The notes under the pieces are model-generated. The model saw nothing but the letters and a program-made list of their open reading frames with translations, did not search any database and was not told where the DNA came from. This document shows, one piece after another, positions 1-53,692 of a stretch of 53,692 nt of DNA. This DNA is from an uncultured Alphaproteobacteria bacterium (lineage in GTDB: Bacteria > Pseudomonadota > Alphaproteobacteria > CAAHEQ01 > UBA3637). The stretch spans positions 1-53,692 of the forward strand of contig CANQKV010000002.1 of the NCBI GenBank assembly GCA_947624545.1, given 5' to 3'. How positions within the stretch are numbered: the first letter of the stretch is position 1; every line of letters begins with the position of its first letter. The position numbers and the translations under genes were made by a program.

Positions 1-297
1 TCGTCAACCAATCATTTGGATATGTTGGTTGATAAAACGCAATCCGTTGAAGAACAGTTGGAAGATTCGCAAGATTTAGCCGTTAAAAAACGTTTGTTGT
101 TTGATGCCATCGGACGGTTATCCGAACGTGAACAAATTATTGTTAAAGAACGTTTTTTAAGCGAAACACCCAAAACGTTGGAAGAACTGGGCGAACAGTT
201 TCAAATCAGCAGAGAACGGGTGCGCCAGATTGAAACAAAAGCGTTTGAAAAAATTTCGAATACCGTTAAAGCCGAAGCGGCATTGTTGACCATTTAA
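1..297 (+). CDS. rpoH: RNA polymerase sigma-32 (RpoH-type) factor, C-terminal fragment; the 5' end lies outside the window
   Basis: Frame 1 is open from the window edge to the stop at 295-297. The sigma-70 region 4 HTH 'TLEELGEQFQISRERVRQIETKAFEKI' preceded by 'LSEREQIIVKERFLSE' is typical of alphaproteobacterial RpoH C-termini. Confidence 0.8.
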   Translation, partial: SSTNHLDMLVDKTQSVEEQLEDSQDLAVKKRLLFDAIGRLSEREQIIVKERFLSETPKTLEELGEQFQISRERVRQIETKAFEKISNTVKAEAALLTI

Positions 298-331
298 TCA
301 AAACAATTTTTCGAAAAAGCGCCGTCATTCT

Positions 332-1252
332 TTAAGAAAGTCGACTTTGCTTTTGATGTGCCAACAGATTAAATTGTTCGATTTTTTCTTCATTAAAACC
401 GGCAAGACGTAAATCTTCCGCCGAAACGATTTGTCCTGCTTGCCCCAATGTGTTTGTTTGAGCCTGTTCGCTCAATTCGGCGATTTTATCAATTTCTTCA
501 ACGGTAAACCCCTTTTGCAACATATCTTTCTTTGAAAGAGTGAATTGAACGGGGTCTTTTTCCGCTTCTTGTTCCGAGGCACCGAATAATTTACCGAGCA
601 AACCGCCGCCGATGATACCAATCAGCGATCCGATGATACCGAGATTATTTAGCTCATTTTGTGCCATATTTGTTGAAGATGTATTTTTTTTACCGGCTTG
701 ATAGGAAAAAGCAATGCAGTCATTTGTTTTTTCTTTTTCCTTTTTCAGTTTTTCGGCTATTTCTTCCCAATCGTTAATGGGAGAACGATAGCGAATATTC
801 GGCATATTTTGTTGAAAGGACGGTTGTGTTATTGGCGAGATTGAAGCAATATTTTGCGGGATTTCTCCATTGAGTACGGCTTGCGGATCGACGGCTTGTC
901 CGCCCGCCGTTCTGACTTCAAAATGCAAGTGCGGACCCGTACTCACACCCGTTGATCCGACAAAACCGATTTGTTCGCCCTCCCGAATGACTTGTCCGGG
1001 TTGAATATCGGTAAAACCGCTCATATGTCCGTAACGGGTTTCGCTTCCGTCAGCGTGTTTAATATATACCACGTTCCCATAGCCTCTTTGTGATTCGCGA
1101 ACGGTAATTACGCCGTCGGCAGCTGCAAAAACGGGTGTGCCTGCGGGTGCGGCAAAATCCATTCCTTTATGAAAACTGCTGGCGCCTTTCGCAGGGGCAT
1201 TGCGATAGCCGAATCGGGAAGAAATACGAGAGAAAAAAGGCAAAACGAACAT
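332..1252 (-). CDS. M23 (LytM) family metallopeptidase with a C-terminal hydrophobic segment
   Basis: The 306-aa ORF carries 'HKGMDFAAPAGTPV', 'GYGNVVYIKH' and 'GSTGVSTGPHLHFEV', the HxxxD and HxH zinc motifs of M23 peptidases. A glycine-rich hydrophobic stretch 'LGIIGSLIGIIGGGLLGKLF' lies in the C-terminal half. Confidence 0.85.
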   Translation of the reverse strand: MFVLPFFSRISSRFGYRNAPAKGASSFHKGMDFAAPAGTPVFAAADGVITVRESQRGYGNVVYIKHADGSETRYGHMSGFTDIQPGQVIREGEQIGFVGSTGVSTGPHLHFEVRTAGGQAVDPQAVLNGEIPQNIASISPITQPSFQQNMPNIRYRSPINDWEEIAEKLKKEKEKTNDCIAFSYQAGKKNTSSTNMAQNELNNLGIIGSLIGIIGGGLLGKLFGASEQEAEKDPVQFTLSKKDMLQKGFTVEEIDKIAELSEQAQTNTLGQAGQIVSAEDLRLAGFNEEKIEQFNLLAHQKQSRLS

Positions 1253-1331
1253 TTTTTATCCTATCACGTTATCAATAATGTTTTATTATACCATAAAATG
1301 TTTTGAATGTCAAACCAATCCGAAAAAGAAC

Positions 1332-2093
1332 CTATTTGCTTTTTCCCTTGTTTTTTTGATTTTCTTTCCATATTTTTTCGGGCGAAACGGGATGTTTAAG
1401 CAGTTGCCATTTCTGGGTGTTCGGAAAGTGTGTTTTAATCATTTCTTCGGGCGGTGTTAAAAACCAATAGTCATCCAGAGGGCGATCTCCCAATTCAATT
1501 TTTTCGGGATGTCTTTGCCGTTCTTTCAGCATTTTTTTGTAATCGCGATGCTTTTTATATGTTTGATCGAGAACATATTGTCCGCCCATTGCCCAAGTAA
1601 CATCCAACAAGTACCATTTTCCCTTGATTTTAACGGCATTCCAGGCGTGCGGTGCTTGAGCAGCCGTTTGCGGCGTTAAGTCATAACCGGCTTTTCCGAC
1701 TATTTTTTCGCAATTCAAATGCGCTCTTAATGCCATTTTCACAAAAAGCGTGGCAATATCACCGCAAACACCCAACCGTGTGAGATAAGGATCGTTTTTT
1801 TTCACAAACCCCCTTTTGCGATTGTTCAGCTTGACAATATTATCGGCTTTGTAGGCATCGTATTGAATATGCGTGGCAATCCATGTAAAAATAACGCGCG
1901 CTTTTAATTTTTCATCGGCGCGAAAGGGTTGAATTAAATATCTGACCAAATCGGGCATATCATCAAACTCCGGCGCATTTTTCGCGCGTTCGTCAGCCTG
2001 CGTGTAGTCGGTTGTATCCGCAGGCGGCTCCGCCGAAAACGACGGCGGTGCCATGAAAAGAATCAAAAGCAAAACGGCGTAAATAATTTTCAT
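1332..2093 (-). CDS. Secreted transglutaminase-like (Cys-His-Asp) domain protein
   Basis: 'GVCGDIATLF', 'HAWNAVKIKGKWYLLDVTW' resemble a transglutaminase-core cysteine protease fold. I chose the internal ATG at 2093 because it yields a signal peptide 'MKIIYAVLLLILFMAPPSFSA'. The ORF-track start at 2180 would abut truB. Confidence 0.6.
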   Translation of the reverse strand: MKIIYAVLLLILFMAPPSFSAEPPADTTDYTQADERAKNAPEFDDMPDLVRYLIQPFRADEKLKARVIFTWIATHIQYDAYKADNIVKLNNRKRGFVKKNDPYLTRLGVCGDIATLFVKMALRAHLNCEKIVGKAGYDLTPQTAAQAPHAWNAVKIKGKWYLLDVTWAMGGQYVLDQTYKKHRDYKKMLKERQRHPEKIELGDRPLDDYWFLTPPEEMIKTHFPNTQKWQLLKHPVSPEKIWKENQKNKGKSK

Positions 2094-2180
2094 ATATATA
2101 TCATACATTAAAGTCTGCCTTTTGTAAAGAAATAAAAAAATGATTGCAAAAAAAATAATTGTCGGTATTCTAAAAAGCAT

Positions 2181-3092
2181 ATGAAAAACAAAATAAACGG
2201 TTGGTTAATTATTGATAAGCCTTTGAATATGGGATCCACGCATGTTGTTTCCCGATTAAAAAGGTTATTGCATCCCGAAAGAATCGGGCATGCAGGCACG
2301 TTGGATCCGTTGGCTACCGGTGTTTTGCCGATTGCGTTGGGCAGTGCGACCAAAACCATTCCGTTTGTGATGGACGGCAAAAAAACATATGTTTTTGAAG
2401 TTTCATGGGGCGCACAAACGGAAACGGACGATCGGGAAGGGGCGGTTTTGTTCACTTCATCTTTGCGACCGAGTCGGGAAGACGTGGAAAAAATTATTCC
2501 TGCTTTTACGGGTACGATTTTACAAACGCCTCCGACATACAGCGCCTTAAAAGTCAACGGCAAACGGGCTTATGCGCTGGCGCGTAAGGGGCAGGAAGTC
2601 AGTTTGTCGGCACGTTCCGTTCAAATCGATTCGCTGCGTATTTTGTCCCATACGAATGAGGCAAGTGTTTTTGAAGTTGTTTGCGGTAAAGGAACATATA
2701 TTCGCTCATTGGGGCGAGAAATGGGGAAAAAGCTGGGTTGTTACGGCTTTATTTCTTCTTTAAGACGCACAAAATGCGGTCCGTTTGATATTAAAAATAC
2801 AATTTTACTTGAAAAATTTGAAAAAGAAGTTTATAATGGCTCTGATTTAAATCTTATTTCGGTTTTAACCGCACTGGACGACATCTTGGTGCTGGCCGTA
2901 GATCGGAAAGATTTAAAGGCGTTGGCGCACGGACAGGCAATCGGAATCGATTCGTTTTCGTCCGTTCAAAAAGAACGTTTAAGCCGATTACCGCTGCAAA
3001 GCGTTGTCGGATTAACGTTTGAAAGTCAACTGATCGCGTTGGCAAAATATGAAGGGGTGAATTTAAAGCCGTTTCGTGTTTTTGTCGATTAA
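2181..3092 (+). CDS. truB: tRNA pseudouridine(55) synthase
   Basis: 'GHAGTLDPLATGVLPIALGSATK' is the catalytic Asp motif, and 'YSALKVNGKRAYALAR' also fits. The gene sits in the conserved truB-rpsO-pnp order. Confidence 0.92.
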   Translation: MKNKINGWLIIDKPLNMGSTHVVSRLKRLLHPERIGHAGTLDPLATGVLPIALGSATKTIPFVMDGKKTYVFEVSWGAQTETDDREGAVLFTSSLRPSREDVEKIIPAFTGTILQTPPTYSALKVNGKRAYALARKGQEVSLSARSVQIDSLRILSHTNEASVFEVVCGKGTYIRSLGREMGKKLGCYGFISSLRRTKCGPFDIKNTILLEKFEKEVYNGSDLNLISVLTALDDILVLAVDRKDLKALAHGQAIGIDSFSSVQKERLSRLPLQSVVGLTFESQLIALAKYEGVNLKPFRVFVD

Positions 3093-3125
3093 CAAAGTAT
3101 CATATTTTATCGAAAGGAAAAAACG

Positions 3126-3395
3126 ATGTCGCTTTCAAAAGAAAAGAAACAACAAATTGTCAAAGACTATGCCGTACAAGCGGGAGATACGGGTTCGCCG
3201 GAAGTTCAAGTTGCTGTTTTAACGGCAAAAATTGAATATTTGTCCGAACATATGAAAACCCACGCCAAAGATTTTCATTCCCGTCGCGGATTAATGAAAA
3301 TGGTATCTTCCCGTCGGCGTTTGTTGGCTTACTTAAAGAAAGAAAATGAAGAGCGTTATGCAACCTTAATTAAGAAATTGGGCTTGCGTAAATAA
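3126..3395 (+). CDS. rpsO: 30S ribosomal protein S15
   Basis: The ORF is 89 aa and contains '[37 protein letters not shown]'. An RBS 'aaaggaaaaaacg' precedes the ATG. Confidence 0.96.
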
Positions 3396-3401
3396 ATCTC
3401 C

Positions 3402-3436
3402 AAAGGGGAGTGTCAAGGGATACTCCCCTTTTATTG
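3402..3436 (+). terminator. Hairpin after rpsO; rpsO terminator or pnp leader stem
   Basis: aaaggggagt (3402-3411) pairs with actcccctttt (3422-3432) around a 10-nt loop and is followed by a T-rich tail. The position matches the known rpsO-pnp intergenic processing/termination hairpin of other bacteria. Confidence 0.5.
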
Positions 3437-3456
3437 TTTGCAGGAAGGAAAAGAAA

Positions 3457-5607
3457 ATGAGTATATTTACAACATATAAAAAAGAAATTGAATGGGGTGG
3501 AAAAACACTCTCGATTGAAACAGGCAAAATATCCAGACAGGCTGACGGAGCCGTGATTGTCAAATATGGTGATACGGTTGTTCATGCGGCTGTTTGTGCC
3601 AGTAAAAAAGAGCCTGATACTTTTGAAGATTTTATTCCGTTAACGGTTAATTATATTGAAAAAAGTTATGCGGCAGGGCGCATTCCGGGTGGATTTTTTA
3701 AACGGGAAGGCAAACCCTCCGAAGAAGAAATTTTAACCTCGCGTTTGATTGATCGTCCGATTCGTCCGTTGTTTGTGAAAGGTTTTAATAACGAAACACA
3801 GGTAACGGCAACATTATTAAGTTTTGATATGAAAACTCAACCGGATATTGTGGCAATGATTGCGGCTTCTGCGGCGCTTACCATTTCCGGATTGCCGTTT
3901 TTGGGACCTATTGCAGGCGCCCGAATCGGTTATGTGAACGGCGAATATGTTTTAAATCCCGATGTGGATTTGTTAAAATCCAGCCAATTAAACTTGGTTG
4001 TTGCCGGCACGCAGGAAGGTGTTTTAATGGTGGAATCGGAAGCGCAAGAGCTTTCCGAAGAAACGATGCTGGGTGCCGTTTCATTCGGGCATGACTGCAT
4101 TAAACCCGTTATTCAAATGATTATTGAATTAGCGGAAATGTGCGCCAAAGAGCCGTGGAGTGTGAAAGAAGAACCGGCGGAATATGAAGTCGTTCGGAAC
4201 GAAATTTCCACGCAACTGGGCGAAGAAATTAAAACGGCTTATCACATTCACGAAAAGCAAAAACGGTTATCGACGTTAGATGAAATTCGGGAAAAAGCCA
4301 GAGCTTTGTTTGCCGATAAAGAAGCCGAAAGTGCCGTTTGCGATAAAGTTTTCCATGAATTGGAAGCGCGTACGGTACGCGACATGGTGTTAGATACGGG
4401 CTTGCGCATTGACGGACGTGATACAAAAACCATTCGCGTTATTGAAACGGAAGTCGGTGTGTTACCGAAAACACACGGGTCGGCATTGTTTACGCGCGGT
4501 GAAACGCAAGGGTTGGTTGTTGCCACGTTAGGTACGGGCGAAGATGAGCAAATCGTCGATTCTTTGGCGGGCGAATATAAAGAAACATTTATGTTGCATT
4601 ATAATTTTCCGCCGTTTTCCGTAGGTGAAGTCGGTCGAATCGGCTCTCCCGGGCGACGTGAAATCGGACACGGAAAATTGGCATGGCGCGCCATTCATCC
4701 GATGTTGCCGAGCAAAGAAGAATTTCCTTACACGATTCGGGTTGTGTCGGAAATTATGGAATCGAACGGTTCCTCATCGATGGCAACGGTTTGCGGTTCC
4801 ACGTTGGCGTTAATGGATGCCGGTGTCCCGATGAAAAAACCGGTTGCCGGTATTGCCATGGGCTTAATTAAGGAAAAAGACAAGTTTGTTGTTTTATCCG
4901 ATATTTTGGGTGATGAAGACCATTTGGGCGATATGGACTTTAAAGTCGCCGGTACGAAAGACGGCGTCACCGCTTTGCAAATGGATATTAAAATTACCTC
5001 AATCACGAAAGAAATTATGGCGCAAGCATTGGCGCAAGCGCATGAAGGGCGTCTGTTCATTTTAGGTAAAATGGCAGAGTCTTTGGCAGCGCCGCGACCA
5101 ACCATCAGCGAAAATGCGCCGCGGATTTTATCTTTGCAAATTGATAAAGATAAAATTCGAGATGTTATCGGTACAGGCGGTAAAGTCATTCGTGAAATTG
5201 TTGAAAAAACGGGTGCCAAAATTGATGTTGAAGAAGACGGAACTGTTCGTATTGCTTCCGTTTCGGGCGAATCGGGTGAACAAGCTTTAAAATGGATTAA
5301 AGATATTGTCAGCGAACCTGAAATCGGTGTTATTTATGACGGAACCGTTGTTAAAATTATGGACTTTGGCGCTTTTGTAAACTTTATGGGTAATCGTGAC
5401 GGACTGGTACATGTGTCTGAAATTGCACCGCATCGTGTTGAAAAAGTGACCGATGTTTTAAAAGAAGGTGATAAAGTGAAAGTGCTTTGCACCGGTATTG
5501 ATAATCGCGGTAAAATTAAATTGTCCATGAAACGGGTCAATCAGGAAACGGGCGAAGAAATCCCTGCGGAAGAAAAGCCCAAACACCATAAATCGACAGA
5601 AGAATGA
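3457..5607 (+). CDS. pnp: Polyribonucleotide nucleotidyltransferase (PNPase)
   Basis: The 716-aa ORF has two RNase PH domains, then KH ('[21 protein letters not shown]') and S1 ('[15 protein letters not shown]') domains. Confidence 0.97.
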
Positions 5608-5623
5608 TTTTGCCGATAAAATC

Positions 5624-5657
5624 AAAAAAGGCTGCTTTTTTTAAGGCAGCCTTTTTT
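5624..5657. terminator. Bidirectional rho-independent terminator between convergent pnp and the GT4 gene
   Basis: aaaaaaggctgc (5624-5635) is the exact reverse complement of gcagcctttttt (5646-5657). The A-run and T-run flanks allow termination from both sides. Confidence 0.65.
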
Positions 5658-5671
5658 ATGACGGAATAAAA

Positions 5672-6802
5672 TTATTTTTCGTTTAAAATGCTTTCGAAAT
5701 TGTGTTTGAAAACGTTAAGAGAATGATTTTGAATAAAATCCGGCCAATAGGGTTCAAAATCTTGTTTTCGAATAAGACCCGCATCTGTTTTTTCCAATAT
5801 TTGCGCTAATTCTGCCGTATTTTGCGGTTCAAACAAAACGCCTCTTTTGCCGTCGGCTAAAATTTCACGCGGACCGGAAACACAATCGGATGAAACGGGA
5901 ATGGTGCCGCAAATCATAGCTTCAAGTAATACCATTCCGTATCCTTCCGATAAAGAAGATAAAATCAAAGCTTTCGAATGACGCATATAAGAGAAAGGGT
6001 TTGCCGTATTGCCTTTTAAAATAACCTGTTTTTCAAGATGAAGGGCATGAATTAAGTTTTGATAATAAGTTGTTTTCTTGCCCGCTCCCAAAAGGTAAAG
6101 TTTTGTGGAAGAGTGTGTTTTTTCATAAAACAGGTTATAAGCCTCGATAAGCGTTTGAATATCTTTATCTGCGTCAATGCGTCCGACATAAACGAAAAAA
6201 GGCGTTTTGTTTTCGGGAATATCCGCCGAGCTTTGTTGAGATACTTCATCAATATTTATTGGATTTAAAAGCGTTTTAACGGGAACAAACGGGCGGTTTT
6301 TTTGAATATCTTTCGTAAATGTATGACTGATACCGATAATGTTTTTGTATACGGTGACTTTTTTTCTGATTTTCTTTGCTTTTGCAAAAACAGAGGTAGA
6401 GCCGTGAAACCAACACCATTTTTGAAGGGAAGCGGGTAATTTTTTGGCATAATTATAAAAAGCAAAGTTCAAAAAATCAACCCATAAAATCGTGTTTTCA
6501 TCGCAAAGCTCTTTCATAAACTTTAAAGATTGAAAAAACAGTTTTCGACCGGTAAATATTTTCCAATAAATTTTTTTAAAAAAAGGTTTCGGTTTAATAA
6601 TACCGGGAAACAGGTTTTCCAAGCAAAAAATATGAATGTTGAAAGAAGAAAGCTTATCAAACAAGTCGCAGGGTGTCGGTTTTTTTCGAATAATCACATA
6701 AATATCATAATCTGTTTGTAAAGCTTGAATGATATTAACTAGAATTCTTTCCGCACCACTGGTTACAAATTGCGGCAGATTAAAAATAATTTTCTTTTTC
6801 AT
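5672..6802 (-). CDS. Glycosyltransferase, GT4 (GT-B, Glycos_transf_1) family
   Basis: The C-terminal 'SSLSEGYGMVLLEAMICGTIPVSSDCVSGPREIL' is an E-x7-E type motif. The start is taken at ATG 6802 (MKKKIIFNLPQ). The ORF-track start at 6823 is a GTG seven codons upstream. Confidence 0.8.
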   Translation of the reverse strand: MKKKIIFNLPQFVTSGAERILVNIIQALQTDYDIYVIIRKKPTPCDLFDKLSSFNIHIFCLENLFPGIIKPKPFFKKIYWKIFTGRKLFFQSLKFMKELCDENTILWVDFLNFAFYNYAKKLPASLQKWCWFHGSTSVFAKAKKIRKKVTVYKNIIGISHTFTKDIQKNRPFVPVKTLLNPINIDEVSQQSSADIPENKTPFFVYVGRIDADKDIQTLIEAYNLFYEKTHSSTKLYLLGAGKKTTYYQNLIHALHLEKQVILKGNTANPFSYMRHSKALILSSLSEGYGMVLLEAMICGTIPVSSDCVSGPREILADGKRGVLFEPQNTAELAQILEKTDAGLIRKQDFEPYWPDFIQNHSLNVFKHNFESILNEK

Positions 6803-6857
6803 GTGTTTTTCCGAACTTTTCACTTTTTCACGGCGTGAAATTGTTTTAAAGTTTTGG

Positions 6858-7562
6858 TTATGCTTTTGTTTCCGTTGACTCTTTAACCGGTAAATCTTTT
6901 AAAATATAGCCGCGACCCCAAACGGTTTGAATATATTCTTCCGTCGGCGCCAGTTTTTCGATTTTCCGCCGAATTTTACATAAAAACACATCAATGATTT
7001 TCATTTCAGGCTCATCCATACCGCCATACAAGTGATTTAAAAACTGTTCTTTGTTAATGGTGGTGCCTTTGCGTAACGCCAATAATTCAAACAAGGCATA
7101 TTCTTTGCCCGTTAAGTTTAAAACTTTGCCGTTAATGGTAACAATTTTGGAATTCAAATTAATTTCCATACCGCCGGTACGAACAATGGCATCGGCATGC
7201 CCTTTGGCACGACGAACAATGGCATTGACTCGTGCGACAAGCTCTGTTCTGTCAAACGGCTTTGTTAAATAGTCATCGGCACCGCAGCCGAAGCCTTTCA
7301 CTTTCTTATCGGGTGCCGTTAAGCCCGATAAAATAAGAACCGGTGTGTCGATATGAGCGTTTCGCAATCTTCTCAACACTTCATATCCTTCCATATCGGG
7401 CAATAACAAATCAAGAATAATAATATCGTATTCATAAAGTTTGGCAACTTCCAAACCGTCTTCACCCAAATAAGACGTATCAACGACCATATTTTCTTTT
7501 TTCAAAATAAGTGAAATGTTTTGACTGACGGTTTTGTCGTCCTCAATTAATAAAACACGCAT
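6858..7562 (-). CDS. ctrA: Cell-cycle response regulator CtrA (OmpR family)
   Basis: 'MRVLLIEDDKTVSQNISLILKKENMVVDTSYLGEDGLEVAKLYEYDIIILDLLLPDMEGYEVLRRLR' is colinear with alphaproteobacterial CtrA. The C-terminus has a winged helix, 'IQTVWGRGYIL'. Confidence 0.82.
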   Translation of the reverse strand: MRVLLIEDDKTVSQNISLILKKENMVVDTSYLGEDGLEVAKLYEYDIIILDLLLPDMEGYEVLRRLRNAHIDTPVLILSGLTAPDKKVKGFGCGADDYLTKPFDRTELVARVNAIVRRAKGHADAIVRTGGMEINLNSKIVTINGKVLNLTGKEYALFELLALRKGTTINKEQFLNHLYGGMDEPEMKIIDVFLCKIRRKIEKLAPTEEYIQTVWGRGYILKDLPVKESTETKA

Positions 7563-7592
7563 GGGACTACCTCCTGTTAAATTGTTTTATAA

Positions 7593-7607
7593 TTAACTTT
7601 ATGTTAA
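7593..7607. promoter_or_regulatory. Candidate CtrA box (TTAA-N7-TTAA) upstream of ctrA
   Basis: ttaactttatgttaa has TTAA at 7593-7596 and 7604-7607 with a 7-nt spacer. It lies 31-45 nt upstream of the ctrA ATG. The motif is short and AT-rich, so a chance match is plausible. Confidence 0.3.
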
Positions 7608-7755
7608 TTTTTATTTTTTTGCAAGCATAACTTTGCATAAAAGCAAAAAAAATGACATTTTTTTTTAAAGAGGATCATTTTTTTCTTTTTTATATGCGAG
7701 AGTCTGCCTCGTTTTTAGCTTTTTTAACAACTATTTAGATAAAAAGGACTTAAAA

Positions 7756-9546
7756 ATGCCACAAAAGAAAAAACGAATCGATTTTCATCGCTGTTGGCGA
7801 CAAATGCCTTGTTGCAGAGCTTTTAATCAAATGAATGTCGGTGTTGTGTTCACATTAAACGGTTCTATTGAGTTTGTAAACGGGCAAATGTGCCTGTATT
7901 TAAAAAAAACGCCGAAGCAATTATACGGGAAAAGCTGGAAATATGTTTTTCGCGGCAATCAACCGTTAATAAACGCCTTGTTTCGTGCGGAGCAGGCTTT
8001 GAATAAGGCGGAATGTTGTTATTATCTGACTCGAAAATCAATTTTTCCGTTCGGTGTTCGTCGGCGCATTTTTCGCATTATGAGTTACTGGATTCATCCG
8101 CAAAATAAAAATGCGGGTCTTTGTTGGGTGTTTCAAGATATAACCGAACTGATTTCTCAAAAACAATTAAGCCTTTATGAAAAAACATCTGTTCGTGTTT
8201 TTGAATTGCTGCGGGAATCGGACGGATCGTTTAATGAAAAGCAAGTTTTTTATCGTTTGACACAAGAAATTTTCAGGCAATATCGCTTTCAAAGCGCCGT
8301 TTTCCTTGCTTTTGAAAATCAAACGCCGAATCTGACGTTTTCTTTCGGTGCCGATGAGGCTTTTTTATCGGCATTGCAAGCACTCTTGACAAACAAAGAA
8401 ACAGTTTCCCGATTAACGGCGTATAGAGCTGTTCAAACACGCAAAGTTGTTTGTTGTCGCAATATGGAGGCGCATTCACTTTATCGGGCGTTCTTTCAGG
8501 CAAAAAAAGCCGATAAAGAGGCATGCGAATCGATGAGTGTTTGTTCGTTTCCCGTTTTTGTGCGGCGACAGTTACAAGGTGTTATCAGCTTTTACGGTGC
8601 GGATCCCGATTTTTTTGATTCTGTTCTCGTTTCTCACTTAAAACAACTTATTCATGCGGTTTGTTTATATATGGGAGAAGTGCGCGTGCGCAAAAAACAA
8701 CAATTATCGCTTTATTTGTTACGGGCGCGCTTGGAAAATCAGGTAAAAGAATTGGAAAAAAATAAACTTTTAATGCAAAAACAAATGGCGGAATCCAATA
8801 AAATAGTGGCGGATTTGATAGACGCGCGTCATCGTGCCGTTTCGGGACGGGAAACACAAATGAATTTTTTGGCAAACGTCAGTCACGAATTACGGACGCC
8901 GCTCAATGCCGTTTTGGGTTTTGCGCAAATTTTGGCATCGGAAACATTCGGTCCGTTGGGACAGCCCGTATATAAGGAATACGCTTCCTTTATTCAAAAA
9001 AGCGCTTTTCATCTGCTCGGTTTGATTAACGATATTTTAGATGTTTCCCGTATTGAAACGGGAAAGGCGGTTTTAAACGAAAAAACGGTTGATTTGAAAA
9101 AAAGTTTAAAAGAATCGCTTGATTTAATTTCACAATATCCCGGCGCGGCATTTCGCAAAATAACACTGCATTTTTCGGGAAACATAAAATTATATGCCGA
9201 CGAGCGCGCCTTGCGACAGATTTTTTTAAACATTCTTTCCAATGCCGTCAAGTTTACGAAAAGCGGCGGAAAGATTGATATTTTTGTTTCAAAAACACCT
9301 CAAAACGTGCGGTTGGTTTTTCAAGATGACGGCATCGGTATCGCTTCCGATAAAATTAATTCGTTATTCAAACCGTTTGCCCAAATTGAAAATATTTTAA
9401 CGCGTTCGCACGTCGGATCAGGATTAGGACTTGTATTAATTAAAAAAATGGTTATACTACATCAAGGGACGGTGCGTTTGGAAAGCAAAGAAGGTTGCGG
9501 AACCAAGGTTATTGTTTGTTTTCCCGTCAGTCGAACGGTTATTTGA
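7756..9546 (+). CDS. Soluble sensor histidine kinase (PAS-like, GAF-like, coiled coil, HisKA, HATPase_c)
   Basis: It has the H-box 'FLANVSHELRTPLNAVLGFAQIL', the N-box 'IFLNILSNAVKFT', and G-boxes 'DDGIGI' and 'GSGLGLVLIKKMV'. I see no hydrophobic TM segment. An RBS 'aaaggac' precedes the ATG. Confidence 0.85.
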   Translation: MPQKKKRIDFHRCWRQMPCCRAFNQMNVGVVFTLNGSIEFVNGQMCLYLKKTPKQLYGKSWKYVFRGNQPLINALFRAEQALNKAECCYYLTRKSIFPFGVRRRIFRIMSYWIHPQNKNAGLCWVFQDITELISQKQLSLYEKTSVRVFELLRESDGSFNEKQVFYRLTQEIFRQYRFQSAVFLAFENQTPNLTFSFGADEAFLSALQALLTNKETVSRLTAYRAVQTRKVVCCRNMEAHSLYRAFFQAKKADKEACESMSVCSFPVFVRRQLQGVISFYGADPDFFDSVLVSHLKQLIHAVCLYMGEVRVRKKQQLSLYLLRARLENQVKELEKNKLLMQKQMAESNKIVADLIDARHRAVSGRETQMNFLANVSHELRTPLNAVLGFAQILASETFGPLGQPVYKEYASFIQKSAFHLLGLINDILDVSRIETGKAVLNEKTVDLKKSLKESLDLISQYPGAAFRKITLHFSGNIKLYADERALRQIFLNILSNAVKFTKSGGKIDIFVSKTPQNVRLVFQDDGIGIASDKINSLFKPFAQIENILTRSHVGSGLGLVLIKKMVILHQGTVRLESKEGCGTKVIVCFPVSRTVI

Positions 9547-9559
9547 AAGGGTTAAAAGA

Positions 9560-10930
9560 ATGCGTAAATTATTTATTTGTTTGTTAATCGGTTGTTTTTG
9601 GTTGGCGGTTTGTTCGGCTGATGCCGCAAAAAATACCCAAAAAGAAAAACGTTTTAAAGCTTCGGAACCGCAACAGGAGGTTGTGGAAGAAGAAAAAACA
9701 AACAATCATAAAAAAATCAGTAAAAAATCAATGTTCGGTTGCGGACAGGATCATCCGATTCGTGTGGCGGGATTTGTGACAAATGCTCCGTTCGGTTGGG
9801 TTAATATTATACCGGCAAAGGGTATGAAACCGGAGCAATATGTGAACGGCGGCTTTTCTTACGACTTGTTTGAACAAATTGTAACCGATGCCGGACTTAA
9901 AATTCAAAATGTCGGCTATACGTCTTATCAGGAAGCCATGCGAGATTTACGGCGCGGAAAAATAGATGTGGTTGCCGGCGGTTATTTTGATAATCGTATG
10001 TTGGGGGCGGGCGTTAATTTAATGTTTCCGAGCTATTTTACCAATCCGATTATTCCGATTTTCTTGAACGGAAAAGAAAAAGAAGTGCGTTCTTGGGATG
10101 ATTTAAAAGGATTAAAAGGTGTTGTTCGGCAGGAAGAAAACATTTATTCCCTTATTTTTAATCAGTTGCCGAAAGAGATTGAAATTAAGCAAGTCAGCGG
10201 TTCCAAAAAGGCATTTACAATGTTATTGAAAGGGGAGGCGGATTATATTTTAACCAGTTTATATGCCGGCGAATCCGAAGTGCGACGCTTTAAATTAACC
10301 GGAGAAGTTTATTTTTCCCCGAAAGCTCTTGTGTCGGCAGAATTGTTTTTTGTGTTTTCATCGCACAGTGATTGTCCTGCCATTAAGAAAAAGTTAGAAC
10401 CGATTTTAAGAAAATTAAAAGAAAATGACGATGCTTATCGGAAAACATTTATCGGGTATATTGATGAATGGGGGCTTCGCTTTCAAAATGCCAAAGGGTT
10501 AAAACAGGAGTTGTATGAAGAAGAACAAAAAATAGCGGTGTCGACTGAAAATGTTGATCAGGAAAGTAATACCATTGCTTCCGATTCGCCCGATCCCGAA
10601 TCGGATTTGCCGGATCAGGCGGAAAACGAAAAAACAGAATCCGCCTCAAATGCGCCGACGGAAACAAATGGTGTGATGCCATCAGGCGATTCGGCGCAAC
10701 CGACACAGCCGACACAAACGACATCATCAGGCGATTCAGCGCAACCGACACAATCGGCACAACCCGATGTGCAAAATAAATCAAACGAATCGGCTCAAAA
10801 ACAACCGCAAGCGGCAGCAACGTCAAACGATAAAACAAGCGTGAAAAAATCGCCCGAATCGAAAGAAGCGCCGAAAGAGGAAAAACCGAATCGTCCGTTA
10901 ACGGCAGCCGAAAGGATTCGTAATTTATGA
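9560..10930 (+). CDS. Periplasmic family-3 solute-binding-protein-like protein with a long low-complexity C-terminal tail
   Basis: The start is taken at ATG 9560, which gives the signal peptide 'MRKLFICLLIGCFWLAVCSADA'. The core 'IRVAGFVTNAPFGW...GKIDVVAGGYF...ADYILTSLYAGE' resembles SBP_bac_3. The last 130 aa or so are Q/P/S/E/K-rich, with 'SGDSAQPTQ' occurring twice. Confidence 0.7.
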   Translation: MRKLFICLLIGCFWLAVCSADAAKNTQKEKRFKASEPQQEVVEEEKTNNHKKISKKSMFGCGQDHPIRVAGFVTNAPFGWVNIIPAKGMKPEQYVNGGFSYDLFEQIVTDAGLKIQNVGYTSYQEAMRDLRRGKIDVVAGGYFDNRMLGAGVNLMFPSYFTNPIIPIFLNGKEKEVRSWDDLKGLKGVVRQEENIYSLIFNQLPKEIEIKQVSGSKKAFTMLLKGEADYILTSLYAGESEVRRFKLTGEVYFSPKALVSAELFFVFSSHSDCPAIKKKLEPILRKLKENDDAYRKTFIGYIDEWGLRFQNAKGLKQELYEEEQKIAVSTENVDQESNTIASDSPDPESDLPDQAENEKTESASNAPTETNGVMPSGDSAQPTQPTQTTSSGDSAQPTQSAQPDVQNKSNESAQKQPQAAATSNDKTSVKKSPESKEAPKEEKPNRPLTAAERIRNL

Positions 10931-10994
10931 CGAAATGTTGTTTTTTCATTGACAAAAAAAGGTTTTTGCCGAATACTTGAAAAAAAGGATTCAT

Positions 10995-12161
10995 ATGAAA
11001 AAAAGTTTAAAACTTTTATGCGTTGCGTTGGTGGGATCGGGAATCGCCGTCGGTATTTTTTACGGGTGGCGATTTTATTATCCGCATGTGGAACGGCGCT
11101 ATTATCCGAACGGACAAATTCAAACCGAAACAATGTATAAAGGACAAGTGAAAAACGGCGAATCGAAAACATATTATGAAAACGGCAATTTAAGATTGTT
11201 AATCACATATGTCAACGGTCATTTAAACGGCTTGTTTCGGCAATATTATCCCGACGGCACGTTAATGACGGAGTTTGTCCGCGACGGTGATAAAATAAAC
11301 GGTCCGTTAAAAGAATATTATAAAAACGGCGTGTTAAGATATGTTGAAAATTATTCCGATGATATGTTGGATGGCGACAGCGTGGAGTATTATCCTTCCG
11401 GAAAAATCAAAGAATCAATTTCCTATAAGCAAAATCTGAAAGAAGGTTCGCATAAAGTTTATTTTGAAGACGGCAGTTTGGCTGCCGAAACACCGTTTCA
11501 TAATGATAAAATCAACGGCGAAAAAAGAATAAATTATCCGAACGGTGTTGTTCGGTTGATTATCCCGTTTTCCGATGACAAAATAAACGGTGTCGTGCAA
11601 ATGTTTTATAAAAATAAACAAATGCAGGCTCAAATTCCTTATGTCAATGATGAAATTCACGGAACAATGATTGAATATGACGAAAAAGGAACGATTATCG
11701 GAAAATATCCTTATGTTCATAACGAACGCGACGGCGTGGCGCGCTTATATGATGAAAACGGTGCATTAATGTTGGAAATGCCTTATTTGAAAGGTAAAAT
11801 TAACGGTATTGCCGTTGAATATTTTGAAAATAATCAGCCGCATGGAAAAATTCCTTATATCGATAATCAAAAAGAAGGGTTGGCGCAATTTTTCTATCCC
11901 GACGGAAAAATTGCCAAGGAAGTTTCTTTCTCAAAAGACAAGTTTGAGGGAATCAGCAAAAATTATGATCGAAACGGAACATTGATTATGGAAGTGTTTT
12001 TCAGAAACAATCAGATTATTGAAGGATTTTCTTATCAATCGGGCAAAAAAGAACCGTTATCGCCGTCTGCTCTTGCGAAACTTAAAAATTTACAGCATAT
12101 TTTGTTTTATGATAATCGGTCGGTCGGCGAACAGTTGTTAGATAATTTGGTTATTCAATAA
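10995..12161 (+). CDS. MORN-variant (YwqK-like) repeat protein with an N-terminal signal/anchor
   Basis: About 14 tandem 23-24-aa units follow the pattern 'YYxNGxL...Y.NG.LNG', for example 'YYENGNLRLLITYVNGHLNGLFRQYYPDGTL'. I chose ATG 10995 because 'aagga' lies 6 nt upstream. The ORF-track start at 10977 is a TTG. Confidence 0.75.
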   Translation: MKKSLKLLCVALVGSGIAVGIFYGWRFYYPHVERRYYPNGQIQTETMYKGQVKNGESKTYYENGNLRLLITYVNGHLNGLFRQYYPDGTLMTEFVRDGDKINGPLKEYYKNGVLRYVENYSDDMLDGDSVEYYPSGKIKESISYKQNLKEGSHKVYFEDGSLAAETPFHNDKINGEKRINYPNGVVRLIIPFSDDKINGVVQMFYKNKQMQAQIPYVNDEIHGTMIEYDEKGTIIGKYPYVHNERDGVARLYDENGALMLEMPYLKGKINGIAVEYFENNQPHGKIPYIDNQKEGLAQFFYPDGKIAKEVSFSKDKFEGISKNYDRNGTLIMEVFFRNNQIIEGFSYQSGKKEPLSPSALAKLKNLQHILFYDNRSVGEQLLDNLVIQ

Positions 12162-12175
12162 AACGGTACGGTAAA

Positions 12176-13288
12176 ATGAAACTTGATTTTCATAAAAGTC
12201 AAAAAACGCTTACGGTTCTTTTAGAGGGAGATTTTTTACATTTTGATGCCCCTCATCGGAAAACGGCGTTATATGAGGCGGCGCAAAACAATACCGTCCG
12301 AGAAATAACGCTTGATGCTCGTTCGTTGGGAGAATGGGATTCTTCCCTGGTTGTGATTTTAACAACGCTTAAACAAACGGCAAATACGCGCGGTATTCTT
12401 TTTAACGATCAGACGTTACCCGATGATTTAAAACAATTATTGGATTTGGCGTTAGCAGTGAATCGACACCCCGTTCACGATTCGAATCAAACGGAAGATT
12501 TTTTGGAACACATCGGCGATTGGGGATTAAGCTTTATGGCATCGCTTCATAAAGGGCTTACTTTTTTGGGAAACAGTTTTCATTCTGTCGGACGTTTTTT
12601 CGCCGGATACGCCGTTATGCGAAACGTCGACTTATGGCAGGCATTAGGAGAGTGCGGTCCGAAAGCTTTATCGATTGTCGGCTTAATCAGCTTTATGGTC
12701 GGACTTATTTTGGCTTTTGTCGGTGCCATTCAGCTTAAAACATTCGGCGCGCAGGTTTTTGTTGCCAGTTTGGTTACCATCGGCATGATTCGGATTATGG
12801 GTGCCATTATGGTCGGTATTATTATGGCAGGCAGAACAGGGGCATCATATGCGGCAACCATCGGTACCATGCAGGTCAATGAGGAAATTGATGCTTTAAA
12901 AACAATGGGGATTCCCGTTTCGGATTTTTTGGTGTTACCGCGTATTCTTGCATTAGTTATTACAATGCCGTTATTGGTGTTGTTATCGGATTTTTCGGGT
13001 ATGCTGGGCGGAGCATTTGTCGGCACGACATTATTGGGTATTCCGGCGGAAGAATATTGGAAATATGCGTGGAATGCTTTCGGATTAACCAACTTTTTGG
13101 TCGGATTGTTTCACGGTCTTGTTTTCGGGTTTGTCATATCGCTTTGCGGATGTTATTTCGGTGTTTATTGCGGTCGTAATGCCGACAGCGTGGGTGTTGC
13201 AACAACAAACGCCGTTGTTTGGGCGATTGTCTGGATGATTGTGTTAACGGGAATTATCACGTTTTTCTGTGAGGTAATCGGCGTATGA
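12176..13288 (+). CDS. MlaE-family lipid ABC transporter permease with an N-terminal STAS-like extension
   Basis: The C-terminal ~250 aa have the multi-TM MlaE pattern ('EEIDALKTMGIPVSDFLVLPRILALVITMPLL'). The first ~110 aa are soluble and resemble MlaB/STAS. Confidence 0.85.
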   Translation: MKLDFHKSQKTLTVLLEGDFLHFDAPHRKTALYEAAQNNTVREITLDARSLGEWDSSLVVILTTLKQTANTRGILFNDQTLPDDLKQLLDLALAVNRHPVHDSNQTEDFLEHIGDWGLSFMASLHKGLTFLGNSFHSVGRFFAGYAVMRNVDLWQALGECGPKALSIVGLISFMVGLILAFVGAIQLKTFGAQVFVASLVTIGMIRIMGAIMVGIIMAGRTGASYAATIGTMQVNEEIDALKTMGIPVSDFLVLPRILALVITMPLLVLLSDFSGMLGGAFVGTTLLGIPAEEYWKYAWNAFGLTNFLVGLFHGLVFGFVISLCGCYFGVYCGRNADSVGVATTNAVVWAIVWMIVLTGIITFFCEVIGV

Positions 13289-14055
13289 AGCAAACGGAAA
13301 AAAGCGCGATTTCGGTAAAAAATTTGACCATGGGATACGGTTCGTTCATCTTACAAAAAGAAATGAACTTTGAAGTAAAACCGCATGATATTTTTATTAT
13401 TATGGGGGGGAGCGGTTGCGGTAAAAGCTCGCTTTTGCGCGTGTTAACGGGATTGGTACCGCCGTTGGCGGGCAGTGTTTGGATTCAAGGCACAAAGTTT
13501 TCGGGTGCTTCGGCGGATAAACAAAAAGAAATTATGAAAAACTGCGGTATTTTATACCAGAGCGGCGCTTTGTTCAGCTCAATGACATTGGCGGAGAACG
13601 TGGCTTTACCGCTCAAACAATATACCGATTATTCCGAACAAACCGTTCGTGAGCTTGTGTCTTTAAAATTGGCGTTGGTCGGGTTGGCAGGGTTTGAGGA
13701 GTTTTATCCGTCGGAAATCAGCGGCGGTATGAAAAAACGTGCCGGATTGGCACGAGCGTTGGCGTTGGATCCCGATATTGTTTACTTTGATGAGCCGTCT
13801 GCCGGATTGGATCCGATCAGTTCAAAACTGTTGGACGATTTAATGAAAAACATTAATCAAAGCTTGGGAACAACACTGGTTGTGGTAACGCATGAGTTAA
13901 GTTCGCTTTTGGATATCGGTACCAACAGCATTTATTTGGATGCCGAAAGCAAAACAATTATCGGCAGAGGCAAACCGGCAGATTTACTTAAAAATCCGCC
14001 GAATCAAACGGTTTATGAATTTTTAACGAGAGGAAAACAGAAAAATGTCAGATAA
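13285..14055 (+). CDS. ABC transporter ATP-binding protein (MlaF-like)
   Basis: It has Walker A 'GGSGCGKSS', the signature 'ISGGMKKRAGLARAL' and Walker B 'IVYFDEPSAGLD'. It overlaps the permease stop by 4 nt. Confidence 0.92.
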   Translation: MKQTEKSAISVKNLTMGYGSFILQKEMNFEVKPHDIFIIMGGSGCGKSSLLRVLTGLVPPLAGSVWIQGTKFSGASADKQKEIMKNCGILYQSGALFSSMTLAENVALPLKQYTDYSEQTVRELVSLKLALVGLAGFEEFYPSEISGGMKKRAGLARALALDPDIVYFDEPSAGLDPISSKLLDDLMKNINQSLGTTLVVVTHELSSLLDIGTNSIYLDAESKTIIGRGKPADLLKNPPNQTVYEFLTRGKQKNVR

Positions 14056-14893
14056 AGTGAATAAAAAACGAATCGGTTTATTTTTAGTTATCGGCTTTGT
14101 TTGCTTGTTCGGAATAATCGGCACGTTTATGATTGAAAATATTATGCCGAACAACAATAAGTTGTTTGTTATGTTCTTTAATGAATCGGTCAAAGGCTTA
14201 AATGTCGGATCTTCTGTGGTGTTAGAGGGGGTGGAAGTCGGAAAAGTTACGCGTATTTCTTTGGAAACAAATCCGAAAACGCTCACGTTCAGTATTCCCG
14301 TTTTTGTGCGCTTTACACAAGATAATCGTACAAACTCGATTCTAAAAACCATGTTTCAAACACATCACAGCCGAGAAGAAATTATCAACAAGTTAATTAA
14401 GAAAGGTTTACGGGCGCGCTTGGTAACGCAAAACTTTTTGACGGGACAGCTAATGATTGAATTGGTTATGTTGCCCGATACGCCCGTTCAAATGGTTGAA
14501 ACACCGCAAACAAAAGGCTTGCTTCAAATTCCGACCGTGTTATCAACCATCGGGGAATTATCAAAAGGTATTCAAGATTTACCGTTAAAGGAAATGGTTT
14601 ATAAGTTTAATAACATTTTGGATATTTTAAGTGACAGAATACCTGTTATTATGCCGCAGGTAACGTTGTTGGGTGAAAACTTGAATAAAGCCGTTCCCGC
14701 GTTTGTCGGATTAACGGAACGATTAGACGGTACGGTTCAAAAATTAGACGGACAAATTCCGAAAACGGATCAGACAATCAATCACTTTAATACGACGTTG
14801 GATAATATCAGTCAGGCGGCGCGGTCGCTTAAAAACTTAACGGATTATTTGGAAAGACATCCGGAAGCGCTTTTAAAAGGAAAGGAAAAATAA
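14045..14893 (+). CDS. MCE/MlaD-family substrate-binding protein
   Basis: An N-terminal TM ('IGLFLVIGFVCLFGIIGTF') is followed by an MCE-type beta-barrel region ('GLNVGSSVVLEGVEVGKVTRISL'). The gene is operonic with the permease and ATPase. Confidence 0.8.
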   Translation: MSDKVNKKRIGLFLVIGFVCLFGIIGTFMIENIMPNNNKLFVMFFNESVKGLNVGSSVVLEGVEVGKVTRISLETNPKTLTFSIPVFVRFTQDNRTNSILKTMFQTHHSREEIINKLIKKGLRARLVTQNFLTGQLMIELVMLPDTPVQMVETPQTKGLLQIPTVLSTIGELSKGIQDLPLKEMVYKFNNILDILSDRIPVIMPQVTLLGENLNKAVPAFVGLTERLDGTVQKLDGQIPKTDQTINHFNTTLDNISQAARSLKNLTDYLERHPEALLKGKEK

Positions 14894-14894
14894 A

Positions 14895-15464
14895 ATGAAA
14901 CGATTTTTGGCATTTGCGGCAGGAATAATGTTGTTAAGCGGTTGTATCGGGGGATACAGCCCCATGTCGAAATTTTACACATTGGTCGGCGAAACGAATA
15001 TCACGCCCGTCAGCGAAACAAAAATATCCGTCGGCGTGTTGCCGGTTCAAATTCCCGATTATTTGAATCGTCCGCAAATTATTTTGAACGGAGTCGGCAA
15101 TCAAATGGATTTATCCGAAACAAACCGTTGGATTGATTCGCTGACCGAGTTGGCACAAAGTGCCTTGATTTTTGATTTACAACAAGCTTTGCCGAAAGCG
15201 TTTGTCAAAACAAAGGGATATGATAATTCAAAATATAATCGGTTGGTACAGGTTGAAGTGGCGCAAATGGACGGCAAAATCAACGGTACGGCGGTATTAT
15301 CCGTTTGGTGGCATGTGCAAAATATGAACGGACGCGAACTTTATCGTACCCGTTTTGAAGCAACGACACCCGCAGGCGATTCGTATGAAACCTATGCACA
15401 AGCGCAAAGTGAATTGTGGAAACGGTTGGCGATTGAAATTGCCGTTTATTTGGGTGGTAAATAA
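14895..15464 (+). CDS. PqiC-like (ABC-type transport auxiliary, DUF330) lipoprotein
   Basis: It has the lipobox 'IMLLSGC', is about 190 aa, and is the last gene of the Mla/Pqi-type operon, starting 1 nt after the MCE stop. Confidence 0.7.
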   Translation: MKRFLAFAAGIMLLSGCIGGYSPMSKFYTLVGETNITPVSETKISVGVLPVQIPDYLNRPQIILNGVGNQMDLSETNRWIDSLTELAQSALIFDLQQALPKAFVKTKGYDNSKYNRLVQVEVAQMDGKINGTAVLSVWWHVQNMNGRELYRTRFEATTPAGDSYETYAQAQSELWKRLAIEIAVYLGGK

Positions 15465-15518
15465 GCTCTCTTGATTTTAACGCTTTTATTCCTTAACTTT
15501 TATTCAAAGGAGGAATAA

Positions 15519-15698
15519 ATGAAAGCGTGGATTAAAGATATTTTAGATATGTTGGCGGCACTTTTTACCATTATTGTATCGTTAATGGCGGTCGGCGGCA
15601 CATTGGTGGCTTACGAACATGATTTTTTTAAGAAACTCAATCATGTTGTGAATTATTATCATCGGGAAATCAGGGATATAGAAGAAAAAGAGCTGTGA
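15519..15698 (+). CDS. Small (59 aa) single-TM membrane protein; below the ORF-track length cut-off
   Basis: My own translation is MKAWIKDILDMLAALFTIIVSLMAVGGTLVAYEHDFFKKLNHVVNYYHREIRDIEEKEL*. A strong SD 'aaaggagga' sits 5-8 nt upstream of ATG 15519. There is one clear hydrophobic helix. Confidence 0.45.
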   Translation: MKAWIKDILDMLAALFTIIVSLMAVGGTLVAYEHDFFKKLNHVVNYYHREIRDIEEKEL

Positions 15699-15760
15699 TT
15701 TGAAATAAGTCTTGCCATAAAGTTACTTTTATGATAGTATGCAAATATAAGGATACAACA

Positions 15761-16516
15761 ATGCTCTATCAAAAAAGTTTCAACGATAAAACAGCTTTTT
15801 GGGAAACCAATTTTACATTTAACGGAAAGTGGCAAAAACTGCAATGGCGTTCGGAAAATGAAATTGCATCGAAACGCAAGTTTTTTTGCATTGTTCGAAA
15901 AAAGTTTATCAGAAAGTGTGCGCAAAACGGGTTGTTAAATCATCTTTTTACGGAAGATCAAATAAAAAAAGCCTTAAAAGGCATTTTGCCGGACAATTAT
16001 GATGTTCATCACATTTTGCCGATTTCTTTGGGCGGTAAAAACAGACCGAATAATTTATGTATTATTCATAAAATGGTGCATTGTGCTTTGCATCAGCGGT
16101 ATTGGGATATTATTCGAGATAATTGGGATACGCGCCAAAATCCGCAGGCATATGTTTTTTTGCCGACAAATTTAAAAATTATCAGCGATAAAGACGCCTC
16201 TTTGTTTTTTTCCGAAACAGATGTTTTTAAAATTAAAAAAGAATATAAGCAGCGTTTAAAAATCAGTGCCTTTCATGCCAAACAAAAAACTTCTTTGCAA
16301 CGAAAAACAAAGAATCATCAGGCGCGGGTTTCGGATCGGACATTGCAAGAGAAATATCAGCAGAATAAAATTGTGTTTAAGAATAAAAAAAAGCAAACAC
16401 AAAAAAGTCGTTCGACTGCTTTGTCGCGTAAAAAAGCGACTGTTCAATCCAAAGGGAAATATCATCGTGAGATGTATAAAAAATTTCGGCAATGGTATCG
16501 GGAAGAAGAACGTTAA
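15761..16516 (+). CDS. HNH endonuclease-domain protein with a strongly basic C-terminal tail
   Basis: 'YDVHHILPISLGGKNRPNNLCIIHKMVHCALH' is an HNH motif. The C-terminal ~90 aa are K/R/Q-rich. I chose ATG 15761 because 'aagga' lies 8 nt upstream. The ORF-track start is 15731. Confidence 0.7.
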   Translation: MLYQKSFNDKTAFWETNFTFNGKWQKLQWRSENEIASKRKFFCIVRKKFIRKCAQNGLLNHLFTEDQIKKALKGILPDNYDVHHILPISLGGKNRPNNLCIIHKMVHCALHQRYWDIIRDNWDTRQNPQAYVFLPTNLKIISDKDASLFFSETDVFKIKKEYKQRLKISAFHAKQKTSLQRKTKNHQARVSDRTLQEKYQQNKIVFKNKKKQTQKSRSTALSRKKATVQSKGKYHREMYKKFRQWYREEER

Positions 16517-16523
16517 TTTTGTT

Positions 16524-16551
16524 TTGACATTTTTATAAAAAAATGTATAAT
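16524..16551 (+). promoter_or_regulatory. Sigma-70-type promoter for thrS
   Basis: TTGACA (16524-16529), a 16-nt spacer and TATAAT (16546-16551) lie 55 nt upstream of the thrS ATG. Confidence 0.55.
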
Positions 16552-16605
16552 GAAAAATCTGCCTCATAAGTAGTCAAAGCAGAAAGAACAATAGAAAGGA
16601 AAAGA

Positions 16606-18537
16606 ATGGAAATGATAGAAGTGACTTTACCGGATGAATCGAAATTGTCATTTAATGCCGGTGTAAATGCGGCTGATGTTGCGCAAAAAATCAGTGAAGG
16701 CTTGGCAAAAAATGCCGTTGCCGCCAAAGTAAACGGCGTATTAACCGATTTAACAACCCCTCTTTATGAAAATGCAACAATTTCTATTCTTACAAGCAAA
16801 AACGAGGAAGCGTTAAATATATTGCGTCATACGGCGGCGCATATTTTGGCGCATGCCGTCACCCGTTTGTATCCGCAAGCGCAGGTAACCATCGGTCCTG
16901 CCATTGAAAACGGTTTTTATTATGACTTTTTCGGTATTATCGTACGCGAAGCCGATTTGCCGAAAATTGAAGCGGAAATGCAAAAAATCGTGTCTGCCGA
17001 TTATCCGATTACCCGTCGGGTTGTTTCACGAGCGGAAGCAGCGCGCATTTTTACCGAACGAAATGAAAAATACAAGCTGGAAATTTTAAACGATATGCCG
17101 ACGGATATAACCGAAGTATCGCTGTATCAGCAAGATGATTACATTGAGCTTTGTCGCGGTCCGCATTTGCCCTCGACAGGAAAGTTGGGCAAAGCGTTTA
17201 AATTAACGAAAGTTGCAGCGGCATATTGGCGCGGCGACAGTAAGCGTGAATCGTTGCAACGCATTTACGGTACGGCGTTTTTCTCGGAAAAAGATTTAAA
17301 AGCCTATTTCACCATGTTGGAAGAAGCCGAAAAACGCGATCACCGTAAACTGGGCAAGGAAATGGATTTATTTCATTTTGAAGAATATGCGCCCGGTGAT
17401 GTTTTTTGGCACGAACGCGGGTGGACATTTTTCCAAACACTGATTGAATATATGCGCAAGCGTCAAAAAGCGGTGGGTTATGAAGAAGTCAACACACCGC
17501 AAATTATGAATCGTGTGTTATGGGAAACCTCGGGGCATTGGAAGTGGTATAAAGATAATATGTTCACAACCACGATTGAAGAAAAAGAGTTTGCCATTAA
17601 GCCGATGAATTGCCCGGGTTCGGTGTTAATTTTCAAGCAGGGCATTACCAGTTATCGTGATTTACCGCGCTATATCGGCGAATTCGGACGGGTTCATCGG
17701 TATGAAGCGTCAGGCGCTTTGCACGGATTGTTACGCGTTCGGGCATTTACGCAAGATGATGCTCATATTTTCTGCACACCCGAGCAATTAAAAACCGAAT
17801 TGCAAAAAGTAGTGCAGTTAATGGTCAGCATTTACAAAGATTTCGGTTTAACGGATATGACCATTAAATTATCCACACGACCGGATGAACGAATCGGATC
17901 CGATGAGATTTGGGATTTGTTGGAAAGCGCGTTGGCGGATTCATTAACGGAAATCGGATATAAATATACGCTGAATCCGGGCGACGGCGCATTTTACGGT
18001 CCGAAACTCGACTTTAAGTTCCGTGACGCTATCGGTCGGGAATGGCAATTAGGCACATTGCAGGCTGATTTGAATTTGCCCGAACGGTTTGATATATCTT
18101 ATATCGGGGAAGACGGCGAAAAACATCGTCCGATTATGCTTCATCGGGCTTTGTTCGGTTCGTTAGAGCGCTTTACGGGTGTGTTTTTGGAAAATACGGC
18201 GGGACATTTGCCGTTCTGGTTGGCACCGGTGCAAGCGGTTGTTTTGCCGATTACGGATGAGCAGGCGGAATATGCGCATGAAATTAAGCATAAGTTATCG
18301 GTGGCGGGCATTCGCGTGATTGAAGATTGTCGTAACGAAAAAATCAGTTATAAAGTGCGCGAGCATTCATTGACAAAAATACCGGTTCAACTGGTTGTCG
18401 GCAAGAAAGAAATGGCGGATCAAACGGTTACCGTTCGGCGGTTAGGTTCCGACAAGCAGGAAGTTTTACCGCTTCAAGAGGCAATACGGCAATTTAAATT
18501 GGAAGCCCGAATGCCGAGCATTGAATACGAAGATTAA
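16606..18537 (+). CDS. thrS: Threonine--tRNA ligase
   Basis: The 643-aa ORF has a TGS domain at the N-terminus, the editing-domain motif 'HTAAHILAHAV', a class II core ('FRVHRYEASGALHGLLRVRAFTQDDAHIF') and an anticodon-binding C-terminus. Confidence 0.97.
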   Translation: MEMIEVTLPDESKLSFNAGVNAADVAQKISEGLAKNAVAAKVNGVLTDLTTPLYENATISILTSKNEEALNILRHTAAHILAHAVTRLYPQAQVTIGPAIENGFYYDFFGIIVREADLPKIEAEMQKIVSADYPITRRVVSRAEAARIFTERNEKYKLEILNDMPTDITEVSLYQQDDYIELCRGPHLPSTGKLGKAFKLTKVAAAYWRGDSKRESLQRIYGTAFFSEKDLKAYFTMLEEAEKRDHRKLGKEMDLFHFEEYAPGDVFWHERGWTFFQTLIEYMRKRQKAVGYEEVNTPQIMNRVLWETSGHWKWYKDNMFTTTIEEKEFAIKPMNCPGSVLIFKQGITSYRDLPRYIGEFGRVHRYEASGALHGLLRVRAFTQDDAHIFCTPEQLKTELQKVVQLMVSIYKDFGLTDMTIKLSTRPDERIGSDEIWDLLESALADSLTEIGYKYTLNPGDGAFYGPKLDFKFRDAIGREWQLGTLQADLNLPERFDISYIGEDGEKHRPIMLHRALFGSLERFTGVFLENTAGHLPFWLAPVQAVVLPITDEQAEYAHEIKHKLSVAGIRVIEDCRNEKISYKVREHSLTKIPVQLVVGKKEMADQTVTVRRLGSDKQEVLPLQEAIRQFKLEARMPSIEYED

Positions 18538-18550
18538 ACAGCATTGATTA

Positions 18551-18589
18551 AAAAAAAGCGAATCTGTTTTAAAGCAGATTCGTTTTTTT
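18551..18589. terminator. Bidirectional rho-independent terminator (thrS / KpsS-like gene); left edge of the polysaccharide island
   Basis: The A7 run (18551-18557), the stem cgaatctg (18559-18566) paired with cagattcg (18575-18582), and the T7 run (18583-18589) form the terminator. Confidence 0.65.
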
Positions 18590-18608
18590 AATCTTCATTT
18601 TGTAAGTA

Positions 18609-19871
18609 TTATTTTTCAGATGATCGATAAGCGATAAATCGATTGATAATTTCTTCTACGGTTAAGTTTTCTTTACTCATATCGCCGATAAATTTCAGAT
18701 ACGGAAAAAAGAAAGCGGAATCGTTTGCTTTTTCATGAGAAAACAGATAATAATTCAAAAAGAAATTCCGTATTTTTCCGATATTGGTTTGATAAGTTTT
18801 GTAATTAAAATGTCCTCTTAAATAATTTTCCAACGTGGGGAAAACGTGTTTTGCTTTATAAACGGCATCGCCTAACACGATAACGGGTTTATCATAAAAC
18901 AGGGCTTCAAAACCACTGGATGAATTAACTGTTATCACAACATCGGCTAATTGAAACAGGGTAGAGTTTTCAATGTTTTTATCTTTATGCGTCAGCCAGA
19001 CGACATTTTCAAAATTAAGTGCATAAAGTTTAGCTTCAAAATTGGCATTTTCCGAACCTTTGCGAAGATTTGAAGCCGGATGCTCTTTAATTAAACAAAC
19101 ATAATCTTTTTTGCAGAGCAAAGGCAAGATTTTTTCCAAAACGGCTTTTACGCTTTCAAAGGGAGAATAATGAACTTGATTTGCATCATCATAAAGTTGT
19201 AATGAGATAAGTGCTACTTTTTTATTGCCGATTTTATTTAATATTTGCGTTGCATTTAAATAGGAAAATTTGGATTCATATGCCTGTGAATTAATACCGC
19301 CACTCAATAAAAAATCGTCTTGAACATTTGTTGCGGGTATATTTTTAAAATCGGCAATATCGGATTTTGATAAAGCGGAGCTGCCGTTTACACCCCACGG
19401 ATCAGCCACCAACGAATCCAAGAAAGGAGCGCGCGAACAACCTAATTCCATATTAATAAAACCGATTTTTAATTCTTTTGCTGCTTGTTTGACAGCAAAA
19501 TTTGTTCCCCAACAAACAATATAATCAAACTTTTGGCGATGATAAATTTGTTTAATGAGTTTTGTATATTGACGAGATAAATCGGTATCTTCCATTAATT
19601 CTTCCCATTTTTCAATTCCGCCGTTATCCCATTCTGTCAGACAGGATTCGAAAAATTCATATTCTTTTTTGGTCGGCAAAATAAAGTTTTCTTCCCAATT
19701 TTTGTGCCTTTTGCTGTATTCAAGAAGTGTTTCCCGATTTCCGTAAATATAAAAGCGATGTTCGGTTTTATTGTCATCCAATGCTTTGGCAAAATTATCC
19801 AATATGGTAAAAAAATGCGTAAACATATTTCGAATGGGATGAGGTTCCACGTAAAATAAAAATGATGACAT
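18609..19871 (-). CDS. Capsule polysaccharide biosynthesis protein, KpsS/KpsC-like (Capsule_synth family), copy 1
   Basis: 'VALISLQLYDDANQVHYSPF', 'CLIKEHPAS' and 'VITVNSSSGFEALFYDKPVIVLGDAVY' match the conserved blocks I recall for the KpsS/KpsC beta-Kdo transferase family. It is a paralogue of 30133-31386. Confidence 0.6.
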   Translation of the reverse strand: MSSFLFYVEPHPIRNMFTHFFTILDNFAKALDDNKTEHRFYIYGNRETLLEYSKRHKNWEENFILPTKKEYEFFESCLTEWDNGGIEKWEELMEDTDLSRQYTKLIKQIYHRQKFDYIVCWGTNFAVKQAAKELKIGFINMELGCSRAPFLDSLVADPWGVNGSSALSKSDIADFKNIPATNVQDDFLLSGGINSQAYESKFSYLNATQILNKIGNKKVALISLQLYDDANQVHYSPFESVKAVLEKILPLLCKKDYVCLIKEHPASNLRKGSENANFEAKLYALNFENVVWLTHKDKNIENSTLFQLADVVITVNSSSGFEALFYDKPVIVLGDAVYKAKHVFPTLENYLRGHFNYKTYQTNIGKIRNFFLNYYLFSHEKANDSAFFFPYLKFIGDMSKENLTVEEIINRFIAYRSSEK

Positions 19872-19872
19872 A

Positions 19873-22437
19873 TTAAAACTCCGTATGATTAAAAATATTT
19901 TTAATTTCGTTCATAAAAGTAACTGTTGAGCAATTATTCAGAACATAATCAAAATTGTGTTTAATGTTTTCTTGAATGTTAATTTGATGTCTGCTTAAAA
20001 CGGCATTTTCCCACTCTTGCGGAGTAGAGCAAAGGGTTATGGCAGCTTTTCGAATACGCGTCATATCTTCAATCGGTGTTGCAAATAAAGTTGCTCCCGC
20101 AACGGAACTTTCCAAAAATTTCACGTTTGATTTGCAGTTATTAAAGCGAGACGGCATTTCTAACGGTGCCAGTGTGAAAGCTGTCGCTGACATTGAATTA
20201 AATAAATGCCAATAATCCACAACGTTGTGAAAGAAAACCCGATTTGTTTTTTGAAGCTTTTCAGATGCCGTTAAAACTCCGAAAATCAATAATTTTAAAT
20301 TTTTATCTTTTTCCAAGCATGATAATAAAACATCTTCAATCGATTCAAAATCCAAATTATGTGAAAGTGTTCCCGTGCAGTACATTAATAAATTTTTATC
20401 TTTCGGTTGATTGCGTGCTTGAATTTTTTGAGATATGTTCATAATACTTTCGGGAATAAAATTATGAACGACAAAAACCTTTGCGTGCGGATGAACATTT
20501 AAAACTTCTTTTTTCAATCCCTCCGTTGAGACGGAAACAAAGTTAAACTCCAAAAGCGCTTCTAAATTACATTGAAAAGCAGCTGTTATTTGTTTTAACG
20601 GTAATTTTGAATTTTTATATAAAGATGATTGAATAGCTGCTTCTTGATTTCCGAAAATCAAATCATCGTAATCGGCAATAACAATTTTTCCCAGATTTTT
20701 TAAAATACGAATAATATTTGTTTCAGCTTTGCAGGGACGGTGAAAAATATAAATATCGTAATAATAAGATAAAGCGTTTAAAAAGTTTGTATGTGGCGTA
20801 ATGGTTACGAACGCTCCTTGCGCCGATAAAGCTTCTGCAGGATGATAACACCGATAGCGAACGGAACCGTCTCCGATGGGGCGTCTTACCTGTTGAGTGG
20901 TGGATATATAACAAACTTTTATATTTTTCCAATCCCCTTTTTTTATGCGTTCAATAAGCCGTTTTCGGTTGGCTTTGGATTCCAAAATTTGAAAATCGTC
21001 AATATCTGTCAGTTTGCCGTTGTTTTGGTAAATACTGTTATATTTGCGTTTTTCCATAATTTTATTTAATTTATCAACAAATTCGGTATGTTTTTGTTCT
21101 TCGCCTTTTATATCTCGAATATTGTAAGATAAATGCAATCGCCAATACGTTAGTTTTTTATCTATAAAATAAATTCGATTTTGATAACAAATTTGTCGCC
21201 AGAGCCACCAATCTAAAGCTGTTTTTTTAGGCACATCAAGGAAATTGCATGTGCGAAGCAGCGACGATGCGACACAACAAGCCGAAAAAGTTAAAATATA
21301 ATTTGAAAGGGTAAATTTTTCATCGGAAATTAACCCGTTTTGAGAAATAATTTCCTGTTTTCGGTGGTAGATAACCTTTGCCATATCGAAACATCGTTCT
21401 TTGTTGCCGAAAGTTTCAACATCGTTGACAATAATTTGAACATTTTTTCCCGAATTGATTTTGTTGTTAACAGCTTCCAAATGAGCAGGATCCCAATAAT
21501 CATCGCTTTCGCAAAAGGCAATATACTCTCCTTTTGATTTTGTTAATCCGAGATAAACTGTTTCGGGAAGTCCTTTGTTTTCGCCTTTTTTGTGTTGATA
21601 TAAATGAATAAAAGAATATTTTTTAACATATTTTTTAATCACTTTAACACTGTTGTCGGTTGAACCGTCATCAACAACAATTACTTCAAAATTTGTATAG
21701 GTTTGATTGACTAAACTGTCTAATGTTTTTTTAATGTAATCTTGATAGTTATAACTTGCCACAATAACCGAGAAAAAATGATTGATTGCACATAACGGCT
21801 TTTCTTCTTTTTCAACCCATGTTCTGCCCTCTTTTTTGCCGTGTTTTTCATAGTGCAGAAGCGGATTCATCTTTGCTCTTGCCACATCGGGATTTAATCG
21901 CAAATAGGCTTTTCCGTCGAAAACAGGCGTGCAAAGACGATTTTCTTTCCAACCGACGGTTAAGTAATGTTTAATCGGATCAAGTCCGGCTGCCGCGACA
22001 TCGGGATTTTGTGCCAAATACCATTTTTTATCAAAAAAAGTTGATTTTAATATCAGTTGATAATTTTCATCAACGGGTATTTTTGTTTCTTTTTGTGACG
22101 ATGTTTCAGGTAAATTCAACCACGAGCGCCCTTCTTCTTTACCGCTTTTTTCATAATGCAGAAGCGGATTTATCTTCGCTTTCGCCACATCGGGATTTAA
22201 CCGCAAATAAGCGTTTCCGTCAAATGTTGCGCATGGTTTTTTCCCTTCTTTCCAGCCGTATTTTAAATAATGTTCGGCAGCGTTTTTGGCTTTTCCCTTT
22301 GCTTCGGGATATGTTGTAAAATACCATTTTTCATTCATAAACGGAGAGTTTTGAAGAATTAGAATATTTTTCTTTTCCGCTTTTTTTTGATGGATGAATT
22401 TTATTAAATAAAGTGCTTTATCCATTATTTTTGACAT
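19873..22437 (-). CDS. Multidomain glycosyltransferase: 33-aa shared leader, 2 'HYLxxGWxEGR' repeat modules, GT2 domain, C-terminal GT-B-like domain
   Basis: The GT2 domain is 'FSVIVASYNYQDYIKKTLDSLVNQTYTNFEVIVVDDGSTDNS' with 'CESDDYWD'. The C-terminal ~350 aa are homologous to the C-terminus of the 28235-30130 product ('RYRCYHPAEAL...IFHRPC...IADYDDLIF...VHNFIPES...PKDKNL'). The SD 'aggag' is upstream. Confidence 0.8.
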   Translation of the reverse strand: MSKIMDKALYLIKFIHQKKAEKKNILILQNSPFMNEKWYFTTYPEAKGKAKNAAEHYLKYGWKEGKKPCATFDGNAYLRLNPDVAKAKINPLLHYEKSGKEEGRSWLNLPETSSQKETKIPVDENYQLILKSTFFDKKWYLAQNPDVAAAGLDPIKHYLTVGWKENRLCTPVFDGKAYLRLNPDVARAKMNPLLHYEKHGKKEGRTWVEKEEKPLCAINHFFSVIVASYNYQDYIKKTLDSLVNQTYTNFEVIVVDDGSTDNSVKVIKKYVKKYSFIHLYQHKKGENKGLPETVYLGLTKSKGEYIAFCESDDYWDPAHLEAVNNKINSGKNVQIIVNDVETFGNKERCFDMAKVIYHRKQEIISQNGLISDEKFTLSNYILTFSACCVASSLLRTCNFLDVPKKTALDWWLWRQICYQNRIYFIDKKLTYWRLHLSYNIRDIKGEEQKHTEFVDKLNKIMEKRKYNSIYQNNGKLTDIDDFQILESKANRKRLIERIKKGDWKNIKVCYISTTQQVRRPIGDGSVRYRCYHPAEALSAQGAFVTITPHTNFLNALSYYYDIYIFHRPCKAETNIIRILKNLGKIVIADYDDLIFGNQEAAIQSSLYKNSKLPLKQITAAFQCNLEALLEFNFVSVSTEGLKKEVLNVHPHAKVFVVHNFIPESIMNISQKIQARNQPKDKNLLMYCTGTLSHNLDFESIEDVLLSCLEKDKNLKLLIFGVLTASEKLQKTNRVFFHNVVDYWHLFNSMSATAFTLAPLEMPSRFNNCKSNVKFLESSVAGATLFATPIEDMTRIRKAAITLCSTPQEWENAVLSRHQINIQENIKHNFDYVLNNCSTVTFMNEIKNIFNHTEF

Positions 22438-22540
22438 GATAAATAAACTCCTGCTTTGGAAAAAATAACATATTTGACAGCGTGTTTTTGTTGTTATCCG
22501 TTCAATGATTCGTTAATGCTTTTTGCACCAAATAAACGTT
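22339..22540 (-). repeat. Left copy of a 202-bp perfect inverted repeat (103-nt leader plus the first 33 codons of the 854-aa GT gene)
   Basis: By manual base-by-base comparison, the reverse complement of 22339-22540 is identical to 28132-28333. Confidence 0.92.
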
Positions 22541-22557
22541 CGTTTAATTGGGACAGT
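22533..22557. repeat. Left arm of a 25-bp perfect inverted repeat flanking the promoter spacer
   Basis: taaacgttcgtttaattgggacagt is the exact reverse complement of 22684-22708. Its first 8 nt overlap the inner end of the 202-bp repeat. Confidence 0.9.
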
Positions 22558-22648
22558 GAAAAAATTAAAGAAAAAATTGGAGCGTTTTATTTTGTTTAAT
22601 AAAAAAACTATATTTTTCATTACATTAGAATATAAATATAATTTTAAC

Positions 22649-22676
22649 TTGACTTATTATTTTTATTCGTTATAAT
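22649..22676 (+). promoter_or_regulatory. Near-consensus sigma-70-type promoter facing the 1261-aa gene
   Basis: TTGACT (22649-22654), a 16-nt spacer and TATAAT (22671-22676). The predicted TSS is about 22683-22685, at the first bases of the right 25-bp arm. Confidence 0.6.
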
Positions 22677-22683
22677 GCTGAAA

Positions 22684-22708
22684 ACTGTCCCAATTAAACG
22701 AACGTTTA
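22684..22708. repeat. Right arm of the 25-bp perfect inverted repeat, at the start of the 1261-aa gene leader
   Basis: actgtcccaattaaacgaacgttta is the reverse complement of 22533-22557. A degenerate third copy matching 22 of 28 nt lies at 28112-28139. Confidence 0.9.
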
Positions 22709-22729
22709 AATGAAGCAATGGAGAATTAA

Positions 22730-25700
22730 ATGCCGCTGTTAAAAACAAACGAGAAATCAGATTATGAATTATTAAATACTTCCAAGTATTTTGATAAAAA
22801 GTGGTATTTAAATCGCTATCCCGATGTGGCAAAAGCGGGGAAAGATCCGATTGAACATTATTTGAAATACGGCTGGAAAGAGGGGCGAAACCCCGGTTTA
22901 AAATTTAACTCAAATGCTTATTATCAATTAAATAAAGATGTTAATCGGAACGAAAATCCTTTGCTTCATTATTTAAAATACGGTCAATATGAAAGGCGAA
23001 AAATAAAACCCGTTGTTTCATTTTTTGAGCGGCTGTTTGTTAAAAAAACGGCGATGCAGTTATCTGATTACGATTTAATTAAAAAATCAAAATATTTTAA
23101 TGCCAAATGGTATTTAAAAACATATGCCGACGTGGCAAAAGCGGGGAAAGACCCGATTGAACATTATTTAAAATACGGCTGGAAAGAGGGGCGGAATCCG
23201 AGTAACAAGTTTTCAACGAATTCATATCTTTCTTTATATCATGATGTTAAAAAAGCAGGTGTTAATCCGCTGGTTCACTATTTAAAAAGAGGGCGTGCCG
23301 AGGGGCGCTTGAACGTTTTGCCTCTTGAACAAAAAGATATTGATAAATATAGAAAAAAATATCTGCGTTATCCACATGATGACTTTAAGAAAGTTTTTCT
23401 TTTATCGCATGAATTAACTTATACGGGTGCGCCGTTATCTTTGCTTCAAGCGGCAAAATGTTATCAATCACTGGGGTACAAAGTTACTTTATTAAGTTAT
23501 AAAGACGGTGAATTAAAAAAAGAATTTAAACAAAACAATATTAAAGTTTATATTTACAATCAAAAAGACAACAAAAAAATTGTTAAAATTGCCCTTAAAA
23601 GCGATTTTGTAATTGTCAATACGTTGGTTCCTTATCAAATGTTTGAAGTTTTGGCAAAAATTATGCCGACAATGTGGTGGGTCAGAGAAAGTGCGGCTTT
23701 ACCGGAAGCAAATGAGGATATGAAATCGGTTTTGAAAAACGCCTCAAATGTTTATGCTATGTCCCCTTATTCAAGAGATGAATTTTTAAAATATAATTCA
23801 AAAACAGCTATTTTAAAGCATGGAATTGAAGATTTATATGAAAACGTGCCAATCGATTCGAAAAACATTGTTTTTGCATTGATTGGAACAATCGGGGAAA
23901 GAAAAGGGCAAGATATTTTTATTGAAGCCGTAAAAAAATTGCCGAAAGAATTAAGGGAAAAAGCAAAGTTTTATATTGTCGGACATCCCGTTCAGAAAAA
24001 GTTTTACGAAGAAGTTAAAAAGCAAGCACAAGGCATTGACGAAATTGTTTTTAAAGAACCCATTTCCGACTTTAAGGAAATGATTAAATTTTACGAAAAT
24101 ATTTCCTGCGTTGTCGTGCCGTCGCGAGATGAACCGACATCACGCGTTGTTATTGAAGCCTATATGATGGGACGACCTGCCGTTGTATCGGATCATGTCG
24201 GAGCCAAATATTTGATTGATAACGAGAAAAACGGTTTTATTTTTCCATCGGGCAATGCCGATGAATTGGCGAAAAAATTAGAAAATTTTATTAAGAATTT
24301 TGATCAATTATATGAAAAAATGGGAAAGGCGGCACGAGAGGCATATTTAAAAAACAATACCATTTCTCTTTTGATGAAAAATCTTGAACTTGCGGCACAA
24401 AATTTGAAAAAAACAACTTTGCCGACTCCTCAAAAAACAAAATCGAAAAGTGATTATGAAATTATTGCGCAATCGAAATATTTTGATAAAGATTATTATT
24501 TAAAAACATACCCCGAGGTGGCAAAAGCGAAAATTGACCCGATAAAACATTATTTGGAAATCGGTTGGAAAGAATTTAAAAATCCCAGTGAAAAGTTTAA
24601 TACAAAAAATTATTTATATACATATCAAGATGTTTTACGGGCAAACAGAAATCCGTTATTGCATTGGGAAAAAAACGGAAAACATGAACTGCGGGAAGCG
24701 GAATTAAAGTGCATCAAAAACGGGAAATATTATGAAAATCTGCCTTTTTGGAAATATAAGGAAGAATTGGAATTGTGGTATAAATCAAGGGCGAAAAAGG
24801 AGATTGATTTAAATAATCCCCAAACATACAACGAAAAACTGCAATGGTTGAAATTGTACGATGCCAGACCGGAAAAAACAATGTTGGCAGATAAATATGA
24901 AGTAAGGGAATGGATTAAAAAGAAAATAGGAGAAGAATATTTAATACCGCTGATAGGCGTATATGAAAAATTTGATGATATAGATATTGAGAAGCTGCCG
25001 AAAAAGTTTGTCATGAAATGCACGCACGGGAGCGGTTGGAATATCATCGTGAAAGACAAAGAAGAATTCAATATAGCAGAAGCGCGGGAAAAAATGGAAC
25101 GCTGGCTGAATTCAAATTTTGCATATTCCTGCGGATTTGAATTGCAATATAAAAATATGAAACCGCGGATTATCATAGAAGAATATATGGATGACGGAAG
25201 CGGTGATTTACGGGATTATAAATTCACCTGTTTTAACGGAAAAGTCGATTTTATATGGGTTGACAGTGACAGACATACAAAACACAGAAGAACTTTATAT
25301 AGCACAAAATGGGAAAAGTTACCGTATAAAATGGGAACTCAATATGAAGCGGATGAACCCGTAGAAAAGCCGAAAGAATTATCAAAAATGCTCTCATTCG
25401 CCGCCCGACTCAGTAAGGGGTTTGCGTATGCGCGAGTTGATTTTTATGTCATCAACAATAAAGTGTATTTCGGGGAATTGACTTTTACTTCTACTTCTGG
25501 TATTGATGTTGCCGAGCCAAAATCGTTTGAGCGGCACTTGTTTCAAGCATTAAAGTTACCTCGAAAAGCCTACGATTTATCCCGACAACAATATTGTCGG
25601 GTATCAGAGGCTTATCCGCAACCGCACATTGATGTTACGGCTATTCAAAATCAACCGGAACAAAAATCTAAATCCGATTTAACCCTTTCTATCGTTATTC

Positions 25701-26515
25701 CTATCTACAATGCTTTGTCGGATGTTAAAAAATGTTTGTTCAGTTTAAACCGCGCTCATCTTCTTCCCTCAACGGAAATTTTTCTGATTGATGATTGTTC
25801 CGATACTCAAACTCAAAATTATTTGCTTTCTTTCGTTAATAAATTTAAAAAATTTCAATATGTTCGTAATCCCGTCAATTCAGGATTTATCATTTCCAGT
25901 AATAAAGGAATTGATCTTGCTCATAATGATATTGTCGTTATTTTAAACAGTGATACAAAAGTTCCGCGGGGGTTTGATGCTTTAATATCCGCTTGTTTCA
26001 TTGCCCATCCGCGCGTTGCCGTTGCTTCGCCACTCTCTACGCATTCCGGTCTTTTCTCTATTCCCGAACGCCCGCACTCCAAGCTCGATTCTATTCAGAA
26101 ATTATTGAATGATAATGTTAAACCGACTTATCCCTTAATTACACCCGAAGGATTTTGTCTTTGTTTAAATAAACGTATTATAAATAAAATAGGCAAACTC
26201 GATGAAATTTACGGATTCGGTTACTCCGAGGAAGATGATTTGATTTTAAGGGCGCTTTCAAAAGGGTATAAAACGGTTTTAATAGATAATTTAATTGTAT
26301 ATCATAAATCTCATGCTTCGTTTACCAGTGAAAGAAGATTAAAAATTTTAGAAAAAAACAGAAGAATTTTCAGGCAAAGATGGGGAAATCTGCAAGCTGA
26401 AACACGACAAGCCATGAATATGATGAATATTGTGAAAACAATCAATGACAATGTCAATCGGTTAATTGATAATAAGGAAAACCATGTTCGTTTCAAAAGT
26501 AAAAAAAGCAGGTAA
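22730..26515 (+). CDS. 1261-aa fusion enzyme: 2 repeat modules, GT4 domain, repeat module, TupA-like ATP-grasp domain, GT2 domain
   Basis: The GT4 domain is 'SRDEPTSRVVIEAYMMGRPAVVSDHVGAKYLIDNEKNGFIF'. The ATP-grasp TupA-like blocks are 'YNEKLQWLKLYD', 'FVMKCTHGSGWNIIV', 'DYKFTCFNGKVDFIWV' and 'RVDFYVINNKVYFGELTFTSTSG'. The GT2 domain is 'LSIVIPIYNALSDVKKCLFSLN...IFLIDDCSD...ILNSDT'. The SD 'ggaga' lies 6 nt upstream. Confidence 0.8.
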   Translation: MPLLKTNEKSDYELLNTSKYFDKKWYLNRYPDVAKAGKDPIEHYLKYGWKEGRNPGLKFNSNAYYQLNKDVNRNENPLLHYLKYGQYERRKIKPVVSFFERLFVKKTAMQLSDYDLIKKSKYFNAKWYLKTYADVAKAGKDPIEHYLKYGWKEGRNPSNKFSTNSYLSLYHDVKKAGVNPLVHYLKRGRAEGRLNVLPLEQKDIDKYRKKYLRYPHDDFKKVFLLSHELTYTGAPLSLLQAAKCYQSLGYKVTLLSYKDGELKKEFKQNNIKVYIYNQKDNKKIVKIALKSDFVIVNTLVPYQMFEVLAKIMPTMWWVRESAALPEANEDMKSVLKNASNVYAMSPYSRDEFLKYNSKTAILKHGIEDLYENVPIDSKNIVFALIGTIGERKGQDIFIEAVKKLPKELREKAKFYIVGHPVQKKFYEEVKKQAQGIDEIVFKEPISDFKEMIKFYENISCVVVPSRDEPTSRVVIEAYMMGRPAVVSDHVGAKYLIDNEKNGFIFPSGNADELAKKLENFIKNFDQLYEKMGKAAREAYLKNNTISLLMKNLELAAQNLKKTTLPTPQKTKSKSDYEIIAQSKYFDKDYYLKTYPEVAKAKIDPIKHYLEIGWKEFKNPSEKFNTKNYLYTYQDVLRANRNPLLHWEKNGKHELREAELKCIKNGKYYENLPFWKYKEELELWYKSRAKKEIDLNNPQTYNEKLQWLKLYDARPEKTMLADKYEVREWIKKKIGEEYLIPLIGVYEKFDDIDIEKLPKKFVMKCTHGSGWNIIVKDKEEFNIAEAREKMERWLNSNFAYSCGFELQYKNMKPRIIIEEYMDDGSGDLRDYKFTCFNGKVDFIWVDSDRHTKHRRTLYSTKWEKLPYKMGTQYEADEPVEKPKELSKMLSFAARLSKGFAYARVDFYVINNKVYFGELTFTSTSGIDVAEPKSFERHLFQALKLPRKAYDLSRQQYCRVSEAYPQPHIDVTAIQNQPEQKSKSDLTLSIVIPIYNALSDVKKCLFSLNRAHLLPSTEIFLIDDCSDTQTQNYLLSFVNKFKKFQYVRNPVNSGFIISSNKGIDLAHNDIVVILNSDTKVPRGFDALISACFIAHPRVAVASPLSTHSGLFSIPERPHSKLDSIQKLLNDNVKPTYPLITPEGFCLCLNKRIINKIGKLDEIYGFGYSEEDDLILRALSKGYKTVLIDNLIVYHKSHASFTSERRLKILEKNRRIFRQRWGNLQAETRQAMNMMNIVKTINDNVNRLIDNKENHVRFKSKKSR

Positions 26516-26621
26516 ATATTTTTTCATCGATGAGCCGAAACGTTGAAATATGTTCGGAAAATCAAGGCGTAAAATTGTAATCTCCGAATTTAATTTTTAA
26601 TTATGAATGAAAGGAATCAAT

Positions 26622-27923
26622 ATGAAAATCGGAATAATCGGAACAGGCTATGTGGGATTGCCGACGGGTGTCGGATTGGCAGAGCTGGGTAATACGGTTG
26701 TGTGCGTTGATAAATTAAAAGAAAAAATTGATTCGTTAAAGCGTGGAAAAGTTACTTTATATGAAGAAGGGTTGGAAGAACTGTATCAAAAAAATATGGC
26801 TGCGGGGCGTTTGACTTTTACAACCAATATGAAAAAAGCAATATCGGGCGCTGATGTTGTTTTGATTGCCGTCGGAACACCGCCGCATCCCGTGACACAC
26901 GAAGCCGATTTAAGTTTTATTTATGCGGCAGCAACGGAATTGGCAGAATATTTGACGGATTATACGGTTGTGGCAACAAAATCAACGGTGCCGGTGGGAA
27001 CCGGTGATAATATCGAAAAAATAATTCGAACAAAGAATCCGACGGCGCGTTTTGATGTGATTTCACTGCCCGAATTTTTACGGGAAGGTTTTGCCGTTCA
27101 TGACTTTTTTCATCCGGATCGCATTGTGGTGGGATCGAATTCGAAGAAAGCAACCGAGGTGATTAAAAAATTGTATCGACCTTTTCAGGAAAAAACAACC
27201 CTGTTGGTTGTTTCCCGCCGTTCCAGTGAAACAATCAAATATGCATCCAACGCTTTTTTGGCAATGAAAATACATTACATTAACGAAATAGCAAATTTTT
27301 GCGAAAAAGCAGGCGCAGATGTATCGGAGGTTGCCAAAGGAATGGGGCTGGATTCGCGAATCGGACCGAAGTTTTTAAATGCAGGGGTCGGATTCGGCGG
27401 CAGTTGTTTCCCGAAAGATACCATGGCAATGGCTTTTATGGGACGTATGCTCGGAACGCCGATTGAGCTGATTGAAACGACCATTGCGGGTAATAAAAAG
27501 CGTAAGAAACAAATGGCAGAGCGAATATTGAATGAAATTAAAGAAATGCCGAATGCCAAAATCGGTGTTTGGGGTTTGGCCTTTAAAAACGGCACGGATG
27601 ATTGTCGTCAAAGTCCGGCAATGGATATTATCGGCGAATTGTTGCTGCATCAGGCGAACATAACGGCTTATGACCCGAAAGCAATGGGAGCAGCCTGTCA
27701 ATTGTTAGGCGATAAAATTGATTATGCCGATGATATGTACAGTGCTGCCAAGGAAGCCGATGTGTTGGTTATTCTAACCGAATGGCCGGAATTTGCGAAT
27801 GCGGATCTTGATGTTCTGTCGCAACTGATGAATCATAAAATTATTATTGATTTCAGAAATATGTTAAACAAAGATAAGCTGACAAAAAGAGGATTTAAAT
27901 ATCAATCTGTCGGCAGAGCGTAA
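26622..27923 (+). CDS. ugd: UDP-glucose 6-dehydrogenase
   Basis: It has the Rossmann motif 'MKIGIIGTGYVGLPTG' and the catalytic 'GFGGSCFPKD'. ATG 26622 is preferred because 'aaagga' lies 6 nt upstream. The ORF-track start is 26607. Confidence 0.93.
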   Translation: MKIGIIGTGYVGLPTGVGLAELGNTVVCVDKLKEKIDSLKRGKVTLYEEGLEELYQKNMAAGRLTFTTNMKKAISGADVVLIAVGTPPHPVTHEADLSFIYAAATELAEYLTDYTVVATKSTVPVGTGDNIEKIIRTKNPTARFDVISLPEFLREGFAVHDFFHPDRIVVGSNSKKATEVIKKLYRPFQEKTTLLVVSRRSSETIKYASNAFLAMKIHYINEIANFCEKAGADVSEVAKGMGLDSRIGPKFLNAGVGFGGSCFPKDTMAMAFMGRMLGTPIELIETTIAGNKKRKKQMAERILNEIKEMPNAKIGVWGLAFKNGTDDCRQSPAMDIIGELLLHQANITAYDPKAMGAACQLLGDKIDYADDMYSAAKEADVLVILTEWPEFANADLDVLSQLMNHKIIIDFRNMLNKDKLTKRGFKYQSVGRA

Positions 27924-28131
27924 AAATGAAAAACAAAGATAAATAATAAGTAGAAAGTTAATTAATATTTTTGGTTTTCGTTTCAGATATGAAAATATAA
28001 AAGAAATCAACATTTCTTTCAATCAGTGTTGTTTATGTTAAAATCAACCGATTCGGCGGATTTTTTCATTTATTTTTAAAAATCAAACAGTTATTAAAGA
28101 ATATTTCTTATAAAATTGCACCAACTAGACC

Positions 28132-28333
28132 AACGTTTATTTGGTGCAAAAAGCATTAACGAATCATTGAACGGATAACAACAAAAACACGCTGTCAAAT
28201 ATGTTATTTTTTCCAAAGCAGGAGTTTATTTATCATGTCAAAAATAATGGATAAAGCACTTTATTTAATAAAATTCATCCATCAAAAAAAAGCGGAAAAG
28301 AAAAATATTCTAATTCTTCAAAACTCTCCGTTT
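28132..28333 (+). repeat. Right copy of the 202-bp perfect inverted repeat (103-nt leader plus the first 33 codons of the 631-aa GT gene)
   Basis: It is identical to the reverse complement of 22339-22540. Identity stops abruptly at codon 34 (R versus M) and decays to 8 of 11 matches just beyond the inner edge. Confidence 0.92.
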
Positions 28334-30130
28334 CGCAAAACAAATGAACGAAAAACAGCTTATGAGTTATTAAACACTTCCAAGTATTTTGATAAAAAGT
28401 GGTATTTAAAAACATATCCCGATGTGGCAAAGGCAGGAATTGATCCGATTAAGCATTATTTAAAATACGGCTGGAAAGAGGGGCGAAACCCCGGTCGATT
28501 ATTTGACGGGAATATGTATCTTTCATTATATGATGACGTTAAGCGAGCAGATATAAATCCGTTAGTGCATTATTTACGCTTCGGAATGAAAGAAAAACGC
28601 AAAATTCATCGTGTTTTTGAAAATAAAAAGGGGTTTGTTCAAGTTTATGAGAAAATTCTTTTAAAATTACCGTTTTATAAAACAAATGAGAAACAAACAG
28701 ATTATGAATTATTAAATACTTCCAAATATTTTGATAAAAAGTGGTATTTAAAAACATATCCCGATGTGGCAAAGGCGGGAATTGATCCGATTAAGCATTA
28801 TTTAAAATACGGCTGGAAAGAGGGGCGAAACCCCGGTCGATTATTTGACGGGAATATGTATCTTTCATTATATGATGACGTTAAGAACTCAAATATGAAT
28901 CCGTTAGTACATTACTTACGCTTCGGAATGAAAGAAAAGCGTTTATTACGTTTGTTAAGAAAAGAAAACAGTCTTGTTTCGTTGTTTAAAAAACCCGTAT
29001 TTTTAAAACGATGTAATCAAATTACAAAACAAAAAAATGACTTTAAAAATATAATAAAGCTTAAAGTTTGTTATATAACTTATACGAGGCGAGTTGTTGA
29101 TTTAATTAAAGATCCTTCCGTTCGATACAGATGTTACAATCCGTCGGAAGCTTTATCCGAAATTGCCGCAGTTGCAACAGTTTGTGATTTAAAAACATTT
29201 TTAAAATTTCCCTCTTATCATTATGATATTTATGTTTTTCATCGTCCGTGTTCAATGAACGGAAAATTTAAAAAAATTTTTCAACAACTGAAAAAACGTC
29301 ATAAAATTTTAATTGCCGATTATGATGATTTAATTTTCAGCAAAAATGTACAAACCGTTCAACAAGCCCCCATTAAATTATGTGAGGGACAAACGCTTGC
29401 TCAAACACGTCAAATTATGAATGATTTCACGGAAACATTAAAATTGTTTGATAATTTTTCCGTAACGACAGCTGCCCTTCAAAACGCCGTTTTGGAAATA
29501 AAACCAAAGGCAAATGTTTCCATTGTTCATAATTTTATACCCGAATCGGTACTTTCATTTATTAAACAACAAAATTTGCAAAATGCGCCTAAAGATAAAA
29601 ATTTAATTATGTATTGTTCAGGCGGAAAAACACATAACGAAGATTTACAATCCGTTACGCCTGCGCTGATACAAACGCTTGATGCTCATCCCGAGTTAAA
29701 ATTAATGATTGTCGGCACTATTGATGTCCCAAATGAGTTAGAACGGCACAAACAGTATGTTTATACAGAACGATGTTTATATTTATATTTATATTTATTA
29801 AAAGTAATGAGTACTGCCGCGCTTCAAATTGCGCCGTTAATTGATACACCGACAACACGATGCAAATCGAATATCAAATTTTTGGAATCGGCTTTAACGG
29901 GCTGCGCTTTAATTACTTCCGATTGCGCTGATACTGTCGCCGATGCTCAAAAAGGCGCCCATATCGGGGTTGCACACTGCCAAGAAGATTGGTATCAGTT
30001 TATTCACAATCGTGCCAAGCTGATTGATTCTAAAACCAGACAAAAAAATATTAAATATGTTGAAAAACATTATACAAAAAATGTTTTTTTAAAAGAGTTT
30101 AATCAGCTGTTGGCTCATTACAGGAGATAA
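28235..30130 (+). CDS. Glycosyltransferase-like protein: 33-aa shared leader, 2 near-identical repeat modules, C-terminal GT-B-like domain
   Basis: The N-terminal 33 aa are identical to those of the 854-aa protein. The modules read 'YELLNTSKYFDKKWYLKTYPDVAKAGIDPIKHYLKYGWKEGRNPGRLFDGNMYLSLYDDVK'. The C-terminal domain is homologous to the C-terminus of the 854-aa protein. Confidence 0.75.
   Translation: MSKIMDKALYLIKFIHQKKAEKKNILILQNSPFRKTNERKTAYELLNTSKYFDKKWYLKTYPDVAKAGIDPIKHYLKYGWKEGRNPGRLFDGNMYLSLYDDVKRADINPLVHYLRFGMKEKRKIHRVFENKKGFVQVYEKILLKLPFYKTNEKQTDYELLNTSKYFDKKWYLKTYPDVAKAGIDPIKHYLKYGWKEGRNPGRLFDGNMYLSLYDDVKNSNMNPLVHYLRFGMKEKRLLRLLRKENSLVSLFKKPVFLKRCNQITKQKNDFKNIIKLKVCYITYTRRVVDLIKDPSVRYRCYNPSEALSEIAAVATVCDLKTFLKFPSYHYDIYVFHRPCSMNGKFKKIFQQLKKRHKILIADYDDLIFSKNVQTVQQAPIKLCEGQTLAQTRQIMNDFTETLKLFDNFSVTTAALQNAVLEIKPKANVSIVHNFIPESVLSFIKQQNLQNAPKDKNLIMYCSGGKTHNEDLQSVTPALIQTLDAHPELKLMIVGTIDVPNELERHKQYVYTERCLYLYLYLLKVMSTAALQIAPLIDTPTTRCKSNIKFLESALTGCALITSDCADTVADAQKGAHIGVAHCQEDWYQFIHNRAKLIDSKTRQKNIKYVEKHYTKNVFLKEFNQLLAHYRR
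28334..28954 (+). repeat. In-frame tandem duplication, period 342 bp (114 aa), inside the 631-aa gene
   Basis: The core 28385-28543 differs from 28727-28885 at 1 of 159 positions by manual alignment. The flanks are more diverged. Confidence 0.85.
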
Positions 30131-30132
30131 TC

Positions 30133-31386
30133 ATGAATTTTTTATTTTATTTGGAACCGCATCCGATTCGCAATTCATATATAAATTTTGTCGGAACAAT
30201 CAGATATTTTTTGCCCGTGTTTAAAAATATATCATCTGATGATAAAATTTTTATTTACAGTAATAAAACGGCACTTGATAATATTCGGCAGAAATATAAA
30301 ATTGATTCGTCTGCTTTAATTTATCCGACGGCGGAGGAAGAACAGTTTTTCGAATCGTTTATGACGGATTGGGAAACAACAGGTATTCGTGATTGGATGA
30401 CATTAATGGCAAAACCGAATGCCCGATATGTTCAAATCATTAAAAGAGTTTGTCGGGATAATAATATTCATTATTTATTACATTGGGCAACAAATGCTTC
30501 GGTTAAACAGGCTTTAAAAGGAACAAAAGTCGGTCTTATTGATATGGAGTTGGGATGCTGTCGCGCTCCTTATTTATCAACTTTGGCTGCCGACCCTTGG
30601 GGCGTGAACGGTGGTGCTGTTTTATCAAAAGCTTCCGATAAAGATTTAAATGTTGTAGATGAAGTTAATCCTGCCGTGTTAGATTTAATGGAATTTTCAA
30701 AACATGCCGATGATGAAGCTTATTTAAAAGGATTTGAATATTTTACCAATAAAAAACTTCTTTCTTTTTTGGATAAAGGAAATAAAGTCGCTTTTATTCC
30801 GTTGCAATTATTTGATGATGCAAACTTATTGATGTATTCCCCTTTTAAAAGTCCGCTTGAAGCGTTAAAAGCCGTGTTACCGATACTCAATCAGTATCAT
30901 TATTCTTGTATTATCAAAGAACATCCGTTATCGGAAAGACGAGGCGGGTTATCCCTTAAAGCAAACGCCGAAGCCAAAAAATATGCCAAAACTTTTAAAA
31001 ATATTTTGTGGATTGATAAATCTTTTATGGATTTAAATAATGCATTGATTTATAAATTGGCGGATTTAGTCATTACAATTAACTCTTCTACCGGCTTTGA
31101 AGCCCTGTTTTATGATAAGCCCGTTGTTGTGTTGGGAGAGGCGGTTTATAAGGTTTCAGGTGTTTTCCCGACACTAAAACAATTTGTTTCCGATCAATTT
31201 AATAAAAAAGATTATTTGCTTAAAATTGCAAAAATACGTTCGTTCTTTTTAAAGAGCTATTTAATTGACGAACAAACGTTTGATTATGATTCTTTTAAAA
31301 AACGAATGGTGTTATTGGGTAATTTAAGTCGGCAACGGCTGTCAACGAAAAAAATTATTGAAATATTGTGGAAAAATAAAAATTAG
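30133..31386 (+). CDS. Capsule polysaccharide biosynthesis protein, KpsS/KpsC-like (Capsule_synth family), copy 2
   Basis: 'VAFIPLQLFDDANLLMYSPF', 'CIIKEHPLS' and 'VITINSSTGFEALFYDKPVVVLGEAVY' match the family blocks. It is colinear with 18609-19871 ('FLFYLEPHPIRN' versus 'FLFYVEPHPIRN'). The SD 'aggag' lies in the end of the upstream gene. Confidence 0.6.
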   Translation: MNFLFYLEPHPIRNSYINFVGTIRYFLPVFKNISSDDKIFIYSNKTALDNIRQKYKIDSSALIYPTAEEEQFFESFMTDWETTGIRDWMTLMAKPNARYVQIIKRVCRDNNIHYLLHWATNASVKQALKGTKVGLIDMELGCCRAPYLSTLAADPWGVNGGAVLSKASDKDLNVVDEVNPAVLDLMEFSKHADDEAYLKGFEYFTNKKLLSFLDKGNKVAFIPLQLFDDANLLMYSPFKSPLEALKAVLPILNQYHYSCIIKEHPLSERRGGLSLKANAEAKKYAKTFKNILWIDKSFMDLNNALIYKLADLVITINSSTGFEALFYDKPVVVLGEAVYKVSGVFPTLKQFVSDQFNKKDYLLKIAKIRSFFLKSYLIDEQTFDYDSFKKRMVLLGNLSRQRLSTKKIIEILWKNKN

Positions 31387-31394
31387 AAAAAATA

Positions 31395-31425
31395 CCGTTT
31401 CTTGAAAAAGAAACGGCGATTTTTC
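31395..31425. terminator. Bidirectional terminator (KpsS-like copy 2 / merR); right edge of the polysaccharide island
   Basis: ccgtttctt (31395-31403), a gaaa loop and aagaaacgg (31408-31416) form a 9-bp stem followed by cgattttt. An A-rich run lies upstream. Confidence 0.65.
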
Positions 31426-31436
31426 CTAACATCAAT

Positions 31437-31784
31437 TTAAAGATAATCAGCCAAATAGGTTTTTAATTCCGTTAAATCGTTAATTAACTTTTCGGTTGCC
31501 GGAGAAGTTTCTTCCGATTTTTCAGCCATCAATTCATCGGGATTCTTGCGTGTGATTTTTAAACGCTTTTGAACCCCTTTAATCGTAAAACCTTCTTTGT
31601 ATAAATAATCTCGAATACGCGCCAATAAAACAACATCTTCCGCTTCGTAATAACGACGCCCCATTCGTTTAATCGGCTTGATTTGATGAAATTGTGTTTC
31701 CCAAAAGCGCAATACGGATGCCGGCACTTGCAGTAAATCTGCAACTTCGGTAATGTTTCGATATGCGTTTTCGGTTTTCAACAT
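31437..31784 (-). CDS. MerR-family transcriptional regulator (the type conserved downstream of ihfA)
   Basis: The HTH is 'ITEVADLLQVPASVLRFWETQFHQIKPIKRMGRRYYEAEDVVLLARIRDYLYKEGFTIKGVQ'. Confidence 0.8.
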   Translation of the reverse strand: MLKTENAYRNITEVADLLQVPASVLRFWETQFHQIKPIKRMGRRYYEAEDVVLLARIRDYLYKEGFTIKGVQKRLKITRKNPDELMAEKSEETSPATEKLINDLTELKTYLADYL

Positions 31785-31787
31785 CGA

Positions 31788-32075
31788 TTATTTTAAAGCG
31801 TTTTTCAGCGCGTTGGATGCTTTAAACGAAAGCACCGTTCGCGGAGTGATGGTGTGTTGTTTGCCTGTTTTCGGATTGCGACCGATTCGGGCTTTCTTCG
31901 TATGAGGAATAAAGGTTGCAAAACGGGAAATTTTAACTGTTTCCCCTTCCCCCAAAGCCTCAACGATACCGGCAATAATTTGCTCAATCAGTTTGAAAGC
32001 TTCCGAATGTGAAAATCCGAGTTCTCTGTAAATAGCGTCGGCAATATCTGCCCGTGTGATTGTTTTGGTTTTCAT
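31788..32075 (-). CDS. ihfA: Integration host factor subunit alpha
   Basis: 'TRADIADAIYRELGFSHSEA...RIGRNPKTGKQHTITPRTVLSFKASNALK' fits IHF-alpha. The plsX-fabH-ihfA-merR order is typical of alphaproteobacteria. Confidence 0.85.
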   Translation of the reverse strand: MKTKTITRADIADAIYRELGFSHSEAFKLIEQIIAGIVEALGEGETVKISRFATFIPHTKKARIGRNPKTGKQHTITPRTVLSFKASNALKNALK

Positions 32076-32144
32076 TTTTTTTCTCCTCGTTATTTTTTAT
32101 ATTGTTATATTGTCATATTTTTTAAAGAATTTCAAGTGTTTTTT

Positions 32145-33107
32145 TTATAAACGTATTAAAGCGCCCGCCCAAGTGAAGCCGCCGCCCATTGCGTCTAATA
32201 AAATTAAATGCCCCTTTTTGAGCTTTCCGGAAGCAATGCCGTGATGCAAAGCCAACGGAATTGAGGCTGCCGATGTATTGCCGTGTTCCGTTAATGTAAC
32301 GATAACCCGCTCCATCGGTATATTCAGCTTTTTGGCTGTTCCCTCTATAATACGCACATTGGCTTGATGCGGTACCAAAAAGTCAATCGCATTTTTATCC
32401 GTGTGCGTTCTGTTCAAGACTTCTTCCGCAACATCGGTTAAGTTAATAACCGCGCGTCGAAAGACTTCGCGTCCTTCCATGAGGACATAACCTGCCGTTT
32501 GCGTGCGGGAAACACCGCCCGTGGTGGTTAATAAGTTCCGAAAACGACCGTCGGAGTGCAAAACAATATCCAGTATGCCCGATTCGCCGTCTTCTTCGGT
32601 TGAAGCACTGATAACGGCGGCTCCCGCACCATCGCCAAACAACACACAGGTGTTTCGGTCTTTCCAGTCAACAATGCGAGATAATGTTTCCGCACCGATA
32701 ACGAGCGCCGTTTTAACGCTTTTGTTTAAAATAAATTGATTCGCCGTATTTAAAGCATACACAAAACCGGAGCAGGCGGCTTGAATGTCAAAAGCAAACC
32801 CGTGCGTCATGCCGATGGCTTCCTGTACGCGAACAGCCGTTGAGGGCGTCGTATCATCGGGAGTTGTGGTTGCCAAAATAAGCAAATCAATATCTTCCCC
32901 CGTTAAGTGTGCATTTTTCAGAGCTTCTTTTGCAGCGTAAACGGCTAATGTGGAGGTGTATTCCGTTTTATCGGCAATGTGACGGCGTTGAATGCCCGTT
33001 CGTTCCCGAATCCAAGCATCGCTGGTATCTACCATTTTTTCCAAATCAAAGTTTGTTAATATTTTTTCTGGTAAATAACTGCCGGTACCGCGAATAACAG
33101 ATTTCAT
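32145..33107 (-). CDS. fabH: Beta-ketoacyl-ACP synthase III
   Basis: The active-site Cys is in 'IQAACSGFVYAL', with 'VPHQANVRII' and 'GNTSAASIPLAL' also present. Confidence 0.95.
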   Translation of the reverse strand: MKSVIRGTGSYLPEKILTNFDLEKMVDTSDAWIRERTGIQRRHIADKTEYTSTLAVYAAKEALKNAHLTGEDIDLLILATTTPDDTTPSTAVRVQEAIGMTHGFAFDIQAACSGFVYALNTANQFILNKSVKTALVIGAETLSRIVDWKDRNTCVLFGDGAGAAVISASTEEDGESGILDIVLHSDGRFRNLLTTTGGVSRTQTAGYVLMEGREVFRRAVINLTDVAEEVLNRTHTDKNAIDFLVPHQANVRIIEGTAKKLNIPMERVIVTLTEHGNTSAASIPLALHHGIASGKLKKGHLILLDAMGGGFTWAGALIRL

Positions 33108-33118
33108 TAATTCCTCTC

Positions 33119-34165
33119 TTACTCTTCGCCGGATATATCCGGTACGTCAACATCCATCACATGTTTTAATTCGTTTTTAATTTTATCACATAAATTGTTG
33201 CGCGCCATTCGAACCGCCGATTCAATCGCGCAGGCAAAAGCAAACGAATCCGCCCCGCCGTGACTTTTAACGGAAATACCGTTCAAGCCCAAAAACATGG
33301 CGCCGTTATACATACGCGGATCCATTTTCTTTTTCAGTTGCCTTAATGTCGGTTTGGCAATTAAAAACCCGAGGGAAGCAAACACAGAGTGCTTGACGGC
33401 TTTTTTCATCATGCTTGTAATAAATTTTGCCGTTCCTTCAATGGTTTTTAAAGCGACATTGCCGGAGAATCCGTCGGCGACAACCACGTTGGATTTACCG
33501 GCGCAAATATCATTCCCTTCCACAAAGCCGACAAAATTGATTTTTCCTTCCAACCCTTTTAAAACGCTGGCGGCTTCACGAATTTCATCACGTCCTTTCG
33601 TTTCTTCCGAACCGATGTTGAGTAAACCCACCGACGGCTTTTCGGTTTGAAACAAAACATGGTGCAACACATGTCCCATAATGGAAAATTCAATTAAATT
33701 TTGTGAGTTACACTCGGCATTAGCGCCTAAATCCAAGGCAACAATCGGTCCGGTTGCCGACGGTAAAACCGCCGCAATGGCAGGACGATCAATGCCCGAT
33801 AACGTGCCTAAGCAGATTTTACTCATTGCCATTAACGCGCCGGTATTCCCTGCGGAAACAACGGCTTTCGCATAACCGTTGCGCACGGACATAATGGCTT
33901 TCCACATGCTGCTTTCGCGTCCTGAACGAACAGCAACGGAAGGCTTGGCATCGCCTTTGATAACATCTGTTGTCGGATGAATTTTATATCTGTCGTCGGG
34001 CAGACGATTCGCATCTGCCAGTTTTTTAATTTTTACTTCATCACCGAACAGAAAGAAAAACACGGATTTGTCTTTCTTTGCAACGCGGGCAACTCCTTCT
34101 ATAATCGCCTCGGGAGCATTATCGCCCCCCATTGCATCAATAGCTATGACAAGAGTTTCACTCAA
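33119..34165 (-). CDS. plsX: Phosphate acyltransferase PlsX
   Basis: 'IAIDAMGGDNAPEAIIEG', 'VSAGNTGALMA' and 'GISVKSHGGAD' are present. Confidence 0.95.
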   Translation of the reverse strand: MSETLVIAIDAMGGDNAPEAIIEGVARVAKKDKSVFFFLFGDEVKIKKLADANRLPDDRYKIHPTTDVIKGDAKPSVAVRSGRESSMWKAIMSVRNGYAKAVVSAGNTGALMAMSKICLGTLSGIDRPAIAAVLPSATGPIVALDLGANAECNSQNLIEFSIMGHVLHHVLFQTEKPSVGLLNIGSEETKGRDEIREAASVLKGLEGKINFVGFVEGNDICAGKSNVVVADGFSGNVALKTIEGTAKFITSMMKKAVKHSVFASLGFLIAKPTLRQLKKKMDPRMYNGAMFLGLNGISVKSHGGADSFAFACAIESAVRMARNNLCDKIKNELKHVMDVDVPDISGEE

Positions 34166-34174
34166 AATAAATCC

Positions 34175-34366
34175 TTATTTCTCTGCTTTTTCTTTTTTAA
34201 CGATAACTTCTTTTTTGTTGTAGGTGCCGCATGATTCGCAAACATGGTGCGGACGCACCAATTCGCCACATTTCGGACATTCATTGCAAGCGTTTGATTT
34301 TAAAGCCAAATGCGAACGCCGCATATTCTTTTTTGATTTCGATGTTTTTTTCTTTGGTACTGCCAT
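34175..34366 (-). CDS. rpmF: 50S ribosomal protein L32
   Basis: '[19 protein letters not shown]' is followed by the zinc-ribbon CxxC...CxxC ('[18 protein letters not shown]'). Confidence 0.95.
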
Positions 34367-34508
34367 TTTTCATTCTCACTTTAATAATTAACGGAACATC
34401 ACCCATTGATATTCCTTCTTCATGTAAACAGATTACTCTTATACATAAAAATCATTTTTTTTGCAAGTGTTTTTTTGTATTTTCCGTAAAAATAAGGAAA
34501 ATTCTTGC

Positions 34509-37217
34509 TTAATCATTTGCCGCATTCATAATTTGCTCTTGCTTTTGATGAATACTTTCGGGTACATTTTCAATCGGTGTTGTCGTTAACAATTTTTTCG
34601 GTTCGATTAAAAGTGTTTCTTTATAAACGGTTTTAACCTGTGCGGGCATAATGCGTCCGTCAAAGTTAATATAAGCATCTAAACTTGTCGGATTAACCTG
34701 CGATAATAAAATGCTTCCCGATTTCACGACATACTGCGATGAGGTGTTAAACAAGGCGTTCTTGATTTGCTCGTTTGCGCCTGTATATTCGATTGACGCA
34801 TTTGTCAGCTTAATTTCGCTGTTGTTTAAGTTCATCATACTTTGACGAAATTCAATCGGCAATGTTAATGAGGCGCTGCCCGAAAGCGTCATATCGGGAA
34901 CGTTCCAATGAGAATTAAATGCCGATAAGTCAATTTCCGAATTCTTTAAATAAATAAGTGTGCTGTTCGAGCGATAGGGTAACAACATATTTTCGGCATG
35001 CAACGGAATACCGCCCGATTGAACATTCAGCGAGTTTAATCGGGTCATTTGATTGTCAAACTTTAAAACGGCATGAATGTTTTGCAACGGAATGAGATTA
35101 TTGACGACTTCACCGACAAACAATTCTTGATTCGCGGCACTGGTAAACGGCGCCAATGTTTGAACCATTAAAACGGTGTTTAAGTTTTGTATTTTCACGT
35201 TTGAGTAATCAAAGTTCATGTCAGCCAATGAAAGATAGAACGGTCCGGCAATTTGTTTTTCATTTTTCCAGTTGATTTTGCCGTACAGTGCTGCACTTCC
35301 CGTCACATTTTGTAATTCGGCGGGGAATAAGTTTGAAAGAGTGTTCAATGCCGGCATGCCTTCTTTTAATTGGAATGATTTAACGGCAAAAGTGCCTTGG
35401 AAAGTGCCGTTCAGTAAGTTGGCGGTACCGTTAAAACGAGATTGAACGGTGTTATTTAGCAACGAAACATCGGCATTGATAAGACCGTTTCGACGGGTGG
35501 CATTAACGCCAATCGGCGTTTTTAAAATACGACTGTTTTTAAAGAACACTTCTTTGGCGGTTAATTGAAAATCGGGCGTTTCCTGCCATATGTCGTTCAA
35601 GGAAACGGTACCGTCATTTACTTTAATATCCGCCGATTCGTAAGAAGCACCGTTTACATTAACGCGCATTTGCTCGGCTTTTGTTTTTTCACCCAGTTTG
35701 CCCGACACGCTGACATTTTTTGCCGAAAGTTTTAAATCGGATGTGGCGGTGTTTCTGTAACCGTTGAAAACAAAGTTGCTTACGGATAAATCCACTGTGC
35801 CGACCTTGCCGTTTAAAATTAAGTTCGGGCGATTGTTGGCGTTAATCGTAAAGCTGACGGGCATATTTGAAACATAGGTGTTTCCCTGATAATTTGTTTT
35901 TAAAGATTGAATGTTAACGGCAATGTTTTTATCTGCCTGATAGGAACAAATAAAATCTTTGCAAAGTAACTTTCCGTTCAAAACACCGCCGGCTTGCGAT
36001 AAAGTTAAATCGGACATACTGAGGGCTTGTAAATTAAAGCGAATCGGTTTATTGCTTTCGATCAGTGACAGATTTTTAATGTTGATACCGTCAAAAACAA
36101 GGCTTAATTCTGTTTTTGTTTCATCGGTTTTATTCTGCACTTCCTGATTGAGGAAAGACAAATTAACGGTGCCTTTCAGTAATCCCTGTGCCTCATTTAA
36201 GTTTAATTTTATATTTTTTTTGTTTTTGCCGTAAACCAGTTCGATATTACCGTTTAAAGAGGAAAGTTTATAATTGGTTGTTTTTAACTTGAATTGTCCC
36301 GAAATATTTTCCGGCTGTTGATTGGGGAATGATAAATTGCCGGATAAAATATCCAACCCCCAATCCAACGAATCGCCCGATCCGCTGATGGATAACATAC
36401 CCGAAACATTCATGTAAGATTGTTTAATTGTTAAAGGAATGCTGATAGAAGTACCGTGTTCGTAAAAACCCGTCATTGAAAATTGAATGGGCAGAGTGTA
36501 TTTTGCTCCTTTTATAACGACAGTTGCGTTGGTAATGGAAACAGAACCGATTTGATGCCCGTTTTGAACGGCTTGATTCAGCTTCACCAATAATTCCGCC
36601 AGATAACCCATTTCAAACGTTTCGTTTGTTTCTTGAATGGTAATGTTGACGCCGTCTAACGAAACCGATTTAATGCGCTTGTTTAAAAAATCGGAAAAGT
36701 CGGAACGAATAGTCATTTTATCAATCGAATAGGCATTTTTTGCATCTTTTAAATCTGTCAGTACAATGCGGGATAACGTGTATTCATGCAAATTCCAATC
36801 CGATAAGTTAATATGATGTGTTTCAAAAAAGTTTTGAATATATGTCGGATAATTTTTATAAGCATATCCCAAAATAAGTAAGGAACACAAGCCGCCGATA
36901 TAAATCAGTCCGACAATAAGGCTCCATACCAATCGCATGACTTTCAAAACATGTGCGTATTTGTGTTGAGCGGTATCGGTAAACAAAGTAATGCGCATTA
37001 ATGCAACGGTAAACAACTTCGAAAACGAAATGGATTGTAATCGTTTTTGCTTTGTTTTCTTTTCATTTTCAACATCTTCCGCCGCAATTTGGCTTAACAA
37101 ATCATTTTTACGGGGATTTTGTTCTTTGGCTTCGTTTGCCAAAAAGGCTTCCAATTCATCCTCAATACCCGACATATTGGTGTTTTGCGTGTTTTCTGTG
37201 CTCATGTCATCCCTCAT
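34509..37217 (-). CDS. Large membrane-anchored, beta-rich envelope protein (possible AsmA/YdbH-like); function unknown
   Basis: The 902-aa ORF has an acidic cytoplasmic N-terminus and one TM ('VWSLIVGLIYIGGLCSLLILGYAY'). About 780 aa of N/S/T/G-rich alternating pattern follow, with no catalytic motif I recognise. Confidence 0.4.
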   Translation of the reverse strand: MRDDMSTENTQNTNMSGIEDELEAFLANEAKEQNPRKNDLLSQIAAEDVENEKKTKQKRLQSISFSKLFTVALMRITLFTDTAQHKYAHVLKVMRLVWSLIVGLIYIGGLCSLLILGYAYKNYPTYIQNFFETHHINLSDWNLHEYTLSRIVLTDLKDAKNAYSIDKMTIRSDFSDFLNKRIKSVSLDGVNITIQETNETFEMGYLAELLVKLNQAVQNGHQIGSVSITNATVVIKGAKYTLPIQFSMTGFYEHGTSISIPLTIKQSYMNVSGMLSISGSGDSLDWGLDILSGNLSFPNQQPENISGQFKLKTTNYKLSSLNGNIELVYGKNKKNIKLNLNEAQGLLKGTVNLSFLNQEVQNKTDETKTELSLVFDGINIKNLSLIESNKPIRFNLQALSMSDLTLSQAGGVLNGKLLCKDFICSYQADKNIAVNIQSLKTNYQGNTYVSNMPVSFTINANNRPNLILNGKVGTVDLSVSNFVFNGYRNTATSDLKLSAKNVSVSGKLGEKTKAEQMRVNVNGASYESADIKVNDGTVSLNDIWQETPDFQLTAKEVFFKNSRILKTPIGVNATRRNGLINADVSLLNNTVQSRFNGTANLLNGTFQGTFAVKSFQLKEGMPALNTLSNLFPAELQNVTGSAALYGKINWKNEKQIAGPFYLSLADMNFDYSNVKIQNLNTVLMVQTLAPFTSAANQELFVGEVVNNLIPLQNIHAVLKFDNQMTRLNSLNVQSGGIPLHAENMLLPYRSNSTLIYLKNSEIDLSAFNSHWNVPDMTLSGSASLTLPIEFRQSMMNLNNSEIKLTNASIEYTGANEQIKNALFNTSSQYVVKSGSILLSQVNPTSLDAYINFDGRIMPAQVKTVYKETLLIEPKKLLTTTPIENVPESIHQKQEQIMNAAND

Positions 37218-37256
37218 AAAAAAAAGAATTCATAATTTATTCTAACGACTTTTTTT

Positions 37257-40999
<3,743 letters not shown>

Positions 41000-41016
41000 A
41001 GATTTTTAAACAACCT

Positions 41017-41775
41017 TTATTCAGACTTGAATTTTCGGATAAGATCGGCAGCTTTTTGTGTCCAGCTGTCCGACGGATAATATTGATGCAACAGTTGTTC
41101 CGTTTGTGCGGCTTGATGTGCCATTCCCAATGCCGTATAGCAGGCAACCAACCGATAAAGCGCTTCGGGCGTTTGGTTTGTTTGCGGATGCTCTAACAGC
41201 ACCGTTTGAAAACGATTCATGGCGGGAATATATTCCCGTTGCTTTAAATAATACCGTCCGACAGACATTTCCTTGCCGGCAAGATGCGCTTCCAACTCCT
41301 GCAATTTTTTGTTGATGTCGGCCGTATAAACGGAATTCGGATAGCGTGATAAGATTTCTTTGAAAGTGGATAAAGCTTCTTCCGTCATTTTTTGTTCGCG
41401 CGATATATCGGAAACTTGTTCATAATAGCAAAGCCCTTTCAAATAATAGGCATAAACAATGTTGCGATTGCCCGGGTGCAGTTGAATAAACCGATCCAAC
41501 GTTAAAATGGCATCATCATACTTGTTTTCGGAATAAAAAGCATAGGCTGCCATAATTTGCGCCCGCGGCGCCCAAACGGAATAGGGGTGTTGCCGATCGA
41601 TTTCATCGAAATAACGCGCCGATTCGGCATAATCTTTTTCTTTAAAATAATTAAAACCCTGCATATAAAGCTGTTCGACGGGTTGATCGGGAATGGTATC
41701 ATCATCGGCGGCACAGGCGCTGACAAGTAATCCGATTAAGCAAACGAATAAATATTGTTGAAGCTGATGTTTCAT
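41017..41775 (-). CDS. bamD: Outer membrane protein assembly factor BamD (lipoprotein, TPR)
   Basis: It has the lipobox 'LLVSAC' and TPR-like repeats ('AQIMAAYAFYSENKYDDAILTLDRFIQLHPGN'). The bamD-recN-ligA neighbourhood is conserved. Confidence 0.85.
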   Translation of the reverse strand: MKHQLQQYLFVCLIGLLVSACAADDDTIPDQPVEQLYMQGFNYFKEKDYAESARYFDEIDRQHPYSVWAPRAQIMAAYAFYSENKYDDAILTLDRFIQLHPGNRNIVYAYYLKGLCYYEQVSDISREQKMTEEALSTFKEILSRYPNSVYTADINKKLQELEAHLAGKEMSVGRYYLKQREYIPAMNRFQTVLLEHPQTNQTPEALYRLVACYTALGMAHQAAQTEQLLHQYYPSDSWTQKAADLIRKFKSE

Positions 41776-41915
41776 TTTTTCCTCATTTTGATTGTAATTA
41801 ATTCTATCCTAACAAAAAACAAAATTTTATTCAAGTATTATATTTTAAATAATCGTTTTTTATATCAAAAGTAAAGAAGAAAAAGAAAGTTTTTACAAAT
41901 AGAGACTTTTTTCGG

Positions 41916-41944
41916 TTGACATTTTAATCAGGTGTTTTTAAAAT
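41916..41944 (+). promoter_or_regulatory. Sigma-70-type promoter for the PEPCK gene
   Basis: TTGACA (41916-41921), a 17-nt spacer and TAAAAT (41939-41944) lie 33 nt upstream of ATG 41977. The SD 'gggagg' lies between them. Confidence 0.5.
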
Positions 41945-41976
41945 AAAAGCAGGTTTTATGAAAGGGAGGTCTTAAA

Positions 41977-43791
41977 ATGACACAAAAAATACCGACAACA
42001 AATACAAAAGTAATCGATTGGGTCAATGAAATTGCCGATTTAACCGAACCGGAAGCCGTTTATTGGTGTGACGGCAGCGAAGCGGAAATTCGGGCAATTA
42101 ACGATTTATTGGTTGAAAATAAAACGTTTATTCCTTTAAATCCCAAAAAACGCCCGAATAGTTTTTTGGCGCGTTCCAATCCGAAAGACGTTGCCCGCGT
42201 TGAAGCGCGTACGTTTATCTGCTGCCGAAATAAAATTGATGCCGGTCCGACGAATAATTGGGCGGCGCCTGCTCAAATGAAGAAAAGGCTGCACAAATTA
42301 TTAAAAGGTTGTATGAAAGGACGAACCATGTATGTGATTCCGTTCTCCATGGGACCGTTAGGGTCGGATATTGCTCAAATCGGTATTGAAATTACCGATT
42401 CGCCTTATGTGGTCGCCAATATGCGCATTATGACGCGCATGGGCAAAAAGGTGTGGGGTGTGTTGAAAGACGGCGATTTCGTCAAATGCTTGCATTCGGT
42501 CGGCAGTCCGTTGAAAAAAGGACAAAAAGACGTGCCGTGGCCGTGTAATCCGGAAAACACATATATTACGCACTTTCCCGAAACACGCGAGATTATTTCA
42601 TTCGGCAGCGGTTACGGCGGAAACGCGTTGTTGGGCAAAAAATGTCTGGCTTTAAGAATTGCCAGCACCATGGCGCGCGATGAAGGATGGCTTGCCGAAC
42701 ATATGTTGATTGTCGGGCTTGAAAATAAAAAATTGCACATTAAAACATATGTCACGGCGGCGTTTCCGAGTGCTTGCGGTAAAACAAATCTTGCCATGCT
42801 CATTCCCCCGAAAGAATTATCGGATTGGAAAGTTTCAACCGTCGGCGATGATATTGCATGGCTGAAACCGAAAAACGGACGGCTGTATGCCATTAATCCC
42901 GAAGCGGGCTTTTTCGGTGTGGCGCCTGGGACATCGGCAAAAACAAACAGAAACGCCATCGAATCGTGTCGGGCAAATACCATTTTTACCAATGTGGCGT
43001 TAACCGATGACGGTGATGTGTGGTGGGAAGGCTTAACCGATGAAGTTCCCGCTCATTTAATTGATTGGCAGGGAAATGATTGGACACCTCAAAGCCCAAC
43101 GCCGGCGGCGCATCCGAATTCACGCTTTACGGCGCCGGCTTCACAATGTCCGATTATCGACAAAGATTGGGAAAATCCGGCGGGTGTGCCGATTGATGCG
43201 TTTATTGTCGGCGGTCGATTGGCAACAAATGCGCCGTTGGTCTATCAATCGTTTAATTGGCAACACGGCGTTTATTTGGCAAGTACGATGGGTTCGGAAA
43301 AAACGGCAGCTGCCGAAGGTACGGCAGGCGAGATTCGGCGTGATCCAATGGCAATGCTTCCGTTCTGCGGTTACAATATGGGCGATTACTGGTCGCATTG
43401 GTTGAAATTGGGCGCGCGACTCGCACATAAACCGCTTGTTTTTCGTGTTAACTGGTTCCGAAAAGATGAGCAGGGTCATTTTATGTGGCCGGGATTCGGA
43501 CAAAATATGCGCGTTTTGGAATGGATTGTCAAACGCACGCAAGGGTTGGCAGGAGCAACGGAAACGGCTTTCGGCTATTCGCCCGCTTATCGGGATTTGA
43601 ATTGGAAAGGTTTGCAAATGAGTGAAGAGGCGTTCCGCGCTTTAATGCACATTGATGCCGAATTGGCATTGAAAGATGTTGAAGCACAAGCGCTGTATTA
43701 TGAGCCGTTCCAAAAAGAAAAACGTTTGTCGGCGGCATTGGTTTCCGAATTGACTTTACTCAAATCACGCTTAACGCTTATTCGTTCATAA
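41977..43791 (+). CDS. pckG: Phosphoenolpyruvate carboxykinase (GTP)
   Basis: The 604-aa ORF has the kinase-1a '[13 protein letters not shown]', plus 'GDDIAWL' and 'FGVAPGTS'. These are GTP-type PEPCK blocks. Confidence 0.93.
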
Positions 43792-43902
43792 GAATGGCAC
43801 GTTCTTTTTTGAACATATGTTGAAAAACAGGCGTTCGGCGGTTGTTAAAGAGGAAAGAAACATAAATCTTAACAAAAAATTAAAAAAAGTTACAAAAAGT
43901 GC

Positions 43903-43931
43903 TTGACAAATGTTTTAAAAAACTGTAACAT
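43903..43931 (+). promoter_or_regulatory. Sigma-70-type promoter upstream of tRNA-Trp/secE
   Basis: TTGACA (43903-43908), a 17-nt spacer and TAACAT (43926-43931) lie about 65 nt upstream of the tRNA. Confidence 0.45.
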
Positions 43932-43996
43932 TACCTGTCTTTTTTTATAAGGGCGTATCGTTTACGGTATTTCCGAAAGCGGTAGGCGTGCGAGAA

Positions 43997-44072
43997 AGGG
44001 GTGTAGCTCAACTGGTAGAGCGTCGGTCTCCAAAACCGAAGGTCGCGGGTTCGATCCCTGCCGCCCCTGCCA
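43997..44072 (+). tRNA. trnW: tRNA-Trp (anticodon CCA)
   Basis: Manual cloverleaf folding gives acceptor AGGGGTG/CGCCCCT, D arm GCTC-AACTGGTA-GAGC and anticodon arm TCGGT-CTCCAAA-ACCGA. The T arm is GCGGG-TTCGATC-CCTGC and the 3' end is an encoded GCCA. The total is 76 nt, and the position before secE-nusG is classic. Confidence 0.93.
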
Positions 44073-44092
44073 ATGGAAATAAAGAGGAGAAA

Positions 44093-44281
44093 ATGAAAAC
44101 AACACCGGCACAATTTGTTCGTCAAGTCAAACAGGAAGTTTCCAAAATCACATGGCCGACTCGACCGGCAGCAACGCAGGGAACAATCGTTGTGATATTG
44201 ATGAGTATTGCTTTGGCGGCGTTTTTGTTTGTTGTTGATATGTTTTTTGCCGGAATCATCCGTGTTGTGTTGGGAGGTTAA
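44093..44281 (+). CDS. secE: Preprotein translocase subunit SecE
   Basis: 'MKTTPAQFVRQVKQEVSKITWPTRPAATQGTIVVILMSIALAAFLFVVD' fits SecE. The SD 'gaggag' lies upstream of ATG 44093. The longer ORF-track version would overlap the tRNA. Confidence 0.88.
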   Translation: MKTTPAQFVRQVKQEVSKITWPTRPAATQGTIVVILMSIALAAFLFVVDMFFAGIIRVVLGG

Positions 44282-44284
44282 TGA

Positions 44285-44812
44285 ATGACCGTTCGTTGGT
44301 ATAGTGTTCATACGTATTCGGGTTTTGAAAATAAAATTGCGGCGTTTATTAAAGAGCAGGCAGAGAAAAAAGGGCTTGCCGCTTTAATTGAAGAAGTATT
44401 GGTGCCGACTGAAAATGTTATCAGCATTCGCAAAGGTGCCAAAGTGGAAAAAGAGTGTAAACTTTTCCCGGGATATGTGCTTGTTAAAATGGAAATGACG
44501 CCTGAAACATGGCATTTGGTCAGCAGTACGCCGAAAGTGACGGGTTTCTTGGGCGGTAAAAAGCCCGTACCGATGACGCAGGCGGAAGCCGATCGGATTT
44601 TGCAACAAGTTAAAGAAGGTGTTGAAAGACCGAAATCGACCATTGTTTACGAAACGGGCGAACAAATTGTTGTCTGTGACGGACCGTTTGCTTCTTTTAC
44701 GGGTATTGTGGAAGATGTGGATGCCGAAAAAGAGCGCTTAAAAGTGTCTGTTTCCATTTTCGGACGTCAAACACCGTTAGAGTTAAATTACACGCAGGTG
44801 AAAAAAGCATAG
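44285..44812 (+). CDS. nusG: Transcription termination/antitermination factor NusG
   Basis: 'RWYSVHTYSGFENK' marks the NGN domain and 'GEQIVVCDGPFASFTGIVEDVD' the KOW domain. Confidence 0.95.
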   Translation: MTVRWYSVHTYSGFENKIAAFIKEQAEKKGLAALIEEVLVPTENVISIRKGAKVEKECKLFPGYVLVKMEMTPETWHLVSSTPKVTGFLGGKKPVPMTQAEADRILQQVKEGVERPKSTIVYETGEQIVVCDGPFASFTGIVEDVDAEKERLKVSVSIFGRQTPLELNYTQVKKA

Positions 44813-44936
44813 CGTGTTAAAAAAGTTTTAAAGGGAATAAAAACAATCCGTATTTCCTTTACTTGTGGCAGATAAGCCATTATCGAACCACAAACTTCAA
44901 AAAAATGGATTGGAAAATATTTTGAGGAGTCAAAAA

Positions 44937-45365
44937 ATGGCAAAAAAAGTAATCGGCTTTATCAAACTTCAAATTGAAGCAGGTAAAGCAAACCCGTCGC
45001 CTCCGGTCGGACCGGCCTTGGGTCAGCGGGGTTTGAATATTATGGAATTCTGTAAAGCATTTAATGCAAAAACGCAAAAAATGGAACCAGGCGCCCCGAT
45101 TCCCGTTATTATTACGGCTTATGCCGATCGGACATTTTCATTCGTGACAAAATTACCGCCGGTCAGCTATTTAATTAAAAAAGCCGCAAACGTGAAAAGC
45201 GCTTCCAAAGAACCGGGTCGTAAAAAAGTGGCAAAAATCACCAAAGAACAAGTGAAAGCCATTGCAACGGAAAAAATGCCCGATTTAAACTGTCATACGG
45301 TTGAAGCGGCAATGGAAATGGTCGCCGGACAAGCGCGCTCAATGGGAATCGAAGTTACGGAGTAA
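44937..45365 (+). CDS. rplK: 50S ribosomal protein L11
   Basis: '[43 protein letters not shown]' fits L11. The SD 'gaggag' precedes ATG 44937. Confidence 0.95.
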
Positions 45366-45369
45366 GAAC

Positions 45370-46059
45370 ATGAAATACGGAAAAAGATTAAAACAAGCTT
45401 ACGAAACCGTTGATAAGAGCAAAGTCTATGACATTGATGAAGCGGTTAAACTGATTAAAGAAAATGCAAAGGCAAAGTTTGATGAAACGGTTGATATTGC
45501 CGTTTCGTTGGGCGTTGATCCGCGTCAATCCGATCAAATGGTGCGCGGTGCCGTTTCTTTGCCGGCCGGAACCGGTAAAACATTAACGGTTGCCGTGTTT
45601 GCCAAAGGGCCGAAAGCCGAAGAAGCCAAAAAAGCCGGTGCCGATATTGTGGGCGATGAAGATTTGATGAACGATATTTTAGGCGGTAAAATCAACTTCC
45701 AGCGCTTAATTGCCACACCGGATATGATGGGTATTGTCGGTCGTTTGGGTAAAGTTTTGGGTCCGAAAGGCTTAATGCCGAATCCGAAGCTTGGAACGGT
45801 AACCATGGATGTGGCGGAAGCGGTTAAAGCTTCCAAAGCCGGACAGGTTCAATTCCGTGTCGATGCGGCGGGCATTGTTCATGCCGGTATCGGTAAGGCA
45901 AGCTTTGAGGCTGATAAAATCAAAGAAAACGCGATTGCTTTTGTGAAGGCGTTGACGGCTTTAAAACCGGCTTCTTCCAAAGGCGTTTATTTGAAACAGG
46001 TTGCTTTAAGCACAACACAAGGTGTGGGTGTGAAAGTCAGTATTTCAAGTATTGCGTAA
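45370..46059 (+). CDS. rplA: 50S ribosomal protein L1
   Basis: '[60 protein letters not shown]' fits L1. The start at 45370 comes just after the rplK stop. Confidence 0.95.
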
Positions 46060-46310
46060 AAGAGTTTGTTTGCCCTTTCGGAAAAAACTTTTCAAGAGGG
46101 CAAATACCTGTCCAAGACTGTCGGTGCTTATCATGGGATAAGATTTAAGGGAAAGCATTCCGCCGGCAATAGACAGAAAACAGATCGGTTGTCCATAAGG
46201 AAAAAAGATGTTGTTTCTGGACAGGAAAAAGGGAAGTTTCTTAAAAAAAAGAAACTTTGAGTAGAAAACCAAAAACGGGAAACCGTTTTTAAAGTAGCGG
46301 AGACAAAATC
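46060..46310 (+). promoter_or_regulatory. 251-nt structured rplA-rplJ intergenic region; candidate L10 (rplJ) leader
   Basis: Several stems are visible: tttgccct/agggcaaa, agtttct/agaaact, and aaaaacgg-gaaa-ccgttttt. The position corresponds to the autoregulatory L10 leader known in other bacteria. I did not verify the fold. Confidence 0.35.
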
Positions 46311-46799
46311 GTGAAACGTGAAGAAAAACAACAAGTGATTTCCGAAATGAAAGACGTTTTCAATAAGTCTGCTTTGGTTGTTGTTGCCTTAAACAACGGT
46401 ATTACAATGACTGAAACAACAGAGTTACGCAGAAATGTCCGTCAGGACGGAGCCGGATATCGTGTCGTTAAAAACCGTTTGGCAAAATTGGCTCTCGCCG
46501 GAACGCCTTGTGAGGCTATGACCGAATTATTGGTCGGTCCGACGGCTTTGGCATATTCAGAAGATGAAATTGCTGCTGCCAGAGCTGTTTGCAAGTTAGC
46601 CAAGGCAAGTGAAAAGTTTGAAATTGCGGGCGGTATCATGAACGGAAAGCTCATTGATGCCAAAACAGTTCAAGCGTTGGCTTCCATGCCGTCGTTGGAC
46701 GAATTGCGCGGCAAACTGATCGGCTTGTTACAAGCGCCGGCAGGACAATTAGCTCGGGTTGCAAAAGCTTATTCCGAAAAGGAACAGGCTGCGGCATAA
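46311..46799 (+). CDS. rplJ: 50S ribosomal protein L10 (GTG start)
   Basis: 'VVALNNGITMTETTELRRNVRQDGAGYRVVKNRLAKLAL' fits L10. The gene is followed by rplL. Confidence 0.93.
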   Translation: MKREEKQQVISEMKDVFNKSALVVVALNNGITMTETTELRRNVRQDGAGYRVVKNRLAKLALAGTPCEAMTELLVGPTALAYSEDEIAAARAVCKLAKASEKFEIAGGIMNGKLIDAKTVQALASMPSLDELRGKLIGLLQAPAGQLARVAKAYSEKEQAAA

Positions 46800-46841
46800 A
46801 TTTTTTGAATTAAAACTTTATTATTAATTATGGAGAACAAA

Positions 46842-47210
46842 ATGACAGATTTAAATAAAATTGTTGATGAATTGTCTGCTTTGACAGTGATGGAAGCTGC
46901 CGAGTTGGCTAAAATGTTGGAAGAAAAATGGGGCGTTTCTGCTGCCGCTCCGGTTGCGGTTGCTGCTGCCGGTGCCGGTGCTGCCGCTGCCGAAGAAAAA
47001 ACAGAATTTGATGTGATTCTGGTTGAAGGCGGCGCAAATAAAATCAACGCCATTAAAGAAGTTCGTACAATCACAGGCTTGGGCTTGAAAGAAGCCAAAG
47101 ATTTGGTTGAAGGAGCTCCGAAAGAAATAAAGAAAGGCGTCAGCAAAGAAGAAGCCGAAAAAATTAAGAAGCAATTAGAAGCTGCCGGCGCCAAAGTTGA
47201 ATTGAAATAA
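46842..47210 (+). CDS. rplL: 50S ribosomal protein L7/L12
   Basis: '[40 protein letters not shown]' is followed by an Ala-rich hinge and '[23 protein letters not shown]'. The SD 'ggaga' lies 7 nt before ATG 46842. Confidence 0.95.
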
Positions 47211-47290
47211 TTTTTCGGTTCAATACTGTTCAATGGGTCGCATCAATTTCAGTTAAAATTGGTGTCGACCCTATTGAAGTCAAATAAGGG

Positions 47291-47326
47291 TTCCGGTTCC
47301 TTTTAACCGGAAGAGTTTTATTTTTT
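47291..47326 (+). terminator. rplL-rpoB intergenic attenuator/terminator hairpin
   Basis: ttccggtt (47291-47298), the loop cctttt and aaccggaa (47305-47312) are followed by gagttttatttttt. A partial terminator at this position is well known in the rplJL-rpoBC operon. Confidence 0.55.
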
Positions 47327-47339
47327 ATGGGGATAACAA

Positions 47340-50300
47340 ATGATTAAAACCGAAACCAATCGCAGAAGAGTCCGTAAAAACTTCGGCAAAATTGATGCCG
47401 CCGTTGAAATGCCGAACTTAATTGATGTTCAAATCAGCTCATACAAAGAGTTTTTGCAATGGGGCGTTCCTGTTGAAAAACGGACGGATACGGGCTTACA
47501 GGAAGTTTTTAAATCCATTTTCCCGATTCATGATTTTGCCGGTCGGGGTGACTTGGAATTTATTAAATATGAATTGGATACACCGAAGTTTGATGTTGAC
47601 GAATGTTTAAAACGCGGCTTGACTTATGCGGCGCCCGTTCGGGCAACATTGCGACTGGTTGTTTGGGATGTAGATGCCGCAACGGGTACGCGATCCATTC
47701 GGGATATTAAAGAACAAGATGTTTATGTCGGTGATTTGCCGTTAATGACGGAAAAGGGAACATTTATTGTTAACGGTACCGAAAGAGTTGTTGTTTCTCA
47801 AATGCACCGTTCCCCGGGTGTGTTTTTTGATCATGACAACGGTGAAACGCACTCATCGGGCAAGTTTTTGTTCGCTGCGCGCATTATTCCGTATCGCGGT
47901 TCGTGGATTGACTTTGAGTTTGATGCCAAAGATTTACTGTATGTGCGTATTGACAGACGGCGGAAATTGCCTGTAACGTCTTTGTTATATGCTTTGGACA
48001 GTGCCGAAACGGAAAAACGGCGTCAAGAAGCTGCCGCGCAAGGAAAGGAATTTTCCTCTGCCGATGCGGAAGGAATGAGCAAAGAAGAAATCCTCAATTA
48101 TTTCTATGAATCCATTCTGATTAAAAAAGACAAAAAAGCTTGGAAAACCGAGTTTATCCCCGCTTTAATGAAAGGGGTTAAGTTAACGCATCCGTTAATT
48201 AATGCCGCAACGGGCAAAACGGTTGCCGAAGCCGGCGAAAAATTAAACCTGGGTCGTGTGAATAAGTTAAAACGAGACGGGTTAAATGAAATTCGTCTGA
48301 CAACGGAAGATTTATTGGGTCGTTTTGTCGCAACGGATTTTATTGATGAAAAAACGGGCGAAGTGGTTATGGAAGCCGGCGATGAAATCACGGAAGACGA
48401 TATTGAAAAGTTAAACGAATTAAAAATCAAAGAAATTCCGGTGTTACATATTGATTATGTCAATGTCGGTCCGTATATTCGCGATACGTTGTTGGCTGAT
48501 AAAAATACTACACGGGATGAAGCTTTGATTGATATTTATAAAATTATGCGTCCGGGCGAATTACCTGTTGTGGAAACGGCCGCGAATTTGTTTAACGGTA
48601 TGTTCTTTGATTTGGAAAGATATGATTTATCGGCGGTCGGTCGGGTCAAAATGAATGCCCGTTTGGGCTTTGATAATGCCGAGGTGCCAGATACCGTTCG
48701 GGTATTGCGTAAAGAAGATATTTTAAAAATCATTAAAACATTGGTTGAAATTAAAGATGGTAACGGTCAGGTTGATGATATTGATAACTTGGGTAACCGT
48801 CGGGTGCGTTCCGTCGGCGAGTTGATGGAAAATCAATATCGATTGGGCTTGTTGCGCATGGAAAGAATGATTCGCGAAAAAATGACATCAAGTGAAATCG
48901 ATTCGGTTATGCCGTATGATTTAATTAATGCCAAACCGTTATCGGGTGCCGTGCGCGAGTTCTTTGCCTCATCGCAATTATCGCAATTTATGGATCAGAA
49001 CAATCCGTTATCGGAAATTACACATAAACGGCGTTTATCGGCATTGGGTCCGGGCGGTTTAACCCGTGACAGAGCCGGTATGGAAGTGCGTGACGTTCAT
49101 CCCACCCATTACGGACGTATTTGTCCGATTGAATCGCCGGAAGGACAGAACATCGGGTTGATTAACTCACTTTCCACTTATGCCAAAGTCAATAAATACG
49201 GTTTTATCGAAACACCGTATCGGAAAATTATTGACGGACATGTTTCCGATGAAGTTGTTTATTTATCGGCAATGGAAGAAGCCAAACACACCATTGCACA
49301 GGCTAACGCCAAATTAAACGATAAAGGCGAATTTACGGAAGAATTGGTTACGGCGCGTCATGCGGGAGAAGTGGTGCTTGCCAAACCCGAAGAAATCGAC
49401 TTGATTGACGTTTCGCCGAAACAGGTTGTGTCGGTGGCGGCTTCTTTGATTCCGTTCTTGGAAAACGATGACGCTAACCGTGCTTTGATGGGTTCGAACA
49501 TGCAGCGGCAAGGCGTGCCTTTACTGCATAACGAAGCGCCGCTCGTCGGAACGGGTATGGAAGCTGCCGTTGCCAAAGATTCACGGGCAGCCGTTGCCGC
49601 GCGTCGTGCCGGTGTCGTGACACAGGTTGATTCGTCTCGTATCGTCATTCGAGCAACCGATGAACTCACAACAACATCATCAGGCGTTGATATTTACGCG
49701 CTGGATAAATTCCAACGCTCCAATACGGGTACGTGTATGACACAACAACCGTTGGTGCATACGGGTGATACGGTGGAAAAAGGAGAAATTATTGCCGACG
49801 GACCGTGTACGGAATTGGGTGAGTTGGCGTTGGGTCGGAACGTTTTGGTGGCGTTTATGCCGTGGAACGGTTACAACTATGAAGACTCGGTGTTAATTTC
49901 CGAACGCATTGCGCGCGATGATGTGTTTACGTCCATTCACTTGGAGGAGTTTGAAGTGGTGGCGCGGGATACAAAGCTCGGACAAGAAGAAATCACGCGG
50001 GATATTCCGAATGTCGGTGAAGAAGGATTGAAAAATCTCGATGAAACCGGTATTGTTTACATTGGTGCGGAAGTAAAAGCCGGTGATATTTTGGTCGGTA
50101 AAGTCACACCGAAGGGCGAAACGATTATGACGCCGGAAGAAAAACTTTTGCGAACCATTTTCGGTGAAAAGGCTGCCGATGTGCGGGATTCTTCTTTGCG
50201 TGTGCCGCCGGGTGTATTCGGAACGGTTATCGATGTGCGTATTTTCACGCGGCGCGGTATTGAAAAAGATGAACGGGCACAGGCAATCGAACAAGCGGAA

Positions 50301-51518
50301 ATTAATCGCTTGGCAAAAGACCGTGATGATGAAAAAGCTATTTTGCAAAAGAGCTTTTATGATCGGATTCGGGCATTAATGATCGGGCAAAAAGTGGCAA
50401 ATGCCGAAGACTTTTCCGTCGGTACGACATTAACCGAAGAAAATTTAAGTTCGGTTGCCGATTACAATTTGCGTAAAATCAGTGTTGCCGATGACGGCGT
50501 GATGCGCAAAATTGAAGAATTGATTGAAACACTCAATCAAGCCGAACGGGAATTGCAGGAAAAATTCGAAAATCGGGTCGGCAAGTTACAACGCGGTGAT
50601 GAAATGATGGCAGGCGAATTGAAAAAAGTCAAAGTGTTCATTGCCACAAAACGAAAATTGCAACCGGGCGATAAAATGTCGGGTCGTCACGGAAACAAAG
50701 GTGTTGTTTCGCGCGTTTTGCCGATTGAAGATATGCCTTACACGGCAGACGGTACGCCGATGGATATTGTCCTCAATCCGTTGGGGGTTCCGTCGCGTAT
50801 GAACGTGGGACAGATTTTGGAAACGCACTTGGGTTATGCTTGTCATGAACTCGGTCGTCAAATCGGCGAAATTGTTGATGCCGTCAAAGCGCAAAAGGCT
50901 CAAATTGATGAGTTACGCGCAAAACTCAAAGATGTTTACGGCGAACGGGAATATGCCCGTCAAATTGCCGATATGGACGATAAAACCTTATTGGCAATGA
51001 GTGAAAACTTGAAAAAGGGCGTGCCGATTGCCACACCGGTTTTTGATGGCGCACATCAGGACGATATTGACAATATGTTAAAGAAAGCCGGTTTGGATTC
51101 ATCGGGACAAGTCACGTTGTATGACGGGTTAACGGGCGAGCCGTTTGATCGAAAAGTTACCATCGGCTATATGTATATGTTGAAATTGCACCACTTGGTC
51201 GATGAAAAGATTCACGCACGTTCCATCGGACCTTACAGCTTGGTTACGCAACAACCGTTAGGCGGTAAAGCGCAATTCGGCGGTCAGCGGTTCGGCGAAA
51301 TGGAAGTGTGGGCTTTGGAAGCTTACGGTGCGGCTTATACATTGCAGGAAATGTTAACGATTAAGTCCGATGACGTTTCCGGTCGTATCAAGGCTTATGA
51401 AACCATTATCCGCGGTGATAATAATTTTGAAGCCGGTATTCCCGAATCTTTCAACGTGTTGGTCAAAGAAATTCGTTCTTTGGGCTTGGACATTGAATTA
51501 AATCAGAATGAACGATAA
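47340..51518 (+). CDS. rpoB: DNA-directed RNA polymerase subunit beta
   Basis: The ORF is 1392 aa. It contains '[25 protein letters not shown]' and '[32 protein letters not shown]'. Confidence 0.98.
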
Positions 51519-51545
51519 TCTCAATTAAAGAAGTGAGGTAATAAA

Positions 51546-53692
51546 ATGAATGAATTAATTAATACATTCGGACAAGTTCCGTCCCCGCAGTCTTTTGATG
51601 ACATTCGTATTTCCATTGCGTCCCCCGAAAAAATTCGGGAATGGTCGTTCGGCGAAGTCACGCGTCCGGAAACAATTAACTATCGCACATTTAAGCCGGA
51701 AAAAGACGGTTTGTTCTGTGCGAAGATTTTCGGTCCCGTGAAAGATTACGAATGTTTGTGCGGTAAGTATAAACGCATGAAATATCGGGGCATTACCTGT
51801 GAAAAGTGCGGCGTTGAAGTCACGCTTTCCAAAGTGCGGCGTGAAAGAATGGGACATATTGAGTTGGCTTGTCCCGTTACGCATATTTGGTTTTTAAAAT
51901 CATTGCCCAGCCGAATCGGCACGTTATTGGATATGATGCTTAAAAATCTGGAATCGGTTTTGTATTTTGAAAAATACATTGTCATCGAGCCGGGTTTAAC
52001 ACCGTTAAAGCAACATGATTTGTTAACGGAAGAACAATATCAGGAAGCATTGGAAGCTTATGGTGAAGATGCTTTCCGTGTCGGAATCGGTGCCGAAGCC
52101 ATTAAAGAAATGCTGTCACAAATTGATTTGGCGGCAGAAGCGGCAAAATTGCGGGCAGAGTTGATTGAAACAAAGTCCGATGCCAAACGGAAAAAAATCG
52201 TCAAAAAATTAAAACTGGTTGAGGCATTCTTGGAATCCGGTTCGCGTCCCGAATGGATGGTATTGGATGTATTGCCTGTTATTCCGCCGGAATTGCGTCC
52301 GTTGGTGCCATTGGACGGCGGTCGGTTTGCCACTTCCGATTTAAACGACTTGTATCGTCGGGTCATTAACCGAAACAATCGTTTAAAAAGATTGTTGGAA
52401 TTGCGGGCGCCTGAAATTATTATTCGTAACGAAAAACGAATGCTTCAAGAAGCGGTTGACGCCTTGTTTGATAACGGTCGGCGCGGTCGTGCCGTCGCAG
52501 GCATTAACAAACGCCCGCTCAAATCGTTGGCAGATATGCTGAAAGGAAAGCAGGGACGTTTCCGTCAAAACCTGTTAGGTAAACGGGTTGATTATTCGGG
52601 ACGTTCCGTGATTACCGTCGGTCCTGAATTGATGTTGCATCAGTGCGGATTGCCCAAACGAATGGCGTTGGAATTGTTTAAGCCCTTTATTTACTCTAAA
52701 TTAGAGCAACGGGGTTCGGCAATGACCATTAAAGCCGCAAAGAAAATGGTTGAAAAAGAAAAACCCGAAGTGTGGGATATTTTATCGGAAGTCATTCGTG
52801 AGCATCCGGTGTTATTAAACCGTGCGCCGACATTGCACCGCTTGGGTATTCAAGCTTTTGAGCCTGTGTTGATTGAAGGAAAAGCCATTCAGTTGCATCC
52901 GTTGGTTTGTACCGCTTTTAACGCCGACTTTGACGGCGACCAGATGGCCGTTCACGTTCCCTTGTCAACGGAAGCCCAGTTGGAAGCGCGGGTGTTAATG
53001 ATGTCCACAAACAATATTTTGTCACCGGCAAGCGGTAAGCCGATTATTGTGCCGACACAAGATATTATTTTGGGCTTATACTATTTATCCATGGAACGCG
53101 AAGGCGAACGCGGCGAAGGAATGCTTTTCTCGGGTCCGCAGGAAATTGAACATGCGTTGTTTGAGAAAAAAGTGTCGTTACATGCCAAAATTAAAGTGCG
53201 TTTGACCGTTATGGATGATGACGGTGAAAAACGGACGCACATTGTCGATACCACACCGGGACGGGTGCAATTAGCCTCTATTTTGCCTGATAACAGCAAA
53301 ATACCGTTCAGTTTGATGAATCGCTTGATTCGGAAGAAAGAAGTTTCGGAGATTATTGATGCCGTTTATCGGTATTGCGGTCAAAAAGAAACGTGTATTT
53401 TTGCCGATCGCGTGATGAATCTGGGCTATCGTCAAGCCGCTTTGTCGGGTATTTCTTTCGGTAAAGATGACTTGATTATTCCGGCAGCCAAAAAAACGTT
53501 GTTGGAAGAAACAAAAGCCAAAACAAACGAATACGAACGGCAATATCAGGAGGGTTTGATTACCCGTTTGGAAAAATACAACAAAGTGGTTGATGCCTGG
53601 GCAAAATGTACGGACGATATTTCCGATGCCATGATGAAAGAAATTTCAAAAGCCGTTCCGGGCGAGCCGATTAACTCCGTTTATATGATGGC
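51546..53692 (+). CDS. rpoC: DNA-directed RNA polymerase subunit beta', N-terminal ~715 aa; the 3' end lies outside the window
   Basis: It is not in the ORF track because there is no stop in the window. My translation from ATG 51546 (SD 'gaggt') reads [38 protein letters not shown]...[23 protein letters not shown]. The catalytic '[12 protein letters not shown]' is encoded at about 52921-52956. Confidence 0.96.

What the first reader, a model, noticed from the sequence alone, without database searches (positions are those of the whole stretch)
22339..28333. 202-bp perfect inverted repeats bracket a 5.6-kb promoter-bearing core between two mirror-image polysaccharide modules: a candidate operon flip-flop
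Seen in sequence: 22339-22540 is the exact reverse complement of 28132-28333, 202 of 202 by manual comparison. Each copy is a 103-nt leader plus codons 1-33 (MSKIMDKALYLIKFIHQKKAEKKNILILQNSPF) of an outward-facing glycosyltransferase gene, 19873-22437 on the minus strand and 28235-30130 on the plus strand. Each of those genes is tightly coupled to a KpsS-like gene. Beyond codon 33 the paralogues are strongly diverged, with different domain content and, by eye, well under half identity in the shared C-terminal domain. Just inside the repeats identity decays to 8 of 11. Such a sharp island of 100% identity in otherwise old paralogues suggests ongoing homogenisation by recombination. Inference: recombination between the repeats would invert 22541-28131, which carries the only near-consensus promoter I find in the locus (22649-22676) followed by the 1261-aa enzyme and ugd. 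In the present orientation promoter -> big enzyme -> ugd reads on into the right module with no strong terminator in 27924-28131, ending at the 31395 terminator. After inversion the same unit would read into the left module, ending at the 18551 terminator. I found no comparably good -35/-10 pair inside the shared leader. This would act as a genetic switch choosing between two alternative glycosyltransferase/KpsS-like pairs, giving surface-polysaccharide variation. No recombinase gene is present in the window, so RecA-dependent exchange or a trans-encoded invertase would be required.
Basis: partly seen in the sequence, partly recalled or inferred. Interest (0 to 1): 0.85.

Follow-up and report, generated by a model that had tools for sequence, protein, structure and literature searches.

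The report
Candidate nested DNA-inversion polysaccharide switch
Two mirror-image sets of sugar-coat genes in an uncultured gut alphaproteobacterium share a perfect 202-base inverted repeat whose inner ends lie exactly on invertase-like DNA sites that also bracket the only strong promoter, so the locus looks like a flip switch for surface polysaccharide, but no flipped copy has been seen.

Summary
22339-22540 is the exact reverse complement of 28132-28333, and each copy is a 103-nt leader plus codons 1-33 of an outward-facing glycosyltransferase gene coupled to a KpsS-like gene. The gene bodies are only 36-50% identical. Independent low-coverage contigs from another sample cross both repeats, so this is not a misassembly. 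They show only the orientation seen in the window.

The perfect repeats begin on the central dinucleotide of a ~30-bp palindromic site, here called sites L and R. A third copy, site B, lies 160 bp from L in inverted orientation. L and B bracket a 126-bp cassette holding the only near-consensus promoter. Pairs of the same site bracket promoter cassettes at the heads of three other polysaccharide operons in close relatives. One of those cassettes is demonstrably homologous and faces away from its operon.

My best reading (confidence about 0.4) is a hix-like, site-specific nested inversion system. The small promoter cassette is the primary flipping unit. The 5.6-kb flip is a second, possible level. 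The main rival is that the sites are operators for resolvase-derived regulators and the repeat is a gene-conversion by-product. No recombinase gene is in the window. Only read-level data can settle the question.

The parts
18552..18589 (.). Bidirectional hairpin terminator at the left edge of the island, between thrS and the left KpsS-like gene
   Evidence: Terminator-like sites on both strands
18609..19871 (-). Left KpsS-like gene (420 aa; Capsule_synth plus GT99 N-terminal domain)
   Evidence: Pfam. Only a weak KpsS match in NCBIfam. 43% identical to the right copy.
19873..22437 (-). Left glycosyltransferase (854 aa): shared N-terminus, two ~100-aa repeat units, a GT2 domain and a conserved C-terminal domain
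22339..22540 (.). Left copy of the perfect 202-bp inverted repeat (codons 1-33, the 103-nt leader, and the outer half-site and core of site L)
   Evidence: Crossed by independent contig L013.
22525..22554 (.). Site L: half-site GCACCAAATAAACG (22525-22538), core TT (22539-22540), half-site CGTTTAATTGGGAC (22541-22554)
22558..22683 (.). 126-bp AT-rich cassette between the L and B arms. With the inner half-sites (22541-22700) it is the candidate 160-bp invertible unit.
   Evidence: Pair I16: 35-nt arms at 89%, 25 nt exact. The interior is homologous to the L025 cassette only in reverse complement.
22649..22676 (+). Sigma-70-like promoter TTGACT-16-TATAAT. Predicted start is near 22683, so transcripts read out through site B.
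   Evidence: Best match (11 of 12) in 18000-32500
22687..22716 (.). Site B: half-site GTCCCAATTAAACG (22687-22700), core AA (22701-22702), half-site CGTTTAAATGAAGC (22703-22716). It is inverted relative to site L.
   Evidence: The core TTAAACGAACGTTTAAA is conserved 47 nt upstream of the orthologous gene in L029.
22730..26515 (+). 1261-aa multidomain enzyme (N-terminal repeat units, GT4, TupA-like ATP-grasp, GT2)
   Evidence: Pfam. Orthologues at about 50% identity in related MAGs.
26622..27923 (+). ugd (UDP-glucose 6-dehydrogenase, 433 aa as called)
   Evidence: Pfam. 95.6% nt identical to a ugd in an LPS-core locus of a close relative.
27924..28117 (.). AT-rich spacer between ugd and site R. 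No terminator-like site and no plus-strand promoter match.
28118..28147 (.). Site R: half-site GCACCAACTAGACC (28118-28131), core AA (28132-28133), half-site CGTTTATTTGGTGC (28134-28147). It is inverted relative to L and direct relative to B.
   Evidence: The TAGACC half-site variant is shared with L029 site S1.
28132..28333 (.). Right copy of the perfect 202-bp inverted repeat. It starts on the core dinucleotide of site R.
   Evidence: Crossed by independent contig L011.
28235..30130 (+). Right glycosyltransferase (631 aa): shared N-terminus, two repeat units 91% identical to each other, and the conserved C-terminal domain
30133..31386 (+). Right KpsS-like gene (417 aa)
31395..31416 (.). Bidirectional hairpin terminator at the right edge of the island

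Best explanation
The locus is a site-specific DNA-inversion switch with three related hix-like sites. It is not simply a pair of long homologous repeats. Each site has two ~14-bp half-sites (consensus GCACCAAnTAAACG) around a 2-bp core.

Sites L and B are inverted relative to each other and share the same core. They bracket a 160-bp unit that carries the only strong promoter. A trans-encoded small serine invertase is inferred to flip this cassette. In the orientation seen, the promoter drives the 1261-aa enzyme, then ugd, then by read-through the right GT and KpsS-like genes. Flipped, it would drive the left GT and KpsS-like genes through the shared leader.

Site R lies at the tail of the core and is inverted relative to L with the same core dinucleotide. 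The same enzyme could do this, or RecA acting on the 202-bp homology. That gives a nested system with up to four expression states.

The 202-bp tract of perfect identity is best explained as gene conversion that started at the recombinase cleavage point (the site core) and ran outward until it met an 18-aa indel.

Shown: the repeats, the three sites, their geometry, the promoter match, and the recurrence of site pairs in relatives. Inferred: that the sites are recombination sites, that any inversion occurs, the read-through, and the effect on the polysaccharide.
For: (1) The 24-nt site occurs three times in the 53.7-kb window against 0.00 expected, once in each GT-gene leader.

(2) The perfect L/R identity starts on the core dinucleotide. 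The first mismatch is the first base of the inner half-site.

(3) L and B share 25 exact nt (inner half, core and 8 more), while their outer halves differ. The L025 pair shows the same pattern. As I recall it, hixL and hixR show this pattern too.

(4) The promoter sits 7 nt from site B and reads out through it.

(5) Site pairs 40-400 nt apart number 7 in 325 kb, against 0.2 in shuffles. Five of the seven fall at four places, each at the head of a polysaccharide operon: the window, L025/L026, L029 and L030 (two overlapping pairs). The other two lie inside coding regions and look like chance.

(6) Cores differ between loci (AA, TC/GA, AC/GT) but are complementary within each of the four pairs.

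(7) The window cassette interior aligns to the L025 cassette only in reverse complement: score 30 against 5 forward, with a null of 11.6 +/- 4.7 and a maximum of 24.5.

(8) In L025 the 11-of-12 promoter faces away from its operon and runs into a hairpin followed by U8. In L029 the best promoter match also faces away. This is what a switch caught in the OFF position looks like.

(9) The site B core is identical at the orthologous position in L029, although the proteins are only ~50% identical.

(10) RNA hairpin stability is not conserved among sites, which points to a protein-binding DNA site.

(11) Small serine recombinases and derived HTH_7 proteins lie at or near polysaccharide loci in this clade.

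(12) In relatives the GT + KpsS-like pairs are internal operon genes without promoters of their own.
Against: No flipped copy of either the 160-bp cassette or the 5.6-kb core was seen. L013 and L011 match the window, and L025 is identical to L026. These are consensus assemblies at 2-6x coverage, so the test is weak.

No recombinase gene is in the window.

The resolvase-like genes next to the sites in relatives are not active enzymes. The L030 protein lacks the catalytic Ser and Arg. The L025 protein has only HTH_7-type helix-turn-helix repeats. This fits an operator role for the sites.

The intact resolvase in L015 has no such sites nearby.

Promoters are consensus matches only. L025 also has a 9-of-12 plus-strand match in its cassette.

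B and R are in direct orientation, so a recombinase without a topological filter would delete the core.

The coincidence of the repeat end with the site core is a single observation.

Glycosyltransferase families are under-represented among predicted gene-altering programmed inversions, and the 5.8-kb distance between the two genes exceeds the <=2588-bp value that paper found typical (PMC9881135).
Confidence: 0.4

Rival explanations
1. No programmed inversion. The palindromic sites are operators for resolvase-derived HTH_7 regulators, in the way Tn3/gamma-delta resolvase represses at res sites (from my own knowledge). Each of the three GT units is a separately regulated transcription unit. The 202-bp identity is a by-product of concerted evolution, that is gene conversion, among paralogous 5' ends. 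Rare RecA-mediated inversions may happen but are not used.
For: The resolvase homologues next to the sites are catalytically dead (L030) or consist only of HTH_7-type repeats (L025).

L030 has four sites in two close pairs upstream of the dead-resolvase gene, which resembles res subsites.

A network of exact patches of 108, 50, 35, 33, 32 and 29 nt links the N-terminal repeat units of the three GT genes, so conversion is active here anyway.

The outer end of the repeat coincides with an indel, as expected for a conversion tract that stops at a heterology.

Only one orientation is seen in every contig.
Against: The strongest promoters in the L025 and L029 cassettes point away from the operons. 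In L025 the promoter runs into a terminator-like hairpin. That is hard to explain for a fixed operator-promoter region.

The window and L025 cassettes are homologous but in opposite orientations relative to their operons.

No promoter match of 9 of 12 or better appears upstream of the left or right leader among the listed matches.
Confidence: 0.3
2. RecA-dependent exchange between the 202-bp repeats inverts 22541-28131. The always-on promoter, large enzyme and ugd unit then reads alternately into the right or the left GT + KpsS-like module, much as the Campylobacter fetus sap element works. The palindromic sites play no part in recombination.
For: The inverted repeat is a perfect 202 bp made of leader plus 5' coding sequence in oppositely oriented paralogues. 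There is one strong promoter inside the segment, no terminator after ugd, and terminators at both outer ends. No recombinase gene is in the window. From general knowledge, homology of this length supports RecA-dependent exchange at roughly 1e-6 to 1e-4 per generation.
Against: Only the as-is orientation is seen.

This model leaves several things unexplained: why the repeats end on the core of a conserved site, why a third site brackets the promoter, and why the same sites recur in relatives that have no long repeats.

An untranslated gap of 311 nt between ugd and the right GT makes read-through less certain.
Confidence: 0.2
3. The L-cassette-B unit and its relatives are copies of a miniature inverted-repeat transposable element that carries an outward promoter, like the Correia elements of Neisseria (from my own knowledge). 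They inserted in either orientation. The 202-bp repeat is unrelated gene conversion.
For: The units are ~200 bp with 22-35-nt terminal inverted repeats. The interiors are homologous between the window and L025 and lie in opposite orientations relative to neighbouring genes.
Against: Every copy found lies at the head of a polysaccharide operon. None was found elsewhere in 325 kb. The site B core is conserved at an orthologous position although the surrounding intergenic DNA has diverged beyond recognition. I saw no target-site duplication. Site R is a solitary full site with no cassette.
Confidence: 0.05
4. The repeat or the orientation is an assembly artefact of a short-read metagenome bin.
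For: The window is a MAG contig. A 202-bp inverted repeat exceeds usual k-mer sizes, so the orientation of the core rests on read pairs. Contig L028 ends 55 nt inside the right repeat and carries an unrelated 456-nt 5' end.
Against: Two contigs from a different sample's assembly cross the full left and right repeats into unique sequence on both sides, at 99.8-99.96% identity and in the same orientation.
Confidence: 0.02

Closest known systems
Campylobacter fetus sap locus (nested inversion of a promoter-bearing ~6-kb element between oppositely oriented sapA homologues). Details are from my own knowledge of Dworkin & Blaser 1996-97, because the papers are not held. [quoted passage not shown]
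   Same: A promoter-bearing segment of several kb that also carries genes. It is flanked by oppositely oriented paralogues whose 5' UTR and first codons are conserved and serve as the inverted repeats. There is a single promoter for alternative outward cassettes, and nested inversions are possible.
   Different: In C. fetus the promoter faces outward into the cassette and the variable genes encode S-layer proteins. The 5' homology is several hundred bp, no specific palindromic sites are known, and inversion is mainly RecA-dependent. Here the promoter faces into the core, and the outward units are glycosyltransferase/KpsS-like pairs that would be reached by read-through. The repeats end on hix-like sites. 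Inversion has not been observed.
Hin/hix and the Gin, Cin and Pin DNA invertase systems (PMC3798978; site details from my own knowledge)
   Same: Recombination sites are built from two imperfect half-sites around a 2-bp core. Paired sites lie in inverted orientation with matching cores. The inner half and core form a perfect inverted repeat while the outer halves differ. The invertible segment carries a promoter that reads out through one site. The inner half-site ends in AAAC(C/G).
   Different: No invertase gene lies in or next to the segment. The half-sites are ~14 nt with a different outer sequence. A 126-bp interior is too short to hold an invertase gene or an obvious Fis enhancer. There are three sites, one in direct orientation. 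Activity has not been shown.
Invertible promoters ('invertons') of capsular polysaccharide loci in gut bacteria: Bacteroides fragilis PSA-H with the global recombinase Mpi, and Akkermansia cps1 (PMC13343947)
   Same: Short inverted repeats flank a promoter segment of 100-200 bp at the head of polysaccharide operons in a gut commensal. A repeat motif is shared among several loci. The recombinase is not necessarily adjacent.
   Different: This is a different phylum (uncultured Alphaproteobacteria), a different motif, and a sigma-70-type promoter. The cassette sits between two divergent operons, so it would toggle between them rather than switch on and off. It is also nested in a 5.6-kb segment bounded by 202-bp repeats.
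Gene-altering programmed inversions (Milman et al. 2023, PMC9881135)
   Same: Long inverted repeats (>=44 bp) lie inside oppositely oriented paralogous coding sequences.
   Different: Here the repeats cover the 5' ends of head-to-head genes, so inversion would swap upstream context and not coding sequence. The distance between the coding sequences (5.8 kb) exceeds the <=2588 bp found typical. Glycosyltransferase families were under-represented in that survey.
Tn3/gamma-delta res sites, where resolvase also acts as a repressor (from my own knowledge)
   Same: Palindromic binding sites for a resolvase-type HTH protein lie in a divergent promoter region. This is the model for the operator rival.
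   Different: There is no transposon context. The adjacent homologues in relatives lack catalytic residues.

Membership tests
Homologous-recombination invertible element of the C. fetus sap type | Long inverted repeats made of the 5' UTR plus 5' coding region of oppositely oriented paralogues | tested here: met
   202 of 202 nt, made of a 103-nt leader plus 33 codons
Homologous-recombination invertible element of the C. fetus sap type | A single promoter inside the invertible segment serves the alternative outward cassettes | tested here: inconclusive
   The only 11-of-12 promoter lies inside the segment, but it faces the core genes. The outward modules would depend on unproven read-through.
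Homologous-recombination invertible element of the C. fetus sap type | Both orientations coexist in populations or strains | tested here: not met
   Only the as-is junctions appear in the window and in L011/L013. This is one other sample at ~2.5x coverage, so power is very low.
Homologous-recombination invertible element of the C. fetus sap type | Inversion depends on RecA | not testable with these tools
   Needs genetics. recA is not in the window.
Serine DNA-invertase system (Hin/hix type) | Two sites, each with two imperfect half-sites around a 2-bp core, in inverted orientation with matching cores | tested here: met
   L (core TT), B (core AA) and R (core AA). Matching cores also occur in the L025, L029 and L030 pairs.
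Serine DNA-invertase system (Hin/hix type) | An invertase gene inside or adjacent to the invertible segment | tested here: not met
   No Resolvase or integrase domain was found in the window ORFs scanned. Relatives carry dead or HTH-only homologues next to the sites and one intact resolvase elsewhere.
Serine DNA-invertase system (Hin/hix type) | A recombinational enhancer with Fis sites | not testable with these tools
   No model is available. The 126-bp interior leaves little room for one.
Serine DNA-invertase system (Hin/hix type) | Cleavage and exchange at the core dinucleotide | not testable with these tools
   There is only an indirect hint: the perfect L/R identity starts on the core.
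Gut-bacterial promoter invertons (PhaseFinder type) | Inverted repeats of 10-40 bp flanking a segment of 100-750 bp that contains a promoter | tested here: met
   25 nt exact (35 nt at 89%) flanking 126 nt that hold TTGACT-16-TATAAT
Gut-bacterial promoter invertons (PhaseFinder type) | Location at the head of surface-structure operons, with a repeat motif shared between loci | tested here: met
   Four loci, all at polysaccharide operon heads. 7 pairs found against 0.2 expected.
Gut-bacterial promoter invertons (PhaseFinder type) | Reads supporting both orientations | not testable with these tools
   No reads are available. The contigs show one orientation per locus. Homologous cassettes at different loci do lie in opposite orientations relative to their operons.
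Group 2 (KpsS/KpsC) capsule locus | Bona fide KpsS and KpsC plus KpsMT and KpsDE export genes | tested here: not met
   KpsS equivalog scores of 34-36 bits against a 600-bit cutoff. No KpsC, KpsM/T or KpsD/E in the window. These proteins should be called members of the Capsule_synth/GT99-like family only.

The most novel reading that the evidence does not exclude
A three-site, two-level (nested) inversion system in an uncultured gut alphaproteobacterium. One trans-acting serine invertase flips a 160-bp promoter cassette (L x B) and also a 5.6-kb enzyme-encoding core (L x R). This would give four heritable expression states: core plus right module, left module alone, core plus left module, and right module alone. 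The 202-bp perfect repeats would be scars of break-induced gene conversion started at the recombinase cleavage site. They would also keep both modules plug-compatible with the switch. The same site family would control several polysaccharide and LPS operons genome-wide, with dead resolvase paralogues as accessory regulators.
Probability: 0.2. Interest if true: 0.75.

Novelty: new variant of a known kind. Interest (0 to 1): 0.58.

Why it matters
Phase-variable surface polysaccharides shape how gut bacteria deal with phages, immunity and mucus. The known switches come almost entirely from Bacteroidota, Akkermansia and a few pathogens.

If this reading is right, it would add three things. First, an inverton family with a defined hix-like site in a little-known, uncultured alphaproteobacterial gut lineage. 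Second, a design in which one promoter cassette toggles between two divergent operons instead of switching one on and off. Third, a second nested level that re-wires which glycosyltransferase module is co-transcribed with the core enzymes.

The exact match between a long homogenised tract and a recombinase core would also be a concrete case of site-specific cleavage seeding gene conversion.

The sites give a specific sequence motif that can be searched in long-read gut metagenomes, so the idea can be tested directly. If the sites turn out to be operators, the finding is still useful. It would be an example of dead resolvases recruited as regulators of polysaccharide operons.

Tried and rejected
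**Exact-protein look-ups.** Look-ups for window ORFs failed, at least for ugd because the longest-ORF start differs from the called start. Homologue searches recovered the contigs instead.

**JGI metagenome scans.** A 35-mer from the repeat found nothing. The 19-mer site core gave nine unrelated single hits with no conserved flanks.

**Long repeats in relatives.** The GTDB relatives scanned (seven of L001-L010) have no inverted repeats of 40 nt or more around the orthologous enzymes. L014 and L015 carry a single, unidirectional GT + KpsS-like pair. The mirror-image architecture is therefore not conserved.

**RNA element.** There is no Rfam match in 22300-28400. Hairpin stability is not conserved among the sites. 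I rejected an RNA role as the main function.

**Novel fusion junction.** I considered that the outer end of the right repeat was a new junction. I rejected this because the right gene's sequence across that boundary is homologous to its own inter-repeat linker. The left gene instead lacks 18 aa there.

**Partner site for R.** No partner site or cassette exists in the ugd-R spacer.

**ugd neighbours as orientation evidence.** The 98%-identical ugd genes lie in a different (LPS-core) locus, so they say nothing about orientation. They did, however, lead to the second inverton-like cassette.

**Contig L028.** It ends inside the right repeat, so it is uninformative about orientation.

**L004 motif hit.** It lies inside a coding region and is a chance match.

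**Solved structures.** There are no sequence relatives of the right GT or the right KpsS-like protein in the PDB.

**C. fetus papers.** The primary papers could not be retrieved.

Full report
**1.

The repeat finder reports inverted arms 22339-22551 and 28121-28333, 213 nt at 99% complementarity and 5569 nt apart. A base-by-base comparison gives 202 of 202 matches for 22339-22540 against 28132-28333, then 8 of 11 on the inner side. This is the longest exact repeat in the island. The next longest is a 108-nt direct repeat between the two tandem N-terminal units of the right gene.

Each copy is a 103-nt leader plus codons 1-33 (MSKIMDKALYLIKFIHQKKAEKKNILILQNSPF) of an outward-facing gene. The genes are 19873-22437 on the minus strand (854 aa) and 28235-30130 on the plus strand (631 aa). 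Each gene lies 1-2 nt from a 420- or 417-aa gene with Capsule_synth and GT99-N domains.

Beyond codon 33 the paralogues are old:
- The N-terminal repeat units are about 50% identical.
- The C-terminal domain is 36% identical.
- Only the left gene has a GT2 domain.
- The KpsS-like pair is 43% identical.

The other anatomical claims also hold. The promoter at 22649-22676 (TTGACT-16-TATAAT) is the best match in 18000-32500. No terminator-like site follows ugd. Bidirectional hairpins close the island at 18552-18589 and 31395-31416. No recombinase domain was found in the ORFs scanned across the window.

**2. Source and context**

The closest genomes are uncultured gut Alphaproteobacteria such as Candidatus Enterousia and ruminal and faecal MAGs. 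Best-segment identity to the 1261-aa enzyme is at most 63%.

The island spans 18.6-31.4 kb and has 31-37% G+C, apart from about 40% over ugd. The flanks are about 38-45% G+C. It lies between thrS and an HU/IHF-family gene, a MerR-family gene, fabH and plsX.

'KpsS-like' should be read loosely. The match to the KpsS equivalog is 34-36 bits against a cutoff of 600. No kpsC, kpsMT or kpsDE genes are present.

In relatives, the GT + KpsS-like pair is a conserved two-gene unit inside unidirectional operons, without its own leader. None of the relatives scanned has a mirror-image duplicate or long inverted repeats.

**3. Not an artefact, but only one orientation seen**

The window is an NCBI MAG contig. 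Independent ENA assemblies contain the same organism at about 2.5x coverage.

| Contig | Sample | Matches window | Identity | Informative? |
|---|---|---|---|---|
| L013 | ERZ27249643 | 22688-17641 | 99.96% | Crosses the left repeat and the promoter cassette |
| L011 | ERZ27249643 | 27433-30384 | 99.76% | Crosses the right repeat, from ugd into unique right-GT sequence |
| L012 | ERZ27249148 | 28489-31457 | 98-100% | Does not cross a repeat |
| L028 | ERZ27249360 | 24204-28186 | 100% | Ends inside the right repeat |

Both junctions in L011 and L013 have the window's orientation. So the repeat is real and the as-is arrangement is the majority form in at least two data sets. Nothing can be said about minority forms.

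**4.

A 24-nt element, CCAATTAAACG-AA-CGTTTATTTGG, occurs three times in the window against 0.00 expected. There is one copy in the leader of each of the three GT genes. Each copy resolves into two ~14-nt half-sites (consensus GCACCAAnTAAACG) around a 2-nt core.

| Site | First half-site | Core | Second half-site |
|---|---|---|---|
| L | 22525-22538 | TT, 22539-22540 | 22541-22554 |
| B | 22687-22700 | AA, 22701-22702 | 22703-22716 |
| R | 28118-28131 | AA, 28132-28133 | 28134-28147 |

Three facts follow.

(a) The perfect 202-nt repeat ends at 22540 and starts at 28132, which is exactly on the core dinucleotide. The first mismatch is the first base of the inner half-site.

(b) L and B are inverted relative to each other. 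They share 25 exact nt, made of the inner half, the core and 8 more. Their outer halves differ. They bracket 126 nt that contain the promoter. Its -10 element ends 7 nt before the shared sequence, so transcripts read out through site B.

(c) R is inverted relative to L and direct relative to B.

**5. The site family recurs in close relatives**

A ugd gene 95.6% identical in nucleotide sequence lies in an LPS-core/heptose locus (L025, L026, L027) from the same ENA project.

*L025.* Upstream of that operon, a 22-nt inverted repeat at 95% with the same sequence (TGCACCAATTAAACGG.GGTTT) brackets 134 nt. The inner halves and core are again perfect and the outer halves differ. The cassette's best promoter is TTGACA-17-TATACT, 11 of 12. 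It lies next to the distal site and points away from the operon. It runs into a hairpin followed by U8.

*Cassette homology.* The interior of the window cassette aligns to the L025 interior only in reverse complement. The score is 30, against 5 forward. Shuffles give 11.6 +/- 4.7 with a maximum of 24.5.

*L029.* This locus carries a 51% orthologue of the 1261-aa enzyme. The core TTAAACGAACGTTTAAA of site B is conserved 47 nt upstream of the orthologous start. A partner, ATAGACC-TT-CGTTTAG, lies 119 nt upstream in inverted orientation. The best promoter match between them also faces away from the gene. The TAGACC half-site variant is shared with the window's site R.

*L030.* This locus has another ~50% orthologue. 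Four sites lie in the 282-nt region upstream of a resolvase-like gene that heads an operon of rmlABCD, GT2, RgpF and the large GT.

*Statistics.* Over 325 kb of loci plus the window, there are 7 pairs of sites with at most 2 mismatches lying 40-400 nt apart. Shuffles give 0.2. Five of the seven fall at four places (L030 contributes two overlapping pairs), each at the head of a polysaccharide operon. The other two lie inside coding regions and look like chance. Cores differ between loci (AA, TC/GA, AC/GT) but are complementary within each of the four real pairs.

*RNA structure.* Hairpin stability is not conserved across sites. The values range from -3.5 to -16.3 kcal/mol, with z-scores from +0.5 to -5.5. 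There is no Rfam match. The conserved feature is therefore a DNA site for a protein.

**6. Most likely mechanism**

The geometry is that of serine-invertase crossover sites. There are two imperfect half-sites around a 2-bp core. The paired sites are inverted with matching cores. The inner half and core form a perfect repeat. The promoter reads out through one site. Hin inverts about 1 kb between two 26-bp hix sites to re-orient a promoter (PMC3798978). Further hix details here are from memory.

Invertible promoters at capsule loci are common in gut bacteria, with recombinases that can act in trans (PMC13343947).

I therefore commit to a nested, site-specific switch:
- L x B flips the 160-bp promoter unit. 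This toggles the promoter between the left module and the operon of core plus right module.
- L x R inverts the 5.6-kb core. The same enzyme could do this, or RecA acting on the 202-bp homology.
- The 202-bp identity tract is most simply a gene-conversion tract. It would start at the recombinase cleavage point and stop at the 18-aa indel that separates the two genes after codon 33.

My confidence is about 0.4. The steps from 'site' to 'recombination' to 'phenotype' are all inference.

**7. Rivals**

*Operators (0.3).* The resolvase-like protein next to the sites in L030 lacks the catalytic Ser and Arg: it reads IGYTLSPADSD where active enzymes read IGYIRVSTIDQ. The L025 protein consists only of HTH_7-type repeats. 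Both share a very similar recognition helix region. The sites could therefore be their operators, as resolvase represses at res, and the 202-bp tract could be concerted evolution. Exact patches of 29-108 nt link the repeat units of all three GT genes. Against this rival are the outward-facing 'dead-end' promoters in L025 and L029, and the opposite orientation of homologous cassettes.

*RecA-only flip-flop (0.2).* This is possible for any perfect 202-bp inverted repeat. It does not explain the sites.

*MITE (0.05).* Against this, every copy lies at a polysaccharide operon head, and site B is conserved at an orthologous position.

*Artefact (0.02).* Excluded by L011 and L013.

A survey of gene-altering programmed inversions found long repeats (>=44 bp) to be typical, but also short distances between genes (<=2588 bp). 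It found glycosyltransferase families under-represented (PMC9881135). The 5.6-kb level is therefore atypical for that class.

**8. Comparison and novelty**

In function, the closest analogue of the 5.6-kb level is the C. fetus sap element. The closest analogues of the small level are Hin/hix and the CPS invertons of Bacteroides and Akkermansia.

Membership in any of these families is unproven. The defining feature, coexistence of both orientations, was not met in the little data available. No recombinase gene is adjacent.

If real, this is a new variant of a known kind. It would be a toggle between divergent polysaccharide operons, nested in a larger invertible core, in a new lineage and with a new site motif.

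**9. Verdict**

Interest is 0.58. Read-level orientation analysis is the decisive test, and it is cheap.

Noticed in passing
window 26605-27945; L025 9985-11324: The island's ugd is a recent copy of a housekeeping-type ugd. It is 95.6% nt (98% aa) identical to the ugd in an LPS-core/heptose locus (rmlABCD, GT9, hldE, gmhA, ugd, GT8) found in other samples of the same ENA project. Homology is limited to the gene plus about 20 nt on each side. Its G+C (0.40) matches the genome and not the island (0.31-0.35).
   Followed up: partly
L025 5908-6110 (identical in L026): A second inverton-like cassette. A 22-nt inverted repeat with the same site sequence flanks 134 nt upstream of the LPS operon. Its 11-of-12 promoter faces away from the operon into a hairpin followed by U8. 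The first gene after the cassette encodes a 211-aa protein made of resolvase-type HTH_7 repeats.
   Followed up: partly
L030 4343-4909; L015 9524-10114: A 188-aa resolvase homologue that lacks the catalytic Ser and Arg heads a polysaccharide operon in a relative. It is preceded by four TAAACG-NN-CGTTTA-type sites. An intact 196-aa resolvase lies about 5 kb from the GT + KpsS-like pair in another relative. Dead resolvases may have been recruited as regulators in this clade.
   Followed up: partly
window 22730-23310, 24406-24693, 28312-28941, 21820-22330: A ~100-aa N-terminal repeat unit (…YELLNTSKYFDKKWYLKTYPDV…HYLKYGWKEGRNP…) occurs two or three times in each of the three GT proteins. Pfam does not recognise it. 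It accounts for most distant database hits, which cover 29-36% of the query and come from many polysaccharide enzymes. The copies show concerted evolution, with exact patches of up to 108 nt.
   Followed up: partly
window 22758-22897 vs 28376-28495 and 28698-28837: Direct repeats of about 89% identity over ~150 nt (35 nt exact) link the 5' end of the 1261-aa gene to the right GT gene. Homologous exchange between them would delete the whole core and fuse the two genes.
   Followed up: no
window 29776-29798; L011: A (TTTATA)n hexamer run lies inside the right GT gene and encodes LYLYLY. The window has one more unit than contig L011 from another sample (631 against 629 aa), so this is in-frame length variation.
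   Followed up: partly
window ~28680-28690 and ~29281-29298; L012: In sample ERZ27249148 the right GT gene carries an 11-nt deletion (AAACAAATGAG) and a second discontinuity. It is called as two ORFs of 171 and 283 aa. This is either a disrupted allele or a low-coverage assembly error.
   Followed up: no
L028 1-456, joined to window 24204: In sample ERZ27249360 the contig joins an unrelated upstream region and dapA-like 5' end (MAIRFDAGEVITAMVTPFDK…) in frame to the middle of the 1261-aa gene. The result is an 802-aa ORF that lacks the GT4 part. It could be an assembly chimera or a real rearrangement.
   Followed up: no
window 28118-28147, minus strand: Read on the minus strand, site R is a strong hairpin (-16.3 kcal/mol on the plus strand, z = -5.5) followed by UUUUAU. 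It could stop antisense transcripts from entering the core. Sites L and B have no such tail.
   Followed up: no
window 31437-32075: An HU/IHF-family gene and a MerR-family gene lie directly next to the island's right terminator. HU and IHF are accessory factors in several inversion systems, but I recall this gene order (plsX, fabH, ihfA-like, merR-like) as common in Alphaproteobacteria (from my own knowledge, not checked here).
   Followed up: no
window 34509-37217 and 15731-16516: A 902-aa ORF and a 261-aa ORF have no Pfam match. The 902-aa ORF has only a faint GspN-like NCBIfam hit.
   Followed up: no

What the first reader, a model, noticed from the sequence alone, without database searches (positions are those of the whole stretch)
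22533..22708. 25-bp perfect inverted repeat flanking a 126-bp spacer that carries the TTGACT-16-TATAAT promoter: invertible-promoter architecture or shared operator
Seen in sequence: taaacgttcgtttaattgggacagt (22533-22557) and its exact reverse complement (22684-22708) flank 126 bp. That spacer contains a near-consensus promoter currently facing the 1261-aa gene, and the predicted TSS falls on the first bases of the right arm. The left arm overlaps the inner 8 nt of the 202-bp repeat and lies upstream of the divergent 854-aa gene leader. Established knowledge: short inverted repeats flanking a 100-300 bp promoter segment between surface-structure genes are the hallmark of invertase-driven phase switches. 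Examples are fimS, the Bacteroides capsular PS promoters and the C. difficile cwpV/flagellar switches. Inference: flipping would redirect the promoter toward the 854-aa GT/KpsS-like module. Alternative reading: a third, degenerate copy (28112-28139, 22 of 28 identical) sits in the same relative position upstream of the 631-aa gene leader. All three operon starts therefore carry the element, so it could instead be a common operator or leader motif for one regulator.
Basis: partly seen in the sequence, partly recalled or inferred. Interest (0 to 1): 0.75.

Follow-up and report, generated by a model that had tools for sequence, protein, structure and literature searches.

The report
Invertible promoter between two polysaccharide operons
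A 162-bp promoter segment between two sugar-coat operons of an uncultured gut alphaproteobacterium is flanked by the recombination-site sequence that Bacteroides uses to flip its capsule promoters, so it is very probably a flip switch, though no flipped copy was seen.

Summary
A perfect 25-bp inverted repeat (22533-22557 / 22684-22708) flanks 126 bp that carry TTGACT-16-TATAAT, which reads out through the right arm. It is far beyond chance.

Each arm is a 26-bp imperfect palindrome, TAAACG-(TT/AA)-CGTTTA at its centre. It contains AAACGTTCGTTTAA. That string combines the published B. fragilis Mpi inverted-repeat consensus (ARACGTTCGTN) with the B. intestinalis capsule-promoter repeat (GTTCGTTTAA).

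The only metagenome contig holding the arm's 20-mer has it 95 nt upstream of an Mpi-family serine invertase gene. Related gut alphaproteobacteria carry similar site pairs upstream of homologous polysaccharide genes. One of them has an Mpi-family invertase next door.

Best reading: an Mpi/Hin-type invertible promoter. As assembled it drives the 1261-aa gene and ugd. Flipped, it would drive the 854-aa and 420-aa genes.

Not shown: the window encodes no recombinase, and three other low-coverage assemblies all match the window's arrangement.

The "third copy" (28126-28139) is a real variant site in inverted orientation to the left arm. It might allow a nested 5.6-kb inversion.

Verdict: a new member of a known kind, in an unexpected phylum. 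Confidence about 0.7.

The parts
22523..22557 (.). Site L (left arm). The perfect arm is 22533-22557. The core 14-mer TAAACG-TT-CGTTTA is 22533-22546, with the central dinucleotide TT at 22539-22540. The dyad-symmetric site spans about 22527-22552.
   Evidence: Dyad symmetry is 10/12. It contains AAACGTTCGT, which fits ARACGTWCGT, and GTTCGTTTAA.
22558..22683 (+). 126-bp spacer, 16% G+C. The segment that would actually be exchanged, crossover centre to crossover centre, is 162 bp (22540/41 to 22701/02).
22649..22676 (+). Sigma-70-type promoter TTGACT-16-TATAAT. The predicted start at 22683-22684 is inferred.
   Evidence: 11 of 12. After an in-silico flip, the same promoter is followed by the same 7 nt and then the 854-gene leader.
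22684..22718 (.). Site R (right arm). The perfect arm is 22684-22708. The core TAAACG-AA-CGTTTA is 22695-22708, with the central AA at 22701-22702.
   Evidence: Dyad symmetry is 9/12. TCCCAATTAAACGAACGTTTA is identical to the site next to the Mpi-family gene in L013.
28116..28149 (.). Site S3, a 34-bp imperfect palindrome. The core TAGACC-AA-CGTTTA is 28126-28139, with the central AA at 28132-28133. It is in inverted orientation to L and direct to R.
   Evidence: The TAGACC half-site variant is also the partner site in L014 (9834-9847) and L013 (275-288).
22339..22551 (-). Copy 1 of the 213-nt, 99% inverted repeat: the 854-gene leader plus its first 33 codons. Identity to copy 2 decays at the centre of site L.
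   Evidence: Confirmed in the independent contig L002.
28121..28333 (+). Copy 2 of the 213-nt repeat: the 631-gene leader plus its first 33 codons.
   Evidence: The inner junction is confirmed in the independent contig L027.
18609..22437 (-). Left operon: 854-aa GT2-type glycosyltransferase (19873-22437) and 420-aa Capsule_synth/GT99-like protein (18609-19871). It is predicted to be driven by the promoter only after the flip.
22730..27923 (+). Right operon as assembled: 1261-aa GT4 + TupA-like ATP-grasp + GT2 (22730-26515) and UDP-glucose dehydrogenase (26607-27923).
28235..31386 (+). 631-aa protein (related to the 854-aa glycosyltransferase) and 417-aa Capsule_synth/GT99-like protein. No + strand promoter or terminator match lies upstream, so read-through from the 1261/ugd operon is inferred.

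Best explanation
The two arms are crossover sites for a small serine DNA invertase of the Mpi family (Hin/Gin-like). The 162 bp between their centres is an invertible promoter.

Mechanism:
- A recombinase dimer binds each 26-bp dyad-symmetric site, (C)CCAATTAAACG-NN-CGTTTA...
- The two sites synapse. All four strands are cut at the central dinucleotide, which is TT at L and AA at R, so the sites are inverted.
- One half rotates 180 degrees and the ends are religated, which flips the segment.

Consequences:
- As assembled, TTGACT-16-TATAAT starts transcription at the edge of site R. It drives the 1261-aa multi-domain glycosyltransferase and ugd, and probably reads through into the 631/417 genes.
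- Flipped, the same promoter sits in the same register in front of site L. It then drives the 854-aa glycosyltransferase and the 420-aa KpsS-like gene.
- The switch would therefore toggle between two alternative surface-polysaccharide enzyme sets, rather than simply ON/OFF.

Shown: the repeat, the promoter match, the site anatomy, the identity to Bacteroides Mpi-type repeat cores, the association of the same sequence with Mpi-family genes elsewhere, and the flip geometry.

Inferred: that an invertase is encoded elsewhere in this genome, that inversion occurs, where transcription starts, and the read-through into 631/417.
For: 1. The repeat is perfect over 25 nt and far beyond chance.

2. There is a near-consensus promoter inside the spacer, with its predicted start at the arm edge. 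In B. intestinalis the start was mapped inside the promoter-proximal repeat (PMC8375218).

3. The arm contains AAACGTTCGTTTAA. This covers both ARACGTTCGTN (B. fragilis Mpi-controlled promoters) and GTTCGTTTAA (B. intestinalis capsule invertons) as quoted in PMC8375218.

4. Each site is an imperfect palindrome around a 2-bp centre (10/12, 9/12 and 9/12), like the 26-bp hix sites (PMC3798978). The centres of L and R are complementary (TT/AA).

5. The only JGI metagenome contig with the arm 20-mer has TCCCAATTAAACGAACGTTTA 95 nt upstream of a gene matching NCBIfam NF009949, 'master DNA invertase Mpi family'. The match is E 1e-49 for a 162-aa fragment with YLRVSTDAQ. A TAGACC-type partner site lies 846 nt away in inverted orientation.

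6. Relatives show the same layout.
- L014 has TAGACC-TT-CGTTTA and TAAACG-AA-CGTTTA, 105 nt apart, directly upstream of a 51%-identical homologue of the 1261-aa gene.
- L015, L003 and L017 have analogous pairs with complementary centres (GT/AC, AC/GT, TA/TA) upstream of polysaccharide or unknown genes.
- In L003 a full-length Mpi-family invertase (266.9 bits, E 1e-79, YIRVSTDHQ) is divergently adjacent.

7. The locus is a low-G+C (34%), strain-specific polysaccharide island that is absent from a related genome. Phase-variable surface loci typically sit in such islands.
Against: - No recombinase gene lies in the 53.7-kb window, and the rest of the genome is unavailable.
- No flipped copy was seen. 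Contigs from three other samples are collinear with the window (L001 from 22641, L002 to 22688, L027 to 28186). Their ends do not fall at the inner arm boundaries, as a mixed population would tend to produce. Coverage there was only 2-3x.
- The segment is shorter than the 183-186 bp reported for B. intestinalis.
- Partner sites in L003 and L017 are weak (3 mismatches, near the background rate of 1 per kb).
- Spacers are not alignable between species in either orientation.
- Catalytically dead Mpi paralogues exist in relatives, so the same sites could serve a DNA-binding regulator.
- The Coyne 2003 paper itself could not be read. The consensus is taken second-hand from PMC8375218.
Confidence: 0.7

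Rival explanations
1. Relic or locked inverton. The sites descend from an Mpi-type switch, but this organism has no cognate invertase, or the sites are no longer used. The promoter would then be fixed toward the 1261-aa gene, and the 854/420 operon would be silent or run from weak promoters.
For: No recombinase in the contig. Three other assemblies have the same orientation. The island looks horizontally acquired, so it could have arrived without its invertase.
Against: Unused arms should decay, yet 25 of 25 nt are intact while the flanks have diverged. Mpi in B. fragilis acts in trans on 13 distant regions (PMC4747536), so an absent neighbour gene means little. Consensus assemblies at 2-3x cannot show minority orientations.
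Confidence: 0.15
2. Operator pair. The dyad-symmetric sites L, R and S3 bind a dimeric transcription factor, possibly a catalytically dead Mpi paralogue like those heading polysaccharide operons in relatives. Binding at +1 of the promoter would repress it, perhaps by looping to the upstream site, without any DNA rearrangement.
For: The sites are palindromic. R overlaps the predicted start and L lies 162 bp upstream, which resembles gal/lac-type operator pairs (from memory). A third copy sits in the 631 leader. Dead Mpi paralogues that keep the HTH domain are the first genes of related operons.
Against: No such regulator gene lies in the island or window. Identity of L and R extends 11 nt beyond the palindrome on the spacer side only. 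The exact sequence sits next to catalytically intact Mpi-family genes in L013, and a site of the same type in L003. It matches repeats at which Bacteroides promoters invert. Centre-to-centre distances (162, 119, 173, 144, 144 bp) show no common helical phase. Central dinucleotides differ between species but are complementary within each pair, which strand exchange requires and operators do not.
Confidence: 0.1
3. RNA-level leader element. The shared first 25-35 nt of the divergent transcripts would form a 5' hairpin (UUAAACGAACGUUUAA) that affects mRNA stability or translation.
For: All three leaders carry the element at a similar position. A small hairpin is predicted.
Against: The folds are not better than shuffles for the 1261 and 854 leaders (z -1.07 and -0.21). 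There is no Rfam match. In L014 and L013 the partner site lies where it would not be part of the same leader. No good minus-strand promoter is placed to start the 854 transcript at the arm.
Confidence: 0.03
4. Miniature transposable element: a 176-bp non-autonomous element with 25-bp terminal inverted repeats inserted in the intergenic region.
For: Terminal inverted repeats flank a short AT-rich segment.
Against: There is no target-site duplication; the flanks continue the inverted symmetry instead (I6). It is a single copy in the window. No family was found in the genome or metagenome scans. The site core is conserved at the same place upstream of a homologous gene in another species, with different flanks.
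Confidence: 0.02

Closest known systems
Mpi-controlled invertible promoters of Bacteroides capsular polysaccharide loci (B. fragilis PSA-H; B. intestinalis PVR7-12)
   Same: Short inverted repeats flank a promoter upstream of surface-polysaccharide genes. The repeat core is identical (ARACGTTCGTN / GTTCGTTTAA both lie inside the arm). Transcription starts at or in the proximal repeat. The recombinase is a serine invertase that can act in trans. Mpi-family genes are found with the same site in L013 and with a site of the same type in L003.
   Different: The host is an uncultured gut alphaproteobacterium, not Bacteroidales. The promoter is sigma-70-type, not the Bacteroides TAnnTTTG type. There are no UpxY/UpxZ genes. 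The spacer is 126 bp (162 bp centre to centre) against 183-186 bp. The segment lies between divergent operons, so both orientations would be productive. A third site is present. Inversion is not demonstrated.
Hin/Gin/Cin/Pin DNA-invertase systems (hix/gix sites)
   Same: The crossover sites are 26-bp imperfect palindromes with a 2-bp centre, in inverted orientation. The half-site pattern A-tract-C-(C/G) NN (G/C)-G-T-tract comes from my memory of hix/gix. The L003 invertase's best solved relatives are Gin. The L013 arrangement, with a site inside a coding sequence next to the invertase gene, resembles Gin/Cin tail-fibre switching (from memory).
   Different: The invertase gene is not inside or next to the segment here. 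The segment is 162 bp, not about 1 kb or more. Whether a Fis-type enhancer is needed is unknown; there is no room for one plus about 100-bp loops inside 162 bp.
Tyrosine-recombinase promoter switches (E. coli fimS; C. difficile cwpV and flgB switches)
   Same: A short invertible promoter segment controls surface structures. The size class is similar (from memory).
   Different: Those use tyrosine recombinases and unrelated repeats. The site anatomy and associated genes here are of the serine type.
Campylobacter fetus sap promoter inversion (from memory)
   Same: Oppositely oriented paralogous genes share a conserved leader plus 5' coding block. They flank a several-kb segment that carries the only strong promoter. 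Compare the 213-nt 99% repeat flanking 5.6 kb here.
   Different: sap inversion is RecA-dependent on roughly 600-bp homology and moves an outward-facing promoter. Here the promoter faces inward and has its own small switch, and the homology ends at a site-specific recombination site.

Membership tests
Mpi-type (serine invertase) invertible promoters of polysaccharide loci | Inverted repeats flanking a short segment that carries an outward-reading promoter | tested here: met
   A 25-nt perfect repeat with a 126-nt spacer carrying TTGACT-16-TATAAT, which reads through arm R.
Mpi-type (serine invertase) invertible promoters of polysaccharide loci | The repeat carries the conserved core ARACGTTCGTN / GTTCGTTTAA | tested here: met
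   AAACGTTCGTTTAA is in both arms. The consensus is as quoted in PMC8375218. There are only these 2 matches in the window against 0.61 expected.
Mpi-type (serine invertase) invertible promoters of polysaccharide loci | A cognate Mpi-family recombinase is encoded in the same genome | not testable with these tools
   Only a 53.7-kb contig is available, and it has none. Mpi-family genes are found beside the same site in L013 and beside a site of the same type in L003.
Mpi-type (serine invertase) invertible promoters of polysaccharide loci | Both orientations occur in a population | tested here: inconclusive
   The window and the two informative contigs (L001, L002) share one orientation; L027 confirms only the S3 junction. 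Coverage was 2-3x and no raw reads were accessible.
Mpi-type (serine invertase) invertible promoters of polysaccharide loci | The controlled genes make surface polysaccharide | tested here: met
   GT2, GT4, TupA ATP-grasp, UDP-glucose dehydrogenase and Capsule_synth/GT99-like genes lie on both sides.
Bacteroides CPS regulatory architecture | UpxY (NusG-like) and UpxZ as first genes, and a Bacteroides -7 TAnnTTTG promoter | tested here: not met
   The first genes are glycosyltransferases. The promoter is sigma-70-type. I saw no TAnnTTTG in the spacer on reading the sequence. The organism is alphaproteobacterial.
Hin/Gin-type DNA invertase systems | Dyad-symmetric sites of about 26 bp with a 2-bp crossover centre, as inverted partners | tested here: met
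   Symmetry is 10/12 for L and 9/12 for R, with centres TT and AA. The 26-bp hix reference is PMC3798978.
Hin/Gin-type DNA invertase systems | Invertase gene within or adjacent to the invertible segment, plus a recombinational enhancer | tested here: not met
   There is no recombinase gene within 20 kb on either side. The enhancer cannot be tested.
Tyrosine-recombinase switches (fimS, RecV type) | A tyrosine recombinase and its own repeat type | tested here: not met
   Pfam found no integrase-family domain in the ORFs of 100 aa or more that I scanned. The sites match serine-invertase sites instead.
Operator pair of a looping repressor | Regulator gene at the locus, with operators on the same helical face | tested here: not met
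   There is no candidate regulator in the island. MerR at 31437-31784 belongs to the conserved flank. Site spacings of 162, 119, 173, 144 and 144 bp share no phase.
Miniature inverted-repeat transposable element | Target-site duplication and multiple copies | tested here: not met
   There is no direct repeat at the ends. It is a single copy in the window. No family was found in the collection scans.

The most novel reading that the evidence does not exclude
The island may carry a three-site, two-level switch. L x R would flip the 162-bp promoter. L x S3 would flip the whole 5.6-kb block of promoter, 1261-aa gene and ugd. The L x S3 event could be site-specific, or homologous across the 213-nt identical leaders that end exactly at these sites.

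One promoter could then be dealt to four gene combinations:
- 1261-ugd-631-417
- 854-420 alone
- 1261-ugd-854-420
- 631-417 alone

This would be a promoter shufflon for polysaccharide polymerases. It would use an Mpi-type recombination system shared, probably by horizontal transfer, between Bacteroidota and gut Alphaproteobacteria. In relatives, catalytically dead Mpi paralogues at operon heads might act as site-binding regulators.
Probability: 0.2. Interest if true: 0.72.

Novelty: new member of a known kind. Interest (0 to 1): 0.5.

Why it matters
Promoter inversion by the master invertase Mpi is the textbook way gut Bacteroides vary their capsules. It shapes phage resistance and immune interactions.

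The same crossover sequence, and Mpi-family genes, appear here at polysaccharide loci of uncultured gut Alphaproteobacteria. This suggests the machinery is shared across phyla in the gut. It also suggests these poorly known bacteria vary their surface in the same way.

This example would switch between two enzyme sets rather than ON/OFF. The conserved half-site (CCCAATTAAACG-NN-CGTTTA) is a concrete search key for finding such switches in metagenomes without read data.

Tried and rejected
- **Arm 20-mer in species-representative genomes.** One hit, in a Fibrobacter MAG (L012). It lies inside a coding sequence (LNERL) with no recombinase nearby, so I treated it as chance.
- **Arm 20-mer in JGI metagenomes.** One hit, L013. 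I first dismissed it as chance. A later tblastn showed it lies beside an Mpi-family gene.
- **CCCAATTAAACGNNCGTTTA in viral contigs.** Four loci, all one phage sequence family with no recombinase. Uninformative.
- **Independent assemblies in the other orientation.** Exact look-ups of the 854, 631, 627 and 438-aa products found nothing. L001, L002 and L027 are collinear with the window. L003 and L004 are collinear with each other.
- **Strains with identical ThrRS.** Their DNA diverges within about 100 nt of thrS, and most of the contigs stop within a few hundred nt of it, so they give no orientation data.
- **Spacer orientation by homology between species.** No significant alignment either way.
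- **Known RNA families.** None. The leader hairpins are not significant.
- **Literature.** The string ARACGTWCGT is not in the searchable library, and Coyne 2003 (PMC193581) is not held. The consensus comes from PMC8375218.
- **Other readings.** MITE, RNA-leader and operator readings were considered. They are rejected or down-weighted as listed under rival explanations.
Full report
**Observation.**
- TAAACGTTCGTTTAATTGGGACAGT lies at 22533-22557 and its exact reverse complement at 22684-22708, 126 nt apart.
- The symmetry continues imperfectly to 35 nt (89%).
- No match was expected in shuffles. It is the longest short-range perfect inverted repeat in the 53.7-kb window. Block shuffles never exceeded 16 nt.
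- The spacer is 16% G+C. It holds TTGACT-16-TATAAT (22649-22676, 11 of 12, + strand). A start 7-8 nt downstream falls at the first base of the right arm.

**Setting.** RpoB is 84% identical to proteins named 'MAG: Alphaproteobacteria bacterium'. The window is a whole MAG contig of an uncultured gut alphaproteobacterium.
- The repeat lies in the 292-nt gap between two divergent operons of a six-gene polysaccharide island.
- On the minus strand are an 854-aa GT2 enzyme and a 420-aa Capsule_synth/GT99-like protein.
- On the plus strand are a 1261-aa GT4 + TupA ATP-grasp + GT2 enzyme and UDP-glucose dehydrogenase, followed by a 631-aa protein related to the 854-aa enzyme and a 417-aa Capsule_synth/GT99-like protein.
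- The island (about 18595-31390) has 34% G+C against 41-43% in the flanks.
- It is absent from a related genome, where thrS directly abuts merR (L028).
- Pfam found no recombinase domain in the ORFs of 100 aa or more that I scanned, and tblastn with Mpi-like proteins found nothing in the window.

**Anatomy of the arms.** Each arm is itself an imperfect palindrome around a central dinucleotide.
- Site L is TTGCACCAAATAAACG-TT-CGTTTAATTGGGACAG.
- Site R is CTGTCCCAATTAAACG-AA-CGTTTAAATGAAGCAA.
- Of the 12 positions on each side, 10 (L) and 9 (R) are symmetric.
- This is the layout of the 26-bp crossover sites of serine DNA invertases such as Hin (PMC3798978). In those, a dimer binds the two half-sites and the strands are cut at the central 2 bp.
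- Because the sites are near-palindromes, their relative orientation is set by the centre (TT against AA, so inverted) and by the asymmetric half-sites. The inverted alignment (25 of 25, then 6 of 10) is clearly better than the direct one, about 23 of 34 by my count on the sequences printed.

**Link to a known system.** The arm contains AAACGTTCGTTTAA.
- Shkoporov et al. (PMC8375218) report that five B. intestinalis capsule loci have 183-186-bp invertible promoters flanked by the perfect repeat GTTCGTTTAA.
- They state that this overlaps the repeats ARACGTTCGTN, which flank promoters controlled by the serine master invertase Mpi in B. fragilis.
- They mapped transcription starts inside the promoter-proximal repeat.
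- Both strings are contained exactly in the arm, and the predicted start geometry is the same.
- The 10-mer ARACGTWCGT occurs only at these two places in the window.
- I recalled the consensus before checking it, and could verify it only second-hand, because Coyne 2003 is not held.

**Independent association with the recombinase.** The arm 20-mer was scanned against JGI metagenomes and gave one hit, L013. I first took it for chance.
- A later tblastn with Mpi-like proteins showed a serine recombinase gene starting 95 nt downstream of TCCCAATTAAACGAACGTTTA in that contig.
- The available 162-aa fragment matches NCBIfam NF009949, 'master DNA invertase Mpi family serine-type recombinase', at E 1e-49, and has the catalytic YLRVSTDAQ.
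- The same locus holds TTAACG-TT-GGTCTA 846 nt away in inverted orientation, inside an ORF.
- A random 20-mer hit landing beside such a gene would be very improbable.
- The single hit in species-representative genomes (a Fibrobacter MAG) lies in a coding sequence with no recombinase and is probably chance.

**Relatives.** The 1261-aa and 854-aa proteins have only about 50-65% identical homologues, all in gut MAGs. Their loci show the same kind of element.

| Locus | Site pair (centres) | Gap or centre distance | Context |
|---|---|---|---|
| L014 | TAGACC-TT-CGTTTA and TAAACG-AA-CGTTTA | 105 nt apart | Ends 36 nt before the start of a 51%-identical homologue of the 1261-aa gene; 17 nt of the leader equal the window's |
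| L015 | TAAACG-GT-CGTTTA and TAAACG-AC-CGGATA | 159 nt apart | In front of a polysaccharide operon |
| L003/L004 | TAAACG-AC-CATTTA and a weak GT-centred partner | Arms 132 nt apart | Between the operon and a divergent 196-aa gene |
| L017 | 32-nt imperfect repeat | 110 nt between the arms | Precedes a 720-aa unknown gene in the same chromosomal slot next to thrS |

- The divergent 196-aa gene in L003/L004 matches NF009949 over its full length: 266.9 bits against a cut-off of 272, E 1e-79, YIRVSTDHQ. Its best solved relative is Gin.
- Across the five loci the central dinucleotide differs (AA, AC, TA), but partners are always complementary, as strand exchange requires.
- Centre-to-centre distances are 162, 119, 173, 144 and 144 bp, with no common helical phase.
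- The partners in L003 and L017 have three mismatches, close to the background rate of one per kb. These two cases are weak.

**Mechanism proposed.** A trans-acting Mpi-family invertase flips the 162 bp between 22540/41 and 22701/02.
- As assembled, the promoter drives the 1261-aa gene and ugd.
- No + strand promoter match and no terminator match lies between ugd and the 631-aa gene. I therefore infer read-through into the 631 and 417 genes.
- Reversing the spacer in silico puts TATAAT-GCTGAAA directly in front of ACTGTCCCAATTAAACGAACGTTTATTTGGTGCAA..., the 120-nt leader of the 854-aa gene.
- Minus-strand promoter matches in the present orientation are weak and at chance level.
- The switch would thus alternate between two enzyme sets, each with its own KpsS-like protein. 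The two KpsS-like proteins are 43% identical, and the C-terminal parts of the 854-aa and 631-aa proteins are 36% identical.

**The third copy.** S3 (28126-28139, TAGACC-AA-CGTTTA) sits in a 34-bp palindrome.
- It is homologous to L and R.
- Its TAGACC half-site is not mere decay. The same variant is the partner site in L014 and in L013.
- S3 is inverted relative to L and direct relative to R.
- The 213-nt, 99% identical block shared by the 854 and 631 genes (leader plus 33 codons) loses identity exactly at the centres of L and S3. The rest of the two modules are old paralogues.
- This suggests recombination at these sites, or conversion bounded by them. It leaves open a nested 5.6-kb inversion.

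**Evidence against, and limits.** Inversion was not seen.
- Contigs from three other samples match the window: L001 from 22641, L002 up to 22688, and L027 up to 28186.
- Only L001 and L002 test the spacer orientation. All three have 2-3x coverage.
- Their ends do not coincide with the inner arm boundaries.
- Spacers cannot be aligned between species.
- In L014 and L003 the best promoter match in the spacer faces away from the polysaccharide genes. Its -10-to-site distance (19 and 21 nt) is close to the window's 18 nt. That is what an OFF-oriented copy would look like, but these are only consensus matches.

**Rivals.**
- Locked relic of such a switch: 0.15.
- Operator pair for a dimeric regulator: 0.10. 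This could be a catalytically dead Mpi paralogue, like those that head the operons in L003 and L015.
- RNA leader hairpin: 0.03. The folds are not better than shuffles and Rfam has no match.
- Miniature transposon: 0.02. There is no target duplication, and it is single-copy.

**Verdict.** The element is best filed as a new member of the Mpi/Hin-type invertible-promoter kind. It is notable for its host phylum, its position between two productive operons, and the third site. Confidence that the arms are Mpi-family crossover sites is about 0.85. Confidence that the segment actually inverts in this organism is about 0.65-0.7.

Noticed in passing
window 22339-22551 and 28121-28333: A 213-nt, 99% inverted repeat forms the leader plus first 33 codons of the otherwise diverged 854-aa and 631-aa genes. 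It flanks 5.6 kb holding the promoter, the 1261-aa gene and ugd. Identity ends at the centres of sites L and S3. The layout resembles the Campylobacter fetus sap arrangement and could allow a large inversion.
   Followed up: partly
window about 18595-31390: The six-gene polysaccharide locus is a low-G+C island (34% against 41-43%). It lies between the thrS and merR terminators. It is absent from the related genome L028, where thrS abuts merR directly.
   Followed up: yes
L003 7631-8260, L004 7631-8260, L015 4343-4909: The first gene of the polysaccharide operons in related gut alphaproteobacteria is an Mpi-family paralogue (NF009949, 91-98 bits). It has lost the catalytic Ser and Arg residues but keeps the HTH domain. 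It may be a site-binding regulator derived from an invertase.
   Followed up: partly
L013 1-1728 (JGI contig Ga0114982_1000612): An AT-rich segment with two unknown ORFs is bounded by a TAGACC-type site inside one ORF (275-288) and the exact window-type site (1128-1148). A G+C-rich Mpi-family invertase gene follows. It looks like a coding-sequence inversion system of the Gin/Cin kind. Only 1.7 kb of the 19-kb contig could be read.
   Followed up: partly
L017 12188-12361: In a related genome whose ThrRS falls in the same 90%-identity cluster, the slot after thrS holds a 720-aa gene with no Pfam match. It is preceded by a 32-nt imperfect inverted repeat with a 110-nt spacer and a TAAAGG-TA-CGTTTA core.
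   Followed up: partly
L017-L026, downstream of thrS: Ten contigs that encode one identical ThrRS protein (a close relative of the window's) diverge within about 100 nt after thrS. Most of them end within a few hundred nt of the gene. This looks like a hypervariable, hard-to-assemble surface-gene slot.
   Followed up: partly
L027 1-456: The first 456 nt of this contig are unrelated to the window. They begin an ORF whose start looks DapA-like to my eye, then join the 1261-aa gene at window 24204. This is either a chimeric low-coverage assembly or a structural variant.
   Followed up: no
window 22714-23307, 24406-24693, 28312-28941; also 21822-22275: The 854, 1261 and 631-aa proteins all begin with tandem repeats of about 100 aa (YFDKKWYL..YPDVAKAG.DP..HYLKYGWKEGRNP). 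The same repeats occur in many homologues. Their function is not known to me.
   Followed up: no
window 15731-16516: A 261-aa ORF between the Mla-type transporter genes and thrS has only weak HNH-endonuclease hits. It is conserved in relatives as a 251-aa gene.
   Followed up: no
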